Position numbers and translations under genes: made by a program
The notes under the pieces: model-generated
Databases searched by the model: none
What the model saw: only the letters and a program-made list of their open reading frames with translations
Told to the model about the DNA's origin: nothing
DNA from: Gammaproteobacteria bacterium
GTDB taxonomy: Bacteria; Pseudomonadota; Gammaproteobacteria; Steroidobacterales; JBCCMA01
Assembly (NCBI GenBank): GCA_045107005.1
Contig: JBGCFP010000040.1
Location: 10,470-74,469, forward strand
Length of the DNA stretch: 64,000 bases
Direction of reading: 5' to 3'
Shown: in pieces, positions 1 through 64,000 of the stretch
How positions within the stretch are numbered: the first letter of the stretch is position 1
Layout of the letters: each line of letters opens with the position of its first letter

Positions 1-2165
1 TCGTCGCGCTCGTGTTCTACGGTAGCCGGTGACACAGGCACCGTCAGCGGCTCCGGTGGCCGAGCCGTCAGATAGATCACCGAAGACTGTTCGCCATAGG
101 TTGATTTCGATGCCGCGCCGATGAGTTTCGCGTAGAGATGTTTTGCGCCAAATTCAAGCGTAAAAAACAGCTTGCGTTCCAGACCCCGGATGAACTGATC
201 ACCGAAGAAATCCGTCTCACGCCAGATTTTCCCAACCCAGTGGGCAAAATCAAATTCGTACCAGGCTTCCGCAAAAATCAGATCGCTGTACGCGCGATGG
301 GCGCGGGCGATCAGCTCGTCTTCCGGGGTATCTTTACCCGCCGCGACCCAGCGGGTCAGGCGACCCACCGTTGCCTCGTAGGCGCCTTTGAGCAGGAACT
401 CCGCCGTCGTGCTGATTCCAATCACGCGCAGCATCGTGATGTACTCACCGTTGTGCGGGTAACTGTACGACCGGGAAATTTCGCGCACCCGATCATACTG
501 CGTCCAGTATTCGTCAATGCTGGCGAAGAAACCAAACGCGTTCGGATCGTTGCCCGCCTCGAGAAACTGCGCGTACTCCAACGGGTTAAACACCAGATAC
601 CATTCGGGCACCGTCAGATAGCTTTGCTCCTCACCGCGCCAATAGTCGTTGAGCAGGGCCTTGTCAGCTTGGAGTGGCGAGCGATTCGCCGCATTGTGCT
701 GCTGCCAAAGGCTGTTGCGCAGTCGATTTTGCGGATCGACCCGTGCTTTCACTGCAAAGTACTCATCGGCCCGCGGATAGGCACGGTCAAACTGCTGCGC
801 AGTGGCGTGAACCTGATAGGGCAAATAGTAGGTACCACCGACCTCGATCACCGCGTCGATCATCTCCCGACTCCAGGTACCGACGTTGGACTGCGCGTCG
901 CGATCCGTGCGCTGACGGTAGTAGACCACCAGCGCAAACACCTCTTCCGGTGCCCACGACAAAAAGGTGTTTTCATCCGGCAGCGCGTGGCGAATCGACA
1001 CGTTCAGAATATTCGCGTCATGGCGCTGGAAAATCTCGCGCATGGTGGTGACAAACGGCTTAAGATTTCCCACCGGGACAAAATACTCGCGCAACACGTA
1101 AGTGTGTTTCGCACGACTCCTGGGCTCAATTTCCGCTACGTCGTAACTGGCTTCCCAGTTTCGCCATGCGACCAGGTCTTTGCGATAGACCAGAGGGTCG
1201 ATGATGTTCTTGCGCACCGACAATCCCATCGGCCATCCGGCAACAAACGCCGCAGCGCGCGGTTGCCACACGTAGTCGGCGTCCGCCGGTCGCAACCGAT
1301 CCGCTACCGTGACCGCCTTTTGCGTTGCGTACCAACTGACGTCCAGAACCTCGTCGTAGTCGGGTGGATAAAGATCGGCGTTGTGAAAAACGACCTTGTC
1401 GTTATCGCGAACGTTGTCAGCGAAGTGCGCCGGGTAGTCCGAAAAGGGCATGGACGTGGCGACGCGCTCAACGCGCACGTTGTCATCCAGACGCAGCGTT
1501 GCTTCGACGATGACGCCGATCCCACCGTAGCCACCAACCGCCGCGTTGAACAGCTCTTGATTGGTATCAGGTGTCGCGCGCACGCGGCTGCCGTCGGCCA
1601 GCACCAGAACCATCGATTCGAGCGAGCGCACCAGCGGCCCTTCCCCGATGTATCGACCGTGCACGTTGACGCTGATCGACCCACCGACGGTGAAATTCGC
1701 GTAAGTCTGCATGATGCGAATCGACAGGTTCTCCGGATCGATGGCCTCCTGCAGCGCGCGCCACGTGATGCCGGCTTGCACCGTAACGCGCCGATTCTCT
1801 GCATCCAGCGACAGCACGTCAGCCAGCGAACGCATGTCCAGGTGCAGACTGTCCGGGTACGCCGTCTGGCCACCCTGGCTGTACCGGCCGCCGCCGATGG
1901 AAATCGGTCCGCTGCTCGAGCGAATCGCGCGCACAACTTCATCCACCGAACCGGGCCGCACAACGGTGGCCACGTGAATCGGGTTTAACTGGGTAACGTC
2001 ATTGACCAGCGTGTCGGGGCGCGGGTGATGAAACGTCGGGTCGCCGCTGAGCAGCACCACAACCGTCGTCGCGATCGCGAGCGCACCGAAGCCCCACAGC
2101 GACAGCTTGAGGAGGCTAAAAAAACCTCGGCTCAGCATCGACAGCGTGCGCAGGATCATCGCCAT
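1..2165 (-). CDS. FAD-binding (PCMH / FAD-linked oxidase family) oxidoreductase with N-terminal membrane anchor and long C-terminal extension; partial, 3' end runs off the left edge
   Basis: Absent from the ORF track because there is no stop inside the window. My own reverse-strand translation from the ATG at 2163-2165 stays open to position 1 (about 721 codons). It reads MAMILRTLSMLSRGFFSLLKLSLWGFGALAIATTVVVLL (TM helix) ... VRPGSVDEVVRAIRSSSGPISIGGGRYSQGG ... GGYGGIGVIVEATLRL, which are FAD_binding_4-like motifs. The + strand ORF 138..1988 is its antisense shadow. Confidence 0.8.
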   Translation of the reverse strand, partial: MAMILRTLSMLSRGFFSLLKLSLWGFGALAIATTVVVLLSGDPTFHHPRPDTLVNDVTQLNPIHVATVVRPGSVDEVVRAIRSSSGPISIGGGRYSQGGQTAYPDSLHLDMRSLADVLSLDAENRRVTVQAGITWRALQEAIDPENLSIRIMQTYANFTVGGSISVNVHGRYIGEGPLVRSLESMVLVLADGSRVRATPDTNQELFNAAVGGYGGIGVIVEATLRLDDNVRVERVATSMPFSDYPAHFADNVRDNDKVVFHNADLYPPDYDEVLDVSWYATQKAVTVADRLRPADADYVWQPRAAAFVAGWPMGLSVRKNIIDPLVYRKDLVAWRNWEASYDVAEIEPRSRAKHTYVLREYFVPVGNLKPFVTTMREIFQRHDANILNVSIRHALPDENTFLSWAPEEVFALVVYYRQRTDRDAQSNVGTWSREMIDAVIEVGGTYYLPYQVHATAQQFDRAYPRADEYFAVKARVDPQNRLRNSLWQQHNAANRSPLQADKALLNDYWRGEEQSYLTVPEWYLVFNPLEYAQFLEAGNDPNAFGFFASIDEYWTQYDRVREISRSYSYPHNGEYITMLRVIGISTTAEFLLKGAYEATVGRLTRWVAAGKDTPEDELIARAHRAYSDLIFAEAWYEFDFAHWVGKIWRETDFFGDQFIRGLERKLFFTLEFGAKHLYAKLIGAASKSTYGEQSSVIYLTARPPEPLTVPVSPATVEHERD

Positions 2166-2215
2166 GGTCTTGTTCCTGTAGTACATTTTGGCAATTGAAA
2201 GCTTAAAGAATTGCG

Positions 2216-3157
2216 ATGGACTTATCCAGACGACAACTCCTGCGCGGCGCGGCTCTGGCTGGCGCGTTCCTCGGGCTGGCCGGACGTCAGAGTCTGGCCC
2301 AGGCGGATCCGGGCAATTTTCGCTATGTCTACGGCAACGAACCGCTGCGCGCCGAATTTCGCGACTTCCTGGTCAACGTGTTTCATTTGTACCCGGAAGA
2401 CGAACTTCACGCGCTGATTGAAGAGCTCGCCAACGATCACCTGATCGACGAAGATATCTACCGCGCACTGCAGAACAGGATTGGCGCCATTACACCGTTT
2501 TTGAGCGCGCTGACGTATTCGCTGCCCGCACTGCGCCAGCAGAAACGCGAAATGGCCAAGCAAACCGTGAGTCTGCTGGCGGGCGCCGACAAGCTGGACG
2601 GCTATCTTGAAATCGGTTCACACGGGCGCTACGTCGACGCGTTGGAAGAGCGCTTATCGATCCGCGGCGAACGTTTTTTCTGCGGCCCACTGGCACCGAC
2701 GTATTCCTTCACGGACATCGTGGATCGAGGGCAGCTGCCCAAAGCCGGGCCGTTTATTCCGCTGAACGACTATGCGACCGATCTTAACGGCGTGATTCCG
2801 TCCGGCTCGATCGATCTGGTGACGGTGTACATCGGATTTCATCACTGCCCGGTCGATCTGCGCGCGTCGTTCCTTGGTCAAATTCGACAGACCATGAGCG
2901 ACAGAGGCGTTCTCATTGTGCGGGATCACGACGCGCACAACGAAACCATGTGGCGCAAAGTCGCACTGGCGCACGATGTGTTCAACATGGGCACGGCCGA
3001 AACCTGGGAATTCAACGACAACGAGCGACGGTTGTTTTATCCCCTGACAACGCTCCATCAAATGTTGACCGAAGCCGGATTCAAAACCGACGGGCGCCGA
3101 CTTCTGCAGCAGGGCGACCCCACGCTAAACACGTTGATGCTCTATACGAAAGCCTGA
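2216..3157 (+). CDS. Tat-signal protein of unknown function, possibly methyltransferase-fold-like
   Basis: The N-terminus MDLSRRQLLRGAALAGAFLGLAG is a twin-arginine signal. Segments YLEIGSHGRY, IDLVTVYIGFHH and GVLIVRDHD loosely resemble class I methyltransferase strands, but the SAM motif is degenerate. The gene is divergent from the FAD oxidase gene. Confidence 0.6.
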   Translation: MDLSRRQLLRGAALAGAFLGLAGRQSLAQADPGNFRYVYGNEPLRAEFRDFLVNVFHLYPEDELHALIEELANDHLIDEDIYRALQNRIGAITPFLSALTYSLPALRQQKREMAKQTVSLLAGADKLDGYLEIGSHGRYVDALEERLSIRGERFFCGPLAPTYSFTDIVDRGQLPKAGPFIPLNDYATDLNGVIPSGSIDLVTVYIGFHHCPVDLRASFLGQIRQTMSDRGVLIVRDHDAHNETMWRKVALAHDVFNMGTAETWEFNDNERRLFYPLTTLHQMLTEAGFKTDGRRLLQQGDPTLNTLMLYTKA

Positions 3158-3168
3158 CGGCGTTTGCG

Positions 3169-4224
3169 CTAGCGGAAACCACGCAAAATTTTGCGCAAGG
3201 TTTCGCCGCCCGGGTTGAGCTGTTCGTAGTCCATGGTGTTGAGCGGCGTCGAGACGGTGCCGGCCACTTCGTGCATATCGCCCTGATCTTCGTCGATGTG
3301 CAGCAGCCCGGTGACAATCTCACCGCGGCTGACGTGCTCGCGCACGTGCGAGAAAGCACCGGCGCGCGATGTCGGGTCAAACGTCTGATCGATCTTGCGC
3401 AGAACAATTTGGCTACCGTCGTGCAAATCCACCGGCATGGCTTCGCCTTCTTCATAGGCCGCGCGAATCGTCTCACGTGGAGAAATAAAATCGGCGCTGA
3501 CCGCCTGATGATAGAACTCGCGGGTGTAGCTGTAGCTTTTGGTGCTGCCCTCATGATCATTGAACGTCACGCAGGGACTGATCACATCCACCAGCGCAAA
3601 ACCACGGTGGCGGATCGCGCCTTTGAGCAACGGTACGAGTTGTTCTTTATCGCCGCTGAACGCACGAGCGATGTAAGTGGCGCCCATGGCCAGCGCCGCC
3701 AGTACCGGATCGATTGGCGGCTGCTGATTGGCGTCACCTTTCTTGGCGCGACTGCCAACGTCGGCTGACGCGGAGAATTGCCCTTTGGTCAGCCCGTAGA
3801 CACCGTTGTTCTCGATCACGTAACACATGTTCAGATTTCGCCGAATGGCGTGCGCAAACTGCCCCATGCCGATGGACAGCGAATCGCCGTCGCCGGAAAC
3901 ACCCACGTAGGTCAACGTCGGATTGGCCGCGTTGGCGCCGGTGGTGACAGAAGGCATGCGACCGTGCACCGAATTAAAGCCGTGCGACGCGCTGACAAAA
4001 TACGCCGGTGTTTTGGACGAACAACCGATGCCAGACATTTTGGCCAAGCGGTGTGGCTCTATGTCCAGTTCGAACACCGCCTGGATCAGGCTGCGGGTAA
4101 TCGAATCGTGGCCACAACCGGCGCACAGCGTCGACACCGTGCCTTCGTAATCCCGGGTCGACAGTCCAAGGGCGTTGCGCGGCGCTTTCGGATGCGCCAC
4201 TTTGGGCTTGGCGATGTAACTCAT
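3169..4224 (-). CDS. korB: 2-oxoacid:ferredoxin (acceptor) oxidoreductase, beta (TPP-binding) subunit
   Basis: Carries the TPP motif GDGDSLSIGMGQFAHAIRRNLNMCYVIENNGVYGLTKGQ and the CAGCGHDSI motif. An ATGA overlap (4221-4224) joins it to the upstream alpha subunit. Confidence 0.9.
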   Translation of the reverse strand: MSYIAKPKVAHPKAPRNALGLSTRDYEGTVSTLCAGCGHDSITRSLIQAVFELDIEPHRLAKMSGIGCSSKTPAYFVSASHGFNSVHGRMPSVTTGANAANPTLTYVGVSGDGDSLSIGMGQFAHAIRRNLNMCYVIENNGVYGLTKGQFSASADVGSRAKKGDANQQPPIDPVLAALAMGATYIARAFSGDKEQLVPLLKGAIRHRGFALVDVISPCVTFNDHEGSTKSYSYTREFYHQAVSADFISPRETIRAAYEEGEAMPVDLHDGSQIVLRKIDQTFDPTSRAGAFSHVREHVSRGEIVTGLLHIDEDQGDMHEVAGTVSTPLNTMDYEQLNPGGETLRKILRGFR

Positions 4225-6038
4225 GCAGAAGTCCTGACGTCGGCATCCGACGCTTGAAGGTGAGTGCGCACGGCGTCGGTGACGCGGCAGGCATCCAGCG
4301 GCATGCCGTCGTAGAACAGCGTCGCAACGAGTTTTGACTGCGCGATGCCGGCCTCGAGAATGAGCAACGAGCGCAGCTGCGCGTCGCGGTTTTGTTCGAC
4401 GACAAACACGCGCTCGTGACGCGCGATAAACTGGATGACATCGTCACCGAATGGAAAACCGCGCACGCGGCAATAGTTCACCGGCAGACCCTGAGCGGCA
4501 AGTCGCTCAAGCGCTTCGAGGACCGCGCCTTCGCAACCACCTACGGTCAGAATCGCCATGTCGTTCGCATCGCTCTCACGCACGTCCGCCTCTGGCACGA
4601 GCGATCGCGCGGTGTCCCATTTCACCAGCAAGCGATCGATGACGTCCTGATACTCCGCCGAATCTTCGGTGTAACCACCAAATCGATTGTGACCGGAACC
4701 GCGCGTAAAATACGCGCCCTTCGGATGCACACCGGGCAAGGTTCGCGCGGCGATGCCGTCGCCGTCGGTGTCCAGATAGCGGTAAAACGCCTCCATCTTT
4801 TCGAGCTGCTCGGCATCGAGCACTTTGCCTCGATCCGGGACGTAGCTGTCGTCCCATTCGAACTCCGGACACATCCAATCGTTCATGCCGATGTCCAGAT
4901 CCGACAACACCAGCACGGGGGTTTGCAAACGCTCGGCCAGATCGAACGCAATCGGCGCGAAGTAAAAACACTCTTCCGGGTTGGCCGGGAACAACACCAC
5001 GTGTTTGGTATCCCCGTGCGACGCGTAGGCCGCGCTGAGCATGTCGCACTGCTGTGTGCGCGTCGGCATACCGGTGGACGGGCCGGTGCGCTGCACGTCG
5101 AAAATCACGGCGGGAATCTCGGCGTAGTACGCCAACCCAATGAACTCGCCCATCAACGACAAGCCCGGCCCACTGGTCGGCGTGAACGCCCGAGCACCGT
5201 TCCAGTTGGCGCCAAGCACCATGCCAATCGCGGCGAGTTCATCTTCGGCCTGTACGATGCAGAATTTCTTGCGTCCCGTCTCCGGGTCGATGCGAGTTTG
5301 ATTGCAAAATCGCGTAAACGCATCCATCAACGACGTCGACGGTGTGATGGGATACCACGCGCCGACGGTGGCGCCCGCGTAAACACACCCCAGTCCCGCC
5401 GCGGTGTTGCCGTCAATCATGATGTGACCGGCAGTCTTGTTGAGACGCTTCACGCGTTGAGGTAACGGGCATTCAAAGTTTGTTAATGCGTACTGACGCC
5501 CCAGTTCGATGGCCTTAAGGTTCGCGTCAACCAGCTGGGGCTTCTTCGCAAACGTCTCGCGCAACAGCTCTGTCACTACGTCCAGTTCAATATCCAGCAG
5601 CGCAGTGAGCACGCCCACATAGGCGATGTTCTTCATCAGCACGCGAGCCCGTGCGCCGTCGAACGCTTCGTTGCACATGCGTGCCAAGGGCACACCGAAC
5701 ACGTGAATGTCCTCGCGATCGAGCAGCTTGGCGCGCGGCCATGTGGCATCGTAGATCAAATAGCCACCGGACCGAATGTCGACCATGTCGCGCTGATAGG
5801 TCTGCGCGTTCATCGCGACCATGATGTCGACAGCGCTGGCCCGGGCGCGGTGACCGTCACCGGTCACACGAATTTCGTACCACGTGGGCAAGCCCTGAAT
5901 GTTGGACGGAAAGTAATTTTTGCCGACGACCGGTATGCCCATGCGAAAGAACGCCTTGAGCAGTAAGCCATTGGCACTGGCCGAACCAGTGCCGTTGACC
6001 GTCGCAATCTTGACCGTCAGGTCGTTGACACCGCTCAT
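4221..6038 (-). CDS. korA: 2-oxoacid:ferredoxin (acceptor) oxidoreductase, alpha subunit
   Basis: Contains GNTAAGLGCVYAGATVGAWYPITPSTSL and the rest of a PFOR-type alpha-subunit layout. The most plausible start is the ATG at 6038 (MSGVNDLTVKIATVNGTGSASANG), which overlaps the stop of the upstream gene (ATGA). The track ORF begins at an upstream GTG at 6149. Confidence 0.9.
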   Translation of the reverse strand: MSGVNDLTVKIATVNGTGSASANGLLLKAFFRMGIPVVGKNYFPSNIQGLPTWYEIRVTGDGHRARASAVDIMVAMNAQTYQRDMVDIRSGGYLIYDATWPRAKLLDREDIHVFGVPLARMCNEAFDGARARVLMKNIAYVGVLTALLDIELDVVTELLRETFAKKPQLVDANLKAIELGRQYALTNFECPLPQRVKRLNKTAGHIMIDGNTAAGLGCVYAGATVGAWYPITPSTSLMDAFTRFCNQTRIDPETGRKKFCIVQAEDELAAIGMVLGANWNGARAFTPTSGPGLSLMGEFIGLAYYAEIPAVIFDVQRTGPSTGMPTRTQQCDMLSAAYASHGDTKHVVLFPANPEECFYFAPIAFDLAERLQTPVLVLSDLDIGMNDWMCPEFEWDDSYVPDRGKVLDAEQLEKMEAFYRYLDTDGDGIAARTLPGVHPKGAYFTRGSGHNRFGGYTEDSAEYQDVIDRLLVKWDTARSLVPEADVRESDANDMAILTVGGCEGAVLEALERLAAQGLPVNYCRVRGFPFGDDVIQFIARHERVFVVEQNRDAQLRSLLILEAGIAQSKLVATLFYDGMPLDACRVTDAVRTHLQASDADVRTSA

Positions 6039-7846
6039 GGTGTCGACTCGGTACCGTGCGGCTTGATCGTGCGGGCTTCGATCGCCTGTGGCAGCTGTAT
6101 TTTCGACTTCTGCATGTCCCACGCACCGGTCGGGCAGCGCTCTGCACACAGACCGCAGTGAACGCAGAGATCTTCATCCTTGACCATCACGCGCCCGGTT
6201 TGCGGCAGATCGCCCGAGACGTAGAGATCCTGGGTGATGTTTTCGGCGGGGATGCGCAGCTTGGCACGCAGCTCCGGTTCGTCGGCGTTCGCGGTAATGG
6301 TCAGGCAGTCAACCGGACAAATATCGATGCACGCATCGCACTCGATGCACAGTTTGTCGGTGAATACGGTTTGAATATCGCAATTAAGACAACGCTCAAC
6401 TTCGGTGGCCAGTTGCTCGGCAGAGAAGCCCAGCTCCACTTCAACGTCCAGCCGCTTGAAGCGCTCTTTCATGGACACGTGCGGCATCAAACGGCGCTCC
6501 GCCACGTCAAAATCGTTGGAATAGCTCCACTCGTGAATGCCCATTTTTTGCGAGCTCAACGTAACACCGCGTGGTGGTCGTTCGGTGACGTCCAGACCTT
6601 GGCAATAACGATCAATGGAGATCGCGGCGTCGTGCGCGTGCGCGACTGCCCAGATAATATTCTTCGGTCCGAATGCCGCATCGCCGCCAAAAAAGACGCC
6701 GGGCCGCGTGCTCATCAGTGTGGATTCGTCCACGATGGGGCAATCCCAATCGTTGAATTCCAGGCCAATATCGCGTTCGATCCACGGGAACGCGTTGTCT
6801 TGTCCGATCGCCAGAATCACGTCGTCGCACGGGATGACCACTTCTTCCACCGCCGTACCGCGATCGATTCCACCGCGCTCATCAACCTGATACTCCATGA
6901 CGTCGAAACGCATACCGACCAGCACGCCGTCCTCGATAACGAAGGCTTTTGGCGAGTGGTTGACGATGATCTCAACGTTTTCCTCTTCGGCATCCTCCAG
7001 TTCCCACGCGCTGGCCTTGAAAAAACCGCGCGGCTTGCGCGCCATCACCTTCACTTCCTCGGCGCCCAGACGCAGCGACGAGCGACAGCAGTCCATCGCC
7101 GTGTTGCCGACGCCAATGATCAGCACGCGCTTGCCGATTTTCTTGACGTGCTCAAACGCCACCGACTCGAGCCAGTCAATGCCGATGTGGATGCGCTCGG
7201 AATCATAGCGACCCGGAATGTCCAGATTCTTGCCGCGCGGCGCACCCGTGCCGACAAAGATCGCGTCAAAGCCTTCCTCGTCCAGAAGGGTTTTCATACT
7301 GTCGACGCTGTGCCCGGTTTTTAGCGTCACACCCATATCCAGGATGTAGCCAATTTCTTCGTCGAGCACGCGCGGCGGCAGCCGAAACTGGGGAATGTTG
7401 GTGCGCATCAGCCCACCGGTCGTGTTGTGCTTCTCAAAGATCGTGACGTCATAGCCAAGCGGCGCCAAATCGTTCGCCACACCCAACGACGCGCAGCCCG
7501 CGCCGATCAGCGCAACGCGCTTGCCGTTGCCAGTAGCAGGTGCGGTGGGCAAACGTTCCGTGATGTCTTCGCGATGATCGGCCGCCACGCGCTTGAGCCG
7601 ACAGATGGCAACCGGTTTTTCTTCGACGCGTCCACGCCGACAGGCGGGCTCACAGGGCCGATCGCAAACCCGGCCCAGTATTCCGGGGAACACGTTGGAT
7701 TTGCGATTGCTCATGTAGGCGTCGCCGAAACGGCCTTGCGCAATCATGCGTATGTATTCGGGTACGTCGGTGTGAGCCGGGCAGGCCCACTGACAGTCAA
7801 CGACTTTGTGGAAATAGTCGGGATCGGCGGTATCGGTTGGCTTCAT
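6035..7846 (-). CDS. GltD-like NAD(P)H-dependent FAD oxidoreductase fused to a C-terminal 2x[4Fe-4S] ferredoxin domain
   Basis: N-terminal Cys cluster CQWACPAHTDVPEY...CDRPCEPACRR. Dinucleotide folds KRVALIGAGCASLG and KRVLIIGVGNTAMD. C-terminal motifs CLNCDIQTV..CIECDACIDICP and CVHCGLCAERCP. Translationally coupled to korA. Confidence 0.85.
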   Translation of the reverse strand: MKPTDTADPDYFHKVVDCQWACPAHTDVPEYIRMIAQGRFGDAYMSNRKSNVFPGILGRVCDRPCEPACRRGRVEEKPVAICRLKRVAADHREDITERLPTAPATGNGKRVALIGAGCASLGVANDLAPLGYDVTIFEKHNTTGGLMRTNIPQFRLPPRVLDEEIGYILDMGVTLKTGHSVDSMKTLLDEEGFDAIFVGTGAPRGKNLDIPGRYDSERIHIGIDWLESVAFEHVKKIGKRVLIIGVGNTAMDCCRSSLRLGAEEVKVMARKPRGFFKASAWELEDAEEENVEIIVNHSPKAFVIEDGVLVGMRFDVMEYQVDERGGIDRGTAVEEVVIPCDDVILAIGQDNAFPWIERDIGLEFNDWDCPIVDESTLMSTRPGVFFGGDAAFGPKNIIWAVAHAHDAAISIDRYCQGLDVTERPPRGVTLSSQKMGIHEWSYSNDFDVAERRLMPHVSMKERFKRLDVEVELGFSAEQLATEVERCLNCDIQTVFTDKLCIECDACIDICPVDCLTITANADEPELRAKLRIPAENITQDLYVSGDLPQTGRVMVKDEDLCVHCGLCAERCPTGAWDMQKSKIQLPQAIEARTIKPHGTESTP

Positions 7847-8003
7847 GATGCTTCCGTCCAGTTCGCCGACGCAGGCCAGCGCTTTATTCTTACCGTTATC
7901 AGGGCTCCCTGCGGTTACAGTAACCGGTTCGTATCAAATGTAAATGGTTTGGCACCGCGTTCCCCGTTGTGATTGCAGCGCACAAACGCGACAATCCGTG
8001 CCC

Positions 8004-9251
8004 ATGGACGCTTTAACCCCGTATCTTGATCGCTTCACCGAGTGGTCAAACACCGCGCCGCTGCTGGCCAACGCCGTTGGCTTGAGCGGATTATTGCTCT
8101 TTGCCTTCCTCGCCCACTGGTTTACGCGACGCGTACTCATTCGTGCGGTCGGAAAATTTGCCGCCCAAACGGCCAGCACCTGGGACGATGCGCTGGTCGG
8201 TCATCGCCTGTTCCGCCACCTGTCCCAGGTGGTTCCCGCGCTGATTTTGTATTTCGGCATCGGATTGTTCTCGGCGCTGCCCGAAAAGTTTGCTCAAGTT
8301 GGTCAAAACGTCGCTGTTGCCTATGGCGTGTTTTTTGTCGTGCTGGCCGTCGGCTCGCTGCTCAACGCGCTCAACACAATTTACGAACAAATGCCGGTGT
8401 CCCGCGAACGACCCCTCAAGGGCTTCATTCAAGTCGCGAAAATTGTCGTCTATCTGGTCGGCGCAGTCATGGTGCTAGCGGCCATTGTCGACCGCTCCCC
8501 GCTGTTGTTCTTCAGCGGTCTTGGCGCCCTTACCGCCGTACTCATGTTGGTGTTCAAGGACACCATATTGTCGCTGGTGGCGAGCGTTCAAATCGCAACC
8601 AGCCAAATACTGCGGGTCGGCGACTGGGTCGAAATGCCGCAATACGGCGCCGATGGGGACGTGATCGATATCGCTCTGCACACGGTTCGCGTGCAGAACT
8701 GGGACAAAACGGTCACAACAATTCCAACGCATCGATTTATTTCCGATGCGTTCAAGAACTGGCGCTACATGTCGGGCTCCGGCGGGCGCCGCATTAAACG
8801 CGCGCTGAATCTGGACATGACCAGCGTGCGTTTTCTGACCCCGACCGAGGTCGATGGCTTTCGCGACTTCGCACTGCTCACCGACTACGTCGATTCGAAG
8901 CGCGAAACCCTGGCCAAGGCCAATGCGGATCTTGGTGATGACGCCAATGTTAATGCGCGACGACTGACCAATCTCGGCACCTTTCGCGCCTACGTGCTCG
9001 CCTACCTCAAGCACAGCGAAGACATCAATCGGAACATGACGTTGCTCGTGCGTCAGTTAGACCCGGGACCGCAAGGCTTGCCGCTGCAAATTTACGCGTT
9101 CAGTGCCAGTACCGAATGGGTCGAGCACGAGCGCGTAAAATCCGACATTTTCGATCACCTGATCGCCATCGTGCCGAGCTTTGGTCTGCGTGTATTCCAG
9201 GATCCCGCGGGCGCCGATTTTCGCCGGCTTGGCAAAGCCAAAGAGCGGTGA
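8004..9251 (+). CDS. MscS-family mechanosensitive ion channel
   Basis: N-terminal TM helices followed by the MscS beta-domain ILRVGDWVEMPQYGADGDVIDIALHTVRVQNWDKTVTTIPTHRF. I prefer the ATG at 8004 (MDALTPYLDRF) to the track start at 7944. Confidence 0.85.
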   Translation: MDALTPYLDRFTEWSNTAPLLANAVGLSGLLLFAFLAHWFTRRVLIRAVGKFAAQTASTWDDALVGHRLFRHLSQVVPALILYFGIGLFSALPEKFAQVGQNVAVAYGVFFVVLAVGSLLNALNTIYEQMPVSRERPLKGFIQVAKIVVYLVGAVMVLAAIVDRSPLLFFSGLGALTAVLMLVFKDTILSLVASVQIATSQILRVGDWVEMPQYGADGDVIDIALHTVRVQNWDKTVTTIPTHRFISDAFKNWRYMSGSGGRRIKRALNLDMTSVRFLTPTEVDGFRDFALLTDYVDSKRETLAKANADLGDDANVNARRLTNLGTFRAYVLAYLKHSEDINRNMTLLVRQLDPGPQGLPLQIYAFSASTEWVEHERVKSDIFDHLIAIVPSFGLRVFQDPAGADFRRLGKAKER

Positions 9252-9254
9252 ATC

Positions 9255-10361
9255 CTAGAACGTAACGACCGAGCGGATGCTTGTGCCTTCGTGCATCAAA
9301 TCGAAGGCATCGTTAATCTGATCGAGTGGCATCACGTGCGTGATTAAATCGTCGATATTGATCCGCCCGTCCATATCCCAATCAACCATTTTCGGCACAT
9401 CGGTGCGACCACGCGCTCCGCCAAACGCCGTACCGCGCCACGTCCGGCCGGTTACCAGCTGAAATGGACGCGTCGCAATCTCCTGGCCCGCGCCGGCGAC
9501 ACCAATGATCACGCTCTCACCCCAGCCTTTATGACAGCACTCGAGCGCCTGGCGCATGGTGGTCACGTTGCCGATGCACTCGAAACTGTAGTCGACCCCG
9601 CCGTCGGTCAAATCGATCAGTTCTGCCACCACGTCAGCTGAGGTTTTCGCGTTGACGAAATCGGTCATGCCAAACTGACGACCGAGCGCCTCGCGATCCG
9701 GGTTGAGGTCGACACCAATAATGCGCGATGCGCCGATCAGCCGAGCACCTTGAATCACGTTTAGCCCAATGCCGCCCAGTCCGAACACGGCGACTGTGGA
9801 CCCGGCTTCAACGTCAGCGGTGTAGATCACCGCCCCAATGCCGGTCGTCACGCCACAACCGATATAGCAAACTTTCTCGAACGGCGCGTCCTCGCGAATT
9901 TTCGCCAGCGCAATCTCCGGCAACACCGTGTAGTTCGAAAACGTGGAACAGCCCATGTAGTGCAAAACGTCCTGATCGCCAACCCGGAACCGACTCGTGC
10001 CGTCAGGCATGACGCCTTGACCTTGAGTCGCGCGAATGGACTGACACAGATTGGTTTTCGGGTGCAGGCAAAAATCGCAGGTGCGGCACTCTGGGGTGTA
10101 CAGCGGAATAACGTGGTCGCCTTTTTTCAGGTCACGCACGCCCGGGCCCACGTCCACGACAATCCCCGCGCCCTCGTGCCCCAAAATCGCGGGGAACGCG
10201 CCTTCCGGGTCATCGCCACTGAGCGTAAACGCATCCGTGTGACACACGCCGGTCGCGTGAATTTCTACCAGCACTTCGCCCTCTTTTGGCCCGCCCACTT
10301 CGACAGTCTCAACGGTCAGCGGTGCTCCGGCCTTCCAGGCTACGGCGGCTTTGGTCTGCAT
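9255..10361 (-). CDS. frmA: S-(hydroxymethyl)glutathione dehydrogenase / class III alcohol dehydrogenase
   Basis: [56 protein letters not shown] is the class III Zn-ADH signature. The length is right at 368 aa. A GAGGA Shine-Dalgarno sequence lies upstream. Confidence 0.93.
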
Positions 10362-10402
10362 GGTTTGGGTTCCTCTTTCTGGTTACGAATGGCGGGTCGC
10401 CG

Positions 10403-10993
10403 TTACGCCAGCGACGTCATGATCTCGCTGGCCGACTTGCGTTTTTGGGTGGGTATGAGCTTGGGGTAGCCGTAGGAAATCAGACCTACGATGAACTCCT
10501 GGTCGGCGTTGAAACCAAGCGCATCGTAATAGCGCTCGTCTCGAATGATCGAGCCGCTGGACCATTTCATGCCAATGCCCAGCTGCCACAAGTACAGCGA
10601 AAAATTGTGAATCGCGCAACAGCAGGCCGCGTAGTCTTCGCGTTCAATGAGTTTGTCCTCATTGCGCTTGCACGTGACAACCACCCATCCCGGGACTTTC
10701 TCCCACTTGGCGCGTTTGCGCGCGCCTACGTCCGGGTTGGCGCGCTTGCCCACGATGTCTTCCACCAGCTCAAGCGTGCTCAGGCGCGCCTTGTCACCGA
10801 GCAGATAGAAATGCCACGGCTCGGTCAAGTGATGATTGGGCGCCCAGCGCGCCAGCTCGATCGCGTCTTCCACGTGCTGGCGAACAACCGGACGATCTTC
10901 AAACAACGCGACCGTACGCCGATGACGCAAGTTGTCGGTCACCGCAGCCAGCGCCGCGACGCTGCCTTCGTTTTCAGTGCTAATCGATGACAT
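10403..10993 (-). CDS. nitroreductase family protein
   Basis: LRHRRTVALFEDRPV...APNHHLTEPWHFYLL is nitroreductase-like. The ATG at 10993 (MSSISTENEG) avoids overlapping the upstream monooxygenase, whereas the track start at 11209 lies inside that gene. Confidence 0.8.
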   Translation of the reverse strand: MSSISTENEGSVAALAAVTDNLRHRRTVALFEDRPVVRQHVEDAIELARWAPNHHLTEPWHFYLLGDKARLSTLELVEDIVGKRANPDVGARKRAKWEKVPGWVVVTCKRNEDKLIEREDYAACCCAIHNFSLYLWQLGIGMKWSSGSIIRDERYYDALGFNADQEFIVGLISYGYPKLIPTQKRKSASEIMTSLA

Positions 10994-11015
10994 GTATCGC
11001 TGAAGCTCCGTCAAA

Positions 11016-12473
11016 TTAGTAGGAGGTAAAATCGTCCGGGCGCACCGCGCGCGTGCGCGCACGAAACCGCCAGGTAAAGTCCGGCCACAACGCGACGTTT
11101 TTTCCGGCCGGGTGGCGGTACCAACTGCGGCAACCGCCGGTGTTCCAGACCGACTCGGACAGATCGTGTTGCACATCGTCATTGTACCGACGCTGCACGT
11201 CGTCGCCAACGACCAGCCTTTGGTCCGCGGCCGTATCCAGCATTCGCAATACCGACATTACGTAGTTCATTTGAGACTCGATCATGTAAATCATCGAGTT
11301 GTGGCCCAGCGCCGTGTTCGGGCCCGCGAGCATAAACAGATTCGGATAGCCCGCGATCACCGTGCCCAAATACGCTTCCGGTCCATCGTGCCAATCGCCG
11401 GCCAGATCGCGCTGTTTCAGGCCGGTGACAAACCCCGGGTCAAAGGGAGCGCTGACGCGAAAACCGGTTCCGAGCACTACCGCATCGCACGGCCTGTGTT
11501 GACCGTCCGCCCCGATGACGCCAGTCGCGTCCAGCGCGCGCACACCTTGGGCAATAATTTCGACGTTCGATTGCGCAATGGCCGGGTAGTAGTCATTGGA
11601 AATCAGCACTCGCTTGCAGCCAATTCGATAGTCGGGGGTCACGCGCGCGCGCAGCGTCTGGTCGGCGATGCTCTTGCGCAAGTGGCGCATGGCCAACGCC
11701 TCAAACACTTTCAGTAACGCCGGACGATGCAAAAAGGCGATCGCGCGAAACTCGTTGGTCGAATAGATGCGAGCGCGCACGAAGCGCTGCAACCACGGCA
11801 AGCGCCGATACAGCCAGTGCTCCAGACGGGAAATTTGCCGATCCGGTTTGGGCAGTATCCACGGCGCGCTACGTTGATAAACGGTCAGAGTTTTTACGCG
11901 TTTCGCCAGATGCGGTACAAACTGGATCGCGCTGGCGCCGGTACCGATGACCGCGACATTTTTGCCATTAAGGTCGTAGTCGTGGTTCCACTGTTGCGAG
12001 TGGAAGAGTTCGCCCGCAAACGAATCAAGACCGTCTATGTCCGGCATCCGGGGGCGCGACAGTGCGCCTGTGGCCAGAATCACGCTGCGTGCGGTAACGA
12101 CCTCATCGTGTCCAAGAGTCACCGCCCACACGCCGGCCGCTTCATCAAACTCGAGTCCATGCACCGCGGTACCAAGGCGCAGATTCTCTGCGACGCCGAA
12201 CTGTTGCGCGCAGTCTTTCAGATAACGCCAGATTTCCTCGCTGCCGGAAAAACTTCGCGACCACTGTGGGTTGGGCGCAAACGAAAACGAATACAAATGC
12301 GACGCCACATCGCAACCGCATCCCGGGTAGCGATTGACCCACCAGGTGCCGCCCAATTCTGACTCGCGCTCAATGATCTGATAGCGACGCTTGCCCTCTT
12401 TCTCCAGGCGAATCGCCGCGCACAGACCACTGAAACCGGCCCCAACGATCAGGACATCGAGATCGGGCTGCAT
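11016..12473 (-). CDS. class B flavoprotein monooxygenase (FMO / Baeyer-Villiger-like)
   Basis: FAD fold DVLIVGAGFSGL, fingerprint FAGELFHSQQWNHD (FxGxxxHxxxW), and a second Rossmann fold VAVIGTGASAIQ. Confidence 0.88.
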   Translation of the reverse strand: MQPDLDVLIVGAGFSGLCAAIRLEKEGKRRYQIIERESELGGTWWVNRYPGCGCDVASHLYSFSFAPNPQWSRSFSGSEEIWRYLKDCAQQFGVAENLRLGTAVHGLEFDEAAGVWAVTLGHDEVVTARSVILATGALSRPRMPDIDGLDSFAGELFHSQQWNHDYDLNGKNVAVIGTGASAIQFVPHLAKRVKTLTVYQRSAPWILPKPDRQISRLEHWLYRRLPWLQRFVRARIYSTNEFRAIAFLHRPALLKVFEALAMRHLRKSIADQTLRARVTPDYRIGCKRVLISNDYYPAIAQSNVEIIAQGVRALDATGVIGADGQHRPCDAVVLGTGFRVSAPFDPGFVTGLKQRDLAGDWHDGPEAYLGTVIAGYPNLFMLAGPNTALGHNSMIYMIESQMNYVMSVLRMLDTAADQRLVVGDDVQRRYNDDVQHDLSESVWNTGGCRSWYRHPAGKNVALWPDFTWRFRARTRAVRPDDFTSY

Positions 12474-13414
12474 TACTGACGCGTGACGGTCAGGCCTTCC
12501 TTGCGCAGAAAATCCTGAACGCTGTCGGGTCCGGCCAGATGCCCGGCGCCTACGGCGAAAAAGACGGTACCGGGCTCGTCCATGCGCTGCACGATCCAGG
12601 TTGCGAAATCTTCGTTTCGGTCACGCAACAACGCGTCAAACAACTCGGGAACTTCATCCATGGATTCAGCCATCTCGTCAGCAAACTTCGCGACATCACC
12701 GTCGGACCACTGCTCAAGCATTGTGTTGAGCAGCTCGGCACCTTCATCCCAATCCCGAATTGCCAGCTCCAGCCACTGCACCTGAGTTTCTTCCGGCAGG
12801 CCGTCAAGCAATTTAAGCTGCGCTTCGGCGCCTTCGATACTCACCAGCGTCTTGTTGGCCGTGCTCGCCTCATTTTGCAGCTTCAGGTCAACGCCCAACG
12901 TGGGGTCGAAACCGAGCGAGATCATTTGCATCGACGCCATGGTGGTCACCGCCATCCACGGCTCCATCGGGTCAATCATTTGCATGGACAGACCGACTTT
13001 GGCGAGCGTCGCTTCCAACTGATCGGCAGTCTCCTTCCCGATGACCTGAGTCAGAGTGCGTCCGTCCGGATCGATCGCGTATTTCATGACCAACGCCTGC
13101 ATCATCGCCACGTCCTGCGTGTCAGTGGCTTCAAGCGCGACTTCGTCCGACGCGTCATAGGCGTCCTGAATCGCACCGTCGAACCACGTGATTCCAGGTT
13201 TGAGCGCATGAAAGGTGCCGAACAGGTAAACGGTCGTATCGTCATCCGACACTTGCCACAGCGCCGGTCCCGCTGACGGTTCCGCTGCGACTGTCTCGGC
13301 CGCAGGCGCCGCCGCTTCGACCGGCGCCACGACCGATTCGTCGGCGCAGGCCGCTAACGAACACACAAACGCCAGCAGCAGGAGATGGGCGGATCGACGA
13401 AAACAGTGATTCAT
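12473..13414 (-). CDS. TraB/GumN family lipoprotein
   Basis: Lipoprotein signal LLLLAFVCSLAAC, then LWQVSDDDTTVYLFGTFHALKPG and FFAVGAGHLAGPDSV, both typical of TraB/GumN. The stop overlaps the monooxygenase start by 1 nt (TAATG). Confidence 0.8.
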   Translation of the reverse strand: MNHCFRRSAHLLLLAFVCSLAACADESVVAPVEAAAPAAETVAAEPSAGPALWQVSDDDTTVYLFGTFHALKPGITWFDGAIQDAYDASDEVALEATDTQDVAMMQALVMKYAIDPDGRTLTQVIGKETADQLEATLAKVGLSMQMIDPMEPWMAVTTMASMQMISLGFDPTLGVDLKLQNEASTANKTLVSIEGAEAQLKLLDGLPEETQVQWLELAIRDWDEGAELLNTMLEQWSDGDVAKFADEMAESMDEVPELFDALLRDRNEDFATWIVQRMDEPGTVFFAVGAGHLAGPDSVQDFLRKEGLTVTRQ

Positions 13415-13555
13415 GGTTATTCCTTAAGGCCGATTTTGGGGAATGCCGCGACATCATAGTCGATCCGAACCTTGCGCGCCGAAGCGCCCGTTTTGAACTT
13501 GAGCGCGCAATGCCACACACTGCCCCGCAGTTCTGTTGCTAGGGAGACAACGTCT

Positions 13556-14473
13556 GTGTACAGCTTAGCCTTGGCGCTGGGCGCCCTGGTGGCGACCATC
13601 GCAATAATCGAATTTGCCTTCCCGGCCACCTCAGCGCGTCTGGCGCTCAGCCTGGAAAGACGCCGCAGCGGCTTGCGCCTCAAGGAGAAAACCGTCGGCG
13701 ATGTGACGGTGAGATATCTGGAGGGGGGCCAGGGTGATTCTTTGGTTCTGCTGCACGGTTTCGGCGCCGACAAAGACAACTACACCCGCGTGGCCGGCGC
13801 GCTGACCAAACACTTTCACGTCATTGCGCCGGATCTGCCGGGGTTTGGAGATTCGACCCGCCTGCCGGACGCGCCCTACCCGTTTGTCGATCAGACCCAC
13901 CGCCTGCACGAGCTGTTGCAAGGCATGGGACTCACCCGCTATCACATTGCCGGCAGCTCTATGGGTTGCGCCATGGCTGCACTCTACGGCGCGCTCTACC
14001 CGGACCATACGATGTCACGCTGGCTGCTGGCGCCCGCCGGCGTCGAGGGCTGCGACGACAGCGTAATGGCCGCCGAATATCGCGCGACGGGCAAATCCCT
14101 ACTGCTACCCAGCTCGGTCAAGGATTTCGAACGAGTCATGAATCTGGCCACGGAGAAGCCGTTGTGGCTGCCGCCCAGCGTCAAACGTTTGCTCGGTGAA
14201 CGCGCGATGGCGGACTCGATTCTGCACGCGCGTGTGTTCGAAGAAATTGCCCTCTCACCACCGATCAACGATTTGATGCGCGACTCGACGGTCCCAACGC
14301 TAATCGTTTGGGGCGACAAGGATCGCGTGCTGGACGTCAGTGGCGCCGAGATTTTGCGCGATGCGCTGCCAAACGCCACGCTTATCGTCATGCCGGGTAT
14401 TGGACACTTGCCCATGGTTGAGGCGCCCAAGCAAGCGGCGCAGGACTTCATCGAATTCACCACTGGCCTTTGA
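13556..14473 (+). CDS. alpha/beta-fold hydrolase
   Basis: LVLLHGFGADKDNY, the nucleophile elbow AGSSMGC, and GHLPMVEAP. The start is uncertain. A GTG at 13556 (MYSLALALGAL, TM/signal-like) follows AGGGAGA at an 8-nt spacing. The track start is 13472. Confidence 0.8.
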   Translation: MYSLALALGALVATIAIIEFAFPATSARLALSLERRRSGLRLKEKTVGDVTVRYLEGGQGDSLVLLHGFGADKDNYTRVAGALTKHFHVIAPDLPGFGDSTRLPDAPYPFVDQTHRLHELLQGMGLTRYHIAGSSMGCAMAALYGALYPDHTMSRWLLAPAGVEGCDDSVMAAEYRATGKSLLLPSSVKDFERVMNLATEKPLWLPPSVKRLLGERAMADSILHARVFEEIALSPPINDLMRDSTVPTLIVWGDKDRVLDVSGAEILRDALPNATLIVMPGIGHLPMVEAPKQAAQDFIEFTTGL

Positions 14474-14561
14474 GCCCAGCGGGATCAAGACAAAAGAAAT
14501 CGATTCACCGCGGTCATTGAAAACCGGGCGCGACTACCCCCCGCGGCGATTCACCGATTGA

Positions 14562-17500
14562 CTACATGTTGCGTCGATACTCGCCGCCAACTTCGTACAA
14601 CGCGTGCGAAATTTGACCCAGCGACGCACATTTGACCGTTTCCATCAGCGCGTCAAACACATTGCCCCGATCACGCGCGACTTGCTGCAGATGCGCAAGT
14701 GCCGCCGGCACGTCGTCGCCATGGCCTTGCGCAAAGGCGCGAACCGCGTCGATCTGGGCGTTTTTTTCCGCATCATCGGAACGCATTAATTCCAACTCGG
14801 TGATCTCGTCCGCCTGGCCGTCAGCAGGCAGGAACGTGTTGACGCCGATAATCGGCAGCGTTCCGTCGTGTTTCTGCTGTTCGTAGACCATGCTCTCATC
14901 CTGTATTTTGCCGCGCTGATACATGGTATCCATGGCACCGAGCACGCCGCCGCGCTCGCTGATGCGCTCAAATTCCTGATACACGGCTTCTTCGACCAGA
15001 TCGGTCAGCTCGTCAATAACAAACGACCCTTGCCACGGGTTTTCGCAGAAATTCAGCCCCATCTCGCGGTTGATGATCAGCTGAATTGCCACCGCCCGAC
15101 GCACCGACTGTTCGGTCGGTGTGGTGATGGCTTCATCAAAAGCATTGGTGTGCAGCGAGTTGCAGTTATCGAACAACGCGTAGAGCGCCTGCAATGTGGT
15201 CCGAATGTCATTGAAGCTGATTTCCTGGGCGTGCAATGAGCGGCCAGAGGTCTGGATGTGATACTTCATCATTTGCGAGCGCGAACCGGCGCCGTAGCGT
15301 TCGCGCATCGCGCGCGCCCAGATACGTCGTGCAACGCGGCCAATCACGGCGTACTCGGGATCCATGCCGTTGGAGAAAAAGAACGACAGATTGGGCGCGA
15401 AATCGTCGATGTTCATACCGCGCGCCAGGTAATACTCAACGATGGTAAACCCGTTGGACAGCGTGAACGCCAACTGGCTGATCGGGTTCGCCCCGGCTTC
15501 GGCAATGTGATAGCCGCTGATCGACACGCTGTAGTAATTGCGTACCTTGTGATCAATAAAATACTGCTGCACGTCGCCCATCATGCGCAGCGCAAATTCG
15601 GTCGAAAAAATACAGGTGTTTTGCGCCTGATCCTCTTTCAGAATGTCCGCCTGGACGGTGCCGCGTACCGAAGCCAGCGTTCGCGCCTTGATCGTCGCGT
15701 AAGTGTCTGCATCCACGACTTTATCGCCGCTGATGCCCAGCAGCCCCAAGCCGAGACCTTCATTGCCCTCGGGTAACTCGCCGCGGTAAGTCGGGCGCAC
15801 TTTGCCGTCAAACCACTGATCAATTTTCGCCTGCGCGGCGTCCCACTCGCCCGCTTCCTTAAGGTGTTTTTCCACCTGCTGGTCAATCGCGGCATTCATG
15901 AAGAACGCCAGAATCATCGGCGCCGGCCCGTTGATGGTCATGGACACCGACGTGGTGGGTTCGCACAAATCGAAACCCGAATAGAGCTTCTTGATGTCGT
16001 CAACGCTGGCAATGGATACGCCAGAGTTGCCAACCTTGCCGTAGATGTCCGGGCGTTCGTGCGGATCTTCACCATAGAGCGTGACCGAATCGAACGCCGT
16101 CGAGAGGCGCGCGGCAGGATGCCCTTTCGACAAATAGTGAAACCGTCGGTTGGTGCGCTCCGGTGTTCCTTCGCCGGCAAACATGCGAATCGGATCTTCA
16201 CCAGTGCGTCGATACGGATAGACACCGGCGGTGTACGGGTACGCACCGGGCAGGTTTTCTTTTTGCACAAAGCGCAACTGCTCGCCCCAGTCTGCGTAGC
16301 GCGGCGCGGCGATCTTCGGAATTTTCTGCTGGCTCAGACTGTCGCGGAAATTGTTACCTTCGATGGTGCGACCGCGCACCTCGTAAGCATAGCGCTCGCT
16401 GCGTACACCAGCGGCCCGCTCAGGCCAGGCTTTGAGTTCTGTCACGGCGTCCGCGGACAGCTGCTGCAGCGCCGACTGATACTCACGCCTCAGCGTCACC
16501 TGTGCGTCATCACCGGCCAGTGCGTCGTCGGGAAACGGCGAAAACGGCGCGGGCAGTGCCGGATCCTCCAGCGTGCGCAAAGCCTCGTACAGATGCTGCG
16601 CGCGACGGGCCGCGTCAGACTGATGCTCCACGTCCTGATTTATTTGTCTGCCTTGTTCCGCAATTTCTGCCAGATAGCGAATGCGCGCGCCTGGAATCAA
16701 CGCGACGGCATCCGGTTCGTCGGTTTCGGTATTCCAGGGCGTACGCCACTGCTCAACATCGAGCGACAGTTTCGTCGCCATCTGATGACACAGGCGATCA
16801 AACATGCGGCTGATGCCGGGGTCGTTAAACTGGCTGGCGATGGTTGGGTAAACGGGCGTTTCGTCGTCGCTCGCCTGAAACTTCAGATGGTTGCGGCGCC
16901 ACTGTTTGCGCACGTCGCGCAGTGCGTCTTTGGCGCCGCGCTTGTCGAACTTGTTGAGCACGATCAAATCGGCGTAGTCGATCATGTCGATCTTCTCGAG
17001 CTGACTCGCAGCGCCGTAGTCCGAGGTCATCACGTAAACCGAGAAATCCACGAGATCGACGATCTCACTGTCGCTCTGACCAATACCGGCGGTTTCCACC
17101 ACGATCAGATCAAAGCCCTGCGACTTCAGATAGTTCACCGCATCGCCCAGCATGTCGCTGGTGGCCAGATGCTGACGCCGGGTGGCGATCGAGCGCATAA
17201 ACGTGCGTTCGCTGCGCAGGGAATTCATGCGAATGCGATCACCGAGCAGAGCACCACCGGTACGTCGCCGAGTGGGATCTACGGCCACAACGGCCACGCT
17301 ACGATCAGGGAAACTTTGTAAAAAGCGGTTCAGGATTTCGTCAGTGACGCTCGATTTGCCAGCGCCACCGGTGCCGGTGATACCCACGACCGGAACACTC
17401 GCTGATTTGAGCTGCCAGGTCTTGCGCAATGCTCCGAGTTCGTCGTCGGAGTAGATGCCCTGCTCGATCGCCGAGATCGTGCGTGCCCGCGCCACGTCGT

Positions 17501-17990
17501 CGTCGCCGTCCACCCTCGCCGCCGGTCGGCGCGCTTTGACCGTGCGCGCCACCAGATCCTGGATCATCGCTTCAAGCCCCAGCGCCATACCGTCGTTGGG
17601 GTGATAGATACGTTCAACGCCGTAGTCGATAAGTTCCTGAATCTCCTGCGGCGTGATCGTGCCGCCACCCCCGCCAAACACACGAATGTGCTCAGCCCCG
17701 CGCTCACGCAGCATGTCGACCATGTAGCGGAAATATTCCATGTGCCCGCCTTGATACGAGCTCACGGCAATGCCGTCGGCGTCTTCTTGCAAGGCCGCGT
17801 TGACCACGTCGGCGACGCTGCGGTTATGCCCCAGATGCACGACCTCGACGCCCTGCCCTTGAATCAGCCGCCGCATGATATTGATGGCCGCGTCGTGACC
17901 GTCGAACAGCGAAGCGGCGGTAATAAACCGAAGGGGGGCGCTGCTCTTCGTCGCAGCAGTACCGGGGACGTCAGCGGCAGGACGGCTCAT
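14562..17990 (-). CDS. icmF: fused isobutyryl-CoA mutase (B12-binding domain + MeaB-like G3E GTPase + mutase catalytic domain)
   Basis: 1142 aa. B12 domain [14 protein letters not shown]-loop [12 protein letters not shown], and a C-terminal acyl-CoA mutase barrel ([17 protein letters not shown]). This matches the IcmF architecture. Confidence 0.92.
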
Positions 17991-18065
17991 GGCGGCTCCA
18001 TTGGGGCGTGCGGGCCCACCAGTATACCGCTGTCAGCCACCCAAGGGCGAAATCCGGGCCCGCAA

Positions 18066-18935
18066 TCAGCGGTTTACCAGTGCCAGGACCTTACGAGCGC
18101 CGATCAGATGGGGTTGATCGAGCATTTGACCGTCCAGCGACACGGCCCCTGCGCCGGGCGCGGCAGCAAACGCATCAATGATGGCCTGTGCGTGTGCCAC
18201 TTCCTGTTCGCTGGGCGTCATCGCCTCGTGAATGGTCGCGACCTGGGCAGGATGAATCGCGAGTTTGCCGGTGAAGCCCATTTTTCGTGCCGACCGGGCG
18301 TGGGCCAGCAAGCCGTCTGCATCGCGGAAGTCTGCGTGCAGTGTGTCAATCGCTTCGACCTCGGCCGCGTGGGCCGCAAACAGCGTCAATCCGCGCACCA
18401 TTTCATAGGGAGCGAGCCACTCGCCGCCCGCATCACGGCGCGCGCTGGCGCCAATGGCAGCGCCCAGGTCTTCCGCCCCCCAGGTCAAGCCCACCAGACG
18501 CGGGACACCGACAGTGTAGCTGTTCAACGTAAAGACAGCGCGCGGTGTCTCCGTGACGATCGGCAGAATCTGCGTCGATCCCTGGGGCAGACCGTGGTGG
18601 TCTTCCTGTGCCGCCATGGCACCGCCAAGCGCGATGACGTCCTGCGCGGATTCGGCTTTGGGCTGCACGATACCTTCTGGAGCGGCAGCCATGATGACTT
18701 CCAGATCAAGCTCCGCGAGTTCGCTGCCCCAAGGATTGATGCGCACGTAAATCGACGCGTCGGTGGCCGCACGATGGGCGCGCACGAACTCTGCAGTCAT
18801 ACGTCGTGCTTCGTCTTTGCGCTCGGGTGCTACCGCGTCTTCGAGATCGATGATCAGCGCATCGGCCCCGACGTCCACCGACTTGGCGAGCTTGCGCTCG
18901 CTGTCGCCGGGCACAAACAACCACGAGCGATGCAT
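18066..18935 (-). CDS. HpcH/HpaI-CitE family acyl-CoA lyase (citryl/citramalyl/malyl-CoA lyase-like)
   Basis: MHRSWLFVPGDSERKLAKSVDVGADALIIDLEDAV and a CitE-like C-terminal part. 289 aa. Confidence 0.85.
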   Translation of the reverse strand: MHRSWLFVPGDSERKLAKSVDVGADALIIDLEDAVAPERKDEARRMTAEFVRAHRAATDASIYVRINPWGSELAELDLEVIMAAAPEGIVQPKAESAQDVIALGGAMAAQEDHHGLPQGSTQILPIVTETPRAVFTLNSYTVGVPRLVGLTWGAEDLGAAIGASARRDAGGEWLAPYEMVRGLTLFAAHAAEVEAIDTLHADFRDADGLLAHARSARKMGFTGKLAIHPAQVATIHEAMTPSEQEVAHAQAIIDAFAAAPGAGAVSLDGQMLDQPHLIGARKVLALVNR

Positions 18936-19408
18936 TAATCTTTATCCGGGCCAGTGACTGGTTGGCGCAACATCAGCGCGGAGCGTTTGCACACGCCGAC
19001 CAATTGCTCGTCCTGATTGAACGCCCGATGTTCAAAAATCACGATGCCGTTGTCCGGTCTGGATTTGCTGTCGCGCAGCTCCATGACTTCGGTCTCGATG
19101 CGGATGGTATCGCCGTGAAACAGCGGCTTGGGAAAGCGCACGCCGTCCCATCCCAAATTCGCAACGGTGGTACCCATGGTCGTGTCACCCACCGAGATAC
19201 CGACCATCAAGCCCAGCGTCAGGCAGCTGTTGACCAGCCGGCGTCCGTACTCGGTTTGCTCACGGCAGTACTCCTTATCGAGGTGCAGTGCTGCCGGGTT
19301 GTGGGTCAACGCGCTAAAAAACGTGTTGTCCGCCTCGGTGATGGTGCGGTGCAGATCGTGTTTAAAGACCTGCCCGACCGCGAATTGCTCGTAATATTTT
19401 CCAGCCAT
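18935..19408 (-). CDS. MaoC-like (R)-specific enoyl-CoA hydratase / dehydratase (hotdog fold)
   Basis: MAGKYYEQFAVGQVFKHDLHRTITEADNTFFSALTHNPAALH is a typical MaoC dehydratase N-terminus. An alternative start lies at 19447. The stop overlaps the CitE-like start by 1 nt. Confidence 0.82.
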   Translation of the reverse strand: MAGKYYEQFAVGQVFKHDLHRTITEADNTFFSALTHNPAALHLDKEYCREQTEYGRRLVNSCLTLGLMVGISVGDTTMGTTVANLGWDGVRFPKPLFHGDTIRIETEVMELRDSKSRPDNGIVIFEHRAFNQDEQLVGVCKRSALMLRQPVTGPDKD

Positions 19409-19504
19409 TTCGACATTATCACCGGGTCGCCGCGCTATCGCCAGCATTGATCCACGCGGCGCCTCCGCGTCACAATGCGCCCAGACTGTTTACCGGGATT
19501 CACC

Positions 19505-20989
19505 ATGACCTACATCCTAGCGCTTGATCAGGGCACGACGAGCTCGCGCGCCATCGCGTTTGACCACAAAGGCGTCGCGTGCGCGACGGCACAACGAGAA
19601 TTCACCCAGCATTTCCCGCAAGACGGCTGGGTCGAACACGACGCACAGGAAATTTGGGAGAGCCAGTTGGCCGTGGCGCAGGACGTGGTTGGAAAACTGG
19701 GCGCCGAAAACATCGCGGGCATCGGGATCACGAACCAGCGCGAAACCACTGTGGTGTGGGACCGCGCGACGGGCAAACCGATTCACAACGCGATCGTCTG
19801 GCAGGATCGACGCACGGCGCCGCTGTGCGAAAAACTGGTCGCGGACGGGCACGCGGCCGAGATTACGGCCAAAACGGGCCTGGTGGTTGACGCGTACTTT
19901 TCCGGCACGAAAGTGCGCTGGCTGCTCGACAACGTCGAGGGCGCACGCGCGAAAGCGGAGCGCGGTGAACTCGCGTTCGGCACAATCGACAGCTGGCTGA
20001 TTTACAACCTGACTGGCGGCGCGCGTCACGTGACCGACGCGACCAACGCGTCGCGCACGATGCTCTACGACATTCACCGTGGCGAATTTTGCGCGGCGTT
20101 GCTGGACTTGCTCGACGTACCGCGCTCGATGATGCCGGACGTTCTTGATTCGAGCGGCGAGTTTGGTCAGACCGAAGCGAGTCTGTTTGGCCACCGGTTG
20201 AAGATCGGCGGTGTGGCAGGTGACCAGCAGGCGGCGCTTTTTGGCCAGGCTTGCTGGAAGCCGGGGATGTTGAAAAACACCTACGGCACGGGCTGCTTTT
20301 TGCTGATGAACACGGGCACCAAAGCCATTGCTTCATCAAATCAACTATTGACGACGGTGGCGTGGCAGTTGGGAGGCGAGCGAACCTACGCACTTGAGGG
20401 CAGCGTGTTCATGGGCGGCGCGACGGTGCAATGGCTGCGTGACGGTCTTGGCGTCATTGACGATTCGGCCGAGGTGGAAGCGCTGGCGACCTCGGTGGAA
20501 GACACCGGCGGCGTGATGTTGGTGCCGGCGTTCACCGGGCTGGGCGCCCCCCACTGGGACCCTTACGCGCGTGGGGCTCTGCTGGGCTTGTCGCGCGGGA
20601 CGACGGCCGCTCACGTGGCGCGAGCCGCGCTCGAGGGCATCGCGCTGCAGTCGATGGATTTGATCGACGCGATGCGCGATGACGCGTCCATCGACGTTAG
20701 CGAACTGCGCGTCGACGGCGGCGCGAGCCACAACACTCTGATGATGCAATGCCAAGCTGACTTGCTCGACGTGCGCGTCGTGCGTGCTCACATCGCGGAA
20801 ACCACGGCTTTGGGTGCGGCTTATCTTGCCGGCCTGGCGACGGGGTTTTGGCAGGACATGGAAGAAATCGGGTCCCAGTGGCGGGTGGGTGCGGAGTTTT
20901 CCCCCTCTATGGATAGCGCTCAGCGTGATGCGCTAAAAGCGCGTTGGCATGAGGCGGTGTCTCGGGCAAAAGGGTGGGCTTCTGGGTAG
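19505..20989 (+). CDS. glpK: glycerol kinase
   Basis: [20 protein letters not shown]...[10 protein letters not shown]...[10 protein letters not shown]. The ATG at 19505 gives the canonical N-terminus. Confidence 0.93.
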
Positions 20990-21029
20990 GCTTTCGGTCG
21001 GCCGTTTTTTCGGTTCTTTTGGGCTGGCC

Positions 21030-21116
21030 GAGACCAGGGCTTGAGAAGGTCGTTCAGGGAATGGCTCCCTGCGGTCCGCTTGATTTCCCTGAACGACCTT
21101 CTCAAGCCCCGGTCTC
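21030..21116. repeat. long inverted repeat (31-bp arms, 1 mismatch, 25-nt loop) between convergent glpK and glnS; likely bidirectional terminator or REP/MITE-like element
   Basis: The left arm is gagaccagggcttgagaaggtcgttcaggga (21030-21060). The right arm is tccctgaacgaccttctcaagccccggtctc (21086-21116). The reverse complement of the right arm differs from the left arm at one base. Confidence 0.8.
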
Positions 21117-21171
21117 TCGTCATGCTCAATGGCGGACGATTTCGATGATCCTGGGCCGGCTTTGGATTGGT

Positions 21172-22884
21172 TTAGGCTTTTTCTTCGTTTATTTTGGTCA
21201 GAGCCTGTTTTTCCATTTTGGCCCACGAGTCTCTTAGCGATACGACTCGGTGAAACACTCTGCTGCCCGATTCACGTTCTGTGTCAAGCGTGAAGTAGCC
21301 CATGCGCTCAAACTGTACGACCTCGCCATCGGCGAGCTCTGCCAGTGACGGTTCCAGTTTGGCCTGCGCAATCGTTAACGAACTGTCGTTCAACGCATCG
21401 TGCCAGTCTTCGGCGGCGCCGGGCGCCGCTTCGCTGAACAGTCGGTCGTAAACGTTCACGGTCGCGTCCACGGCGTGTTCGGCACTGGCCCAGTGGATGG
21501 TGCCTTTGACTTTTCGATCGGCGTTGGCGCTGCCGCTGCGGGTCGATTCATCGTAAGTGCACAATAACTCAATGACGTTGCCGTCCACGTCCTTGATGAC
21601 TTCATTGCACTGGATAATGTAGGCGTAGCGCAGACGCACTTCGCCGCCGGGTTTTAGGCGGAAAAACTTTCTGGGCGCCTCTTCCATGAAATCCTCGCGC
21701 TCGACGAACAGGGTGCGCGAGAACGGGATGGGACGCTCGCCCATGTCAGGGTTGCCGGGGTGGTTTTGCGCCGTCATGGTTTCGGTCTGACCTTCCGGGT
21801 AGTTGGTCAGCGTAATTTTCAGTGGATTCACGACGCCCATCACGCGCCGTGCGGTGTCGCCGAGTGTCTGGCGCACGCTGTTTTCCAGCACGCCCATTTC
21901 CATGACGTAGTATTTTTTGGTCACGCCACCCCGATGCACGAAATCGCGCACGGCTTCGGGCGGATAACCCCGTCGACGCATGCCGGCCAACGTGGCCATA
22001 CGCGGATCGTTCCAACCGGTGACAATACGCTCGTCGACGAGGGCACTGAGCTTGCGTTTGCTGGTGATGGTGTACGCGAGGTTCAAGCGTGAAAACTCAA
22101 TCTGGCGCGGGCGGCGTTCCGGCTTGATCTGGTCGAGTAACCAGTCGTACAGCGGACGGTGATCCTCAAATTCCAGCGTGCACAGAGAATGCGTAATGCC
22201 CTCGTACGCGTCGCACAAGGTGTGCGCGTAGTCGTACATGGGATAAATGGGCCACGCGTCGCCAGTGCGCTGATGCGACACGTGACGAATGCGATACAGC
22301 GCGGGGTCGCGCAGGTTGATATTGGGCGACGCCATATCGATCCGCGCCCGCAGCACATACTGACCGTCGGCGAACTCGCCAGCACGCATGCGCGTGAACA
22401 AGTCGCGGTTCTCGTCGACCGAGCGATCGCGATCCGGGCTGTTTCGGCCGGGGACGGTCAGGGTGCCGCGGTACTCACGAATTTGCTCGGCGCTGAGGCT
22501 GTCGACATAGGCAACGCCTGCGTCGATCAGACGCAGCGCGTCGTCGTACAGACGCTCAAAGTAGTCCGACGCGTGGGTGAGCCGTTCGCCCCAGTCGAAG
22601 CCGAGCCAGCGCACGTCACGTTCGATGGCCCGGGCGAAAGATTCGTCTTCCCGGGTTGGATTGGTGTCGTCAAAGCGCAGAAAAGTGCGCCCGCCGTATT
22701 CCTCGGCCACGCCAAAATTCAGACAAATCGACTTGGCGTGCCCGACGTGCAAAAAACCGTTGGGTTCTGGCGGAAAGCGCGTCACGACATCGCCGCCGTG
22801 ACGTCCGGCAGCTTGATCATCGGCGATGATCTGGCGAATAAAATCGAGTCGTGGGGTTGCGTCGTCGTCAGGCGCCGTCGTCAT
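21172..22884 (-). CDS. glnS: glutaminyl-tRNA synthetase
   Basis: HIGH motif region PEPNGFLHVGHAKS, KMSKS-like ITSKRKLS, and class I GlnRS length (570 aa). Confidence 0.95.
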   Translation of the reverse strand: MTTAPDDDATPRLDFIRQIIADDQAAGRHGGDVVTRFPPEPNGFLHVGHAKSICLNFGVAEEYGGRTFLRFDDTNPTREDESFARAIERDVRWLGFDWGERLTHASDYFERLYDDALRLIDAGVAYVDSLSAEQIREYRGTLTVPGRNSPDRDRSVDENRDLFTRMRAGEFADGQYVLRARIDMASPNINLRDPALYRIRHVSHQRTGDAWPIYPMYDYAHTLCDAYEGITHSLCTLEFEDHRPLYDWLLDQIKPERRPRQIEFSRLNLAYTITSKRKLSALVDERIVTGWNDPRMATLAGMRRRGYPPEAVRDFVHRGGVTKKYYVMEMGVLENSVRQTLGDTARRVMGVVNPLKITLTNYPEGQTETMTAQNHPGNPDMGERPIPFSRTLFVEREDFMEEAPRKFFRLKPGGEVRLRYAYIIQCNEVIKDVDGNVIELLCTYDESTRSGSANADRKVKGTIHWASAEHAVDATVNVYDRLFSEAAPGAAEDWHDALNDSSLTIAQAKLEPSLAELADGEVVQFERMGYFTLDTERESGSRVFHRVVSLRDSWAKMEKQALTKINEEKA

Positions 22885-23009
22885 GATGAAGTCTGCTGGC
22901 TAAAGATCGGCGAAGTATACGAGAAAATGAGGGCTTAGACCGACACATTGGCTCGGTTCGCGGGCTGCGGTACCGTGGGCGCTCTCACGTTGATGCATTG
23001 GAGTGATCT

Positions 23010-24749
23010 ATGTTCCGGTTTTTTATCGCTGCCCTGCTGCTGGCCCCGTTTCTGGCCCTCGGCGGCTGTGCGACCGAGGTCGTCGCTCACAGCGATTGCC
23101 GTGACGGTGGCGCCAGCCACTGCGCGGACAGGCGCGCGCATCACACAAACACGCCGACCGCGGCACTGGCGACGCCGGACGCCTTTTCCGCTGACGTGGT
23201 GGAAACGATTCTGGCCAGCGGCGGCAATGCGATAGACGCCGCCGTTGCCGCAGCGCTGGTTCTGGCGGTGACGTATCCTGAGGCTGGCAACATTGGCGGC
23301 GGCGGGTTCATGCTGATCCACCACGATGGTCAACAGTATTTTCTGGACTATCGCGAAGTCGCCCCCAACGCGGCCAGCCGCGACATGTACCTCGACGACA
23401 ATGGCGATGTCATCAAAGACCTAAGCCTGGTGGGTCATCGCGCTGCTGGCGTTCCGGGCACGGTTGCCGGGCTGTGGGCAGCGCATCAGCGCTTCGGTTC
23501 GCTGCCGTGGGCTGAGCTGGTGGCCCCGGCGATCGCACTGGCTGGCAACGGTCAGAAAATGCCGGCGCATCTGGCGGCGCGCATTGCCGAATCCGTGGAG
23601 GATTTTCGCGGCAAAACCAATTTCTCGAACTATTTTGCCGGTGCCCGAGCGGGCGAGCCGTTTACGCAGCCAGAGCTTGCTGCCACGCTCCGTCGGGTCG
23701 CACAGCAAGGCCACGATGGTTTTTACAAGGGCCGCACCGCGCAGCTGATTGCAGCAGACATGGCCAGCAACGGCGGGTTGATCACCGCCGGCGATCTGGG
23801 CGACTACCGAGCGGTTTGGCGCGAGCCGCTGCGCGCCTCATGGCGCGACATGACGATCATCAGTGCGCCGCCCCCAAGCTCCGGCGGCTTTGCGGTCATT
23901 CAGCTGCTCAAGATGAAAGAGCATTTGCGTGAGGCGTTTTCCGGCCTAGGGCATAACAGTGCCCAATACGTGCACCTGGTTGCCGAGATGGAGAAACGCG
24001 TGTTTGCCGATCGCGCGGTGTATTTTGGCGATCCGGACTTTGTCGATGTGCCCGTCGAAAAACTGATTGACCCGGACTACATCGCGCGACGAGCCGATGA
24101 GGTAAATCCGGTGTCGATCTCTTCGTTGGAATCCACCCGGCCGGGCCTCGAGGGTCGCCACACAACACATTTTTCAATCGTGGATTTTGACGGCAATGCC
24201 GTGTCGAACACTTACACGCTGAACACATGGTTTGGCAGCGGCGCGGTGGTGGCAGGTGCAGGGTTCTTGCTGAACAACGAAATGGACGACTTCAGCGCAA
24301 AACCCGGCGCAAAAAACTTCTATGGCGTGGTCGGCGGTGACGCGAACGCCATCGTTCCGCGCAAGCGCATGCTTTCTTCCATGTCACCAACGCTACTGCT
24401 GCGCGGCGACAACGTTGACATGGTGGTGGGTACGCCAGGCGGCTCGACCATCTTTACGTCGGTGTTCCAGACCATCGTCAATATTCTCGACTTTGATATG
24501 AGCCCGGCGCAGGCGGTTGCCGTGCCGCGCTTTCATCATCAGCTGCTGCCACCTGACGAAGTCACGTTCAGCCCCAGTGCGCCGTTGCCGCACGCGACGC
24601 AGGACGCGCTGTCGGCCCGCGGTTACAACGTAAAACCGCACCCGTGGGAGTTTGGCGATGTACAGGTGGTGTGGCGTAACGGCGATCATTTCGAAAGTGG
24701 CTCAGACCCCCGTGGCCGCGGCGTTTCCCGATCAATCGAACCGCTCTGA
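23010..24749 (+). CDS. ggt: gamma-glutamyltransferase (lipoprotein signal)
   Basis: Signal LLLAPFLALGGC, GGGGFMLIHH, and the autoprocessing/catalytic site TTHFSIVDFDGNAVSNTYTLN. Confidence 0.92.
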   Translation: MFRFFIAALLLAPFLALGGCATEVVAHSDCRDGGASHCADRRAHHTNTPTAALATPDAFSADVVETILASGGNAIDAAVAAALVLAVTYPEAGNIGGGGFMLIHHDGQQYFLDYREVAPNAASRDMYLDDNGDVIKDLSLVGHRAAGVPGTVAGLWAAHQRFGSLPWAELVAPAIALAGNGQKMPAHLAARIAESVEDFRGKTNFSNYFAGARAGEPFTQPELAATLRRVAQQGHDGFYKGRTAQLIAADMASNGGLITAGDLGDYRAVWREPLRASWRDMTIISAPPPSSGGFAVIQLLKMKEHLREAFSGLGHNSAQYVHLVAEMEKRVFADRAVYFGDPDFVDVPVEKLIDPDYIARRADEVNPVSISSLESTRPGLEGRHTTHFSIVDFDGNAVSNTYTLNTWFGSGAVVAGAGFLLNNEMDDFSAKPGAKNFYGVVGGDANAIVPRKRMLSSMSPTLLLRGDNVDMVVGTPGGSTIFTSVFQTIVNILDFDMSPAQAVAVPRFHHQLLPPDEVTFSPSAPLPHATQDALSARGYNVKPHPWEFGDVQVVWRNGDHFESGSDPRGRGVSRSIEPL

Positions 24750-24858
24750 CGCTGGTTGCAACCTTTTGCAACGCTGCTGCATCTGATGGGTATCGACGCC
24801 AGAGACCGCGTTTCGCTCGTCTGGCAGCGAGTTCAATCGATTTTTTGGGGAAGTCCGA

Positions 24859-26637
24859 ATGACCAAATCCTATTTGCGTGCTGTTTTCCTGGCGACCATT
24901 ACGCTGTTGTACACATCGTTGGCCCACGCTGCGGCCGAATCGCCCGCGTGGGTCGAACAGAGTAACGAGCACGCCAAGGTGCTGCTCGACATTTTCGCAA
25001 AATACAGTCCTGAGGGTGCCGGTAGCTTGGGCGTCGACGGGCTTGACGAGCAAATATCGGATCTCGGCGAGGGCGTGCACGAACGTGCGATGGCCGATAT
25101 CGAAAAGGCCATCGTCGAACTTCAAGGTCGTCTCGCAGACGCCACCCATCCGAAAGTACGCCAGGACATCGAAATACTCATTTTAGCGGCACGCGACAGC
25201 GTGCGTTCGCAGACGCTCGATCACGACAACATGCTGCCTTACATCAACGTCACGCAAACCGTGTTTCAAGGCACCCGCGCACTGATCGATGCGCAGATCC
25301 CGAAAGAGCGTTACCCCGCCGCCGTGGTTCGGTTGAAAAAATACGCAGGTATGACCAAAGGCTACGAGCCGTTAACCGAGCTGGCCAAAGCGCGCACGCT
25401 TGAGCGCTTCGATGAGACGGGGCTGATCGGTCCGTTTCGCGCCGAAGTGGAGCAGGATCTACAGCGCGCCGAGACGTTTATTACCGGCATGGAAACACTG
25501 CTCAGCGAGTCGGGCGTCAAGGGCTGGAAAAGGCCCTATAAGAAACTGGCCAAGCAGCTAACCGAGTACAACGACTGGCTGCGTGCGGAAATTCTGCCGC
25601 GCGCACGCGACGACTTTCGACTGCCGCCGATCATGTATGAGAATGCCCTGCACAACTGGGGCGTCGACGCAGCGCCGCTGGATCTGATCGCCGACGCCAC
25701 GGCTGGCTACATGGACATACGCAATGAAATGCAGGCGCTGGCACCGCTAGTTGCTGAACAAAAAGAATACGCCACCAAGGACTACCGCGAAGTCATTCGA
25801 TTGCTCAAGAATGAGCGCATTGGCGGCGACGAGCTGCTCGAATACTACACCGGCGTTCTGGGCAAACTCGAAGACATCATCGTACGCGAGAACCTCGTTT
25901 CCCTGCCCGATCGAGACGCCGGCATTCGCATGGCAAGCGCAGCGGAAACGGCGGCTCAACCGGCGGCTCACCTGGACATCCCAAGACTCATTGGCAACAC
26001 AGGCGAGTACCCGAGTTTCGTCCTCCCGCTGCTGACCAAAGCCGACGACGGCAGTTGGAATCATACCGACGACACCTACGAGGCCGGCACGTGGACGCTC
26101 ACCGCGCACGAGGCACGCCCGGGTCACGAACTGCAGTTTTCCAGCATGATCGAAGGCGGCGTGTCGATTACGCGCGGTATTTTTGCGTTTAACAGTGCCA
26201 ATGTCGAAGGCTGGGCGCTTTACGCCGAAGCCATCGCCAAGCCGTTTATGCCGCTGGATGCGCAGATGATCTCGCTGCAATATCGCCTCGCACGTGCGGC
26301 GCGCATGATGCTCGATCCGATGCTAAACCTCGGACTGATTTCACCCGAAGACGCGAAACGCATCCTGACCGACGACGTCGTGCTGGGCGAAAGCTGGGCG
26401 CAAAACGAAATTGAACGCTACACCTATCGGATGCCGGGCCAGGCTACGGCTTACTACTTTGGCTACCGCGCGCTGCAGTCGCTGCGCACGCAAACGGAAC
26501 TGGCACTGAAAGATCGCTTCGACGCACGCACGTTCCACGACTTTATTCTGGCGCAGGGCTTACTGCCACCCGAGATCCTGAAAAAAGCGTTGCTCGAAGA
26601 ATACGTCCGTGCACAAAAAGGGACGAGCGGAGACTAG
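24859..26637 (+). CDS. DUF885 family secreted protein (putative metallopeptidase-like)
   Basis: Signal peptide MTKSYLRAVFLATITLLYTSLAHA and the motif TAHEARPGHELQF, which is characteristic of DUF885. Confidence 0.8.
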   Translation: MTKSYLRAVFLATITLLYTSLAHAAAESPAWVEQSNEHAKVLLDIFAKYSPEGAGSLGVDGLDEQISDLGEGVHERAMADIEKAIVELQGRLADATHPKVRQDIEILILAARDSVRSQTLDHDNMLPYINVTQTVFQGTRALIDAQIPKERYPAAVVRLKKYAGMTKGYEPLTELAKARTLERFDETGLIGPFRAEVEQDLQRAETFITGMETLLSESGVKGWKRPYKKLAKQLTEYNDWLRAEILPRARDDFRLPPIMYENALHNWGVDAAPLDLIADATAGYMDIRNEMQALAPLVAEQKEYATKDYREVIRLLKNERIGGDELLEYYTGVLGKLEDIIVRENLVSLPDRDAGIRMASAAETAAQPAAHLDIPRLIGNTGEYPSFVLPLLTKADDGSWNHTDDTYEAGTWTLTAHEARPGHELQFSSMIEGGVSITRGIFAFNSANVEGWALYAEAIAKPFMPLDAQMISLQYRLARAARMMLDPMLNLGLISPEDAKRILTDDVVLGESWAQNEIERYTYRMPGQATAYYFGYRALQSLRTQTELALKDRFDARTFHDFILAQGLLPPEILKKALLEEYVRAQKGTSGD

Positions 26638-26667
26638 GCAAAGCGCTCCACCAGTCGACCAGCAAAA

Positions 26668-26699
26668 GGGTCAGAGTGTTTTCACTCTGACCCTTTTTT
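26668..26699. terminator. rho-independent, probably bidirectional terminator
   Basis: gggtcagagtg-tttt-cactctgaccc is a perfect 11-bp stem. It is followed by TTTTTT on the + strand and preceded by AAAA (a T-run on the minus strand). It sits between convergent genes. Confidence 0.8.
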
Positions 26700-26703
26700 G
26701 AGT

Positions 26704-27735
26704 CTAGTCGCCGTCAACGCCCAAACGCTGCTGCACCAGCGGGCTGGTCGTTGTGTACTGCAGATGCACTTTCTTGCCAGGCTCGATGTGCGCCTTGGCG
26801 GCTACGGCCGCCAACGCGGCCTCGTGAAACCCACTCAGAATGAGTTTCTTCTTGCCGGGGTAATTGTTGATATCCCCGACCGCGAAGATTCCCGGTACGT
26901 TGGTCTGGAATTTTTCGGTATCCACATCGATGGTTTTGCGGGTGATCGTCAAACCCCAGTCAGCAATGGGTCCGAGTTTGGGCGCCAACCCGAAAAACAC
27001 CAGCATGTCGGTGGGTGTTAAACGCTGCATGCTGGATTTATTCAGTTCGACATCGACGCCAATGATCTGATCATTTTCGTGCTCGATGTTTTTCACTACG
27101 GCGTTCTCGAGCATCGTAAGCTCGCCCTTGTCAGCCAGCGCCCGGGCTTGCGCAACCGTCGCCTCAGCCGCGCGGTATTCGTCGCGTCGGTGGACCAGCG
27201 TGACGCTGCGCGCGCTGCCTTGCAAAGCGACGGCCCAATCCAGTGCCGAGTCGCCGCCACCGGCAATCAAGACGTCACGATCGGCAAACTGCGCAGCCTC
27301 GCGCACCCGATAAAACACCGCCTTGTCTTCCAGTTCCGCTGCCCCGTTGGCACGCATCCTGCGCGGCTGAAACGAGCCGACGCCGCCTGCGATAATAACA
27401 GTCTTGGTTTCGAATTCCGTACCCGCGTTGGTGACAACCCGAAACGGCCCGCTGCCGTCACCCGACACTTCGACGACCTCCTGCCCAAGATGCATCCCCG
27501 GTGAGAACGGTTCGATTTGCTTGAGCAAACGCTCGACCAGTTCTTCCGCGGTGCACACGGGAATCGCCGGGATATCGTAGATCGGTTTGTCGGGGTATAG
27601 CTCGATGCACTGGCCGCCCGCGGCACTGATCGAATCCACGACGTGTGCGGACAATCCGTGCAACCCCAGTTCAAACACTTGGAACAGGCCGCAAGGCCCC
27701 GCACCGACTATCACGGCGTCCGTTTTTATCGTCAT
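26704..27735 (-). CDS. ferredoxin-NADP+ reductase, thioredoxin-reductase-like type
   Basis: MTIKTDAVIVGAGPCGLFQVFELGL...GGQCIELYPDKPIYDIPAIP...DVLIAGGGDSALDWA is a TrxR-like FNR signature. Confidence 0.88.
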   Translation of the reverse strand: MTIKTDAVIVGAGPCGLFQVFELGLHGLSAHVVDSISAAGGQCIELYPDKPIYDIPAIPVCTAEELVERLLKQIEPFSPGMHLGQEVVEVSGDGSGPFRVVTNAGTEFETKTVIIAGGVGSFQPRRMRANGAAELEDKAVFYRVREAAQFADRDVLIAGGGDSALDWAVALQGSARSVTLVHRRDEYRAAEATVAQARALADKGELTMLENAVVKNIEHENDQIIGVDVELNKSSMQRLTPTDMLVFFGLAPKLGPIADWGLTITRKTIDVDTEKFQTNVPGIFAVGDINNYPGKKKLILSGFHEAALAAVAAKAHIEPGKKVHLQYTTTSPLVQQRLGVDGD

Positions 27736-27749
27736 CGAAATCTCTCGAA

Positions 27750-28529
27750 TTACTTGCCGCGGAACGTCGCAGGGCGTTTTTCCAGGAAGGCGCTGACGCC
27801 CTCCGCGCAGTCTTCGCTAATGCGACACACCTGCTGTTCAACGGCTTCAGCGCGGAACACGGTGTCGAAATCCTGGTGCATGGCGCCGCGTAGAATCTTC
27901 TTGATCGACGCCATGGCAAGCGGAGCGCGATCCGCGAACGAATCAGCCCAGGCGAGCGTCGCCTCGCTCAGCTCATCAGCGGGTACCACGCGGTTAACCA
28001 GACCAAAATCCAGTGCACTTTGCGCGTTGACCCGCTCGGCTTCCACCAAAATCTGAAAGGCGCGCTTGTAACCCAGCTGTCGACCCATGACGAAATGCGC
28101 CCCGCCATCGGGTATCAATCCGATCGACGTGAACGGCGCGAGCAAGAAGGCGTTGTCCGCCATCACGGTGAGATCGCAGGCTAGTGCTACCGACAGGCTG
28201 ACGCCCGCCGCCGCGCCGTGGATGGCGCTGATCACCGGTTTGGCGCAGCTTTCGATCGCATCAAACGTGGGTCGATACTCCTCGTTGAGCTGCTGGGTCA
28301 ATGAATCCGCAAACCCTTCTTTCAAATCGGCGCCGGCGCCGAAACCGCGACCGCTTGCGTCCAGTACCACCACGCGCGAACCGTCTGCCGCTGCCGCATC
28401 CAGGGCCTTGGGCAGTTCGGCGCGGAGCGTCACGTTAAATGCGTTCATCGCGTCCGGACGATTGATCGTCACCTTGGACACCCGCTCGCCAGGTTGGTAG
28501 ATCACGGTCTCAAAAGAAGGCTCGGTCAT
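27750..28529 (-). CDS. enoyl-CoA hydratase/isomerase (crotonase) family
   Basis: VVVLDASGRGFGAGADL and AAIHGAAAGVSLSVALACD are the crotonase oxyanion-hole motifs. I prefer the ATG at 28529 to the upstream TTG at 28547. Confidence 0.85.
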   Translation of the reverse strand: MTEPSFETVIYQPGERVSKVTINRPDAMNAFNVTLRAELPKALDAAAADGSRVVVLDASGRGFGAGADLKEGFADSLTQQLNEEYRPTFDAIESCAKPVISAIHGAAAGVSLSVALACDLTVMADNAFLLAPFTSIGLIPDGGAHFVMGRQLGYKRAFQILVEAERVNAQSALDFGLVNRVVPADELSEATLAWADSFADRAPLAMASIKKILRGAMHQDFDTVFRAEAVEQQVCRISEDCAEGVSAFLEKRPATFRGK

Positions 28530-28646
28530 GGCGGTGTCCTTGGGCAAAACTTGAAGCGTTGTGAAGAGGGCGCGTATTGTAGCGCGACCGCGACCCTTGA
28601 TTACAAGGTCCGGGACGCTGGCACCGCCGTTGCTCGAGATTCGTTG

Positions 28647-29330
28647 ATGACCGCTTCCTCAAAAACCGTGCGTATCGACACGCGCTTTCGTGGCCCACCC
28701 GACTCCGCCAACGGCGGCTATACCGCAGGTTTGCTTGCCGGTACCATCGATGGGCCAAGCGAGGTGACGCTGCGCGCGCCTCCACCGCTGGATACCAACT
28801 TGACGCTTGCTGGCGACAATCAGACAGCCACGCTCACCGACGGCGACGTGTTGATCGCGACGGCGCGCGCCGCGCCCCTCGATCTGTCGCCCCCACCCCC
28901 GGTTGATTACGCCACAGCGCTTGGCGTGCGCGAGCAGTACGCCGGGTTCACAGCGCACAACTTCCCGGGCTGTTTTGTTTGCGGACCGGAGCGCGCCGAC
29001 ACAGACGGAATGCGCGTCTTTGCGGCGCCGCATGCGGACCAGGTCGTCGCCGCGTGGCAAGCGCCGGGCGGCCCGTTCGATCCGTTGCTGATCCACGCGG
29101 CCCTGGACTGCCCGAGCTACTTCGCTCTGCGGGACAGCAGCCTGGTGGCGCTCCTCGGTCGCATGCACGGCGAGGTCTTCGCACACCCCCAGCCGCAGGA
29201 AACTTGCGTAGTCGTGGGCTGGGCTCTGGGACGCGAAGGTCGCAAATCGTACAGCGGTGCCGCCCTGTACGGCGCCGACAGTCGCCTGCTGGCCATGGCC
29301 CGAAATACCTGGATTGAGCTCAAGCCCTGA
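28647..29330 (+). CDS. hotdog-fold (PaaI-like thioesterase) domain protein
   Basis: GPPDSANGGYTAGLLAG and HNFPGCFVCGPERADTDGMRV resemble hotdog thioesterase family proteins. The ATG at 28647 avoids overlapping the divergent crotonase gene. Confidence 0.7.
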   Translation: MTASSKTVRIDTRFRGPPDSANGGYTAGLLAGTIDGPSEVTLRAPPPLDTNLTLAGDNQTATLTDGDVLIATARAAPLDLSPPPPVDYATALGVREQYAGFTAHNFPGCFVCGPERADTDGMRVFAAPHADQVVAAWQAPGGPFDPLLIHAALDCPSYFALRDSSLVALLGRMHGEVFAHPQPQETCVVVGWALGREGRKSYSGAALYGADSRLLAMARNTWIELKP

Positions 29331-29451
29331 CTTCCCGACTGCCGTTGCGCGCGGCGAAGCGTCCGACCACCACCTGTCATGACCGTGTTAACGACTCAAT
29401 TCCGGTATGATTCGCGGCTTCTGACTTTCGCACTGACCCACGGAGCTGACC

Positions 29452-30441
29452 ATGCCAAAGCAAGTTGTTTTTCACCAGACTGGCGACGCCGACGTCCTGA
29501 AACTCGAAGAGCAGGCGCTGGCCGAACCGGGCAAGGGCGAAGTGCGCATCGCCGTTGACGCCATTGGCCTGAACCGCGCGGAAGTCATGTTTCGTCGCGG
29601 CGCCTATCTCGAGCAACCCAAACTGCCTTCGCGGATCGGGTACGAAGCCTCGGGACGCATCGACGCCCTCGGCGAGGGCGTCACCGGTCTTGAGATCGGT
29701 CAGCAGGTGAGCACGATTCCTGCGTTTTCCATGACCGAATACGGCGTTTATGGCCAGAGCGCCATTGTCCCGGCTCACGTCGTTGCACCCTACCCTGAGA
29801 GTTTGAGCCCGGCCGAGGGCACGTCGATCTGGATGCAGTATCTGACCGCGTACGGCGCTCTGATTCAGTACGGCAACACCAGCAAAGGGCACCATGTCGT
29901 GATCACCGCCGCAAGCAGCAGCGTCGGCATTGCCGCCATCCAAATCGCCAACGCCGCTGGCGCAACCAGCATCGCGACCACGCGCGGACCGTCCAAAGTG
30001 CAGGCGCTCCTTGATGCCGGCGCCGATCACGTGATTGTCACCGAGAAAGAGAATCTGGTGGAGCGGGTCATGGACATCACCGGAGGCGCCGGCGCGGATC
30101 TGGTGTTTGACCCGGTCGCCGGCCCGATGCTCGACCAGCTCGCCCAAGCCACGAAGCCCGGCCGCACCGTCTATGTCTACGGTGCGCTGTCGCCCGAGCC
30201 AACGCCGTTTCCGCTGATGCCGGCGCTCGGTCGCGGCTTGTCGATTCGCGGCTACACGCTGTTCGAAGTCACCGCCAAGCCCGAAGACATGGCGCGTGCC
30301 AAGCAGTTTGTCTACGACGGGCTGGCCAGCGGTGCTTACAAACCGGTGATCGCCAAGACGTTCCCGCTCGATCAAATCGTCGAAGCGCACGAGTACATGG
30401 AGTCCAACGCGCAGTTCGGCAAGATCGTTGTTTTGACTTAG
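29452..30441 (+). CDS. NADPH:quinone oxidoreductase / zeta-crystallin-like MDR family
   Basis: MPKQVVFHQTGDADVLKLEEQALAEPGKGEVRIAVDAIGLNRAEV...HHVVITAASSSVGIAAIQIA. The 391-aa minus-strand ORF 29377..30552 is a shadow of this gene. Confidence 0.88.
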   Translation: MPKQVVFHQTGDADVLKLEEQALAEPGKGEVRIAVDAIGLNRAEVMFRRGAYLEQPKLPSRIGYEASGRIDALGEGVTGLEIGQQVSTIPAFSMTEYGVYGQSAIVPAHVVAPYPESLSPAEGTSIWMQYLTAYGALIQYGNTSKGHHVVITAASSSVGIAAIQIANAAGATSIATTRGPSKVQALLDAGADHVIVTEKENLVERVMDITGGAGADLVFDPVAGPMLDQLAQATKPGRTVYVYGALSPEPTPFPLMPALGRGLSIRGYTLFEVTAKPEDMARAKQFVYDGLASGAYKPVIAKTFPLDQIVEAHEYMESNAQFGKIVVLT

Positions 30442-30445
30442 GTTC

Positions 30446-31369
30446 GTGTACAACCTTAAGTGGTTGTCCCGGGTAGCGCGCCAGGGCTTATCCGATCTGG
30501 CGCCGTCCATTCGCCAATCGTTCAACGACAATCCGGACGACGATCGTCTCACGTTAGTCTACGGCGAGATGCCACGGCGGAACATTCTGATCATCGCGCT
30601 GCTCGGGTGGCTGGGCGGGGCGATCTTTGCGCGCGGCTTTGCACAGTGGCCTTTTATCGATCTGGTGAATTGGCCCGCCGTGGCGCTGGCCGCCATCCAC
30701 GCACTGCTGATTCGACGCTACCTGTTCGAAACCGAGCACGCGCGGCCGGACGATTTTCCGTGGCTCGCCGCGTCGATGGCACCCGCCGTCGGGCTGCTCG
30801 CTGTGTTTTCGTTCGCATCAACTTTGATCGCAGGTCCCGAGGGAACGTCCACGACCGTACTGGCATGGATCGGTACGACGTTAATTGCCCTCACCCATGC
30901 ACTGGGGGTTGCCGCCTCTTTCGCCATTGCCCTTGCTGCGCTGTGCTATCGCCCGGACTGGCCTCGCGCGCTGGTGTCGCTGGCCAAGCAGCTGTTCATG
31001 TTTCGCTTGATGGTTTTTGTGACGACGCTGATCGTCCTTGAAATCGGCATCGTCGGGCCGATTGTCTCCCAACTGCTGCAGAACATTCTGGGTTTTTCGG
31101 TGCCGGACTGGTTGCCGGATCTGTTCGATCAGCTCAGCTACGCCGGGTTGCTGGGTATTGTTTATCTGGCCGTCATCGGTGCGACGTGGACGGTATGCCG
31201 TCAGCGCTTTGGACACTTGCTCAGCAGCGGCGACGTGGACGTCCTCAGCACCGTGGCGGCGATGGCCGTGGATCCTGAAAAAAGTGCCAAAAAAGAAGCC
31301 AGGCAACTGGCCAAGCTCGAGAAGGCGGAAAAAAAGAAGCGCAAAAAGGAGTCGAAGCCGCCAGAGTGA
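30446..31369 (+). CDS. multi-pass membrane protein of unknown function with lysine-rich C-terminal tail
   Basis: At least 6 hydrophobic helices by eye. The tail is EKSAKKEARQLAKLEKAEKKKRKKESKPPE. The start is uncertain (GTG at 30446 or ATG at 30569, MPRRNIL). Confidence 0.6.
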   Translation: MYNLKWLSRVARQGLSDLAPSIRQSFNDNPDDDRLTLVYGEMPRRNILIIALLGWLGGAIFARGFAQWPFIDLVNWPAVALAAIHALLIRRYLFETEHARPDDFPWLAASMAPAVGLLAVFSFASTLIAGPEGTSTTVLAWIGTTLIALTHALGVAASFAIALAALCYRPDWPRALVSLAKQLFMFRLMVFVTTLIVLEIGIVGPIVSQLLQNILGFSVPDWLPDLFDQLSYAGLLGIVYLAVIGATWTVCRQRFGHLLSSGDVDVLSTVAAMAVDPEKSAKKEARQLAKLEKAEKKKRKKESKPPE

Positions 31370-31410
31370 CCCCGACTCGCCCGCCATCCATAAAGGCAAT
31401 AGAAACTCGG

Positions 31411-31839
31411 CTAACCGTTCACCAGCTTCATGCCTTCGTGTGCCACTTCAAGAGTTTCGATGGCAACGTCACTGCTGGTCGAGCGAAAGCGCGGCGACTT
31501 GAGCGCCACCGGCCACGCATTACGCAACCGCCAGACGACCACCGGATCGTGCTGCTCGTTGAGCGCCTGAATCGTCAAATCGCGACGTTCAACCTGATTG
31601 AGCTGGATGGTTTCAAGCCAGTCGAAGAATTCATTGTCGCCCAAAACAATGCCGCGCTTGAGCGTCACGTTTCCATGTTTCGGTAAGCCCGGCATTTTGA
31701 GCGCTGTGTACGACGGGCTGTTGCCTTCGCGGTACTCGATGATGTCATGCTCCACATCAAGCCCCGACACTTCGGTAAAGCCAAGACGCGCTCCAGCCCA
31801 CTCCACTTGAAAATGAAAGCTTGTTAATGGATAGGTCAT
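31411..31839 (-). CDS. contractile-injection-system / phage tail tube protein (T4 gp19 family, Afp1/Pvc1-like)
   Basis: MTYPLTSFHFQVEW..GFTEVSGLDVEHDIIEYREGN...NVTLKRGIV..DNEFFDWLETIQLNQVERRDLTIQAL...WRLRNAWPVALKSP. This closely follows the conserved pattern of eCIS inner-tube proteins as I remember them (PF06841 / TIGR02241). Confidence 0.85.
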   Translation of the reverse strand: MTYPLTSFHFQVEWAGARLGFTEVSGLDVEHDIIEYREGNSPSYTALKMPGLPKHGNVTLKRGIVLGDNEFFDWLETIQLNQVERRDLTIQALNEQHDPVVVWRLRNAWPVALKSPRFRSTSSDVAIETLEVAHEGMKLVNG

Positions 31840-31879
31840 GGTCCGTTTCCTTCGAGATAAATAATGGGTTTGAGATGAA

Positions 31880-32290
31880 TTACCGTTCGAGCCAAAGCAC
31901 CGCGTCGTAGCGCACTTCGACCTCTTCCATGGCTACGGCACTTTGCAGGGCGTTCAGCAACGGTCCGGACCAGCGCACCGGTCGTGCGTTCTTGAGCGCA
32001 AACCGATTGACGACGTCGCCGTCTGCGCCGTCGAGCAGCTCAATCGTTACCGGGGCCAGTGTTTGCTTGCCGAGTTTGGTGTCGCGATACCAGTCATAGA
32101 GCGTGCGGTCATCGCTCACCGCGCGCTGCAGCGTGACCGACATTCTCAGATCAGGATCCGCCTCACCGTCGAGCAGATCGTGCAAATGACTGACCGCGTG
32201 CAGCGCCACTGGTCGGTCGCCGATCTCGATACGAAAATGCGCGATCTGCGACGGCCGTTCAACGGCCCCTCCCGGTTTCAAGTTTTTCAT
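31880..32290 (-). CDS. second, more divergent tail tube-like protein (T4 gp19 family)
   Basis: FRIEIGDRPVALHAVSHL...VTLQRAVSDDRTLYDWY...VTIELLDGADGDVVNRFALKNARPVRWSGPLLNA....AMEEVEVRYDAV has the same spacing of conserved positions as the neighbouring gene. It lies 40 nt upstream of that gene on the same strand. Confidence 0.7.
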   Translation of the reverse strand: MKNLKPGGAVERPSQIAHFRIEIGDRPVALHAVSHLHDLLDGEADPDLRMSVTLQRAVSDDRTLYDWYRDTKLGKQTLAPVTIELLDGADGDVVNRFALKNARPVRWSGPLLNALQSAVAMEEVEVRYDAVLWLER

Positions 32291-32444
32291 GCTCTGGCGG
32301 ATAGGCGTACCCAGTCAGAATGACAAGCCGAATGCCGCTCAGTGTGGCGAGGATTGTGCAGCGCCGCCATCGCCCCAACGGGGGATACGGTCTTGCGCCA
32401 GGTTCTGCCGTACACTGCGCTGACATCCAAAAAGGAGATGCGCC

Positions 32445-33158
32445 ATGACAACACCTACCGCCCTGATTACCGGCGCCAGCCGCGGCATCGGCCGTGCTTG
32501 CGCGATCGGACTGGCCGCGCTGGGTTATCGCGTCGTCTTGACCGCCCGCTCCAAATCAGGACTCCAGGCAGTTGAAGATGAAATTGCACAGCTAGACGGC
32601 AGTGGCGAGACCTTGAGTTTCCCGCTCGATGTGACCGACGATTCCGCGCTGCTGGCCCTGATCGGCCTGCTCCACAAACAGGTCGGTCAGATCGACGTGC
32701 TGGTGAACAACGCGGGCATTGATGCCGACGGCACGCTGGACACCGAGCAGGCGGATTTCGACCGGCTGCTCAACACCAATCTGCGGGCGCCTTACGTGTT
32801 ACTCAAACACGTTGTACCGATGATGGAAGGTGCCGCGAATCCGTACATTTTTAATGTCGCCTCGCGCGCGGGCAAAGTGGGTTTCGCCCACGCCGGGAGC
32901 TATGGCGCCAGCAAATTTGGCTTGGTTGGCCTCAACGAATCGCTGTATCGGGAATTCGCCTCATCGCCCATTCGCGTAACCGCCATTTGTCCCGGCTGGG
33001 TCAACACCGATATGGCGCAGTCGCCCAAATGCCCGCTCGAACCGGACGACATGATTCAGGTTGAAGACATTTTCGGCACGCTCGAGTGGTTGCTGTCGCT
33101 GTCACCGCAAACCTGCGTCAAAGAAGTGCAGATTGAATGCAAAGGCAGCATCGCCTGA
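32445..33158 (+). CDS. short-chain dehydrogenase/reductase (SDR)
   Basis: ALITGASRGIGRA (TGxxxGxG), NNAG, and the catalytic YGASK. Confidence 0.88.
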   Translation: MTTPTALITGASRGIGRACAIGLAALGYRVVLTARSKSGLQAVEDEIAQLDGSGETLSFPLDVTDDSALLALIGLLHKQVGQIDVLVNNAGIDADGTLDTEQADFDRLLNTNLRAPYVLLKHVVPMMEGAANPYIFNVASRAGKVGFAHAGSYGASKFGLVGLNESLYREFASSPIRVTAICPGWVNTDMAQSPKCPLEPDDMIQVEDIFGTLEWLLSLSPQTCVKEVQIECKGSIA

Positions 33159-33172
33159 AGCGCCCGGGCCGA

Positions 33173-34801
33173 CTATTGATCGTCGGCGAATCGAAATTCG
33201 GCAAACTGATCGCGCAGATCACGCTTCTGAATTTTCCCCGTCGCCGTATGCGGCAGTTCGTCAACAAACACCACGTCGTCGGGCATCCACCACTTGGCAA
33301 TTTTGCCCTTTAAGAACCCGAGCACCGTGTCGCCCTCGACCGTGGAGCCCTCCTCGCGCACGAGAATCAGCAGCGGCCGCTCACTCCATTTCGTGTGCGG
33401 TCGACCGATCACGGCTGCTTCCGCAACGCCTTGACACCCAACGGCAACGTTTTCGATTTCGATGGATGAAATCCACTCGCCGCCCGACTTGATGACGTCT
33501 TTGGCCCGGTCGGTGATTTGCATGTAGCCCGACGGGTCGATGGTGGCGACGTCGCCGGTGTCAAACCAGCCATCAGCCGTCAGCGCCGATTCGTCACTGC
33601 GGTAGTAGCCGCTGGATACTGCGGGTCCGCGCACCAGCAGATTACCAAACGTCTCGCCGTCGCGCGGCAAGTCCTTGCCCTCACCATCGACAATTTTCAT
33701 CTCTACCAGATACGGGGTTCGACCCTGCTTTTCCTTGATCTTGAGCTGCTCGCTGCGATCGAGCTGACGGGTTGCGTGCTTGAGCGATCCGGTCGTGCCA
33801 ACGGGCGACATCTCGGTCATGCCCCAACCGTGAATGACTTCCACGTCGAAATCGTTTTCAAAACGATCGATCATCATCGGCGGGCACGCGGCCCCACCAA
33901 TGACAACGCGTTTTAGGAACGGTAGCTGGCTCGACGTCTTGTCGAGATACTGGAGCAACCCCAGCCAGACCGTGGGCACCGCAGCGCTGCACGACACCTG
34001 TTCGCCGTCGAGCAACTCGTAAATGCTCTGGCCGTCCATACCGGCGCCGGGCATGACCATTTTGGCGCCCACCATTGGCCCCGAAAAGGCCAGTGCCCAC
34101 GCGTTGGCGTGAAACATTGGCACGATGGGGAGCACAGCGTCGGAGGAATCCAGGCCAAACACGTCGGGCAAGTTGACCATCATAGCGTGCAGCACATTCG
34201 AGCGATGCGAGTACATCACGCCTTTGGGATTGCCGGTCGTCCCCGACGTGTAACACAAACCAGCCGCGTCGTTCTCATCGACGCGCAGCCACGCGATGTC
34301 ATCGTCGACGCCGTCAATCCAGTCCTCGTAAGCCACCGCGTTGGTCAGCGTCGTCGCCGGCAAATGCGCGCCGTCGGTCATGACAATCACACGTTCGAGG
34401 GTCGGCAAGTGCTCCGCCAGTTTTTCAATGATCGGCAAGAACGTCAGATCGACAAAAACGATACGATCGGCGGCGTGATTGACGATGTAAATGAGTTGCT
34501 CGGCAAACAGCCGCGGGTTCAACGTGTGACAGATTGCGCCGATACCCATGATGCCGTACCACGCTTCCACGTGACGATCGGTGTTCCACGCCAGCGTCGC
34601 GATGCGATCGCCCTTGACGATGCCCTCACGTTGCAACGCTTTGGCGACGCGCAGTGCTCGCTGGCGCATTGCCCCGAGGGTTGTGCGCCGCAACGGACCT
34701 TCCACCGAGCGCGTAACCTGCTCGCGCTCGCCGTGATTGAGCGCAGCGTGATCGATTATGGTGTGAGCCAACAACGGGTAGTCTTGCATCAGGGCGCGCA
34801 T
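33173..34801 (-). CDS. long-chain acyl-CoA synthetase / AMP-dependent ligase
   Basis: AMP-binding motif [12 protein letters not shown], plus GWGMTE and [18 protein letters not shown]. The ATG at 34801 ([11 protein letters not shown]) has GGAGA 6 nt upstream. The track ORF extends 182 codons further upstream without support. Confidence 0.9.
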
Positions 34802-34942
34802 GCGTATCTCCGGTTTTGTTCGTCGGTGCAGTTTCACACGACGAGGTGCGCGCCGCCAAGTGCCAACGAGCGAACGCGGCCAATGACCCGATTGCTGTAT
34901 GGTTTGATCTTCGAATGACACTCGCCGACAGGAGTCCGTGCC

Positions 34943-35830
34943 GTGAACCATTATCAGACGATCGCCCTCACTTTTATTGCCATGGCGATGCCCCTGGCCA
35001 GCGCCGATCAGGAAATGCTGCAAAACGACGGTTTTTTCAGCGGCGCAGCCGCCACGTTTCAGGGCGGGTTTATCAGCGGCGAAGTTGCCGCGGTGCGTTT
35101 CGTGCCACAGATTCCGTGCCCGTGCGTCGTGCAGGACGTCACCGTGCTCTTCGGCGGCACGCCCGGGACAGAAGTGATGGGCGTCAGCGTGTGGGAAGAC
35201 GCGGCGAACGCGGACATACCGGGCAATCTGCTGTTCACCGGCGACGTCACACTGCAAGGCTCGAACGTCAATCTGCAGGTCATCGATCTCACGCTGACAC
35301 CGATCATCGTCAACGGTCCGTTTCGAGTTGGCCTTGAGTTCAATCACGACGGACTGCCCAGCGTCGCTACCGACAACGACGGTACTATTCTGGCCGACCA
35401 GAACTTCATCCTGGCCGATCTTGGCGGCGTGTCGTTTTGGTTTCGCTCCGCCACGCTCGGGGTGAGCGGCGACTTCATTATTCGCAGCACCGTCGATAAC
35501 CTGACTGCCGCAGACACCGACGGCGACGGTATCGCCGATGAGGCGGATAACTGCGTCGACGTCGCGAATCCTGCGCAGCTGGACACCAACAATGATGGTT
35601 ACGGCAATCAGTGCGACGCAGACCTGAACGATGACTGCGTCGTCAATGCTGCCGACCTGGGGCTGCTGCGCGCGGGATTCTTCTTGACGGCCGACGACCC
35701 GGGCTGGAACCCCGACGCTGACTTGAATGGCGACCTGGTGATCAACGTCGTGGATCTGGGCGGTTTGCGCGCGGCGTTTTTCGGCGCACCCGGACCGAGC
35801 GGTACGACCGACGTGTGCAACGTCAGGTGA
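34943..35830 (+). CDS. secreted protein with thrombospondin type-3-like and dockerin-like calcium-binding repeats
   Basis: Signal peptide MNHYQTIALTFIAMAMPLASA. It also carries DTDGDGIADEADNC and DTNNDGYGNQCD (TSP3-like). A pair DLNDDCVVNAADLGLLRAGF / DLNGDLVINVVDLGGLRAAF is dockerin/EF-hand-like. AGGAG lies before the GTG start. Confidence 0.7.
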   Translation: MNHYQTIALTFIAMAMPLASADQEMLQNDGFFSGAAATFQGGFISGEVAAVRFVPQIPCPCVVQDVTVLFGGTPGTEVMGVSVWEDAANADIPGNLLFTGDVTLQGSNVNLQVIDLTLTPIIVNGPFRVGLEFNHDGLPSVATDNDGTILADQNFILADLGGVSFWFRSATLGVSGDFIIRSTVDNLTAADTDGDGIADEADNCVDVANPAQLDTNNDGYGNQCDADLNDDCVVNAADLGLLRAGFFLTADDPGWNPDADLNGDLVINVVDLGGLRAAFFGAPGPSGTTDVCNVR

Positions 35831-37461
35831 CGACCTCCAAAGAGCAGCGCAAGCTCGCGGCGCAGCTGCGCATCGGCACTCGCTATCGGCCCAAACGCCT
35901 GGCCGGGAGTTACGACGCCGTGGTGATCGGTTCGGGCATGGGGGGATTAACCACCGCCGCCCTGCTCAGCGATCTCGGTCAACGCGTGTGCGTGCTCGAG
36001 CAGCACTACACGGCCGGTGGCTATACCCATTCCTATGAGCGCGAAGGTTACGAGTGGGATGTTGGCGTGCACTACATTGGCGACGTGGGCAGTCAGACCC
36101 GCACGAAACGCATGTTCGATCATCTATCCGATCATCAGCTTACGTGGGCGCCCATGGCCGACGAATACGATCGCTTCTACGTGGGCGATAAAGTGTTCAA
36201 TGCCATGGCTGGCAAAGACGAGTTTCGCGCTAACCTGTTGCGCCAGTTCCCGGAGGAAGGCGCGGCCATCGACGCGTATTTGGGGCTGCTCAAGCAAGCC
36301 AGCGGCGCGACCTATTCCGCTACGATGGCGCGCCTGCTAAAACCGTGGCAGCGAGCCGCGGCGGCGCCGGTATTGAAGTGGCGCACGCCCAAACTGCTTT
36401 ATCGCACGACCTGGGACGTGCTCAGCGAACTGACCGACAATCGCGATCTGATTGCAACCCTATGCGGCCAATGGGGCGACATGGGTCTGCCGCCCAAGCA
36501 GTCCGCGTTCATGATTCACGCCATGATTGCGCGTCATTACATGTTCGGCGGGTTCTACCCGGTCGGCGGCAGTTGGCAAATAGCCAAATCCATCCTGCCG
36601 AAAATTCAGTCCGCAGGTGGGGACGTGTTTACGTATGCCCGCGTCAAACAAATAGCGATCGAAGGCGGCAAAGTCAGCGGTGTGATCATGGACGACGATC
36701 ACCACATCGCCTGCGAGCAGGTGGTGTCAGCGGCCGGTGTTGCGAACACGTTTGAACATCTGCTGCCCGACAGCGCCGTGGCAAAGAGCGGTTACACGCA
36801 GAAAAAACCCAGTGTTCGTCCGAGCTTTGCGCATCTCGGTCTTTATATCGGCATCCAGAAGAGCGCCGCGGAACTCGGCTTGCCCAAAACCAATTTCTGG
36901 ATCTATCCGCACAACGATTACGACCGAGCGGTGGCCGATTTCGTCGCCGACAAAGACGCACCGTTCCCGGTTGTCTACATTTCGTTTCCGTCAGCCAAAG
37001 ACCCGGCTTACGAGAAACGACACCCCGGCACCGCGACCATTGAGGTGGTGGCTCCGGCGCCGTACGAATGGTTCAGCGCGTGGGAAGACTCCACCTGGGG
37101 CAAGCGCGGCGACGACTACGAAGCTTTCAAGGCGCAGCTGGGAGAACGCCTGATGCGCTACGTCTATGACAAACTGCCGCAGCTTGGCGGCAGCGTTGAC
37201 TACTACGAGGTGTCCACGCCGCTGTCGACCAACTGGTTCGCCGGCTACCGCCAGGGCGAACTGTACGGTCTGGATCACACGCCAGAGCGGCTGCAGCAGG
37301 ACTGGCTCGGGCCACGCACGCGCATTCCCGGCCTGTGGCTAAGCGGTCAGGACACGCTGACTTGCGGCGTTACCGGCGCCATGATGGCCGGCATGCTGAC
37401 CGCAACCGCGATGAGCGGCGTGGGGAAGATGACGCCGTTGCTAAAGCAAATCTGGGGCTAG
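35815..37461 (+). CDS. phytoene desaturase (CrtI) / retinol-saturase-like NAD(P)/FAD-dependent oxidoreductase
   Basis: YDAVVIGSGMGGLTTAALLSDLGQRVCVLEQHYTAGGYTHSY. Length is about 548 aa. The exact start is uncertain (GTG at 35815 or 35827). Confidence 0.85.
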   Translation: MQRQVTTSKEQRKLAAQLRIGTRYRPKRLAGSYDAVVIGSGMGGLTTAALLSDLGQRVCVLEQHYTAGGYTHSYEREGYEWDVGVHYIGDVGSQTRTKRMFDHLSDHQLTWAPMADEYDRFYVGDKVFNAMAGKDEFRANLLRQFPEEGAAIDAYLGLLKQASGATYSATMARLLKPWQRAAAAPVLKWRTPKLLYRTTWDVLSELTDNRDLIATLCGQWGDMGLPPKQSAFMIHAMIARHYMFGGFYPVGGSWQIAKSILPKIQSAGGDVFTYARVKQIAIEGGKVSGVIMDDDHHIACEQVVSAAGVANTFEHLLPDSAVAKSGYTQKKPSVRPSFAHLGLYIGIQKSAAELGLPKTNFWIYPHNDYDRAVADFVADKDAPFPVVYISFPSAKDPAYEKRHPGTATIEVVAPAPYEWFSAWEDSTWGKRGDDYEAFKAQLGERLMRYVYDKLPQLGGSVDYYEVSTPLSTNWFAGYRQGELYGLDHTPERLQQDWLGPRTRIPGLWLSGQDTLTCGVTGAMMAGMLTATAMSGVGKMTPLLKQIWG

Positions 37462-37973
37462 TTTTTAGAGTCGAGCAGCCGGCGGCGCGCCGCCTTTAGC
37501 AGGGCGGTCGAATAAACCTTGTGGACGGGCATCGCCGCGCGCACGGCCCAACCCAGTTTGCCCTCATCTTTGTTTCCGGGTACCACAGCAGAACCAAACA
37601 ACAGGCGGGTCTGACCCGATGGCGTTATGGGTTCGACCATGAACCACGAGCGCGTCTTCGCGTGCATGTCGCACATCAGAAGTTGACGCTCAGCGCGTTG
37701 CTCGACGGTCCACGCCGCAAACGCATCGATGGCGCCGCTGGCGACATCCCGCGCGTTCTGATCCGTTGACGGCCGGTCAACGACAAGCTTCAGTAACCAG
37801 CGCTCCAGCCCGAACAAGCGCGTAGTGTAAAACGCGTGGACAAAATCGGCGAGACTGACTCGTTGATCAACGACGGTCGCGTAGCAATCCGTGTAACCGC
37901 CCGCTCGCTGGTCGCGATGGTACTGACGCAATAACGCCTCGTCAGGCAGTTCGAGACGCGCAATTTCGGTCAT
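37458..37973 (-). CDS. hypothetical protein (family not recognised with confidence)
   Basis: A 171-aa ORF with a coding-like composition, positioned 2 nt downstream of metY on the same strand. I recognise no motif. Confidence 0.55.
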   Translation of the reverse strand: MTEIARLELPDEALLRQYHRDQRAGGYTDCYATVVDQRVSLADFVHAFYTTRLFGLERWLLKLVVDRPSTDQNARDVASGAIDAFAAWTVEQRAERQLLMCDMHAKTRSWFMVEPITPSGQTRLLFGSAVVPGNKDEGKLGWAVRAAMPVHKVYSTALLKAARRRLLDSKN

Positions 37974-37975
37974 GC

Positions 37976-39250
37976 TTAGCCCGACGCGTCGAGCGCTTGA
38001 TCAAGATCCGCCAGAATGTCGTCGATGTGCTCAATGCCTATACACAGACGAATCATGTCGGGTGTCACGCCAGCCGACGCCATCTCGTCCTCGGACAGCT
38101 GTCGATGCGTAGTCGATGCCGGGTGCGCCGCCAGTGATTTTACGTCGCCAATGTTAACCAGCCGCAGGAACATTTCCAGTGCGTCGTAAAACTTCACACC
38201 CGCGTCGAACCCGCCCTTGATGCCAAAGTTCAGCAAGGCAGACGGCCTGCCGTTGGTGTATTTCTTCGCCAGGTCAAAGTACGGCGAATTTTCAAGGCCC
38301 GCGTAGTTGACCCACGCGACGCGCGGATGGCTCGCCAGATGTTTTGCCACGGCGATGGCGTTATCGCAGTGGCGCTCCATCCGCAGCGGCAGCGTCTGCA
38401 TGCCTTGCAGGATGTTGAACGCGTTCATAGGACTCAACGCCGAGCCGGTGTTGCGTAACGCCACCGTGCGCACGCGACCGATGTAAGCGGCCGGGCCGAG
38501 CGCTTCGGTGTAAACCACACCGTGATACGACGCTTCGGGTGTCGTGAGCATGTGGAACCGCTCCGCATGATCCGTCCATGGAAACTGCCCGCCGTCGACA
38601 ATCATGCCGCCCAGTGTGTTGCCGTGACCGGCCATGTATTTGGTCAGTGAATTGACCACCACGTCGGCGCCCCACGCAATGGGTTTGATCAACGCGGGCG
38701 TCGCGACTGTGTTATCGACGATAAGCGGGACGCCGTGCGCGTGCGCCATGTCGGCCAGCGCTGCAATATCCACAACATTGCCAGCGGGGTTGCCGATGCT
38801 CTCGCAAAAGACCGCCGTCGTTTTGTCGTCAATCAGAGGCGCCATCGCGTCGACGGTGTCGTCGGCCGCAAATCGACAGTCAATACCAAGCTTGGGCAAC
38901 ATGTGCTTGAACAACGTGTAGGTACCGCCGTAAACCGTGGGCACAGTCACGATGTTGTTGCCCTGTTCGGCAATGTTCTGCACCGCGTAAGTGACCGCTG
39001 CGCTGCCCGCCGACAGGCCGAGACCGGCGACACCGCCGTCCAGTTGCGCACAGCGTTGCTCGAGCACGTCGACGGTTGGGTTCATGATGCGCGAATAGAT
39101 GTTCCCCGGCACCGCGAGATTAAACAAATCGGCACCGTGCTGCGCGTCGTCGAATTCGTAAGCCACGGTTTGATAAATGGGGACGGCCGTCGCCTTGGTC
39201 TCAGGGTCGGCTTTGAAGCCCGCGTGAATTGCAAGCGTCTGGTCTTTCAT
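37976..39250 (-). CDS. metY: O-acetylhomoserine aminocarboxypropyltransferase (sulfhydrylase), PLP-dependent
   Basis: MKDQTLAIHAGFKADPETKATAVPIYQTVAYEFDD and the PLP-lysine region VVNSLTKYMAGHG. The ATG at 39250 overlaps the metA stop (ATGA). Confidence 0.9.
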   Translation of the reverse strand: MKDQTLAIHAGFKADPETKATAVPIYQTVAYEFDDAQHGADLFNLAVPGNIYSRIMNPTVDVLEQRCAQLDGGVAGLGLSAGSAAVTYAVQNIAEQGNNIVTVPTVYGGTYTLFKHMLPKLGIDCRFAADDTVDAMAPLIDDKTTAVFCESIGNPAGNVVDIAALADMAHAHGVPLIVDNTVATPALIKPIAWGADVVVNSLTKYMAGHGNTLGGMIVDGGQFPWTDHAERFHMLTTPEASYHGVVYTEALGPAAYIGRVRTVALRNTGSALSPMNAFNILQGMQTLPLRMERHCDNAIAVAKHLASHPRVAWVNYAGLENSPYFDLAKKYTNGRPSALLNFGIKGGFDAGVKFYDALEMFLRLVNIGDVKSLAAHPASTTHRQLSEDEMASAGVTPDMIRLCIGIEHIDDILADLDQALDASG

Positions 39251-40326
39251 GCTGTGGTCCTCGAAGTGGTCTGACGGCAACCCAGTGGATCATCGGGATC
39301 CACGCCGTCCATAAAAAGGCGATTTCGATCAAGGCTGGTTAACTGATAGACGCATCCCAGCCAATTGTTGAAGATCGCTTTGGCCGTGTCGCCCCAGGTG
39401 TTATCCAGCTGGTTCTCAATGCTCTGTTCCAGCGCCCGATCAGGCGGCGCGCCGCTGTCGATATGCCGCACCAACCGCTCCAGGTCGGCGTGCACACCGG
39501 CAGCAAAATAGTGTTCAGGGTGCGGCGGTCGGTCAGCGCGCTCACCTTGGGCGTAACGTACCGCCTCGCGCTTGTATTCCTTGAACAAGCTATTGGCATC
39601 GTATTCCGGATGGCCCTGAAAATATACAACCCGAAACTGATCCGGGCTAACCGCCAAATGAACGCCGCCTTCGTCACTGCTCGCCAGCACCGTCAGTCCC
39701 GCATCCTCTATCTGGCGCGCGGAAATGTCGTTGAAACGCGAATGCGGTGCATCAAAGCGCGTATTGATATCGCGCAACAACGGATGTCTGGCTGACCGAA
39801 TGCGATGGCGATAAACCCCCCAGCGCTTTGCCGGAAGGGGTTGGCGTGCGATTGCATGATTGCGCTGTAACAGTGCATGGGTCGCCAGACAGGAGCACAG
39901 GATCGACGCGACATGCTGCTCAGCCCAGTCGACCACGTCCATCAGTGGCGTCCAAAAGGCCTCTTGCGGAAGAGCTGGATTGGCGACGTTCGCGCCAGTA
40001 ATCACGAGCGCATCGAGCCCGTGTTCCTGCAGCTCCTCAAAACGATGATAGTGCTCATCAATGTAGCTCTGCGCGCTCGCGCCGCGCTGCAACTCGGGCA
40101 GAGAAAACGGATAGACGAAAAACTGTGCGATGCGATTGCACGATCCAACCAGCCGGATGAATTGACGCTCCGTCGCTTGCAGCGCCGAATCGGGCATCAT
40201 GTTCAAAAAACCGATGTGCAACTCGCGGATATCCTGACCGCGCGCCCGCTCGAGCGACAATAACTCGTGGCCCTGCTGACGCAGCGTCGAGAATGTGGGT
40301 AAATTAGAGTGAGCAACTAATGGCAT
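39247..40326 (-). CDS. metA: homoserine O-acyltransferase, MetA family
   Basis: MPLVAHSNLPTFSTLRQQGHELLS...IRELHIGFLNMMPD is the typical MetA N-terminus. I prefer the ATG at 40326. Confidence 0.9.
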   Translation of the reverse strand: MPLVAHSNLPTFSTLRQQGHELLSLERARGQDIRELHIGFLNMMPDSALQATERQFIRLVGSCNRIAQFFVYPFSLPELQRGASAQSYIDEHYHRFEELQEHGLDALVITGANVANPALPQEAFWTPLMDVVDWAEQHVASILCSCLATHALLQRNHAIARQPLPAKRWGVYRHRIRSARHPLLRDINTRFDAPHSRFNDISARQIEDAGLTVLASSDEGGVHLAVSPDQFRVVYFQGHPEYDANSLFKEYKREAVRYAQGERADRPPHPEHYFAAGVHADLERLVRHIDSGAPPDRALEQSIENQLDNTWGDTAKAIFNNWLGCVYQLTSLDRNRLFMDGVDPDDPLGCRQTTSRTTA

Positions 40327-40412
40327 GGTAGAGAGTGTACAGCGACTGGCCTGCAATAAACGTCAATCTCACGAATAGTACAAACCAGGCAACGACAACA
40401 GTAGGGAAAACG

Positions 40413-40784
40413 ATGAATCCATCAGTTAATGTTTTTGGTGAAACGCTCGGCGTTTGCGGCACCGACCCGGTGACCGGCTATTTTCGCGACGGCTGCTGCA
40501 ACACATCCGGGCGCGATTCGGGTTCACACACGGTGTGCGTTGAGCTAACGACCGAGTTCCTGGAATTTTCGCGCGACCGGGGGAACGACTTGATGACGCC
40601 GCGACCGGAATTTGGTTTTCCCGGGTTACGTGCCGGACAGCGCTGGTGCCTGTGCGCGTCGCGTTGGCTGGAGAGTTACGAGGCGGGTAGCGCACCGCGC
40701 GTGGTGCTGCAGTCTACGCACCAGCGCGCGCTCGAAATCGTCCCGCTGGACGTGCTGACTCCGTTTGCCCTGGATGTGAACTAG
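40413..40784 (+). CDS. DUF2237 family protein
   Basis: MNPSVNVFGETLGVCGTDPVTGYFRDGCCNT...GSHTVCVELTTEFLEF...GQRWCLCASRW matches the DUF2237 pattern as I remember it. Confidence 0.85.
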   Translation: MNPSVNVFGETLGVCGTDPVTGYFRDGCCNTSGRDSGSHTVCVELTTEFLEFSRDRGNDLMTPRPEFGFPGLRAGQRWCLCASRWLESYEAGSAPRVVLQSTHQRALEIVPLDVLTPFALDVN

Positions 40785-41567
40785 GTGCGCCAGAACGACG
40801 TGCCCGCCACTGATCAGAAGCTGGGCGGCAAGACCGCCCTGGTGACTGGTGCCAGCTCAGGGATCGGGCGCGGCGTGGCGTTGGCCTTTGCCGCGCACGG
40901 TGCGCGCGTCGCTGTCAACTTTCCGACGGCCGACGAACAAAGCGCCGCAGAGACTGTCTGTCAACGGATCACCGATGACGGCGGCGTCGCACAGGCAATT
41001 ATGGGCGACGTAGCCGAGGAGGCGCAGGTTGCGGCAATGATGAGTGAGGCCGAGCAGCGACTCGGTCCTATTGATATTTTGGTGAACAACGCGGGCATCG
41101 CACACACGGCGCCGCTTGAGGACATCCCCGTCACCGTCTGGGACCGGGTGCTGGCGGTACACCTGCGCGGTACGTTTCTGTGCACACGCGCGGTGTTGCC
41201 CGCGATGTACGAGCGGGGCTTTGGCCGCATTATCAATACCGCGTCCCAACTCGCCTACAAAGGCTCGCCGGGACTCACGCACTACACCGCCGCCAAAGGC
41301 GCGATCCTGGCCATGACCCGTTCGCTGGCGCTGGAAGCCGGGGCGCGCAACGTGACCATCAACTGCGTTGCGCCTGGCGCTACGCTGACACCGATCCTTG
41401 ACAGCGTACCTGATGAATTGCTCGAGCAAATTCGCGCGTCGATTCCGCTCGGACGCATGGCACAAGTTGCCGACATTGTACCGAGTTACGTCTTCCTCGC
41501 ATCGCAGGACGGCAGCCACTATCAGGGCCAGTGCCTGAGCCCCAACGGGGGCGATGTATTCCTCTAG
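40785..41567 (+). CDS. SDR family oxidoreductase (FabG-like)
   Basis: ALVTGASSGIGRG, NNAG, and YTAAKGA. The GTG start immediately follows the DUF2237 stop. Confidence 0.88.
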   Translation: MRQNDVPATDQKLGGKTALVTGASSGIGRGVALAFAAHGARVAVNFPTADEQSAAETVCQRITDDGGVAQAIMGDVAEEAQVAAMMSEAEQRLGPIDILVNNAGIAHTAPLEDIPVTVWDRVLAVHLRGTFLCTRAVLPAMYERGFGRIINTASQLAYKGSPGLTHYTAAKGAILAMTRSLALEAGARNVTINCVAPGATLTPILDSVPDELLEQIRASIPLGRMAQVADIVPSYVFLASQDGSHYQGQCLSPNGGDVFL

Positions 41568-41572
41568 CTGAC

Positions 41573-41603
41573 GGGGCCGCCGCCGCGCGGCCGCCCCGAT
41601 TTT
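41573..41603 (+). terminator. candidate intrinsic terminator after the SDR gene
   Basis: ggggccgccgc-cgc-gcggccgcccc forms an 11-bp GC stem with one mismatch, followed by gatttt. Confidence 0.5.
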
Positions 41604-41604
41604 G

Positions 41605-42573
41605 CTAGTTGTCTTGCTCAACACCTTTCATGAACTTGAACAAATCGCTGTCGGTGGACAGCACCAGCGTCGTCCCCTCTTCCACCATGGATTGGTACGA
41701 CTGCATCGTGCGGGTGAATTCGTAGAAATCGACCGCCGCGCGACTCTGGTTGTACGCGCTGGCATAGATCTCAGTGGCCTTGGCGTCTGCGACACCCCGA
41801 ATTTCTTCAACCTCGCGATACGCCTCGGATTGGATCTTGTTCAGGTCGCGCACCCGGTTACCGCCGATACGCGCAGCTTCACCATTACCCTCTGACAGGA
41901 ATCGCTCCGCAATCTGGCGTCGCTCACTGATCATGCGATCGTAAATTTTAGGGCGCACGCTTTCGTTGTAGTTGATGCGCTTGAAGCGGATATCCAGCAG
42001 CTCGATACCAAAGACCTTCACTTTGTCGACGGCCGCTTTATAAATCTCAAGTTCGACCAACTCACGTCCTTTGGTGATCGGCACCAGCTCGCCAACGCCG
42101 ATGGCTTCTTCGTTACCCACCAGTACATTGTCGCGCAGCGGCACGCGATCCTTGGTGGTGCGAATAATCTCGATCAGCTCGTGTTTCGCCACGGCATTGC
42201 GCGTTTCACTGCCGAGAATGTCGTCCAGACGCGACTGCGCACTGCGCTCGTCACGCAGTCGCAAAAAGTACTGCAGCGGGTCGGTGATGCGCCAGCGGGC
42301 GAACAAGTCCACCGAGATGTACAGCTTATCCTTGGTCGGCATGTCGGACGAGGCGCCGTCCCACTCCAGAACCCGCTTGTCGATCGGGTTGGTTTCCTGG
42401 ATGAACGGTTTCTTCAGCTTCAGGCCTGCCGTGGTCACCGGCTCGCCAACGGGCTTACCAAATTGCGTGACAATCACCTGCTCGACTTCGTGCACCGTAT
42501 AGACGGAGTTAAACAGCAACAGGACCAATAGAAACAGAGCAATGATGCCGATCATTTTCTTACCCTGACTCAT
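41605..42573 (-). CDS. hflC: FtsH protease modulator HflC (SPFH domain)
   Basis: An N-terminal TM helix followed by VHEVEQVIVTQFGKPVG and an SPFH/band-7 body. It has an ATGA overlap with hflK. Confidence 0.88.
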   Translation of the reverse strand: MSQGKKMIGIIALFLLVLLLFNSVYTVHEVEQVIVTQFGKPVGEPVTTAGLKLKKPFIQETNPIDKRVLEWDGASSDMPTKDKLYISVDLFARWRITDPLQYFLRLRDERSAQSRLDDILGSETRNAVAKHELIEIIRTTKDRVPLRDNVLVGNEEAIGVGELVPITKGRELVELEIYKAAVDKVKVFGIELLDIRFKRINYNESVRPKIYDRMISERRQIAERFLSEGNGEAARIGGNRVRDLNKIQSEAYREVEEIRGVADAKATEIYASAYNQSRAAVDFYEFTRTMQSYQSMVEEGTTLVLSTDSDLFKFMKGVEQDN

Positions 42574-43646
42574 TGTCCTACTCCTTTGGTGCCGTCCAGA
42601 TTGAGCAGCGGCAGAATGCCCTGCGTCTCATCATCGACGATCACTTTTGATTTCAGTTGCGGCATGACTTCCTGCATTGTCTCGATATAGATTCGGCGCT
42701 TGGTAACCTCGGGTGCTTTCAGGTACTCGGCGAACAGCGAGTTGAAGCGTGCCGCGTCGCCCTCTGCCTCGTTAATGCGTTTGAGCCGATAGCCATCCGC
42801 CTCGCGGATACGTTGATCTTTCTCGCCCTCCGCCAGCGGAATCACGCGGTTGTAATCGCGTCGCGCTTCGTTAATCAGCTTTTCCTTTTCCTGCTGCGCC
42901 TGGTTCACTTCGTTAAACGACGCTTGCACCGGTTTGGGCGGGTTGATGTTCTTGAGCTGCACCTGATCGATGCTGACGCCCATCTCGTATTTAATCGCCA
43001 GCGCCTGCATTTTGACGAGGGCTTCGGATTCAATGTCCTGACGCCCGACGGTAATCACTTCATCCACGGTTCGGTCGCCCACCACTTCGCGCATCACCGA
43101 TTCCGACACGTGACGCAGTGTGCCGCGCGGTTCGCGCACTTCAAACAAGAACTTGAACGGCTCGGCGATGCGGTACTGCACCACCCACTCCACGAGCGCC
43201 GCATTCAGGTCGCCGGTGACCATTTCCGTCTCCAGCCGGGCCTGACGCGCCGCATCGCGACCGCCGAAGCCAGGCGTCTGATAGATATCTCGTGCGCCCG
43301 GTGTGCCAAAACCGAACTCCTGCTTCAGTTGCCGTTTGACCGGCAACGTCGTCGCCACGTCGATGCCTAGCGGTAATTTAAAGTTCAAGCCAGGCTCAAC
43401 CACCTTCAAATACTTGCCAAAACGCTGGACGACAGCGACCGAGTCACTGGGCACGGTGTAACAAGCGGTATACAGGCCAAGGAGAATCACACCCACCAGC
43501 AGCATCGCCAAAGGTGCGCCGCCTCCCGGTAACAGGCGCTTGATGCGCAAACGTGACTGATTGACGATCGCCTCAAGCTCCGCGGGCGTCGTGGAGCGAG
43601 GGCCTCGAGGGCCTTTGCCTCGACCATTGTTGTTTTGCCATGACAT
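42570..43646 (-). CDS. hflK: FtsH protease modulator HflK (SPFH domain)
   Basis: MSWQNNNGRGKGPRGP, then a TM helix, then VPSDSVAVVQRFGKYLKVVEPGLNFKLP. This is the HflK layout. Confidence 0.88.
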   Translation of the reverse strand: MSWQNNNGRGKGPRGPRSTTPAELEAIVNQSRLRIKRLLPGGGAPLAMLLVGVILLGLYTACYTVPSDSVAVVQRFGKYLKVVEPGLNFKLPLGIDVATTLPVKRQLKQEFGFGTPGARDIYQTPGFGGRDAARQARLETEMVTGDLNAALVEWVVQYRIAEPFKFLFEVREPRGTLRHVSESVMREVVGDRTVDEVITVGRQDIESEALVKMQALAIKYEMGVSIDQVQLKNINPPKPVQASFNEVNQAQQEKEKLINEARRDYNRVIPLAEGEKDQRIREADGYRLKRINEAEGDAARFNSLFAEYLKAPEVTKRRIYIETMQEVMPQLKSKVIVDDETQGILPLLNLDGTKGVGQ

Positions 43647-43971
43647 AGCGTGATGTTCTCACCGTATTTAGAGGATTGGGACGACCGAATTTGGTCAAGT
43701 TTACTTTACTTTTAGAACGCCTGCTTAGGCGTTATGACGAGGTTGGGATATATTGTCCGCCATTGTGGTCTACAGGGCCAGAACACGTAGACAAACGTCC
43801 GGCAGCCAAACTCGGTCAGAGGCCCAACAATAACCTTAAACACTGCTCGAGTTTCTGCATCAAACCTAAGCTTGCACTATTCGTGAGATCTACCACTCTT
43901 GCGCCTGATTTTAGTGCGAGTCAGTCATTTCACATCAGCCGCACAGCTGTGCGCACGGCGGGGAGTTAAGT

Positions 43972-45600
43972 ATGGACAGGCGGGATTTTTTAAAAGTGAC
44001 CGGTGTAGGCGTAGGCGGACTCATGCTGCCAATCACCGGGCGACTGGTGGCAGCACAAGAGTTGATTTCGCCTGCCGATTTGAAACTCAAACGCAAACTG
44101 GCCGACGCGGCGCTCACTGCGGCCAAAAAAGCCGGTGCGAGCTACGCCGACGCGCGCATTGGACGCTACCTCAATCAGTTCGTCGTGACCCGCGAGATGA
44201 AGGTCCAAAACATCGTTAACACCGAATCCGCCGGTGTCGGCATTCGCGTGCTGGTCAACGATACCTGGGGCTTTGCGGCAACCAGCGACATGACGCCCAA
44301 AAAAGTGGCCGAAGCCGCGCGCAAAGCCGCCGCCATTGCCAAAGCCAACTCCAAGTTCCAGACCAACCCGGTGGTGCTCGCGCCGGTCAAAGGCGTCGGC
44401 GAAGTGTCGTGGAAAACGCCCATCAAGAAGAACGCGCTGGAGATTCCCATCGCGGACAAAGTGGATATGTTGATGGAGGTCAACAACGCGGCGCTGACCA
44501 ACGGCGCCGATTTCGTTAACTCCATTTTCTATCTGGTCAATGAGCAAAAATATTTCGCCAGCTCCGACGGCTCGTACATCGATCAGGACGTGCACCGGGT
44601 ATGGGCGCCCATGACCATTACCGCGGTGGATAAGGAAACCGGAAAATTCCGTACCCGCGCCGGCATCGGCGACCCCGTTGGTATGGGCTGGGAGTACTTC
44701 GACGGTAACGAGAAGGACAAAATTCAAGGCGTCACTACGTTGTACGGAAAGAGCTACGACATGGTTGAAGACGCCGTCAACGGCGCCAAGCAAGCCCGCA
44801 AGAAACTGACCGCGCGTTCGGTCAAGCCGGGACAATACGACCTGGTACTCGATCCGACGCATTTAATGCTGACCATCCACGAATCAGTCGGTCACCCGCT
44901 CGAGCTCGATCGCGTGCTTGGTTACGAAGCCAACTACGCCGGCACCAGTTTCGCGACACTCGACAAGTGGCGCAGTGGTGACTTCAACTACGGCAGTCCA
45001 GAGGTCACGCTGTTCGCGGACAAGACCCAGGAGGGCTCGGTCGGTGCAGTCGGTTACGACGATGAAGGTGTGCCAACCAAACGTTGGGATCTGGTGAAGG
45101 ACGGCGTACTGGTCAACTATCAGGCGATCCGCGATCAGGTGCACATCATCGACCAGAAAGAATCCCACGGCTGCTGCTACGCCGACAGCTGGTCCAGCGT
45201 CCAGTTCCAGCGCATGCCAAACGTGTCGTTGGCGCCGGGTAAAGAAAAATACAGTGCCCAGGACATGATCAAGGACGTCGAGGACGGCATTTATATTGTT
45301 GGTCGTGGCTCCTACTCGATCGATCAGCAGCGTTACAACTTCCAGTTTGGCGGTCAGCTGTTCTATGAAATCAAGGACGGCGAGATCACCGATCAGATTG
45401 AAGACGTGGCGTACCAGTCAAACACCCAGGAGTTCTGGAACGCCTGCACGAAGATTTGCGACGAAAGCGACTACCGCATTGGCGGCACGTTCTTCGATGG
45501 CAAGGGTCAGCCCCCTCAGGTCAGCGCCGTTTCGCACGGTTGCTCAACCACGCGCTTTGACGGCATCAACGTCATTAACACCGCGCGCAAACTCGGCTAA
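43972..45600 (+). CDS. TldD-family metallopeptidase with twin-arginine (Tat) signal
   Basis: MDRRDFLKVTGVGVGGLMLP is a Tat signal. The zinc motif HESVGHPLELDR (HExxxH) is present. GGGGAG Shine-Dalgarno sequence upstream. Confidence 0.88.
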   Translation: MDRRDFLKVTGVGVGGLMLPITGRLVAAQELISPADLKLKRKLADAALTAAKKAGASYADARIGRYLNQFVVTREMKVQNIVNTESAGVGIRVLVNDTWGFAATSDMTPKKVAEAARKAAAIAKANSKFQTNPVVLAPVKGVGEVSWKTPIKKNALEIPIADKVDMLMEVNNAALTNGADFVNSIFYLVNEQKYFASSDGSYIDQDVHRVWAPMTITAVDKETGKFRTRAGIGDPVGMGWEYFDGNEKDKIQGVTTLYGKSYDMVEDAVNGAKQARKKLTARSVKPGQYDLVLDPTHLMLTIHESVGHPLELDRVLGYEANYAGTSFATLDKWRSGDFNYGSPEVTLFADKTQEGSVGAVGYDDEGVPTKRWDLVKDGVLVNYQAIRDQVHIIDQKESHGCCYADSWSSVQFQRMPNVSLAPGKEKYSAQDMIKDVEDGIYIVGRGSYSIDQQRYNFQFGGQLFYEIKDGEITDQIEDVAYQSNTQEFWNACTKICDESDYRIGGTFFDGKGQPPQVSAVSHGCSTTRFDGINVINTARKLG

Positions 45601-45645
45601 GCCCGAACGCCAACGCACATAAACAAACAATCTTTAGGTGGAATC

Positions 45646-46974
45646 ATGGCCATACTGAGCAACAAACAAGCGAAGAAAATTCTGACCAAGGTGATCAAGC
45701 TGTCCAAAGCGGACGCCTGTGAAGCAAATCTTTCGGGCACCGTCGGCGGCAACATCCGCTATGCGCGCAACTCGGTGAGCACGGCAGGCGTAGTGAGCGA
45801 CACGACGCTCGGCGTGCAGTCCAATTTCGGCAAGAAGGTCGGCGTCGCAACGACCAACGAATTCGACGATGAATCATTGCTGCGCGTTGTGCGACGCTCT
45901 GAAGAGCTCGCGCAGTTGTCGCCGGAGAATCCGGAATTCATGCCGGTGCTCGGACCGCAAAAATACGTCGAGTCGAAGGGCTACGCGAAGTCGACGGCGG
46001 AGATAACGCCGGAAATGCGTGCGCAAGCGGCGCAAGACAGCATTGAGCCAAGCATGAAGAACGACGCAACCGCCGCGGGCTTCCTGACCGACAGCGCCGA
46101 CTTTGACGCAATGATGAACAGCGCCGGCCTCTACGCTTACAACACCAGCACCAGTGCCAACTTCACCGTCACCGTGCGCACCGACGACGGTACCGGGTCG
46201 GGCTGGGCCACGCTGGACGACAACGATATCAACCGTCTCGACACAGCGCGCGCCTCCAAAGTCGCCATCGACAAAGCCGTGATGTCGCGCGATGCCAAAG
46301 CGCTGGAACCGGGTAAGTACACCGTCATTCTCGAGCCCAACGCGCTGGCCTCGTTCATGGGCCAGATGGTGTTTGCGTTCGACGCCCGTCAGTCAGATGA
46401 AGGACGTACATTTTTGTCGAAAAAAGGCGGTGGCAACCGCATAGGCGAAAAAGTATTCGACGAGCGCGTCAATCTGTACGCCGACCCCACCGACTCGCGC
46501 GTGCCGACACGGCCGTGGGACGATTCGGGTCAGCCCATGAAACGCCTTGATATCGTCAAAGATGGCGTGATCAAGAATCTGTTCTACTCGCGCTACTGGG
46601 CCGAACAGCAAAAGGTGGCGGCCATTCCGCAGCCCAACAATCTGATTATGGAAGGCGGCAAGCGGTCGCTTGATGAAATGGTCGCCAACACCGATCGCGG
46701 GATCCTGGTGACACGCACCTGGTACATCCGCGCGGTCGATCCGCAGACGCAGCTCTACACCGGTCTGACCCGCGACGGCACCTTCTACATTGAAGAAGGC
46801 AAGATCAAGTATCCGGTCAAGAACTTCCGCTTCAATGAAAGCCCGGTGATCATGCTGAACAACCTTGAAGAGCTGGGCGTGCCGGAACGCGTTTCACTAT
46901 TCGGCTTCCCAGTGATGCTGCCGCCGGTCAAGGCTCGTGAATTCACGTTCACCAGCCTGTCCGACGCCGTTTAA
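45646..46974 (+). CDS. PmbA/TldE-family protein (no HExxxH, no obvious signal peptide)
   Basis: It has the TldD/PmbA-family C-terminal pattern (GILVTRTWYIRAVDPQT...TGLTRDGTFYIEEGKI) but lacks a zinc motif. This is what I would expect for the non-catalytic partner. Confidence 0.85.
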   Translation: MAILSNKQAKKILTKVIKLSKADACEANLSGTVGGNIRYARNSVSTAGVVSDTTLGVQSNFGKKVGVATTNEFDDESLLRVVRRSEELAQLSPENPEFMPVLGPQKYVESKGYAKSTAEITPEMRAQAAQDSIEPSMKNDATAAGFLTDSADFDAMMNSAGLYAYNTSTSANFTVTVRTDDGTGSGWATLDDNDINRLDTARASKVAIDKAVMSRDAKALEPGKYTVILEPNALASFMGQMVFAFDARQSDEGRTFLSKKGGGNRIGEKVFDERVNLYADPTDSRVPTRPWDDSGQPMKRLDIVKDGVIKNLFYSRYWAEQQKVAAIPQPNNLIMEGGKRSLDEMVANTDRGILVTRTWYIRAVDPQTQLYTGLTRDGTFYIEEGKIKYPVKNFRFNESPVIMLNNLEELGVPERVSLFGFPVMLPPVKAREFTFTSLSDAV

Positions 46975-46985
46975 GACCGCCCAAC

Positions 46986-47678
46986 GTGCGTCGACGGCGG
47001 TTTCTGCGTGCGGCGAGCTCAGCGCTCGCCGTCGCCTGCCTGCCGTCGACGCGCGGGACAGGTCCCTACGACTTCAGTTTCACTCGACTTCAGTACGAGT
47101 CAGGGGACTGGGACGTCGATGAGCGGATGCCGAACAATTTGCTCAATTCACTGGTGGAATACACGACCATTCGCGTCGACCCGCAAGAGCGGGTTGTTGC
47201 GCTGGCCGATCCCGCGATGCTGCAAGCGCCGTTTTGCTATTTGGCCGGCCACCGACTCGTGCAGTTTAACGAGGCCGAACGCGAGAACTTCGAGCGCTAC
47301 GTGCGCAGTGGCGGGTTTGTCTTCGTCGACGACTGCAATCACGATATCGACGGTTTGTTCGCGGTGTCTTTCGAAAAACAGATGCGCGAGATCTTTGGCA
47401 AGGACGCGCTGGCAAAGCTCCCGGACAATCATCCCGTTTACTCGTCCTTTTTCGAATTCGACGGTCCTCCAGCCACCAGTTTTGAACTCAACGGCTGGGG
47501 CGATGATCTGGTTCACGACTATCTGCGCGGCATCGATATCGGTGGCCGCACGGGCGTTCTGTACAGCAACAAGGACTACGGCTGCGAATGGGACTACGAC
47601 TACCGAAACAAACGCTGGCTGGCGCAAGACAATACCCGCTTCGGGGTCAACATTGTGCTCTACGCGCTGACTTACTGA
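46986..47678 (+). CDS. DUF4159 domain protein with Tat signal
   Basis: MRRRRFLRAASSALAVA is a Tat signal. FTRLQYESGDWDVDERMPNNLL...PFCYLAGH..FNEAERENFERYVRSGGFVFVDDC...GVNIVLYALT matches the DUF4159 pattern as I remember it. Confidence 0.8.
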   Translation: MRRRRFLRAASSALAVACLPSTRGTGPYDFSFTRLQYESGDWDVDERMPNNLLNSLVEYTTIRVDPQERVVALADPAMLQAPFCYLAGHRLVQFNEAERENFERYVRSGGFVFVDDCNHDIDGLFAVSFEKQMREIFGKDALAKLPDNHPVYSSFFEFDGPPATSFELNGWGDDLVHDYLRGIDIGGRTGVLYSNKDYGCEWDYDYRNKRWLAQDNTRFGVNIVLYALTY

Positions 47679-47691
47679 GGAAACGTATCGC

Positions 47692-48708
47692 ATGGCGGTG
47701 AACCCCATACTCAACGAGGCGGACGTCGCCGCGAAGGTCGCAGGGCTTGCCGACGTTCGAGAGGCGATAGGTCAGGTGATCGTCGGCCAGGCCGAGGTGG
47801 TCGAACACATGTTGATCGGGCTGCTCGCAGGCGGTCACTGTTTGATTGAAGGAGTACCTGGTCTCGGCAAGACGCTGCTGGTCAACAGTCTCGCGCGCGC
47901 CATGACGCTGAACTTTCGCCGTATTCAATTTACGCCCGATCTGATGCCCAGTGACGTTATTGGCACCGAAATTCTCGAAGAAGATCACGGCACCGGCAAG
48001 CGGTCCTTCAAGTTTCAGCCCGGGCCGGTGTTTGCCAATATTCTGCTGGCCGACGAAATCAACCGGACGCCGGCCAAAACGCAAGCGGCGCTGCTCGAGG
48101 CGATGCAGGAATGCTCGGTCACCTACGCCGGCGAAACGCACACATTAAATCCGCCGTTCTTCGTCCTGGCCACGCAGAATCCTTTGGAGCAGTCTGGCAC
48201 TTACGCCCTGCCCGAGGCACAGCTTGATCGCTTTTTGCTCCATATCGAGATCGACTACCCGACGCTCGACGAAGAAACCGAAGTGCTGCGCCGAACGACC
48301 GGAGCGAGCCCTGCGCCAATCAATAAAGTGATGTCTGCGGACGACGTCTTGGCACTGCAGGCGCTGACTCGACAAGTGTCAATTTCCGACGGACTGCTGC
48401 ACTACGTCACCCATCTGATCCGTGCGACTCGTCCGGGCAAAGACGCCGTGGGTGCGATTAGCGAATGGGTGAAGTGGGGCGCCGGTCCGCGCGCCGGCCA
48501 GGCACTGATCCTCGCGTCGAAGGGCCGCGCACTTCTGCACGGTCGCTACGCGGTGACCCGTGACGATTTACACGCCATGGTACTGCCCGTTCTGCGCCAT
48601 CGACTGATCCTGAATTTTCATGCCGAGGCCGAGCAAAAGCGCGTCGCCGACATCGTTGACGCACTGCTGACGCACTACCCGGCGCCTGACGACCCCATCG
48701 CGGGATGA
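47692..48708 (+). CDS. MoxR-family AAA+ ATPase
   Basis: Walker A LIEGVPGLGKT, Walker B ILLADEINRTPAKTQAALLEAMQE, followed by FFVLATQNPLEQSGTYALPEAQLDRF. Confidence 0.93.
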   Translation: MAVNPILNEADVAAKVAGLADVREAIGQVIVGQAEVVEHMLIGLLAGGHCLIEGVPGLGKTLLVNSLARAMTLNFRRIQFTPDLMPSDVIGTEILEEDHGTGKRSFKFQPGPVFANILLADEINRTPAKTQAALLEAMQECSVTYAGETHTLNPPFFVLATQNPLEQSGTYALPEAQLDRFLLHIEIDYPTLDEETEVLRRTTGASPAPINKVMSADDVLALQALTRQVSISDGLLHYVTHLIRATRPGKDAVGAISEWVKWGAGPRAGQALILASKGRALLHGRYAVTRDDLHAMVLPVLRHRLILNFHAEAEQKRVADIVDALLTHYPAPDDPIAG

Positions 48709-49628
48709 CGCGCCAGCGCCCCCTCGACCCGACAACGCTCGCCCGAATTCGCGATTTGAAATTGCTGGCCCGGGTGGTGGTCGACGGTGCCCTGCACGGA
48801 ATCCACACCAGTCGTCAACGTGGCGAAGGCATGGAGTTCTCCGAATACCGTCAGTACGAGCCCGGTGACGACCCGCGTCAGATCGATTGGAAACTTTACG
48901 CCCGCTCCGACAAGGTCTTCGTCCGCCAGTCCGAGCGCGAAAGCCATGTGCCGGTCTGGATCATCGTCGACACGAGCGCATCGATGGCGCAGCCCAGCGC
49001 CGATGTCAGCGACTGGACGCGGCTCGACTGCGCGCGCGCCCTGGCGGCCAGTCTGGCGTATGTCTGCCAACAACAGGGGGACGCGTTCGGGCTACTCAGC
49101 CTCAACGACACCAACCGATCCTACCTCCCGTGCCGCGATGATGACCGCCAGCTCGACCGATTCGTCGCCGCGCTGAATCGGCTCGACGCGCAAGGTCAGT
49201 GGCCCAACACGACGCAACTCGACGCGCTGTGGGATCAGCTTCAGGGGCCCGGACTGGTCGTTGTCATCAGCGATTTCCTGCAAGACAGTCACGAAATTGA
49301 GCAGCTCCTTGGCAAGCTTGCCGGGCAACGCAAGGAGGTGCTGACACTCCAACTGCTGACGCGAGAGGAAGTGACCTTCCCGTATCACGGCAACATTGCG
49401 TTTCGCGATCGCGAGACCAATGAACAGGTTTTCGCCGATGCCGCGTCGGTGCGCGAACGCTATCTGGGCGCACTTAAAAGAGCGCGGCGTCATTGGATTG
49501 CAACGCTCGCGGGCTTGAACATTCAGGATTTTCTGACGCTGATTGAGGAACCTCTGGACGATACGTTGCGCCACTTCCTGAAACACCGTCGGCGCTTCGA
49601 TCGATCGCTGTTGCGTGAGACTCACTAG
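48705..49628 (+). CDS. DUF58 (vWA-like) protein, MoxR partner
   Basis: GIHTSRQRGEGMEFSEYRQYEPGDDPRQIDWK is the hallmark DUF58 motif. It has an ATGA overlap with the MoxR gene. Confidence 0.9.
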   Translation: MTRQRPLDPTTLARIRDLKLLARVVVDGALHGIHTSRQRGEGMEFSEYRQYEPGDDPRQIDWKLYARSDKVFVRQSERESHVPVWIIVDTSASMAQPSADVSDWTRLDCARALAASLAYVCQQQGDAFGLLSLNDTNRSYLPCRDDDRQLDRFVAALNRLDAQGQWPNTTQLDALWDQLQGPGLVVVISDFLQDSHEIEQLLGKLAGQRKEVLTLQLLTREEVTFPYHGNIAFRDRETNEQVFADAASVRERYLGALKRARRHWIATLAGLNIQDFLTLIEEPLDDTLRHFLKHRRRFDRSLLRETH

Positions 49629-50737
49629 TGGGCGTTGGCTGGCCGGCCGCCTTGTCAGGGTTAGCAGCGCTACTGATTCCGCTGTTGATCCATCTGTTAC
49701 AGCGCGGCGAGCATCGTGTCGTCCATGTCGCCATCACACGGTTCGTACCCGAGCAGCAGCGGCTGCGTTGGCGGCGCCTCAGGCTTTCGCAACCGATACT
49801 GCTCGCCCTGCGCCTACTCTTGATTGGCCTTGCCGTACTGCTGTTGGCCGAGCCGTATTGGCGTATCGCGGACAGCACCGACACCGAGCGGGCGTGGACG
49901 CTGATCTCGCCTCAGGCCGAGTTTGCCCAAGCGGACGCCGGCAACGGTTCGCGCTGGCTGGCACCTGGCTTTCCGCTGGCGTCAGAACCGCGCCCACCGT
50001 GGCAACCCGGGCAGTTGTGGTCACTGCTCGATGCCGCTCATCTTGCGGCACCGGCTGGTGTGCCGCTCAAGGTCGTTACGCCAAGTGTCGCCGCCGAGTT
50101 CGCGGCTCGACGGGCGCAGGTACCGCGCTCGATCCAGTGGGTTGCGGCGCCATCGCGCGATGCAGAAATACCCGTTCGCGAACCCATCCGGATACGAATC
50201 TTCGCCGATGCGGATCGCCAGTCGGATGCGATGGTCATCGAGCAAGCGGTAGAAGCGTGGCGCGATGCCGGCATCGACGTCGCGACGCAACGGATTTCCC
50301 GTCTACCGCTGGACGCATCGTCCGCCGCTACCGTTTGGTTAAGCCGCCAACCCGTTCCGCAGGACAGCGGCGTCTGGCTGACAGATCAAAACCCGAGCAG
50401 TGACGCGCTGCCCGTTGCCTTCGACACCGACGGTCGCGCGTCGCTGCGCAAGGCCGTAACGGGCGCCCGTGAGGTGATCTACTTTGCAGCGGGACTAAGA
50501 GCAACCGACAAGCACGTCAGCGACGCCTCATTTGCGTTGCGATTGCTGCAAAGCCTGCAGTCGGGGGCGATGCAGACGCCACCCGCCGATTACCCCGTCA
50601 GCCTTTCGGCGCTCACGCCGTCCGCCGACAGCACACAAGCGCAACGAAGGCCGTTGCTCCGGCTGTTCCTTTCGTTAATTCTGATCACCGCGCTGATGGA
50701 GCGGATGCTCAGCGCCTACCTGATGCGCGCGACGTGA
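49628..50737 (+). CDS. membrane protein with BatA-type N-terminal double-transmembrane domain
   Basis: WPAALSGLAALLIPLLIHLLQR ... LLALRLLLIGLAVLLLAEP looks like an aerotolerance-regulator N-terminal domain (TIGR02226-like). There is also a C-terminal TM helix. The GTG start overlaps the DUF58 stop (TAGTG). Confidence 0.75.
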   Translation: MGVGWPAALSGLAALLIPLLIHLLQRGEHRVVHVAITRFVPEQQRLRWRRLRLSQPILLALRLLLIGLAVLLLAEPYWRIADSTDTERAWTLISPQAEFAQADAGNGSRWLAPGFPLASEPRPPWQPGQLWSLLDAAHLAAPAGVPLKVVTPSVAAEFAARRAQVPRSIQWVAAPSRDAEIPVREPIRIRIFADADRQSDAMVIEQAVEAWRDAGIDVATQRISRLPLDASSAATVWLSRQPVPQDSGVWLTDQNPSSDALPVAFDTDGRASLRKAVTGAREVIYFAAGLRATDKHVSDASFALRLLQSLQSGAMQTPPADYPVSLSALTPSADSTQAQRRPLLRLFLSLILITALMERMLSAYLMRAT

Positions 50738-52968
50738 CCACTGAAACGGGACGTCTTGCGGAGCTCGCCGCACGGGTGGTTCGCCAGCGGCGAGTCGCTG
50801 GCGCGTTGATCGTTGGTGTCCTGGTTCTCACCGGCGTGGCGCTGAGCCAGTCGGTGGCACCGGTCGCCGTGCGGTTGGCGGTCGGATTGGGCGTGCTGGT
50901 CCTGGGTGGCTGGTTACTGCGTCGCACGCGTCTCGACGGCGCCGCGAGCGCCACTGACTACGCGCGTCATCTGGACGCCATCGAGCCGTCACTGCAGGAC
51001 AGTTGCGAACTGTTGCTCAGGGATCGCTCGCAATTGACCGGATTGGCTGCACTGGCCCATGAGCGCGCGGCCAGCCAGTTTCAGGCTTTGGATCAGGACG
51101 GCGGACTTGCGTCGACGCTGCCGCCCTTCCCCTGGTCCTACGTTGCGGCCGCTGGTGGCACCGCCGCTGTGGTGTCGACGTTAAGCTTGCTGTGGTCGGC
51201 GACCGAAACGGTCGACGACCGTGACTCAATTGTTCGCCCGCGTATTGCGTCAGCGACCGTCACACTGGCGCCCCCTGCCTATCTCGATCTGGCCAACTCG
51301 CGAACGCGCCAACTCGATTTTTCGACCGTGGAGAACGCGCAAGTGCAGTGGCGCCTGGAGCTCGATCGATCGGCGGAACAGGTTGCACTGCTCTTCCACG
51401 ACGGGGAGCGACTGGCACTGACCGGCGCATCGAGCCGGCGCTGGGAATCTTCGTCGTGGTCCGCGCGCTCCACCGTTTACCAGGTCATGGTCGACGGTGA
51501 GGAAACGCCCATCAGCGTCCACCGGATCGACGCCATCGTGGATCAGGCGCCGGTACTTACCGTCGAGTCTCCCGACGTTTCCCTGTTGACGTTGGCCGCA
51601 GATGCCGATAGCGCCCAGCTCGCACTGACATTCCGTGCGCAGGACGATCATCGAGTGGTGGGTGCCGTGGCCAAGGTAACGCTGGCCCGCGGAAGCGGCG
51701 AGCAAGTCCGGTTTCGAGAGCAGGATTTCCCACTTGACGTCACGTTCAGCGATGACGCCAGGAGCATTAGCGTCGATCAATCCATTGATCTCATCGAACT
51801 GGGGATGACACCCGGCGATGAGCTGTATCTGTTCGCTCAGGTCACCGACAACGAACCCAACGAACCCAACATTGGCGTGAGCAGTACGTTTATCGTGCGC
51901 TGGCCAGGCGAAGACGCGGATGCCGAGCTGACCAAGGCCACCGTTGCGGTGTCGGTACTGCCCGAATTTTTCCGCAGCCAGAGGCAGATCATCATCGACA
52001 CGGAAAAACTGCTGCGCGACCGACCCAAGCTGGAGGAATCGGAGTTTGCGCAACTGGCGCAGACGCTCGCCATCGATCAGAAACTCCTGCGCTTGCGCTA
52101 CGGCCAATACCTCGGCGAGGAAGACGACAGCGGCATCGGTGCCGGTGCAACCCGTCCTGTCGCAACGGATGACGACGATCACGACGAAAACGAGGAAGAA
52201 CACGAAGACCACGACGAGCACGAGGCACACGAAGAGCAACAACAATACGACCTGCACGATGAGCACGATCACGCTGGCCACGCTGACGAATCGTTCCCGT
52301 CCGACAAGCCGGTCACAGGCGATGCCGATGCCGCGATTGCGCCGTACGCTCATTTTCATGACCGAGCCGAACAGTCCTCGTTATTCGACCTCAATACGAT
52401 ACAGCTGTTGCGCGCGGCGTTGTCCAACATGTGGGATGCCGAACTGCAACTGAGGCTGGCCCAACCGCAACCCGCGCTGCCCTTTGAATATGAAGCACTC
52501 AAGTACATCAAAGCGGTTCAGCAAGGACCGCGTATCTATCTGCGCAGAGCCGGGTTTCGACCAACGCCGATCGACGAGGCGAGACGCTTGACCGGCGATC
52601 TCGATGAAATTGTCGAGCGCCCGGTGGAACACAGCGTCGCGTCGGCCGGCGAGCAGCAGCAGATGCGTGAGTTGGCGAGCGAACTGGTGCGCGTTGTTCC
52701 GAGCGCTGAGCGCATTGACGAAACACTCGCAGCGCTGGTCCCCGGCATTCGCACGCGCGCGGCGAGCGAAGCCACCTGGCTCCCTCTGCTCGAGGCCTTG
52801 CAGCGATTCGACGCGGACCGGCTGTGCGCAGACTGCCGCACGCAGTTGGTCGCTGCGCTGTGGCGATCACTCACCCCGACACTCGCCACGCCAGGTGCCG
52901 TGGACGCCGCGCCGCATCCGGTGGAAGAGGCGTATCGCCAGCGCCAGACGCAGGTCAAGTCACCGTAA
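50734..52968 (+). CDS. large membrane-anchored protein of unknown function with His/Asp/Glu-rich tract (possibly DUF4175-like)
   Basis: 744 aa with two N-terminal TM helices (ALIVGVLVLTGVAL, LAVGLGVLVLGGWLL). A beta-rich middle region follows. The acidic/His tract is DDDDHDENEEEHEDHDEHEAHEEQQQYDLHDEHDHAGHADE. GTGA overlap with the upstream gene. Confidence 0.7.
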   Translation: MTTETGRLAELAARVVRQRRVAGALIVGVLVLTGVALSQSVAPVAVRLAVGLGVLVLGGWLLRRTRLDGAASATDYARHLDAIEPSLQDSCELLLRDRSQLTGLAALAHERAASQFQALDQDGGLASTLPPFPWSYVAAAGGTAAVVSTLSLLWSATETVDDRDSIVRPRIASATVTLAPPAYLDLANSRTRQLDFSTVENAQVQWRLELDRSAEQVALLFHDGERLALTGASSRRWESSSWSARSTVYQVMVDGEETPISVHRIDAIVDQAPVLTVESPDVSLLTLAADADSAQLALTFRAQDDHRVVGAVAKVTLARGSGEQVRFREQDFPLDVTFSDDARSISVDQSIDLIELGMTPGDELYLFAQVTDNEPNEPNIGVSSTFIVRWPGEDADAELTKATVAVSVLPEFFRSQRQIIIDTEKLLRDRPKLEESEFAQLAQTLAIDQKLLRLRYGQYLGEEDDSGIGAGATRPVATDDDDHDENEEEHEDHDEHEAHEEQQQYDLHDEHDHAGHADESFPSDKPVTGDADAAIAPYAHFHDRAEQSSLFDLNTIQLLRAALSNMWDAELQLRLAQPQPALPFEYEALKYIKAVQQGPRIYLRRAGFRPTPIDEARRLTGDLDEIVERPVEHSVASAGEQQQMRELASELVRVVPSAERIDETLAALVPGIRTRAASEATWLPLLEALQRFDADRLCADCRTQLVAALWRSLTPTLATPGAVDAAPHPVEEAYRQRQTQVKSP

Positions 52969-54737
52969 TGCAGTGGCCGACGACAATTGCGCTCGGCGGC
53001 GCCGCATTGCTGGCGATCGTCTGTTTGGTGCAGATCAGCGCGCTGCGCCAATCCAACCGACAGACCGTCCAAGTGTGGATAGCCGCCGGTTTGAACATCT
53101 TGTTTGCGACCGCTCTTTGGCTGTTTTTGTGGCCGCCCGCGACGACGCAAACCCAAACAGAGGTGATCGTGCTGACGCCGTCGGCGACGACCGCGCAGCG
53201 CGCCCGCGCAAGGCGCGCTCGACACGCCGTTGCCCTTGGCGCTGTAACACTGACCGAAGGAGAACAGCGGAACATCACACGCATCACCGATCTCGCTGGC
53301 ATCGAAACCCTGTTTGGCAGCGTCGCGACGCTGCGTGTCCTGGGTGCCGGCATCGCGCCGGATGAGTGGCCGGCCGTGCGCCCCTGGGAAGTCGAATTTT
53401 CGCCACCGACCGAAGCGTCCGGCGTGCGCTCCGCCGACTGGCCCCGCGAGCTTGAAACCGGCGCGCCGTTCACCGTAACCGGAGCGCTCAACGCCGCGAC
53501 GCCGCCCAACGTCAACGTGCACCTCCTCGATCCGGCAGGGGACATCGTCGCAACGGCACAAGCGGACGGACAGCAACGCTTCGAGCTCACGGACGCCACT
53601 CGCGCGCCCGGCAATTTTTTGTACGGCGTGCGGGTCGACGGGGGCGGTGGCGACATCATCGAACAGGTCACCATCCCGGTAAGCGTGCTGGAGCCCGAAC
53701 CGGTGCAACTATTGATGCTGTGGTCGGCACCGTCCTTTGAGGCGCGCTATTTGACCGACTGGGCGCGCAACGCAGGCGCCAGTATCGCCACCCGCATCGC
53801 CATCAGCCGCGATCGCTATCGCGAGCAGTTCGTGCGCGCTGCGCAGCGGTCGCTGACGACCATAACGCCAGCCATCGTCGCCGGGTTTGATGCCGTACTG
53901 CTCGATGCGCGCAGTTGGTCGGCGTTGAGCGGACCGGAACGCGACTCGCTGATTCGATCGGTTCGCGAAGACGGTCTGGGCATTCTGATGCTGGTGCCAC
54001 GCCTGGCGGATCTCGACGCGCCCGCCAGTGAATTTCCCGGACTGCGGATTGGCCCGGGCGGCGCTTCGTCGCTCGCGCTGGATCTGACCGCCACCGTAAC
54101 GCGCGGCGAAATTGCGCTCGCGTCACCGGAAACCACGCTGATTGAAAGCGGTATCGGTGAACCGCTGGCTGGCTTTCGCCGCGCTGACAGCGGCCGCTTT
54201 GGCATCACCCTCGTGACCGACAGCTATCAATTGGTGACGTCAGGACAGGCGGCGACGCATGCACAATATTGGCAATCGTTGATTGACGGCATGGCGCCCG
54301 GTGAGCCGACCCTGACGATGGACGTTCAGCCGGTGCGGCCCGTCGCCAACAAGCGCACCGCGCTGTGTTTTCGCGGCACCGACTTACCCGGCTCGGCGTC
54401 GTTGCGCAACACGGCGCAGAACGCGCAACAGATTCGGCTTGTCACACAAGCCCTGCACCCTGGCGAACGCTGCGGCTACTGGTGGCCGGCCCGCGTCGGC
54501 TGGCACCGCGTGAATGTGGGTACGTCGACCAAGCATGTTTACGTGCACGCCGAACAGGACTGGCGGGTGGCCCGCGATGCGACATCGGCGGTTGCCACAT
54601 CCTTGATCGCCAACGGCGACGTGACACAACGCACGCAAGAGCAAAGGGTAACCAGCGTCTGGTCCAGAGTACCGTTTGCGATTGGCGCTCTGCTGATCGG
54701 TAGCTGGCTGTGGTGGGAGCAAAAAAACCGCGGCTAG
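52968..54737 (+). CDS. membrane protein of unknown function, middle region reminiscent of GATase1/ThuA-like domains seen in Bat-type proteins
   Basis: The ATG at 52968 (MQWPTTIALGGAALLAIVCLV) overlaps the upstream stop (TAATG). There are N-terminal TM helices and a C-terminal TM helix (PFAIGALLIGSWLWW). The segment VQLLMLWSAPSFEARYL...GFDAVLLD...VREDGLGILMLV is present. Confidence 0.7.
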   Translation: MQWPTTIALGGAALLAIVCLVQISALRQSNRQTVQVWIAAGLNILFATALWLFLWPPATTQTQTEVIVLTPSATTAQRARARRARHAVALGAVTLTEGEQRNITRITDLAGIETLFGSVATLRVLGAGIAPDEWPAVRPWEVEFSPPTEASGVRSADWPRELETGAPFTVTGALNAATPPNVNVHLLDPAGDIVATAQADGQQRFELTDATRAPGNFLYGVRVDGGGGDIIEQVTIPVSVLEPEPVQLLMLWSAPSFEARYLTDWARNAGASIATRIAISRDRYREQFVRAAQRSLTTITPAIVAGFDAVLLDARSWSALSGPERDSLIRSVREDGLGILMLVPRLADLDAPASEFPGLRIGPGGASSLALDLTATVTRGEIALASPETTLIESGIGEPLAGFRRADSGRFGITLVTDSYQLVTSGQAATHAQYWQSLIDGMAPGEPTLTMDVQPVRPVANKRTALCFRGTDLPGSASLRNTAQNAQQIRLVTQALHPGERCGYWWPARVGWHRVNVGTSTKHVYVHAEQDWRVARDATSAVATSLIANGDVTQRTQEQRVTSVWSRVPFAIGALLIGSWLWWEQKNRG

Positions 54738-54759
54738 TCGTCCGGATTCCGGCGACGAC
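54737..54759 (+). terminator. weak candidate hairpin at the operon end
   Basis: gtcgtccggattccggcgacgac has 6 perfect outer base pairs plus an imperfect inner stem. There is no clear T-run (cggtttc follows). Confidence 0.3.
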
Positions 54760-54764
54760 CGGTT

Positions 54765-55058
54765 TCAGGAAACGTCAGCGAAGTTCCTCTCGCACTTGGG
54801 GCAACTCGATTCTTTGAACAGCGGACCATAGAGCGTCGCGTCCAATGTCGCCATCCACATCCACCGCGCTTTGCAAGACGGGCAAACCAGACCGGCCAAC
54901 GCCAGCACGTAACCCGCCGCCGCGATGATAGTGCCAACCGTCCACGATATGCCCAGTTGTTCGAACAGGGGCAACACGCTACCCGCAATCATCAGCAGCG
55001 CCGCAAGGACCAGTTTCCAGACTTGTCCGCTGTGTCGGATCACTGAATTGTTCATCAT
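54765..55058 (-). CDS. small membrane protein with C-terminal zinc-ribbon-like CxxC pairs
   Basis: 97 aa with two hydrophobic helices, then CPSCKARW ... CPKCERNF. Confidence 0.5.
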   Translation of the reverse strand: MMNNSVIRHSGQVWKLVLAALLMIAGSVLPLFEQLGISWTVGTIIAAAGYVLALAGLVCPSCKARWMWMATLDATLYGPLFKESSCPKCERNFADVS

Positions 55059-55091
55059 ATTTTTCTTCTTCTTGCTGTGATGGCTGGACGC

Positions 55092-55475
55092 TCAGAACAG
55101 ACGTAGCAAAGGCCCGACCAGCGAGCCGATGAGCAACGCCAGAGTCGCCAGCATTCCGGTCAGAAATCCGGCCCCGCGTGTGGCCGGGTCGGCCACGTAT
55201 GAGCGCTGAAACATAAAGCGACCGATGACATAAATGACGCCAAGCAAAGCGGCAATGCGCGCGTCGACAAACCAGCCAAACATCCACAACGCCGGAACGC
55301 TGACAACGAGCTGCTCGAGCGTGTTCTGCTGGACCCGAAAATGGCGTTCGAAGACAGGGTCGCCCGAGGTCGCTGGCGCCTTGATGCCAGACTCGCCACG
55401 GGCTTTGCCGACGCGCACGGTGAAATAGATGTATTGCAAGAGCATGAGCGCCGTGACGATCGCCACCCATTCCAT
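55092..55475 (-). CDS. MAPEG family membrane protein (microsomal GST-like)
   Basis: MEWVAIVTALMLLQYIYFTVRVGKAR...FERHFRVQQNTLEQL...YVIGRFMFQRSY is the MAPEG pattern. The ATG at 55475 gives the family-typical length of about 127 aa. The track ORF is extended upstream. Confidence 0.8.
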   Translation of the reverse strand: MEWVAIVTALMLLQYIYFTVRVGKARGESGIKAPATSGDPVFERHFRVQQNTLEQLVVSVPALWMFGWFVDARIAALLGVIYVIGRFMFQRSYVADPATRGAGFLTGMLATLALLIGSLVGPLLRLF

Positions 55476-55730
55476 TCTGTTGTCAAGCACGCAGGCCTCC
55501 AGGGCAAAGATCCAGTAGTCGTGGAGTATAGCGGCACGGCCGTCGCCGCGTATCACATTGCGAGAACAATTTGCCGAGCGTTCGATCCCGCGCGCGACCC
55601 GTGTGGACCGGTTCTGATCCGAGCGCCGGGAAACAAAAGGAAACAGGATAGCGAAGGCGCGCTCTGGACGCGCTGTCAGCGGGCATTTATCTGGAATTAG
55701 CCGGTCATAGGGGTCTGAAAAGCGACATCG

Positions 55731-55759
55731 ATGCGCCATCAACCAAGGAAATGGCGCAT
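55731..55759. promoter_or_regulatory. 9-bp perfect inverted repeat upstream of the RND operon (candidate operator or 5' UTR hairpin)
   Basis: ATGCGCCAT-caaccaaggaa-ATGGCGCAT, ending 41 nt before the ATG at 55800. Confidence 0.3.
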
Positions 55760-55799
55760 AATTGATGAGCTAAACCCCTTAAACACCTGAGACGATTGC

Positions 55800-56879
55800 A
55801 TGAAATCACTGGCGGTTATTGTTGTTTTGCTCGTGGCTGGCGCGGGCATTTACTGGAGCGCGACGCAAGACTCCAGCAGCACCCCCACAAGTGAGCGCCG
55901 CGGGCCGCCCGGGGGCTTTGGCAAGAAGCGGACGGTCCCCATTACTGTGGCCGACGTGATCAACCGGCCATTTGCGGATCAGGTTGAAGCCATCGGCACT
56001 GCTCGCGCCACCGAATCGGTCATCATCACGGCCAAGGTGACGGACAAGATTTCCAGCATCAATTTTGCCGACGGCGCGCGAGTCGAGAAAGGTGCGCTTC
56101 TGGTCGAGCTGACCAACGATGAGCAGGCGGCCCAGCTGGCCGAAGCCAAAGCCGATCGTGACGAGGCTCGCGCCCAACTCAAGCGCCTGGAAGAGCTGGT
56201 GCCCAAAAATACGGTCGCAGCGTCTCAGGTGGACGAATCCCGAGCGCGCTTCTCGATCGCCAATGCCCGACTCGAAGGTATCGTCGCGCGGCTCAAGGAC
56301 CGGGTGATTCGTGCGCCGTTTGCCGGCGTGCTGGGATTTCGCGAAATCAGCCCCGGTACGCTGGTGACCCCGGGCACGCGCATTACGACGCTGGACGACG
56401 TATCGACGCTGAAACTGGATTTCGCGGTACCGGAACTGTTCCTGGGCGCCATCGACATTGGCGATGCCGTGACCGCGTCGAGCCCGGCCTATCGCAAGGA
56501 GCAGTTCAGCGGCACGGTGACCGGTATCGATTCCCGAGTCGACGAGATCACACGCTCTGTCACCATCCGCGCGCTGCTGCCCAATGATCGCGGCGCGCTG
56601 CGCCCGGGCATGTTGCTCACTGTTGAATTGAAAACGGCTGAGCGCACGGCGCTTGCAGTGCCGGAAGCCTCGGTGATTCCCGTCGATCGCGAAGCCTACG
56701 TCTTTGTGATTGGCACCGATAACGTGGCCGAGCGGCGCACTGTCACAACAGGACAGCGCAGCGACGGCATGATCGAGATTCTCAGCGGCCTTGAGGCGGG
56801 TGAACGCGTCGCCGTGCTCGGCCTCGTCAGTCTGCGCAACGGCGTACCGGTGGTGATCAACGAGCCGGCAGGCGCCTGA
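55800..56879 (+). CDS. RND efflux periplasmic adaptor (membrane fusion protein)
   Basis: An N-terminal TM/signal, a coiled-coil hairpin (AQLAEAKADRDEARAQLKRLEEL), and IRAPFAGVLG. Confidence 0.9.
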   Translation: MKSLAVIVVLLVAGAGIYWSATQDSSSTPTSERRGPPGGFGKKRTVPITVADVINRPFADQVEAIGTARATESVIITAKVTDKISSINFADGARVEKGALLVELTNDEQAAQLAEAKADRDEARAQLKRLEELVPKNTVAASQVDESRARFSIANARLEGIVARLKDRVIRAPFAGVLGFREISPGTLVTPGTRITTLDDVSTLKLDFAVPELFLGAIDIGDAVTASSPAYRKEQFSGTVTGIDSRVDEITRSVTIRALLPNDRGALRPGMLLTVELKTAERTALAVPEASVIPVDREAYVFVIGTDNVAERRTVTTGQRSDGMIEILSGLEAGERVAVLGLVSLRNGVPVVINEPAGA

Positions 56880-56881
56880 TC

Positions 56882-59800
56882 ATGTGGCTATCGGATACGT
56901 CGGTCAAACGCCCGGTCTTCGCGACGGTGGTCAGCTTGCTGTTGATCGCTTTCGGAATTCTGGCGTTCCAGTCACTGACGACGCGCGAGTACCCGGACAT
57001 CGTGCCACCGGTGATCTCGGTGAGCACGACCTACGCCGGTGCATCCGCGAATATTGTCGAGACGCGGATCACCCAGCTTCTGGAAAAACAAATTGCGGGC
57101 ATCGAAGGCATCAGAACCATGACGTCGCGCAGCCAGGACGGCTCGTCACGCATCACGATTGAATTTGGCCTGGACGCTGACCTCGCCGAAGCGGCCAATG
57201 ACGTGCGCGACCGGGTCAGCCGCGTTGCCCGCGCGCTGCCCGATGGTGTCGACCTGCCATCGATCTCAAAGCGCGATTCAGACGCGCGCCCGATCATGTA
57301 CCTGAGCCTGACCAGCGCTGGCGACATGACGCCCATGGCGCTCAATGACTACGCCGAGCGCTATCTGGTGGACCGCTTTAACGTAATCCCCGGCGTGTCG
57401 CGCATGGACGTGTTCGGGTCGGGTCGTCCGTCCATGCGCGTCTGGCTCGACCGAGTGGCACTGGCCGCACGTAATCTGACCGTCCAGGACGTCGAAACCG
57501 CGTTGCGCCAACAGAACATCGAGCTGCCCGCCGGCACGCTGGAATCCAACAGCCGTCAACGTCAGGTTCGCTTGGCTCGCGGCTACGAGACTGAGGCGGA
57601 TTTTCGCGCGCTCGTGGTCGCTCGCGGTGACGACGGCTATCTGATCCGGCTAGGCGAAGTTGCGCGTGTGGAGCGCGCGCCTGAGAACATTCGCAATGTT
57701 TTTCGAGCCAATGCAACCAACACCGTGGCACTGGGTGTTGTAAAGCAATCGACGGCCAATACGGTCGCCGTGCTCGAAGCCGTCAAGGAAACCGTCGCTC
57801 AGGTTAATGAAGACATGCCGGGCGACATGAAACTGATTCCCAGCAGCGACGATTCGATTTACATCCGCGCCGCGATTCGCGCTGTCTTTTTGACCATTCT
57901 GGTAACAACGGGGCTGGTCAGCGCCGTGCTGTTGTTTTTCTTGGGCTCGCTACGCGCCACGATCGTGCCCGCCTTAACGATCCCCATCTGTCTGACGGCG
58001 TCGTTCATGGCGCTATCAGCGTTCGGCTACACCATTAATCTGATCACGCTGCTTGCTCTGGTGCTGTGCATCGGCCTGGTCGTTGACGATGCGATTGTGG
58101 TGGTCGAGAACATTCACCGGCGCATGGAAAAACGCGGCGAAGCGCCACTGCTCGCCGCGTACAAAGGCACGCGTCAGGTCGGATTTGCCGTGATCGCAAC
58201 GACGCTGGTCCTCGTGGCCGTGTTCACACCCATTCTGTTTCTCAAAGACAACCTCGGGCAGCTGTTTGGCGAGCTCGCGGTGACCGTATCCGCCGCGATG
58301 ATCTTCTCGACGGTGCTCGCGCTGTCGCTCACGCCCATGCTGTGTTCGAAACTGTTCAAGCCGCACACGCAACAAGGTCGAGTCAGCGCCGCCATTGATC
58401 GATGGTTCGAAGGTCTGAACGAGCTCTACGGGCGTACGCTTGCGGCGTCGCTGCGAGTACCCATTGCCGCCGTGCTCGCGACCGTGTTGGTCGTGATCAG
58501 CAGTTGGTATCTCTACAATGAAGTGGACCAGGAGTACGCGCCACAGGAAGATCAAGGCAATTTTATCGCCAGTTTCCGCGCCGCGGAAGGCTCGAGCTTT
58601 AAACGCATGGCCGAATTCGTCGACGAAATCGAAGCACCCATGCGACCCTACATCGATTCGGGCGTGATGCAGCGTGGCCTGCTGCTAATTCCGGGTTTTG
58701 GCGGTCGCGGCAATAACACAGCTGTTGTCATTGTGACGCTGTCGCCCGATCGGCCACCTGACGCGCTCACCGAAAAAATCAAGAACGATTTGACACGGGA
58801 ATGGAACAATATCCCCGGACTCAAAGCCTTCAGTTTCCTTCGCTCCGGGCTGTCCCGCGGCGGCGGCGGGCAGCCGGTGCAGATTGTCATCGGTGGCAGC
58901 AACTACGACGAACTGGCGCGCTGGAGAGACGTGGTGCTCGATCGCGCGGCAGAAAACCCCGGCCTGGCTCGCGTGGAATCAAATCTCGATGATACGCAGC
59001 CACAGATCTCGATTAACGTTGATCGACGGCGAGCCGCCTCGCTCGGTGTCTCCATCGAAGCGGTGGGCACAACCCTGGAATCGATGATGGCCGAGAAGCG
59101 CGTTGCGACTTACGTGGTCGACGGCGAGGAGTACGAGATCATCATGCAGGCCGACGCGCTGCAGCGCCAAACCACCAGCGATCTACAGAATATTTTCGTG
59201 CGGTCCGCCTCGTCGGGCCAGCTGATTCCGTTGTCCAATCTGATCACGATCGACGAAAAGGCGGGGGCCAGTCAGCTCAACCGCTACAATCGCTTGCGGG
59301 CCGTTACCATCAGCGCGAGTCTGGTCGGCGACTACACGCTACCGGAGGCGCTTGCGTTCTTTGAGGACGTGGTGCGCAACGAACTACCGGCCGTCGCACA
59401 ACTGGATTACGCAGGCGAGTCTCTGGAGTTTAAGGAAGCCAGCGGCGGGCTGATGTTTACGTTTGGCATCGCGCTGCTCGTGGTCTTTCTCGTGCTCGCC
59501 GCCCAGTTCGAGAGTTTCATTCACCCGCTGGTCATTATGGTCGCCGTGCCTTTGGCTGTCGCTGGCGGCTTGCTGGGCCTCTACGTCACGAATACACCGT
59601 TCAACATCTTCAGTCAGATTGCCATGATCATCCTGATCGGCATCGCCACCAAGAACGGCATTTTGATCGTCGAATTCATCAACCAGATGCGGGAAAGCGG
59701 AGAGGATTTCGAGCGATCGATCGTCGAAGCCGCAAAGATTCGTCTACGACCTGTCTTGATGACCACTATCTCGACGTCAGCGGGCGCCGTGCCTTTGATG

Positions 59801-59983
59801 CTGGCGTCCGGGGCTGGCTCGGTGAGCCGACAAAATCTGGGCATTGTGATGTTCTTCGGCGTGTTGATCAGCGCTTTTATGACGCTGTACATCGTGCCCG
59901 CGTTCTACAAACTGCTGGCGCGAGGAACCCGGTCGCGTAACGCGGTGGCGGACGAATTGGGCGCACTTCAACGCGAATCCTGA
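56882..59983 (+). CDS. RND efflux permease (AcrB/HAE1-type)
   Basis: 1033 aa. The N-terminus is MWLSDTSVKRPVFATVVSLLLIAFG. It has a 12-TM layout with two large loops and LGLVVDDAIVVVENI. Confidence 0.93.
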   Translation: MWLSDTSVKRPVFATVVSLLLIAFGILAFQSLTTREYPDIVPPVISVSTTYAGASANIVETRITQLLEKQIAGIEGIRTMTSRSQDGSSRITIEFGLDADLAEAANDVRDRVSRVARALPDGVDLPSISKRDSDARPIMYLSLTSAGDMTPMALNDYAERYLVDRFNVIPGVSRMDVFGSGRPSMRVWLDRVALAARNLTVQDVETALRQQNIELPAGTLESNSRQRQVRLARGYETEADFRALVVARGDDGYLIRLGEVARVERAPENIRNVFRANATNTVALGVVKQSTANTVAVLEAVKETVAQVNEDMPGDMKLIPSSDDSIYIRAAIRAVFLTILVTTGLVSAVLLFFLGSLRATIVPALTIPICLTASFMALSAFGYTINLITLLALVLCIGLVVDDAIVVVENIHRRMEKRGEAPLLAAYKGTRQVGFAVIATTLVLVAVFTPILFLKDNLGQLFGELAVTVSAAMIFSTVLALSLTPMLCSKLFKPHTQQGRVSAAIDRWFEGLNELYGRTLAASLRVPIAAVLATVLVVISSWYLYNEVDQEYAPQEDQGNFIASFRAAEGSSFKRMAEFVDEIEAPMRPYIDSGVMQRGLLLIPGFGGRGNNTAVVIVTLSPDRPPDALTEKIKNDLTREWNNIPGLKAFSFLRSGLSRGGGGQPVQIVIGGSNYDELARWRDVVLDRAAENPGLARVESNLDDTQPQISINVDRRRAASLGVSIEAVGTTLESMMAEKRVATYVVDGEEYEIIMQADALQRQTTSDLQNIFVRSASSGQLIPLSNLITIDEKAGASQLNRYNRLRAVTISASLVGDYTLPEALAFFEDVVRNELPAVAQLDYAGESLEFKEASGGLMFTFGIALLVVFLVLAAQFESFIHPLVIMVAVPLAVAGGLLGLYVTNTPFNIFSQIAMIILIGIATKNGILIVEFINQMRESGEDFERSIVEAAKIRLRPVLMTTISTSAGAVPLMLASGAGSVSRQNLGIVMFFGVLISAFMTLYIVPAFYKLLARGTRSRNAVADELGALQRES

Positions 59984-60276
59984 GCGACACTCAGTATGCT
60001 GGTGTGACGAATTGAAGAGGCACTAGACCGCTCCCATCGGCGCGCTGTGATCCAGTCACTTCTCAACCGTAGAACCTGCGGCTCACTCGCGATCACCTGT
60101 ACGTGAAATCCGACCTTTTCCAGTTCAAGCGCCGCGGCGAGGCCCGCCAGGCCGGCGCCGACGACAACCACATCGAGCGGCGCATCCGGTTTTACGCCGC
60201 ACGCCGCGAGACCGACAGCCGGCGCCGCCGACGCGATGAAACGCCGGCGACTGGCACGCAACGCGTTGGACGTCAT
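59968..60276 (-). pseudogene. truncated remnant of a Tat-signal FAD-dependent (amine-oxidase-like) oxidoreductase
   Basis: MTSNALRASRRFIASAAPAVGLAAC (Tat/lipobox-like) is followed by DVVVVGAGLAGLAAALELEKVGFHVQVI, the first beta-alpha-beta of an FAD Rossmann fold. About 40 unrelated codons and a stop follow. Total length is 102 aa, against the roughly 450 aa or more I would expect. It overlaps the RND gene 3' end by 16 nt. Confidence 0.5.
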
Positions 60277-60280
60277 CGAC

Positions 60281-61171
60281 CTAGTTCGAACGATCCGGCA
60301 GCGTGCGCTCCCCGGTCTGCAAGCGCTTGTAGTACATCCAGCTGGTTTCGTTGCGACGTTCGTCGTCCACCGGTGGCGGCGCGACGTAGTCAGGGTAATT
60401 CGTGCGAATTTCGTTCTGCATTCTGTCGGACAGTTCGTCCCACGACCCGAGCTTGCGCCCGTTCGCATTGACATAAAGCATGCCTTCGCGACCGCTCATC
60501 TTCATAAACGGCAGCCAATCGGATATGCGACTCCACGCGACGTGCACGCGGGTGGTCGTCGTGCGTGGACTCAGCAGGGATTTCGTATCGCCGAAAAACC
60601 CGAACATCTCGGTCGCGTGGTACGTGCCGCCAATCTCGGCTGCGAATTCCGAGGCCAGTGGATTGGGGTAGTACAGCGGAACCACGAACGGATCACGCCA
60701 GATGTCGCCTTCAATGGTGCCGTTCCAGGTGTAAGGCTTGCCGTCGCGGCCCACCGAATAGTTGCTGAAATTGACCGGATCGTTCGCGATGTGTATCACG
60801 TCCAGCGTTTCACCGGTCCAGGGGTTGTCCCACTTGGACATCACTTCGCCGGTCTGCGTATCAATAAACAACATGATCTCGCGAGACACCATTTTGAAAC
60901 CCTCACCGCGCTCAGGGTCCTCAATGGTCGTGCACTGGCGCACGTTCATGCCTTCAACGTCGAACAGTTTTTTGTCACGCTCGCCCTGACGACGCGAGTA
61001 CATCGCGCCTTCCCAAAAGTATGTCACCGGCGTGGCGTCTTTGGTCGAACACAAGACCTTGCGGGAGATTTTCAGCGCGTCCGCCGTGTTTTGCGGATCA
61101 AGTTTGGCCGCTTGTGTTGGCAGCGCCAGTGCACCAAGTAGCAGCGATATCAGGAGACCAGTTACTTTCAT
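60281..61171 (-). CDS. DUF1838 domain secreted protein
   Basis: Signal peptide MKVTGLLISLLLGALALPTQA. The body (VTYFWEGAMYSR...WDNPWTGETLDVIHIANDPVN...YYPNPL) matches DUF1838 as I remember it. I prefer the ATG at 61171. Confidence 0.78.
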   Translation of the reverse strand: MKVTGLLISLLLGALALPTQAAKLDPQNTADALKISRKVLCSTKDATPVTYFWEGAMYSRRQGERDKKLFDVEGMNVRQCTTIEDPERGEGFKMVSREIMLFIDTQTGEVMSKWDNPWTGETLDVIHIANDPVNFSNYSVGRDGKPYTWNGTIEGDIWRDPFVVPLYYPNPLASEFAAEIGGTYHATEMFGFFGDTKSLLSPRTTTTRVHVAWSRISDWLPFMKMSGREGMLYVNANGRKLGSWDELSDRMQNEIRTNYPDYVAPPPVDDERRNETSWMYYKRLQTGERTLPDRSN

Positions 61172-61226
61172 TGGATAGACCCTCTGTTCACAAGACTGTT
61201 GCGGGACGTCTTGGCGATATCCCAAG

Positions 61227-61835
61227 TCAAAGTGCCACCCACGGACGTTGGCCCGCATCGCGCTCTTTGAACGTTTTCAATTCTTCGGCATACGTCAGCG
61301 TTTGATCGATATCGTCGACACCTTGCAGCAGGCGCTCCCGATCGCGCGTGTCGATGACAAATGCAAACATCAGTGTATCGGCGCGCACTTCGCGCTGCCG
61401 CAAATCAACCGTCACATCCTGCGCGGCCGACACTTGCGCAATGGCGCTGATGTCAGAGCGCTCGAGACGCACGGGCAAGACCCCGTTGGACAGGCAGTTA
61501 CTGTAAAAAATCGCGCCAAAGGACGGTGCAATGACACATCGAATCCCAAAATCACGCAGCGCCCAGACCGCGTGCTCGCGCGACGATCCGCACCCGAAGT
61601 TCTCACCGCCAAGCAAGATGGTCGCCCCACGGAAGCGCTCCTGATTCAATATGAACCCGTCGTCGTCGATGCGACCATCAAGTCCGGCGACATAGCGCCA
61701 CTGGGCGAACAGGCCAACGCCCAGGCCCTCTTTCGACACTCGATTCATCTCGCGCGACGGAATAATGGCGTCAGTATCAATATTGTCGCGCAGCAGCGGT
61801 GCCGCGATGCCCTTGTGCACATCAAACGACTGCAT
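61227..61835 (-). CDS. aconitase-family dehydratase small subunit (LeuD-like)
   Basis: MQSFDVHKGIAAPLLRDNIDTDAIIPSREM and GENFGCGSSREHAVWAL are LeuD/swivel-domain motifs. Confidence 0.85.
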   Translation of the reverse strand: MQSFDVHKGIAAPLLRDNIDTDAIIPSREMNRVSKEGLGVGLFAQWRYVAGLDGRIDDDGFILNQERFRGATILLGGENFGCGSSREHAVWALRDFGIRCVIAPSFGAIFYSNCLSNGVLPVRLERSDISAIAQVSAAQDVTVDLRQREVRADTLMFAFVIDTRDRERLLQGVDDIDQTLTYAEELKTFKERDAGQRPWVAL

Positions 61836-63261
61836 GGCGCCCTCCGTCCGCTTGACGCACAGACTCCGCATCGCACAGATGCCCTGTCACTGCGCTGGCA
61901 GCCACCGTCCTGGGGCTTGCCAGATGCGTGCGCACACCCGGACCTTGCCGGCCTTCAAAATTTCGATTCGTGGATGAGACGACGCGCTCGGTGGGCGCGA
62001 ACCCGTCGCCCCCTGCGTAAAAGCACAGGGAGCAACCGGCTTCGCGCCATTCGAAGCCGGCACGCTTGAACACCCGATCGAGACCTTCGCGCTCGGCCGA
62101 GCGTTTTACCTGGGTCGAGCCCGGCACGCACAACGCTTTGACGCCCGGTGCCACTCGATGGCCGTCGAGAACGCGCGCGGCGTCGCGCAAATCGCTCAGT
62201 CGGCTGTTGGTGCACGAACCAATGAACGCGCCGTCGATGGGCGTGCCACGCAACGTGGCACCCGGCGCCAGATCCATGTAAGCGAGCGCTTTCGATGCGT
62301 GTTCCCGGACAGAGCGCGACGACCAGGTTTCCGGCGCCGGCAGCGGCTGATCCAACCCACACGCCTGTTGCGGGCTGGTACCCCAAGTGGCCATGACGGG
62401 AACCTCGGACGCATTCAAGCGCACCTCGCGATCAAACCCGGCACCCTTGTCACTGGCCAGCGAGCGCCAGTGGGCAAGCGCTCGTTCAGCGCGTTCGCCC
62501 TTGGGTGCGTAGGGCCGGCCCTGCAAGTAATCAAGCGTTTTTTGATCGGGCGCGATGACGCCGGTAAACGCGGCAAACTCAACCGCCATATTGCACAACG
62601 TGAAACGCGCCTCAACCGGCAGCGCGGACACCGCCGGCCCGGCAAACTCGACTGCATACCCAGCGCCTCCGGATACGCCGAATTCCCGCAACAGTGCCAG
62701 CACCAGATCTTTACTGCGCACGTGTTCTCCAAGCAAGCCATCAAACGTCACCCGCATGGTCTGCGGACGGGTGACTTTAAGCATCTCGGTCGCCAGCACG
62801 TGTTCACAGTCGCTCGTGCCGATACCGAAGGCCAACGCGCCCAGCGCGCCCAGCGTGCACGTATGGCTGTCGGGGCAAACAACGCTCAAACCCGGCAGTG
62901 CAATGCCCTGCTCAGCCGCTACCAGATGCCCAATACCCTGATCGTCATCCGTCACATCGAACAATCGAATGCCGGCCTCGCCCGCCGCGTCGCGCAGCGT
63001 TCGGATAAACGCGTCGCCGCCAGGTACGGGGGTTTTATCGGTGCGCCCGGAGCGTGTATCGACAATGTGATCCGCCACGGCAAATGCGTGCGCGGGATTG
63101 GCCACCCCGCGACCACTGGCGTGCAACGAGCGCAGTGCGATGCCGCCGGTACGCTCATGCAAGAACAGGCGATCGACGTAGAGCAACGCGTCGCGCTCAC
63201 CCAGAGCACGCACGACATGTGCGTCCCAAAGTTTGCTAAACAGCGTACGCGGCGCAGTCAT
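61822..63261 (-). CDS. aconitase-family dehydratase large subunit (LeuC-like, non-canonical)
   Basis: MTAPRTLFSKLWDAHVV..., plus the Fe-S ligand regions VCPDSHTCTLGA, FIGSCTNSRLSDL and GCSLC. It has LHERTGGIAL where I recall HEVTSPQAF in canonical LeuC. The ATG at 63261 is the likely start. Confidence 0.85.
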   Translation of the reverse strand: MTAPRTLFSKLWDAHVVRALGERDALLYVDRLFLHERTGGIALRSLHASGRGVANPAHAFAVADHIVDTRSGRTDKTPVPGGDAFIRTLRDAAGEAGIRLFDVTDDDQGIGHLVAAEQGIALPGLSVVCPDSHTCTLGALGALAFGIGTSDCEHVLATEMLKVTRPQTMRVTFDGLLGEHVRSKDLVLALLREFGVSGGAGYAVEFAGPAVSALPVEARFTLCNMAVEFAAFTGVIAPDQKTLDYLQGRPYAPKGERAERALAHWRSLASDKGAGFDREVRLNASEVPVMATWGTSPQQACGLDQPLPAPETWSSRSVREHASKALAYMDLAPGATLRGTPIDGAFIGSCTNSRLSDLRDAARVLDGHRVAPGVKALCVPGSTQVKRSAEREGLDRVFKRAGFEWREAGCSLCFYAGGDGFAPTERVVSSTNRNFEGRQGPGVRTHLASPRTVAASAVTGHLCDAESVRQADGGRHAVV

Positions 63262-63401
63262 CGTCTGGCGTTTATCCGTCGCGATGATGGTGGTGACGGT
63301 CCGTGCTGTTTTGTGCCCATCTGATACCTCGATCCCGTGCGGTGGTTGTCCCTGCCCCCGTAAGGTAGGCTTGCGCCTGCGCTCTGATTGAGCGCAAACT
63401 A

Positions 63402-63423
63402 AATGTCCTATAAGTAGGACATT
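63402..63423. promoter_or_regulatory. palindrome in a divergent intergenic region (candidate operator)
   Basis: AATGTCCTA-taag-TAGGACATT has perfect 9-bp arms. It lies between the LeuC-like start (63261, minus strand) and the methyltransferase start (63474, plus strand). Confidence 0.35.
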
Positions 63424-63473
63424 ATAACAAGATGGCCCTGGCCACCAGCCTGTCACTTTTGAGGAACAAAAGC

Positions 63474-64000
63474 ATGCTCGCGATTCGACCAACACTCTTC
63501 GCCGCCGTTGTGGCTGGCGCTGTTGCCATTACCTCCGGTTGCGCCTCGGCGGATGCCTCGGACAGCATGGAAAAAAGCGCTAAACGAATGGATGGCAGCA
63601 GCAAGCGCGTCCTGCAGACCATTGCCGATGGTGACCACAGATCCGACAAAAACCGTGCTCGCAATGCCTCACGAAACCCGGCCGAAACGCTGAGCTTTTT
63701 CGGTATCCAGCCGAACATGACCGTGGTGGAAATTGCGCCGGGCGGCGGCTGGTACACCGAAATTCTGGCGCCCTACTTAAAGCAGGATGGCGTCTATTAC
63801 GCCGGGCACTATGATCCGAATCATGAACGCGAGTATTTTCGCACCAGCGTCGGGCGCTACAGCGACAAGCTGGCCGCGAATCCCAAACTCTACGGCGCAG
63901 TCAAACTGACGGTGTTTTCGCCCCCCGATACGATGGACGCCGCGCCCGACGGTAGCGCCGACATGGTCGTGACCTTCCGCAATACGCACGGCTGGATGCG
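63474..64000 (+). CDS. class I SAM-dependent methyltransferase-like lipoprotein; partial, runs off the right edge
   Basis: Absent from the ORF track because it has no stop. My translation from the ATG at 63474 (GAGGAA Shine-Dalgarno sequence at 63461) reads MLAIRPTLFAAVVAGAVAITSGC (lipobox) ... MTVVEIAPGGGWYTEILAP (SAM motif I-like) ... ADMVVTFRNTHGWM. It stays open to the window end. Confidence 0.75.
   Translation, partial: MLAIRPTLFAAVVAGAVAITSGCASADASDSMEKSAKRMDGSSKRVLQTIADGDHRSDKNRARNASRNPAETLSFFGIQPNMTVVEIAPGGGWYTEILAPYLKQDGVYYAGHYDPNHEREYFRTSVGRYSDKLAANPKLYGAVKLTVFSPPDTMDAAPDGSADMVVTFRNTHGWM

Follow-up and report, generated by a model that had tools for sequence, protein, structure and literature searches.

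A conserved pair of inner-tube genes of the contractile injection system family found apart from sheath and baseplate genes

The gene pair and its surroundings

The stretch of DNA analysed here (the window) is 64 kb long, belongs to an 89-kb contig of a MAG and covers about 31 kb on each side of two adjacent genes, which we call tubeA and tubeB (Table 1). An ORF check in the window returned both reading frames with exactly the coordinates, sizes and separation given in a preliminary description of this DNA, and the tube-consensus peptides quoted there, FTEVSGLDVEHDIIEYREGN, FFDWLETIQLNQVERRDLTIQAL and NAWPVALKSP, are all present in the product of tubeB. The two genes are probably co-transcribed. 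A Shine–Dalgarno-like AAGGAA is found 11 nt upstream of the tubeB ATG, within the spacer, and the order tubeA, a gap of 25–50 nt, then tubeB is also found at the loci L001, L002, L007 and L010. A candidate intrinsic terminator begins 33 nt past the tubeB stop codon and runs into the 3' end of the convergent gene for the membrane protein; since terminator-like sites in the region number two, against 1.9 expected from shuffling, it is the position of this site that argues for it. Moreover, since a promoter scan of the pair's region gave no match to the sigma-70 consensus, we infer, and do not observe, a promoter in the divergent intergenic region.

Table 1. Features of the gene pair and its flanks (positions in the window)
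Feature	Position	Strand	Description
Convergent neighbour, membrane protein	30446-31369	+	without Pfam family; about 6-7 hydrophobic segments
Candidate intrinsic terminator	31349..31378	-	11-pair hairpin followed by CTTTTTGCGC
tubeB	31411..31839	-	canonical Cis1-type inner-tube subunit by sequence, 142 aa; beta-hairpin intact
Spacer tubeA-tubeB	31840..31879	-	40 nt, AT-rich, intergenic; read from sequence
tubeA	31880..32290	-	diverged tube paralogue, 136 aa; upstream gene of the operon; core of the tube fold kept
Divergent intergenic region tubeA/SDR	32291..32444		154 nt; presumed promoter region of the pair
SDR, divergent neighbour	32445-33158	+	adh_short, E=1e-50 (Pfam)

The flanking genes are of the kinds described earlier, and the rest of the window also agrees with that description, which had seen no sheath, baseplate, spike or CIS ATPase gene nearby, no phage, integrase or repeat boundary, and a GC content slightly below the local level; the measured GC content is 0.568 for the pair against 0.599 for the window. 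All of the approximately 53 called genes in the 64 kb were scanned with Pfam, and none matches Phage_sheath, GPW_gp25, Baseplate_J, Phage_GPD/VgrG, PAAR, LysM or Pvc16_N. A sheath gene (PF04984) next to the tube gene, by which a CIS locus is recognised, does not accompany the pair, and the baseplate, spike, cap and AAA+ genes of such a locus are absent from the window. The sole AAA protein encoded there is a MoxR AAA_3 (47692-48708), in a TldD/PmbA-DUF4159-MoxR-DUF58-BatA operon, and a local HMM profile of the AAA-like domain found no match in the window. The Pfam scan also detected no integrase, transposase, capsid or other phage gene and no Hcp family member; no tRNA gene was found in the window, and the repeats flanking the pair are short matches at chance level. 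The marks of a prophage or tailocin remnant (phage genes, an integrase, att-type repeats, a tRNA gene and relaxed selection) are absent.

Two non-equivalent members of the inner-tube family

The product of tubeB matches PF06841 over its full length (E=3.4e-45, 153.6 bits; cutoff 28.2) and scores 121.1 bits against TIGR02241, above the cutoff of 62.4. Its closest matches among PDB sequences are All3324 of the Anabaena tCIS (7b5h; E=9e-58) and the AlgoCIS tube (7adz; 5e-57), followed by the weaker Pvc1 (3e-30) and Afp1 (3e-28), and Pvc5 and Afp5 reach only 1e-10 and 1e-8, respectively. The protein is 58.9% identical to All3324 and 57–60% identical to bona fide sheathed tubes, and is a full-length homologue of the Cis1/Afp1/Pvc1 tubes known from extracellular, thylakoid-anchored and cytoplasmic CIS, such as those of AlgoCIS (7adz), the Anabaena tCIS (All3324, 7b5h), PVC (6j0b) and AFP (6rao). 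An AF2 model of tubeB contains the strands of a long beta-hairpin (residues 29–38 and 45–55), with which the invariant EYReG and KMPG motifs are present. The PHROG tail tube is matched with an E-value of only 7.5e-15. As judged from its sequence, tubeB is a canonical CIS inner-tube protein, with far greater resemblance to CIS tubes than to phage tubes.

The preliminary description had assigned both genes to the ordinary inner-tube type. This holds for tubeB; tubeA is a distinct paralogue. Both proteins pass PF06841, as the description had suggested checking, but tubeA does so with residues 51–129 only (E=3.1e-15, 56.6 bits; cutoff 28.2), and with 52.5 bits it falls under the TIGR02241 cutoff of 62.4. 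The AF2 model of tubeA (pLDDT 88, pTM 0.80) confidently predicts the tube fold, a beta-sandwich with one outer helix, and in a Foldseek search its best matches were Pvc1 and Afp1 (TM 0.77), together with the Streptomyces Cis1a (probability 1.00); the Hcp structures 6bdc and 8gra were also matched. The same fold is therefore predicted for tubeA as for the Cis1/Afp1/Pvc1 tubes (TM 0.77 to Pvc1), but the hairpin that links rings in these tubes is missing. Residues 29–50 of the model are without strands, and a short loop (residues ~34–50) takes the place of the long beta-hairpin of the tubeB family. Aligned with the tubeB profile by hhalign (99% probability, 29% identity), tubeA has two deletions, of 5 and 10 residues. 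By a residue count from anchor to anchor on the tubeA profile, 33 residues separate the two anchors in tubeA and 48 in tubeB; over 212 tubeA-type proteins the median is also 33. The tubeA family has 365 indexed homologues, with 49 representatives at E<=1e-30, and a search of viral contigs (IMG/VR) with the tubeA profile found no relative. Thus, tubeA represents a distinct tube paralogue family without 15 residues of the ring-linking beta-hairpin, and the non-equivalence of tubeA and tubeB is the main mechanistic clue to the pair.

We have not named either protein Cis1 or Cis5. Scores against the NCBIfam equivalogs CIS1_fam and CIS5_fam (18 and 45 bits for tubeA; 36 and 77 bits for tubeB) are far below the cutoffs of 220 and 260, and the ranking of CIS5 above CIS1 was not used for naming because it contradicts the PDB comparison.

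Recurrence of the pair without CIS genes

Approximately 29 non-redundant loci carry the tubeA/tubeB pair with no CIS gene inside ±10 kb; they come from Gamma- and Alphaproteobacteria, Gemmatimonadota, Chloroflexota, Actinomycetota and Haloferax, and the carriers with complete or nearly complete genomes include Oryzobacter terrae NBRC 109598 (NZ_CP170578.1), Haloferax sp. YSSS75 (NZ_CP177206.1), Nocardioides guangzhouensis (NZ_SDKM01), the MAGs GCA_964352435.1, GCA_045106455.1 and GCA_054873975.1, and the MAG that encodes MFK8015043.1. The absence of CIS genes covers ±10 kb at the carrier loci and, in the window, about 31 kb to either side of the pair, and was confirmed by Pfam in two complete genomes, those of Oryzobacter terrae and Haloferax sp. 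YSSS75 (±10 kb). As a control, the same HMMs detected CIS genes in canonical order at 22 of 23 metagenome loci with tubeB relatives (40–60% identity), the remaining locus being a 1.4-kb fragment, and the sheath gene lies directly upstream of the tube gene wherever the contig reaches that side. In the Cis1/Afp1/Pvc1 systems, too, the tube gene directly follows the sheath gene, in a cluster of more than 10 genes, whereas the pair consists of two tube-family genes only.

The neighbours of the pair differ from locus to locus and are unrelated to each other. Clustering of the neighbours within ±5 kb yielded no third conserved gene; the clusters correspond to antisense shadow ORFs of the tube genes, generic ABC ATPases and lineage-specific synteny only. 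The pair occupies the same syntenic position in three Rhodospirillales genomes, which suggests long vertical retention. Most contexts, that of the window included, are plain metabolism; defence-type neighbours are seen at L001 (Wadjet JetABCD), L013 (an nSTAND/TPR NTPase) and L002 (a patatin). The description of the locus had raised the idea of a conserved tube-only two-gene module and proposed looking for the pair as an island in related genomes; it is found as such in relatives and in several phyla, and the absence of a conserved third gene, together with the selection and co-divergence described below, supports the view that the pair is such a module and no accident. In the literature searched, in which journal coverage was partial, neither stand-alone PF06841 pairs nor AAA-tube fusions are described. 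Published surveys define CIS by multi-gene clusters (PMC6899500, PMC12210884, PMC8213781), a requirement that orphan tube pairs would escape, and the pair may thus be a stand-alone module overlooked until now.

Sequence comparisons indicate that both genes are under purifying selection. In each of them pN is far below pS, and dN/dS is 0.09–0.39 for tubeA and 0.10–0.19 for tubeB, with dS saturated. Moreover, the distances of tubeA and tubeB co-vary over 22 loci (Mantel r=0.755, 0/2000 permutations). The orphan tubeB proteins vary at ten charged positions (K7, T31, E32, E43, K46, K54, K112, D117, K119 and D121) that are conserved at 93–100% in sheath-linked tubes, and their mean identity is 55.7% as compared with 75.1% for the sheath-linked set, a contrast that may partly stem from the uneven sampling depth of the two sets. 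Relaxation at residues invariant in sheathed tubes, together with the greater divergence, fits the loss of one interaction partner.

These data also bear on whether the pair is no more than a functionless leftover, in decay, of a CIS cluster or prophage tail region that was lost. The GC content slightly under that of the surroundings, an 8-nt deletion that frameshifts tubeB at L020 and the structural element lost from tubeA would be in line with decay, which the preliminary description had named as a possible outcome. Against decay, however, both ORFs are intact at about 28 of the 29 loci, each gene has a pN far below its pS, tubeA is modelled with confidence, and precisely these two genes are retained across phyla, with no further phage or CIS fragments nearby. 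In addition, identities of 45–77% contradict a very recent transfer of one dead fragment. The idea of a remnant is largely refuted, and we consider it highly improbable.

Possible assemblies of the pair

Relatives of tubeA include proteins in which it is fused to an AAA domain without a P-loop, and one of them, P0242, is an AAA-tubeA-tubeB protein, a single chain in an orphan context. The tubeA relatives of about 300 aa were also considered as tube-tube fusions, which we rejected as they are in fact AAA-tube fusions. The AAA-like domain of these fusions has matches among the genuine ATPases that canonical clusters encode (E=4e-27). The hub formed by gp27/VgrG has tandem tube-like domains in one polypeptide, and its trimer is a pseudo-hexameric ring. 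By analogy, P0242, with two tube domains per chain, could assemble into one pseudo-hexameric ring or a stack of two rings; unlike the hub, it has no spike or gp5-like part and carries the P-loop-less AAA domain at its N-terminus, and the tube genes of the window are separate. The single chain of P0242 fixes a 1:1 stoichiometry, an ill fit to a long homogeneous tube in a sheath, and the fusion of tubeA to a P-loop-less hexamer-type AAA+ domain, once also to tubeB, points to a stacked-ring particle.

We tentatively favour, at a little short of an even chance, an autonomous hetero-assembly of tubeA and tubeB that works without a sheath and is not a contractile machine. The pair would be an operon of two genes, complete in itself, that descends from a CIS inner tube. 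In such an assembly tubeB would form hexameric rings able to stack via the long beta-hairpin; tubeA, which keeps the ring-forming core, would be incorporated into a tubeB ring or lie on top of one but, since 15 hairpin residues are lost, would be unable to propagate the stacking. The product could be a short tube closed by a cap, a double ring, or a ring in which the two proteins alternate (A3B3), with a stoichiometry of about 1:1. What we infer is the physical interaction of tubeA with tubeB and its geometry, together with sheath-independent action and a role in the cell. A function independent of a contractile sheath, which the earlier description had also envisaged, is plausible; as to the role, our guess is that an Hcp-like ring or short tube in the cytoplasm holds a client protein or serves it as a scaffold.

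With 57–60% identity to sheathed tubes, tubeB may still fit inside a sheath. The main rival to the sheath-less hetero-assembly, since the scans covered the surroundings of the pair in the carrier genomes, is that the two proteins are accessory tube subunits, encoded in trans, for a CIS elsewhere in the same genome; tubeB would then provide the tube or a variant of it, and tubeA would be an alternative initiator, terminator or adaptor ring, by analogy with the orphan hcp genes of T6SS and the cis1a/cis1b duplicates of Streptomyces. We regard this as unlikely, but it draws on several lines of evidence. In addition to the closeness of tubeB to working tube proteins, tubeB groups in a crude NJ tree with the tube protein of a complete eCIS from Larkinella, and the AAA-like domain shared with canonical-cluster ATPases would connect the family of tubeA to such clusters. 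Separately encoded CIS components have a precedent in split loci (T6SSiv, Amoebophilus asiaticus and 13 further genomes; PMC6899500), but there each part holds several CIS genes, while the island of the pair comprises two tube genes in the same form across phyla. Two tube-family paralogues also lie side by side in actinobacteria, as cis1a/cis1b in Streptomyces clusters (PMC10066040), and the same crude NJ analysis places the second tube of the clusters in Micromonospora and Phytohabitans with the tubeA clade; these paired tubes, however, sit inside complete clusters that also hold sheath, Cis7, VgrG, gp25, baseplate and ATPase genes, and their second tube, unlike tubeA, aligns with the tube profile from end to end. 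The orphan hcp and hcp-vgrG islands of T6SS, and Hcp rings that chaperone effectors, resemble the pair in that tube-family genes occur away from the main machine. Hcp, however, is a different sequence family (tubeA and tubeB match PF06841, not Hcp), an hcp island is recognised by an adjacent VgrG, PAAR or effector gene whereas tubeA and tubeB adjoin no spike or effector gene, and orphan hcp genes serve a T6SS in the same genome, a kind of service that for tubeA and tubeB is hypothetical. Moreover, each canonical cluster examined has its own tube genes beside the sheath, and Cis1 is found in 98.6% of the clusters surveyed (PMC12210884), so that a tube-less CIS awaiting tubeA and tubeB would be unusual. 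Service in trans also sits poorly with the presence of eCIS in only ~1.9% of bacterial genomes (PMC8213781), with the approximately 29 differing non-CIS contexts of the pair, with the stoichiometry of the AAA-tubeA-tubeB chain, odd for a tube component, and with the relaxation of orphan tubeB at several residues invariant in sheathed tubes.

A defensive role against phages or tailocins, in which host-encoded mimics of the tube would be built into the tail tube when a contractile-tailed phage infects and the hairpin-less tubeA would be a chain-terminating poison subunit that blocks tail assembly, appears improbable. A capping poison would indeed look like a hairpin-less tube subunit, and the sporadic spread over several phyla in variable neighbourhoods, typical of defence genes, and the defence-type genes beside some copies could be accommodated, but the contexts are mostly metabolic, the Rhodospirillales synteny suggests long vertical retention, tubeB is nearer to CIS than to phage tubes, and tubeA has no relative in the viral contigs searched. 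The AAA part of P0253 matches the anti-phage ATPase IteA weakly, with 25 bits, far under the cutoff of 510, and a search of PADLOC-DB 2.0.0 with tubeA, tubeB and two neighbour genes gave no match at E<=0.1.

To our knowledge, the machines derived from phage tails (T6SS, eCIS, tailocins and tCIS) are all understood as sheath-driven injectors. Together, the pair and its AAA-tubeA and AAA-tubeA-tubeB forms could, although we hold this view with some reserve, be an unrecognised family of autonomous, sheath-independent particles that descend from the inner tube of a CIS or phage tail, present in at least five bacterial phyla and in haloarchaea, which would form a capped short tube or stacked ring with a cellular role other than injection. 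If this is true, a conserved tube-only module with a stacking-deficient copy would mean that a viral structural protein has been domesticated in a new way and would offer a minimal two-protein system in which to study the control of tube length and nucleation, and engineers could use the pair as a small protein nanotube or ring that assembles by itself. Should the pair instead work for a CIS elsewhere in the genome, this would show that trans-encoded proteins can supply or modify the tubes of CIS, which would matter for the genome-based prediction of CIS and for the re-engineering of cargo loading.

Two tube genes in an ordinary chromosomal setting

The two minus-strand genes of 142 and 136 aa, 40 nt apart, noted in the preliminary description hold in coordinates and sizes; the upstream, diverged paralogue is here called tubeA and the canonical Cis1-type gene tubeB (see table). 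A Shine–Dalgarno-like AAGGAA lies upstream of the tubeB start, and a hairpin with a T-run begins 33 nt past its stop codon, terminator-like sites in this region being at the frequency expected from shuffled sequence. The proposed membership of both proteins in the tube family stood in full for TubeB, which aligns over its whole length with PF06841 (153.6 bits) and exceeds the cutoff of TIGR02241 (121 bits), but only in part for TubeA, which is above the PF06841 cutoff (56.6 bits, covering residues 51–129 only) and under that of TIGR02241. Among solved structures, TubeB matches All3324 of the Anabaena thylakoid-anchored contractile injection system (CIS; E = 9e-58, 58.9% identity), the AlgoCIS tube (5e-57), Pvc1 (3e-30) and Afp1 (3e-28), and far more weakly the Cis5-type adaptors Pvc5 (1e-10) and Afp5 (1e-8). 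Judged by these alignments, TubeB is closely related to genuine subunits of the inner tube.

The window is a portion of an 89-kb MAG contig labelled "Gammaproteobacteria bacterium". Its ~53 genes, called by codon-position GC and all scanned against Pfam, are those of an ordinary chromosome (2-oxoacid:ferredoxin oxidoreductase, IcmF-type mutase, GlnRS, glycerol kinase, gamma-glutamyltranspeptidase, enoyl-CoA hydratase, quinone oxidoreductase, SDRs, acyl-CoA synthetase, MetY/MetA, HflKC, an RND pump and LeuCD). The scan found neither sheath, gp25, Baseplate_J, VgrG, PAAR, LysM, cap or CIS-type ATPase genes nor integrase, transposase or capsid genes in the window; no tRNA was found there, and no boundary repeat around the pair. 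The pair is thus confirmed as an orphan across the 64 kb, and its GC content is, as had been remarked, slightly under the local level (0.568 against 0.599 for the window).

Several other genes of the window merit description. The convergent neighbour of the pair has ~6–7 hydrophobic segments and a Lys-rich C-terminal tail, KKEARQLAKLEKAEKKKRKKESK; it matches nothing in Pfam, NCBIfam, PHROG or PADLOC, and its adjacency to the pair is not conserved at other loci. A protein with an apparent signal peptide carries Asp-rich repeats (DTDGDGIADEADNC, DTNNDGYGNQCDADLNDD) that resemble calcium-binding repeats of the thrombospondin-type-3 or dockerin kind, with no Pfam match at E ≤ 1e-4. For the acyl-CoA synthetase, the longest ORF is ~175 codons too long and overlaps the adjacent gene, the AMP-binding domain starting near 34822. 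The long TldD–BatA operon, which can be likened to Bacteroides aerotolerance-type operons, is followed by two large proteins without a Pfam family, one with a His/Asp/Glu-rich acidic stretch.

Features of the window and of related loci (L, fetched locus; P, homologous protein)
Feature	Position	Strand	Description
tubeA	31880-32290	-	136-aa ORF
tubeB	31411-31839	-	142-aa ORF
Convergent neighbour	30446-31369	+	307 aa
Asp-rich repeat protein	34943-35830	+	295 aa
Acyl-CoA synthetase	33173-35347	-	longest ORF
TldD, PmbA, DUF4159, MoxR AAA_3, DUF58, BatA-like N-terminal protein	43972-54737	+	long operon
Pair beside Wadjet genes	L001:1-6092
Disrupted tubeB, Rhodospirillales MAG	L020:10403-10859
tubeB, Haloferax sp. 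YSSS75	L043:9168-9767
AAA-tubeA fusion	L027:3-2309
AAA-tubeA fusion	L082:1282-2244
P0242 (GCA_054873975.1)	L057:10001-11368		455 aa
Second tube gene, canonical Micromonosporaceae CIS clusters	L040:9974-10435; L044:9977-10435; L045:9977-10435		with orphan tubeA in NJ tree

Recurrence and retention of the pair

The closest TubeB relatives are 64–77% identical, and their loci share with those of the TubeA relatives the arrangement tubeA, short gap, tubeB, among neighbours that differ and are unrelated from locus to locus: DUF4922 on one side and a PAS histidine kinase on the other (L002), an aldo-keto reductase and a TetR gene (L007, a Tara scaffold), a beta-helix protein (L010), or FG-GAP and nSTAND genes (L013). 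The closest relative with usable context (L001, TubeB 77% identical) has its pair directly behind a Wadjet JetABCD locus, 246 nt downstream of JetB/JetC/JetD on the same strand. A TubeA-profile scan of species-representative genomes gave 40 loci. All fetched loci were annotated for CIS components using HMMs that had been seeded with a Pfam-labelled eCIS cluster of Larkinella and extended by iteration. In ~29 non-redundant loci, the window included, the pair is tube-only: the ±10 kb around it holds no gene for sheath, Cis7, VgrG, gp25, baseplate or cap. The hosts are Gammaproteobacteria, Rhodospirillales and other Alphaproteobacteria, Gemmatimonadales, Chloroflexia, Actinomycetes and Halobacteria; Pfam on the pair neighbourhoods in the complete genomes of Oryzobacter terrae and Haloferax sp. 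YSSS75 confirms that no CIS genes are present there. The same HMMs detected further CIS genes in canonical order (cap, sheath, tube, tube5, DUF5908, Cis7, VgrG, gp25, baseplate) at 22 of 23 control loci, drawn from a metagenome scan with TubeB at 40–60% identity (one a 53-residue fragment at 68%); the sheath was immediately upstream of the tube wherever the contig reached that side, and the remaining locus is a 1.4-kb fragment. The main rival explanation, that the pair serves a CIS encoded elsewhere, bears on genomes examined to ±10 kb, and split CIS systems are on record (PMC6899500); we consider it less likely than the sheath-less assembly proposed below.

Gene order varies. The pair is divergently transcribed with ~50 nt between the genes, not tandem, in Actinomycetes (L029, L030, L031, L033 and L039; O. 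terrae among them), and reversed, tubeB then tubeA, in three alphaproteobacterial loci (L035, L037, L052) and in Halobacteria. The Haloferax pair (L043) directly adjoins glutamine synthetase (glnA) and an Lrp/AsnC regulator, its TubeB bearing a ~55-residue acidic C-terminal extension. Across loci, the pair has no third gene family as a regular neighbour. The pair occupies the same syntenic slot in three Rhodospirillales species-level genomes (L007, L020, L022), between NMT1/ABC transporter and aldo-keto reductase genes on one side and TetR and luciferase-like monooxygenase genes on the other, which points to vertical retention.

Both genes show pN far below pS in every comparison (dN/dS 0.09–0.39, dS being saturated), and the TubeA and TubeB distance matrices are strongly correlated over 22 loci (Mantel r = 0.755, reached by none of 2000 permutations). 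Of the ~29 loci, L020 alone is disrupted: an 8-nt deletion relative to the syntenic L022 shifts the tubeB frame. Since the sequence past the deletion is still well conserved, the frameshift is either very recent decay or, the source being a MAG, an assembly error. That the pair is a decay remnant is highly improbable. Recurrence, purifying selection and co-inheritance together support the earlier suggestion of a conserved tube-only two-gene module, the proposed search for the two-gene island in related genomes having returned these ~29 loci.

The TubeA hairpin and the AAA–tube fusions

In pyocin, T4 and PVC tubes, a hairpin carries the lumenal beta-barrel into the neighbouring ring. The TubeB model has this long hairpin (strands 29–38 and 45–55), whereas the confident AF2 model of TubeA (pLDDT 88, pTM 0.80), with the tube-fold core present, has no strands at residues 29–50. 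TubeA is structurally closest to Pvc1 and Afp1 (TM 0.77), then to Cis5-type proteins and Hcp, and aligns end to end with Pvc1 only with gaps in the hairpin region. In the profile–profile alignment of TubeA with TubeB (99% probability, 29% identity), TubeA lacks 5 residues at one place and 10 at another, a loss that takes out the EYReG and KMPG motifs, which are invariant in TubeB. Between two conserved anchors TubeA has 33 residues against 48 in TubeB, 33 being also the median for 212 TubeA-type proteins. Because the hairpin extends the barrel into the next ring, a subunit lacking it would be expected to enter or adjoin a ring without propagating stacking.

An exhaustive search with a profile of the TubeA alignment gave 49 representatives at E ≤ 1e-30 and 856 at E ≤ 1e-10. 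About a dozen relatives of ~300 aa carry the TubeA domain C-terminal to an AAA+ domain (P0250, P0253, P0262, P0272, P0283, P0285–P0287, P0297, P0309, P0323). The Pfam match of the latter starts only at profile position ~14; its Walker B, LFFDEADALFGKR, is intact and its P-loop (Walker A) degenerate (LLxGGxxGDR). The genuine ATPases of canonical Micromonospora CIS clusters are recognised by a local HMM of this domain (E = 4e-27), which has no match in the window. A tubeB-like gene lies beside the fusion in L027 and L082, and P0242 joins AAA-like, TubeA-like and TubeB-like domains in one chain; its neighbours are glycosyltransferase, DUF2064, PLP-enzyme and GreA genes, and the surrounding ±10 kb is free of CIS genes. 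Many fused forms keep a full-length hairpin region, so that the short hairpin is a trait of stand-alone TubeA like that of the window. As Rosetta-stone cases, the fusions are evidence from sequence that TubeA and TubeB act together; moreover, the single chain of P0242 imposes a 1:1 ratio, ill-suited to a long homogeneous tube within a sheath.

In a crude NJ tree, all orphan-locus TubeA-type proteins form one clade, which also holds the second tube of three Micromonosporaceae clusters, and the TubeB partners are placed among canonical Cis1 tubes. Streptomyces CIS clusters likewise hold cis1a and cis1b (PMC10066040). The grouping of the Micromonosporaceae tubes is a hint that an in-cluster paralogue of the cis1b kind may have given rise to TubeA, long-branch effects being possible in such a tree.

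Possible assembly and role of the pair

Ten orphan TubeB proteins were set against fifteen close tubes that are sheath-linked. The orphans vary at about a dozen mostly charged positions at which the sheath-linked set is 93–100% conserved (K7, T31, E32, E43, K46, K54, K112, D117, K119 and D121), mean identity being 55.7% in the orphan and 75.1% in the canonical set. This pattern fits the loss of one binding partner under continued purifying selection, though part of it may come from uneven sampling of the two sets. The best-supported mechanism, which we favour tentatively, is a sheath-less hetero-assembly in which hairpin-less TubeA would cap, nucleate or alternate with polymerisable TubeB; we infer the physical interaction of the two proteins, its geometry and its cellular role.

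Three systematic published surveys chose loci by Afp11 plus Afp1/5 (PMC6899500), by a minimum of four linked genes and three different Pfams (PMC8213781), or by baseplate plus tube plus sheath-initiator genes (PMC12210884), and these multi-component criteria exclude two-gene tube loci by design. In those surveys, eCIS occur in 1.9% of bacterial genomes (PMC8213781) and Cis1 in 98.6% of CIS clusters (PMC12210884). The literature searched describes neither stand-alone PF06841 pairs nor AAA–tube fusions, and PADLOC has no model for either; that the pair interferes with phage tails seems improbable. If autonomous, the module would represent a new class of phage-tail-derived particle.

Follow-up and report, generated by a model that had tools for sequence, protein, structure and literature searches.

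An eight-gene cluster conserved in two phyla joins a TldD/PmbA-like peptidase pair to a MoxR, DUF58 and BatA-type membrane protein set

Eight adjacent genes in a 64 000-nucleotide stretch of gammaproteobacterial DNA (the window; GenBank assembly GCA_045107005.1, contig JBGCFP010000040.1) form one conserved module that is kept together across two phyla. They encode a TldD-like metallopeptidase with its PmbA-like partner, a DUF4159 protein, a MoxR-type AAA+ ATPase, a DUF58 protein and three membrane proteins. We propose that they act as one functional module, probably an envelope system spanning two compartments, and consider the case for this reading to be about evenly balanced. The overall interpretation in the original prediction, which had been made from the window sequence, is supported with four corrections.

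Organization and conservation of the cluster

All eight open reading frames lie on the forward strand between positions 43972 and 54737 of the window. A re-check of the sequence found every predicted coordinate to be exact to the base.

43972–45600, + strand: gene 1, TldD-like metallopeptidase catalytic subunit, 542 aa, with N-terminal twin-arginine signal (PF01523, PF19290, PF19289)
43978–43995, + strand: twin-arginine motif RRDFLK, aa 3–8 of gene 1 (sequence motif)
44878–44910, + strand: active-site helix HESVGHPLELD, aa 303–313 of gene 1 (matches E. coli TldD)
45496–45507, + strand: DGKG, aa 509–512 of gene 1, with probable third metal ligand Asp509 and Lys511 (motif pattern)
45646–46974, + strand: gene 2, PmbA/TldE-like partner, predicted non-catalytic, 442 aa, without signal peptide (PF19289, PF01523, PF19290)
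46986–47678, + strand: gene 3, DUF4159 protein of a Cys/His-bearing subfamily, 230 aa, GTG start (PF13709, 2.7e-52)
46989–47006, + strand: twin-arginine motif RRRRFL of gene 3 (sequence motif)
47328–47351, + strand: DDCNHDID, aa 115–122 of gene 3 (invariant in 61 cluster-linked orthologues)
47577–47600, + strand: YGCEWDYD, aa 198–205 of gene 3 (conservation in orthologues)
47692–48708, + strand: gene 4, MoxR-type AAA+ ATPase, 338 aa (PF07726 AAA_3, 1.3e-62; PF17863 AAA_lid_2)
47851–47874, + strand: Walker A GVPGLGKT of gene 4 (motif)
48043–48057, + strand: Walker B LLADE of gene 4 (motif)
48705–49628, + strand: gene 5, DUF58 (vWA-like) protein, 307 aa, start overlapping the gene 4 stop (PF01882, 4.2e-45)
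48969–48983, + strand: MIDAS-type DTSAS of gene 5 (motif)
49628–50737, + strand: gene 6, BatA_N/TIGR02226 double-transmembrane protein, 369 aa, GTG start (PF07584, 1e-9; TIGR02226, 3.9e-13)
50734–52968, + strand: gene 7, divergent DUF4175-like membrane protein, 744 aa, GTG start (homologues)
51967–51999, + strand: conserved motif FFRSQRQIIID of gene 7 (homologue conservation)
52096–52122, + strand: conserved motif RYGQYLGEE of gene 7 (homologue conservation)
52168–52290, + strand: His/Asp/Glu-rich disordered tract, aa 479–519 of gene 7 (composition; pLDDT <50)
52351–52371, + strand: conserved motif HFHDRAE of gene 7 (homologue conservation)
52968–54737, + strand: gene 8, membrane protein without a named family, 589 aa, always last in the module (own family)

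Gaps of 45, 11 and 13 nt separate genes 1 to 4, and the last four junctions carry the overlaps ATGA, TAGTG, GTGA and TAATG, exactly as predicted. GTG serves as the start codon of genes 3, 6 and 7, while the ATG at 52968 is the correct start of gene 8: it gives the deposited 589-aa protein and agrees with the alignment of family members from residue ∼2–10. Shine-Dalgarno-like sequences occur upstream of gene 1 (GGGGAG) and inside the 45-nt gap ahead of gene 2 (AGGTGG). No terminator-like site was found in any intergenic gap of the cluster, including those before position 46986, where the original prediction had allowed for one marking off the TldD/PmbA genes; neither the 45-nt gap nor the cluster's 3′ end folds better than shuffled sequence.

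The linkage of TldD/PmbA to the MoxR genes was expected to recur in related genomes, and it does. Loci counted as informative when 7 kb or more of sequence was available upstream of the gene 7 homologue (n = 52); in 51 of them TldD and PmbA adjoin DUF4159–MoxR–DUF58–BatA–gene 7–gene 8, rearranged orders included. Reverse look-ups from TldD relatives in Thalassotalea, Aliikangiella, Woeseiaceae, Nevskia and a JGI genome recovered the same eight genes in all five cases, with unrelated flanks, and no conserved flanking gene family was found around the module. This arrangement, present in Gammaproteobacteria and Bacteroidota, is far beyond chance. Linkage is retained even at four loci (L052, L075, L076 and L078) with DUF4159 inverted and TldD/PmbA pairs downstream of gene 8. 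Beside the same core, TldD and PmbA are found as one to three pairs or in a 2:1 ratio. In relatives the PmbA-to-DUF4159 gap reaches ∼90–130 nt and lineage-specific genes are at times inserted within the cluster, so internal promoters are possible. The parts of the module are also separable, since the three membrane protein genes occur without the others nearby at one locus (L088). Conservation between the phyla is 62–79% for TldD, 55–67% for PmbA and 63–81% for DUF4159, versus 21–48% for genes 6–8.

Predicted properties of the encoded proteins

Profile searches confirmed the predicted TldD-like, PmbA-like, DUF4159, AAA_3, DUF58 and BatA_N families, with Pfam models matching DUF4159, DUF58 and BatA_N directly; the DUF4175 assignment of gene 7 was the exception. 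When gene 1 is aligned to E. coli TldD (5nj5_A), the HExxxH motifs coincide and the active-site helix matches E. coli His262/Glu263/His267/Glu270/Asp272. HExxGH is found in 74 of 74 TldD-like sequences, residues H303, E304, H308, E311 and D313 are invariant among 75 sequences, and D509 and K511 are invariant in the aligned sequences. On motif pattern rather than structural alignment, DGKG is the probable counterpart of E. coli Cys454-Gly-Lys456; Asp occupies this Cys position in some TldD lineages (PMC5810440). Judged by sequence, gene 1 retains every TldD active-site element, as an Asp variant of the third ligand. The relatives of gene 2 in the PDB are 1vpb, 6j6a and 5nj5_B. HExxxH is absent from gene 2 and from all 62 PmbA-like homologues, and its product appears to be an inactive partner of the PmbA/TldE type.

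Twin-arginine signals had been predicted on two products. That of the TldD-like protein stands: a motif fitting the S/T-R-R-x-F-L-K consensus, followed by a Gly/Ala-rich hydrophobic stretch, is present in 74/74 homologues from both phyla, and the Pfam TAT_signal model scores gene 1 at E = 0.006 and 16.9 bits, below its 22.7-bit cut-off. That of DUF4159 varies by lineage, with ∼14 orthologues having a twin-arginine form, ∼30 a single-arginine form (‘TRAEFLRL’) and ∼22 none; many carry classical signals ending in AxA. In Bacteroidota and Nevskia, the signal-less DUF4159 proteins could equally well be cytoplasmic. Among the PmbA-like homologues, none has a hydrophobic or twin-arginine N-terminus, and this subunit would therefore either ride with TldD or stay behind.

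The PDB relative of gene 3 is Hoch_4089 (4i66), and Pfam, on the basis of structure, assigns DUF4159 to the class-I glutamine-amidotransferase-like clan. Neither Hoch_4089 nor two distant DUF4159 proteins that are solitary contain DDCNHDID. Within YGCEWDYD, residues Y198, C200, E201, D203, Y204 and D205 are invariant in the 61 orthologues, and together the invariant Cys/His motifs of this cluster-linked subfamily look like a putative metal site. MoxR and DUF58 appear to be soluble proteins with their ATPase (Walker A/B) and MIDAS motifs retained. No membrane segment is predicted in gene 4, and gene 5 matches VWA_2 (PF13519) at 1.1e-5, below the family cut-off.

The products of genes 6–8 are predicted to combine membrane helices and large non-cytoplasmic domains. 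Gene 6 has hydrophobic segments at aa 3–21, 56–74 and 343–361, the last a C-terminal membrane helix that accompanies an uncharacterized ∼270-aa domain; no vWA domain match was found in it. Gene 7 in the window has no Pfam match, and PF13779 is silent even at E ≤ 10. The same model matches 5 of 20 full-length homologues, and homologues are named DUF4175, so the predicted assignment holds by transitive homology only. Its AlphaFold2 model (mean pLDDT 73) has two N-terminal helices, a helical region, a third hydrophobic helix (134–157), two Ig-like sandwiches (171–390) and a C-terminal helical bundle. The variable insert of gene 7 is 26–52% H, D or E across 20 homologues, and we conjecture a metal-binding role for this tract. 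Gene 8 matched no Pfam or NCBIfam family; its own family comprises 2,039 50%-identity clusters at E ≤ 1e-3. The weak AlphaFold2 model of gene 8 (pLDDT 61) has two N-terminal helices, alpha/beta and beta-sandwich domains and a C-terminal helix. A profile search found no solved structural relative of it, and the structural matches to both models, of gene 7 and of gene 8, were generic Ig-like ones only.

A proposed envelope system and its alternatives

A periplasmic protease with a membrane scaffold and a cytoplasmic AAA+ protein, as originally envisaged, fits the Tat motif of TldD, the topology of genes 6–8 and the soluble MoxR and DUF58 proteins. In the mechanism that we favor, the TldD-like and PmbA-like subunits would assemble in the cytoplasm into a hollow heterodimer, as in E. 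coli TldD/E, and take up metal there before export. The folded heterodimer would leave via Tat on the single signal of TldD, with PmbA as a ‘hitch-hiker’. The Cys/His-bearing DUF4159 protein would join the exported complex, which would explain why its own Tat signal can be intact, reduced to one arginine or absent, depending on lineage. Genes 6, 7 and 8 would provide an inner-membrane platform in contact with the protease and DUF4159, its periplasmic domains large and its cytoplasmic loops short; since the models of genes 7 and 8 matched only generic Ig-like folds, it is topology that suggests this platform. MoxR–DUF58 would act with ATP on the cytoplasmic loops to assemble, position or gate it. 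The presumed clients would be unfolded periplasmic polypeptides or peptides, which the machine would processively trim or degrade and so maintain protein or peptide homeostasis in the envelope.

Proteins that acquire their fold and their cofactors before export travel by Tat, and the best-surviving alternative, though an unlikely one, makes MoxR–DUF58 a cytoplasmic maturation chaperone in the manner of CoxD/CoxE, NorQ/NorD or further MoxR–vWA pairs. Ahead of Tat export it would either load the metal site or remodel it, or else bring together TldD/PmbA and perhaps DUF4159. The membrane proteins would then be a docking or hand-over site at the translocase, with no periplasmic working platform. 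MoxR proteins are generally described as chaperones for the maturation of dedicated complexes, which often contain metal (PMC3893208), the metal of the Zn/Fe enzyme TldD is buried within the heterodimer, and both the MIDAS motif of DUF58 and the putative metal site of DUF4159 would suit such a task. However, the equal conservation of three membrane proteins with large non-cytoplasmic domains is left unexplained, and E. coli TldD/E works without such a helper.

Less probable again is peptide scavenging or detoxification, in which exported TldD/PmbA would degrade imported or environmental peptides within the periplasm, for nutrition or against ribosomally made peptide antibiotics, and the Bat-like part would serve general envelope maintenance and share only regulation. 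Copy-number variation of TldD/PmbA beside the same core is typical of substrate diversification, TldD/E shows no sequence specificity among the unfolded peptides it acts on and processes microcin B17 as well as other RiPP leaders, and Rhizobium MoxR/DUF58 mutants are, in the text of citing papers, impaired specifically on peptide-rich complex medium. Co-regulation alone, though, is not expected to keep genes side by side in both phyla and despite rearrangement, and neither a peptide transporter nor a TonB-dependent receptor is a conserved neighbor of the module.

We consider it very improbable that the whole system faces the cytoplasm, with the RRDFLK N-terminus a membrane tether or non-functional and the protease at the inner membrane face with MoxR. 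The sub-threshold TAT_signal score and the lack of a signal on the PmbA-like subunit and many DUF4159 proteins are in keeping with this, but the motif and hydrophobic stretch kept in every TldD-like homologue and the AxA-ending signals of many DUF4159 orthologues are not. Least probable, and largely refuted by the neighborhood survey, is a chance adjacency of two independent units, the TldD/PmbA pair and a DUF4159–MoxR–DUF58–BatA operon: the only real gaps flank genes 1–3 and the membrane trio can stand alone, but linkage persists across both phyla even when rearranged, the gaps are free of terminators, and the TldD and MoxR-like ATPase genes of Stenotrophomonas maltophilia are described as a single operon.

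Comparison with known systems

Genes 1 and 2 resemble E. coli TldD/TldE (PmbA), an obligate heterodimer (PDB 5NJ5; PMC5810440), in being an adjacent paralogous three-domain pair with HExxxH, Glu/Asp and x-G-K in one subunit only. This match predicts the same hollow-shell enzyme admitting only unfolded chains. Sequence similarity to E. coli TldD is low, at 53.7 bits, and gene 1 scores far under the NCBIfam equivalog cut-offs for TldD (513 and 438). Asp takes the place of Cys as third metal ligand, and the genes, unlike those of E. coli, are tied to a DUF4159 and MoxR membrane system. The conserved Tat signal on the catalytic subunit further predicts a periplasmic enzyme, unlike TldD/TldE of E. 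coli.

In Tat ‘hitch-hikers’ such as HybO/HybC hydrogenase and DmsA/DmsB DMSO reductase, one subunit is signalled and its signal-less partner is co-exported after cytoplasmic assembly. The signals of the TldD-like and PmbA-like proteins follow the same pattern, from which we infer co-export. Those examples are redox enzymes whereas this is a protease pair, and Tat co-export of a protease pair was not reported in the literature searched.

CoxD/CoxE, NorQ/NorD and RavA/ViaA likewise combine a MoxR AAA+ ATPase with a MIDAS-bearing partner, and their genes adjoin a dedicated metalloprotein client (PMC3893208). Unlike the present genes, they belong to other MoxR subfamilies, have cytoplasmic or membrane redox enzymes as clients and lack BatA_N, DUF4175-like or DUF4159 companions.

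The original prediction knew of no described system of this composition, and no function for one is described in the literature searched. The cluster has not escaped notice entirely: the one mention found there, an RNA-seq paper on Stenotrophomonas, flags S. maltophilia NIPOLPBK_01784-01792 as a ‘not-yet-characterized operon’ (PMC7688217). It comprises two TldD genes, a putative protease, a MoxR-like ATPase, a membrane protein and three hypotheticals; we judge it orthologous by gene content, which matches the g1-g1-g2-g3...g8 layout of S. maltophilia locus L068, with nine genes because TldD is duplicated. Some of these genes were down-regulated in biofilm in 7/7 isolates; the paper reports expression, and no function, localization or comparative analysis (PMC7688217).

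A close likeness to the MoxR part is the Bacteroides aerotolerance (Bat) operon, which also has MoxR (AAA_3), DUF58 and then membrane proteins starting with a BatA double-transmembrane domain. Its spirochaete relatives (Leptospira bat genes, Borrelia BB0170-BB0176) share the MoxR–DUF58–BatA order. Unlike the Bat operon, the BatA_N protein here has no detected vWA domain, domain searches found no TPR, SH3 or BatD domain in any of the eight proteins, and DUF4159, DUF4175-like, the unnamed 589-aa protein and the TldD/PmbA pair are present. In other phyla MoxR–DUF58–BatA sets also occur without TldD/PmbA; if this holds, the protease may be accessory and not core.

The best phenotypic guide to the possible role of the MoxR part is Rhizobium leguminosarum RL3499-RL3502, as portrayed in papers citing the original study. 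In their account the operon is led by MoxR and broadly conserved (Vanderlinde et al. 2011, cited in PMC5118466, PMC3893208, PMC5700661), PMC5700661 groups it with Bat-type regions, and cells need it to maintain their envelope and their morphology and to grow on complex medium; growth on TY, a complex medium, and an intact envelope depend on both of the related MoxR–DUF58 genes, RL3499 and RL3500. TldD/PmbA is not mentioned in this citing text, whereas the pair is present here. With it, the long-unexplained ‘Bat-like’ MoxR systems gain a concrete partner enzyme to test.

Layout and conservation of the eight-gene module

The eight genes at 43972-54737 form a discrete, widely distributed and uncharacterised envelope module. 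Examination of the open reading frames recovered all eight on the forward strand at exactly the coordinates of the original prediction, and with the junctions that it had quoted, namely gaps of 45, 11 and 13 nt followed by ATGA, TAGTG, GTGA and TAATG overlaps. A terminator before position 46986 would have counted against a single unit, and no terminator-like hairpin was found in any intergenic gap of the module. The 45-nt spacer and the region past the last stop codon folded no better than shuffled sequences, and no Rfam family matched within 43000-55500. The window derives from a Gammaproteobacteria metagenome-assembled genome (deposited locus tags AB8G17_06445 and AB8G17_06450), in which the module is flanked by unrelated genes on both sides.

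Table. The module and its surroundings in the window (coordinates, strand, feature)
41605-43646, minus: two SPFH/Band-7 genes with a 4-nt overlap, divergent from the module, with a 325-nt spacer in between
43676-43969, plus: 97-codon TTG open reading frame without family match, filling the spacer directly 5' of gene 1; probably not a gene
43972-45600, plus: gene 1, TldD-like
45646-46974, plus: gene 2, PmbA-like
46986-47678, plus: gene 3, DUF4159
47692-48708, plus: gene 4, MoxR
48705-49628, plus: gene 5, DUF58
49628-50737, plus: gene 6, BatA_N
50734-52968, plus: gene 7, 744 aa
52968-54737, plus: gene 8, 589 aa
55092-59983: MAPEG-family gene (minus), then HlyD-type adaptor and AcrB-type RND pump (plus), unrelated to the module

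The 325-nt spacer has a G+C content below the window average, and the adjacency of the SPFH/Band-7 pair to the module is not kept elsewhere.

We surveyed gene neighbourhoods by searching the gene 7 alignment against one genome per GTDB species with 10-kb flanks, which gave at least 595 confirmed loci; the best 80 were kept, and the eight window proteins were placed on them by tblastn. The proposed linkage of TldD/PmbA to the MoxR cluster in related genomes was borne out by this survey and by all five reverse look-ups. Among these best 80 of at least 595 loci, TldD and PmbA were both present at 51 of the 52 that extend 7 kb or more upstream of gene 7, the exception (L057, loci in other genomes being numbered with an L) having only 679 bp downstream. 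The five look-ups, anchored on TldD in Thalassotalea, Aliikangiella, Woeseiaceae, Nevskia and a JGI genome, each returned TldD-PmbA-DUF4159-MoxR-DUF58-BatA plus two unannotated genes, with different neighbours each time. The module occurs in Gammaproteobacteria (Stenotrophomonas maltophilia, Xanthomonas hortorum, Lysobacter, Pseudoxanthomonas, Luteimonas, Dokdonella, Microbulbifer and Hydrocarboniphaga) and in Bacteroidota (Chryseolinea, Dyadobacter, Cyclobacteriaceae, Pedobacter, Segetibacter and Sediminibacterium). At the Pedobacter, Segetibacter and Sediminibacterium loci and at L076, DUF4159 is inverted and the TldD/PmbA pairs follow gene 8, so the association survives rearrangement. Genes inserted between DUF4159 and MoxR are lineage-specific, and all-against-all clustering of 492 flanking open reading frames revealed no further conserved partner or regulator beyond the genus level.

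Where the module can come apart is seen at two exceptional loci. At a Bacteroidota locus (L088:5987-14177), BatA and the homologues of genes 7 and 8 stand alone, directly after a PadR gene and two PspC-family (envelope stress) genes, with MoxR, DUF58, DUF4159 and TldD absent within 10 kb. At a KSB1 locus whose upstream end is cut (L086:2040-11795), DUF58, BatA and the homologues of genes 7 and 8 are followed by a 989-aa Peptidase_M28. In Hydrocarboniphaga effusa, a second MoxR-DUF58 pair (L029:18050-19478; 45% and 32% identity) lies some 4 kb downstream of the module.

Protein families of the two halves

Pfam and NCBIfam searches of the eight products confirmed the families of six (genes 1-6); the gene 7 protein of the window, proposed as DUF4175, gave no match to PF13779 even at E<=10. 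Genes 1 and 2 each contain the three PmbA_TldD domains PF01523, PF19290 and PF19289 above cut-offs, and gene 3 matches PF13709 (DUF4159) at 177.7 bits (cut-off 25.9, E 2.7e-52). Gene 4 matches PF07726 (AAA_3, 1.3e-62) and PF17863 (lid, 5e-16), gene 5, which overlaps it by 4 nt, matches PF01882 (DUF58, 4.2e-45), and gene 6 is a BatA_N/TIGR02226 protein. A word-indexed search found more than 1,700 homologues of gene 7. Since PF13779 is matched by 5 of 20 full-length homologues (best 1.4e-17) and NCBI uses the name DUF4175 for several, we consider gene 7 a divergent DUF4175 relative. Gene 8 has no Pfam or NCBIfam family; its own family comprises 2,039 clusters at 50% identity, all full-length at about 560-630 aa.

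E. coli TldD/E is an obligate heterodimer that forms a closed shell, in which a buried Zn/Fe site trims unfolded N-termini (PMC5810440). In a phmmer alignment, HESVGHPLELD of gene 1 falls on HEAVGHGLEGD of E. coli TldD, and the HExxGH motif is present in all 74 TldD-like proteins and in none of 62 PmbA-like proteins. Residues H303, E304, H308, E311, D313, D509 and K511 of the gene 1 protein are invariant across 75 sequences; H303/H308 and E311/D313 correspond to E. coli His262/His267 and Glu270/Asp272, and D509-G-K511, judged by motif only, probably corresponds to Cys454/Lys456, as the phmmer alignment ends before that region. An Asp substitution of Cys454, the third ligand in E. coli TldD, has been noted in some lineages (PMC5810440). 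With the NCBIfam equivalogs PRK10735 and PRK11040, the scores of 76.6 and 56.7 bits lie far below the respective cut-offs of 513 and 438; genes 1 and 2 constitute a separate subfamily and are not orthologues of E. coli TldD and PmbA. Their copy number beside the core varies (L004, L010, L012, L015, L025, L078 and others) from one TldD and one PmbA through TldD-TldD-PmbA, TldD-PmbA-TldD and two alternating pairs up to three pairs, and every extra TldD copy keeps both the Tat motif and HExxGH. TldD and PmbA counts are often unequal, at 2:1. Matches are split for the second TldD of S. maltophilia FW16 (L068:2962-4594) and for PmbA and DUF4159 in a metagenome-assembled genome (L042, 4265-6421); the two overlapping pieces per gene are probably frameshifts or assembly errors instead of true splits.

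The mature part of DUF4159 is 63-81% identical across orthologues with a full signal, a single-arginine signal or no signal, and two of its motifs are invariant in the 61 cluster-linked orthologues.

Table. Motifs in genes 3 and 7 (coordinates in the window, strand, feature)
46989-47006, plus: twin-arginine motif of gene 3, lineage-variable in orthologues
47328-47351, plus: DDCNHDID motif of gene 3, invariant in 61 cluster-linked orthologues
47577-47600, plus: YGCEWDYD motif of gene 3, invariant in 61 cluster-linked orthologues
52168-52290, plus: His/Asp/Glu tract of gene 7, 41 residues, DDDDHDENEEEHEDHDEHEAHEE..., almost all H, D and E

Both DDCNHDID and YGCEWDYD are missing from crystallised Hoch_4089 (4i66), the relative of gene 3 in the PDB. 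A look through plasmid records for distant DUF4159 contexts yielded just two genes, both solitary and missing both motifs (Gemmatirosa, L085; a Corynebacterium plasmid, L084). The two motifs mark a distinct DUF4159 subfamily, as judged from the sequences compared, and may form a metal or catalytic site peculiar to this TldD-linked group.

In the ATPase and membrane half, gene 4 has Walker A (GVPGLGKT) and Walker B (LLADE) motifs, gene 5 has a MIDAS motif (DTSAS, aa 89-93), and no membrane segments are predicted in either protein. Gene 6 starts with the BatA hairpin, two helices joined by an Arg-rich loop, and closes with a C-terminal helix; ~270 residues in between form a further domain. The gene 7 model (pLDDT 73) opens with two N-terminal helices; a conserved stretch of helix and then a third helix, hydrophobic, lead to two Ig-like sandwiches, and the chain ends in a conserved helical bundle broken by a disordered tract that is 26-52% H/D/E in homologues. 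This tract, just before a conserved HxHDxxE motif, varies in length among homologues and keeps its composition, which may point to metal binding in the periplasm. In the gene 8 model (pLDDT 61), alpha/beta and beta-sandwich domains are framed by two helices at the N-terminus and one at the C-terminus. Fold and profile searches with genes 7 and 8 returned nothing specific, and a DUF4159-like identity for the gene 8 alpha/beta domain was rejected (hhalign E=0.18 over 19 columns). By the positive-inside rule, we read the large domains of genes 6-8 as probably facing the periplasm.

Export signals and a working model

Twin-arginine signals had been predicted on both the TldD-like and the DUF4159 protein. 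Both are seen in the window and the TldD-like motif is kept in 74 of 74 homologues, but the DUF4159 signal proved lineage-variable. In the gene 1 N-terminus (MDRRDFLKVTGVGVGGLMLPITG), a mildly hydrophobic region comes after an S/T-R-R-x-F-L-K motif, which reads RRDFLK in the window and KRRDF in Bacteroidota; its Pfam TAT_signal score of 16.9 bits (E=0.006) is under the 22.7 cut-off. Gene 3 (MRRRRFLRAASSALAVA) has no TAT_signal match. By approximate counts tallied by eye, a classical RR/KR signal with AxA at its end occurs in ~14 DUF4159 orthologues besides the window protein; ~30, mostly from Lysobacterales, have a single arginine in the same register (TRAEFLRL), and ~22 have no signal and an in-frame stop a few codons upstream (all Bacteroidota, Nevskia and two unclassified metagenome-assembled genomes). 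The series has the look of a Tat signal being lost step by step. None of the PmbA-like proteins has an N-terminus that is hydrophobic or rich in arginine. In the simplest reconciliation, the PmbA-like protein and perhaps DUF4159 would exit the cytoplasm bound to TldD, which would make the private signal of DUF4159 dispensable.

The conserved linkage, the confirmed families and the gaps free of terminators support the original view of the eight genes as one coherent envelope machine. In our proposed mechanism, which we judge about evenly poised between right and wrong, the TldD/PmbA protease would be exported by Tat, possibly with DUF4159 as its third subunit, and would act together with a platform in the membrane, itself serviced by MoxR-DUF58 on the cytoplasmic side. 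The main rival places the action of MoxR-DUF58 earlier, as maturation of the protease before export, and we find it unlikely. A fuller form of the exported-protease mechanism, to which we likewise assign a low probability, would be a trans-envelope protease system of a new kind. In it, TldD-PmbA-DUF4159 would leave the cytoplasm already folded by means of a single Tat signal, a platform of BatA_N, the DUF4175-like protein and gene 8 would hold and regulate the complex in the periplasm, and MoxR-DUF58 would set the state of the platform from the cytoplasm. If this is true, the decaying DUF4159 signals would be the evolutionary footprint of redundancy, one Tat signal sufficing for a ternary complex. 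Proteolysis in the periplasm, where ATP is lacking, would then be under ATP control, and a Bat-like MoxR system would have its first defined client and output.

Clusters of the Bat-like MoxR-DUF58-BatA type occur widely and, since 1999, have been tied to tolerance of air and of stress, to virulence and to the integrity of the envelope; we know of no agreed molecular client or mechanism for them. The linkage in two phyla ties one flavour of these systems to an enzyme of understood chemistry and turns the vague question of the role of a MoxR ATPase into specific, experimentally addressable ones. The protease would join the few known Tat hitch-hiker complexes, and three uncharacterised families, DUF4159, DUF4175-like and the gene 8 family of about 2,000 clusters, would gain roles. 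Its hosts include tractable and medically or agriculturally relevant bacteria, among them Stenotrophomonas maltophilia, Xanthomonas, Lysobacter, Dyadobacter and Pedobacter.

Relation to known systems

The literature searched contains one direct mention of the module, in a Stenotrophomonas RNA-seq study where NIPOLPBK_01784-01792 is called a 'not-yet-characterized operon', with some of its genes down in biofilm in all seven isolates (PMC7688217). Its content of two TldD, a protease, a MoxR-like ATPase, a membrane protein and hypotheticals (PMC7688217) agrees with the S. maltophilia locus L068. In the same literature, DUF58 was not found together with PmbA, nor TldD with 'Tat substrates', and no link between TldD and Tat was found, TldD and 'twin-arginine' co-occurring in one hot-spring metagenome study. 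DUF4159 appeared only in a Pfam paper, and DUF4175 only where the Acinetobacter division protein AdvA is partly annotated with it, a mention that we judged uninformative for gene 7.

The module and Bat operons have in common a core of MoxR, DUF58 and a BatA-N double-transmembrane protein, whereas Bat operons and their relatives carry vWA, TPR and SH3 proteins that the module lacks. Since no VWA, TPR, SH3 or BatD family matches any of the eight proteins, except for a sub-threshold VWA_2 on DUF58, the module is Bat-like and not a Bat operon. The best phenotypic parallel is the Rhizobium RL3499-RL3502 operon, described as needed for envelope integrity and morphology, with impairment in RL3499/RL3500 only on complex TY medium (PMC5118466, PMC3893208, PMC5700661). 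The module is no new category of system, and joins two known kinds, a Bat-like MoxR system and a TldD/E protease.
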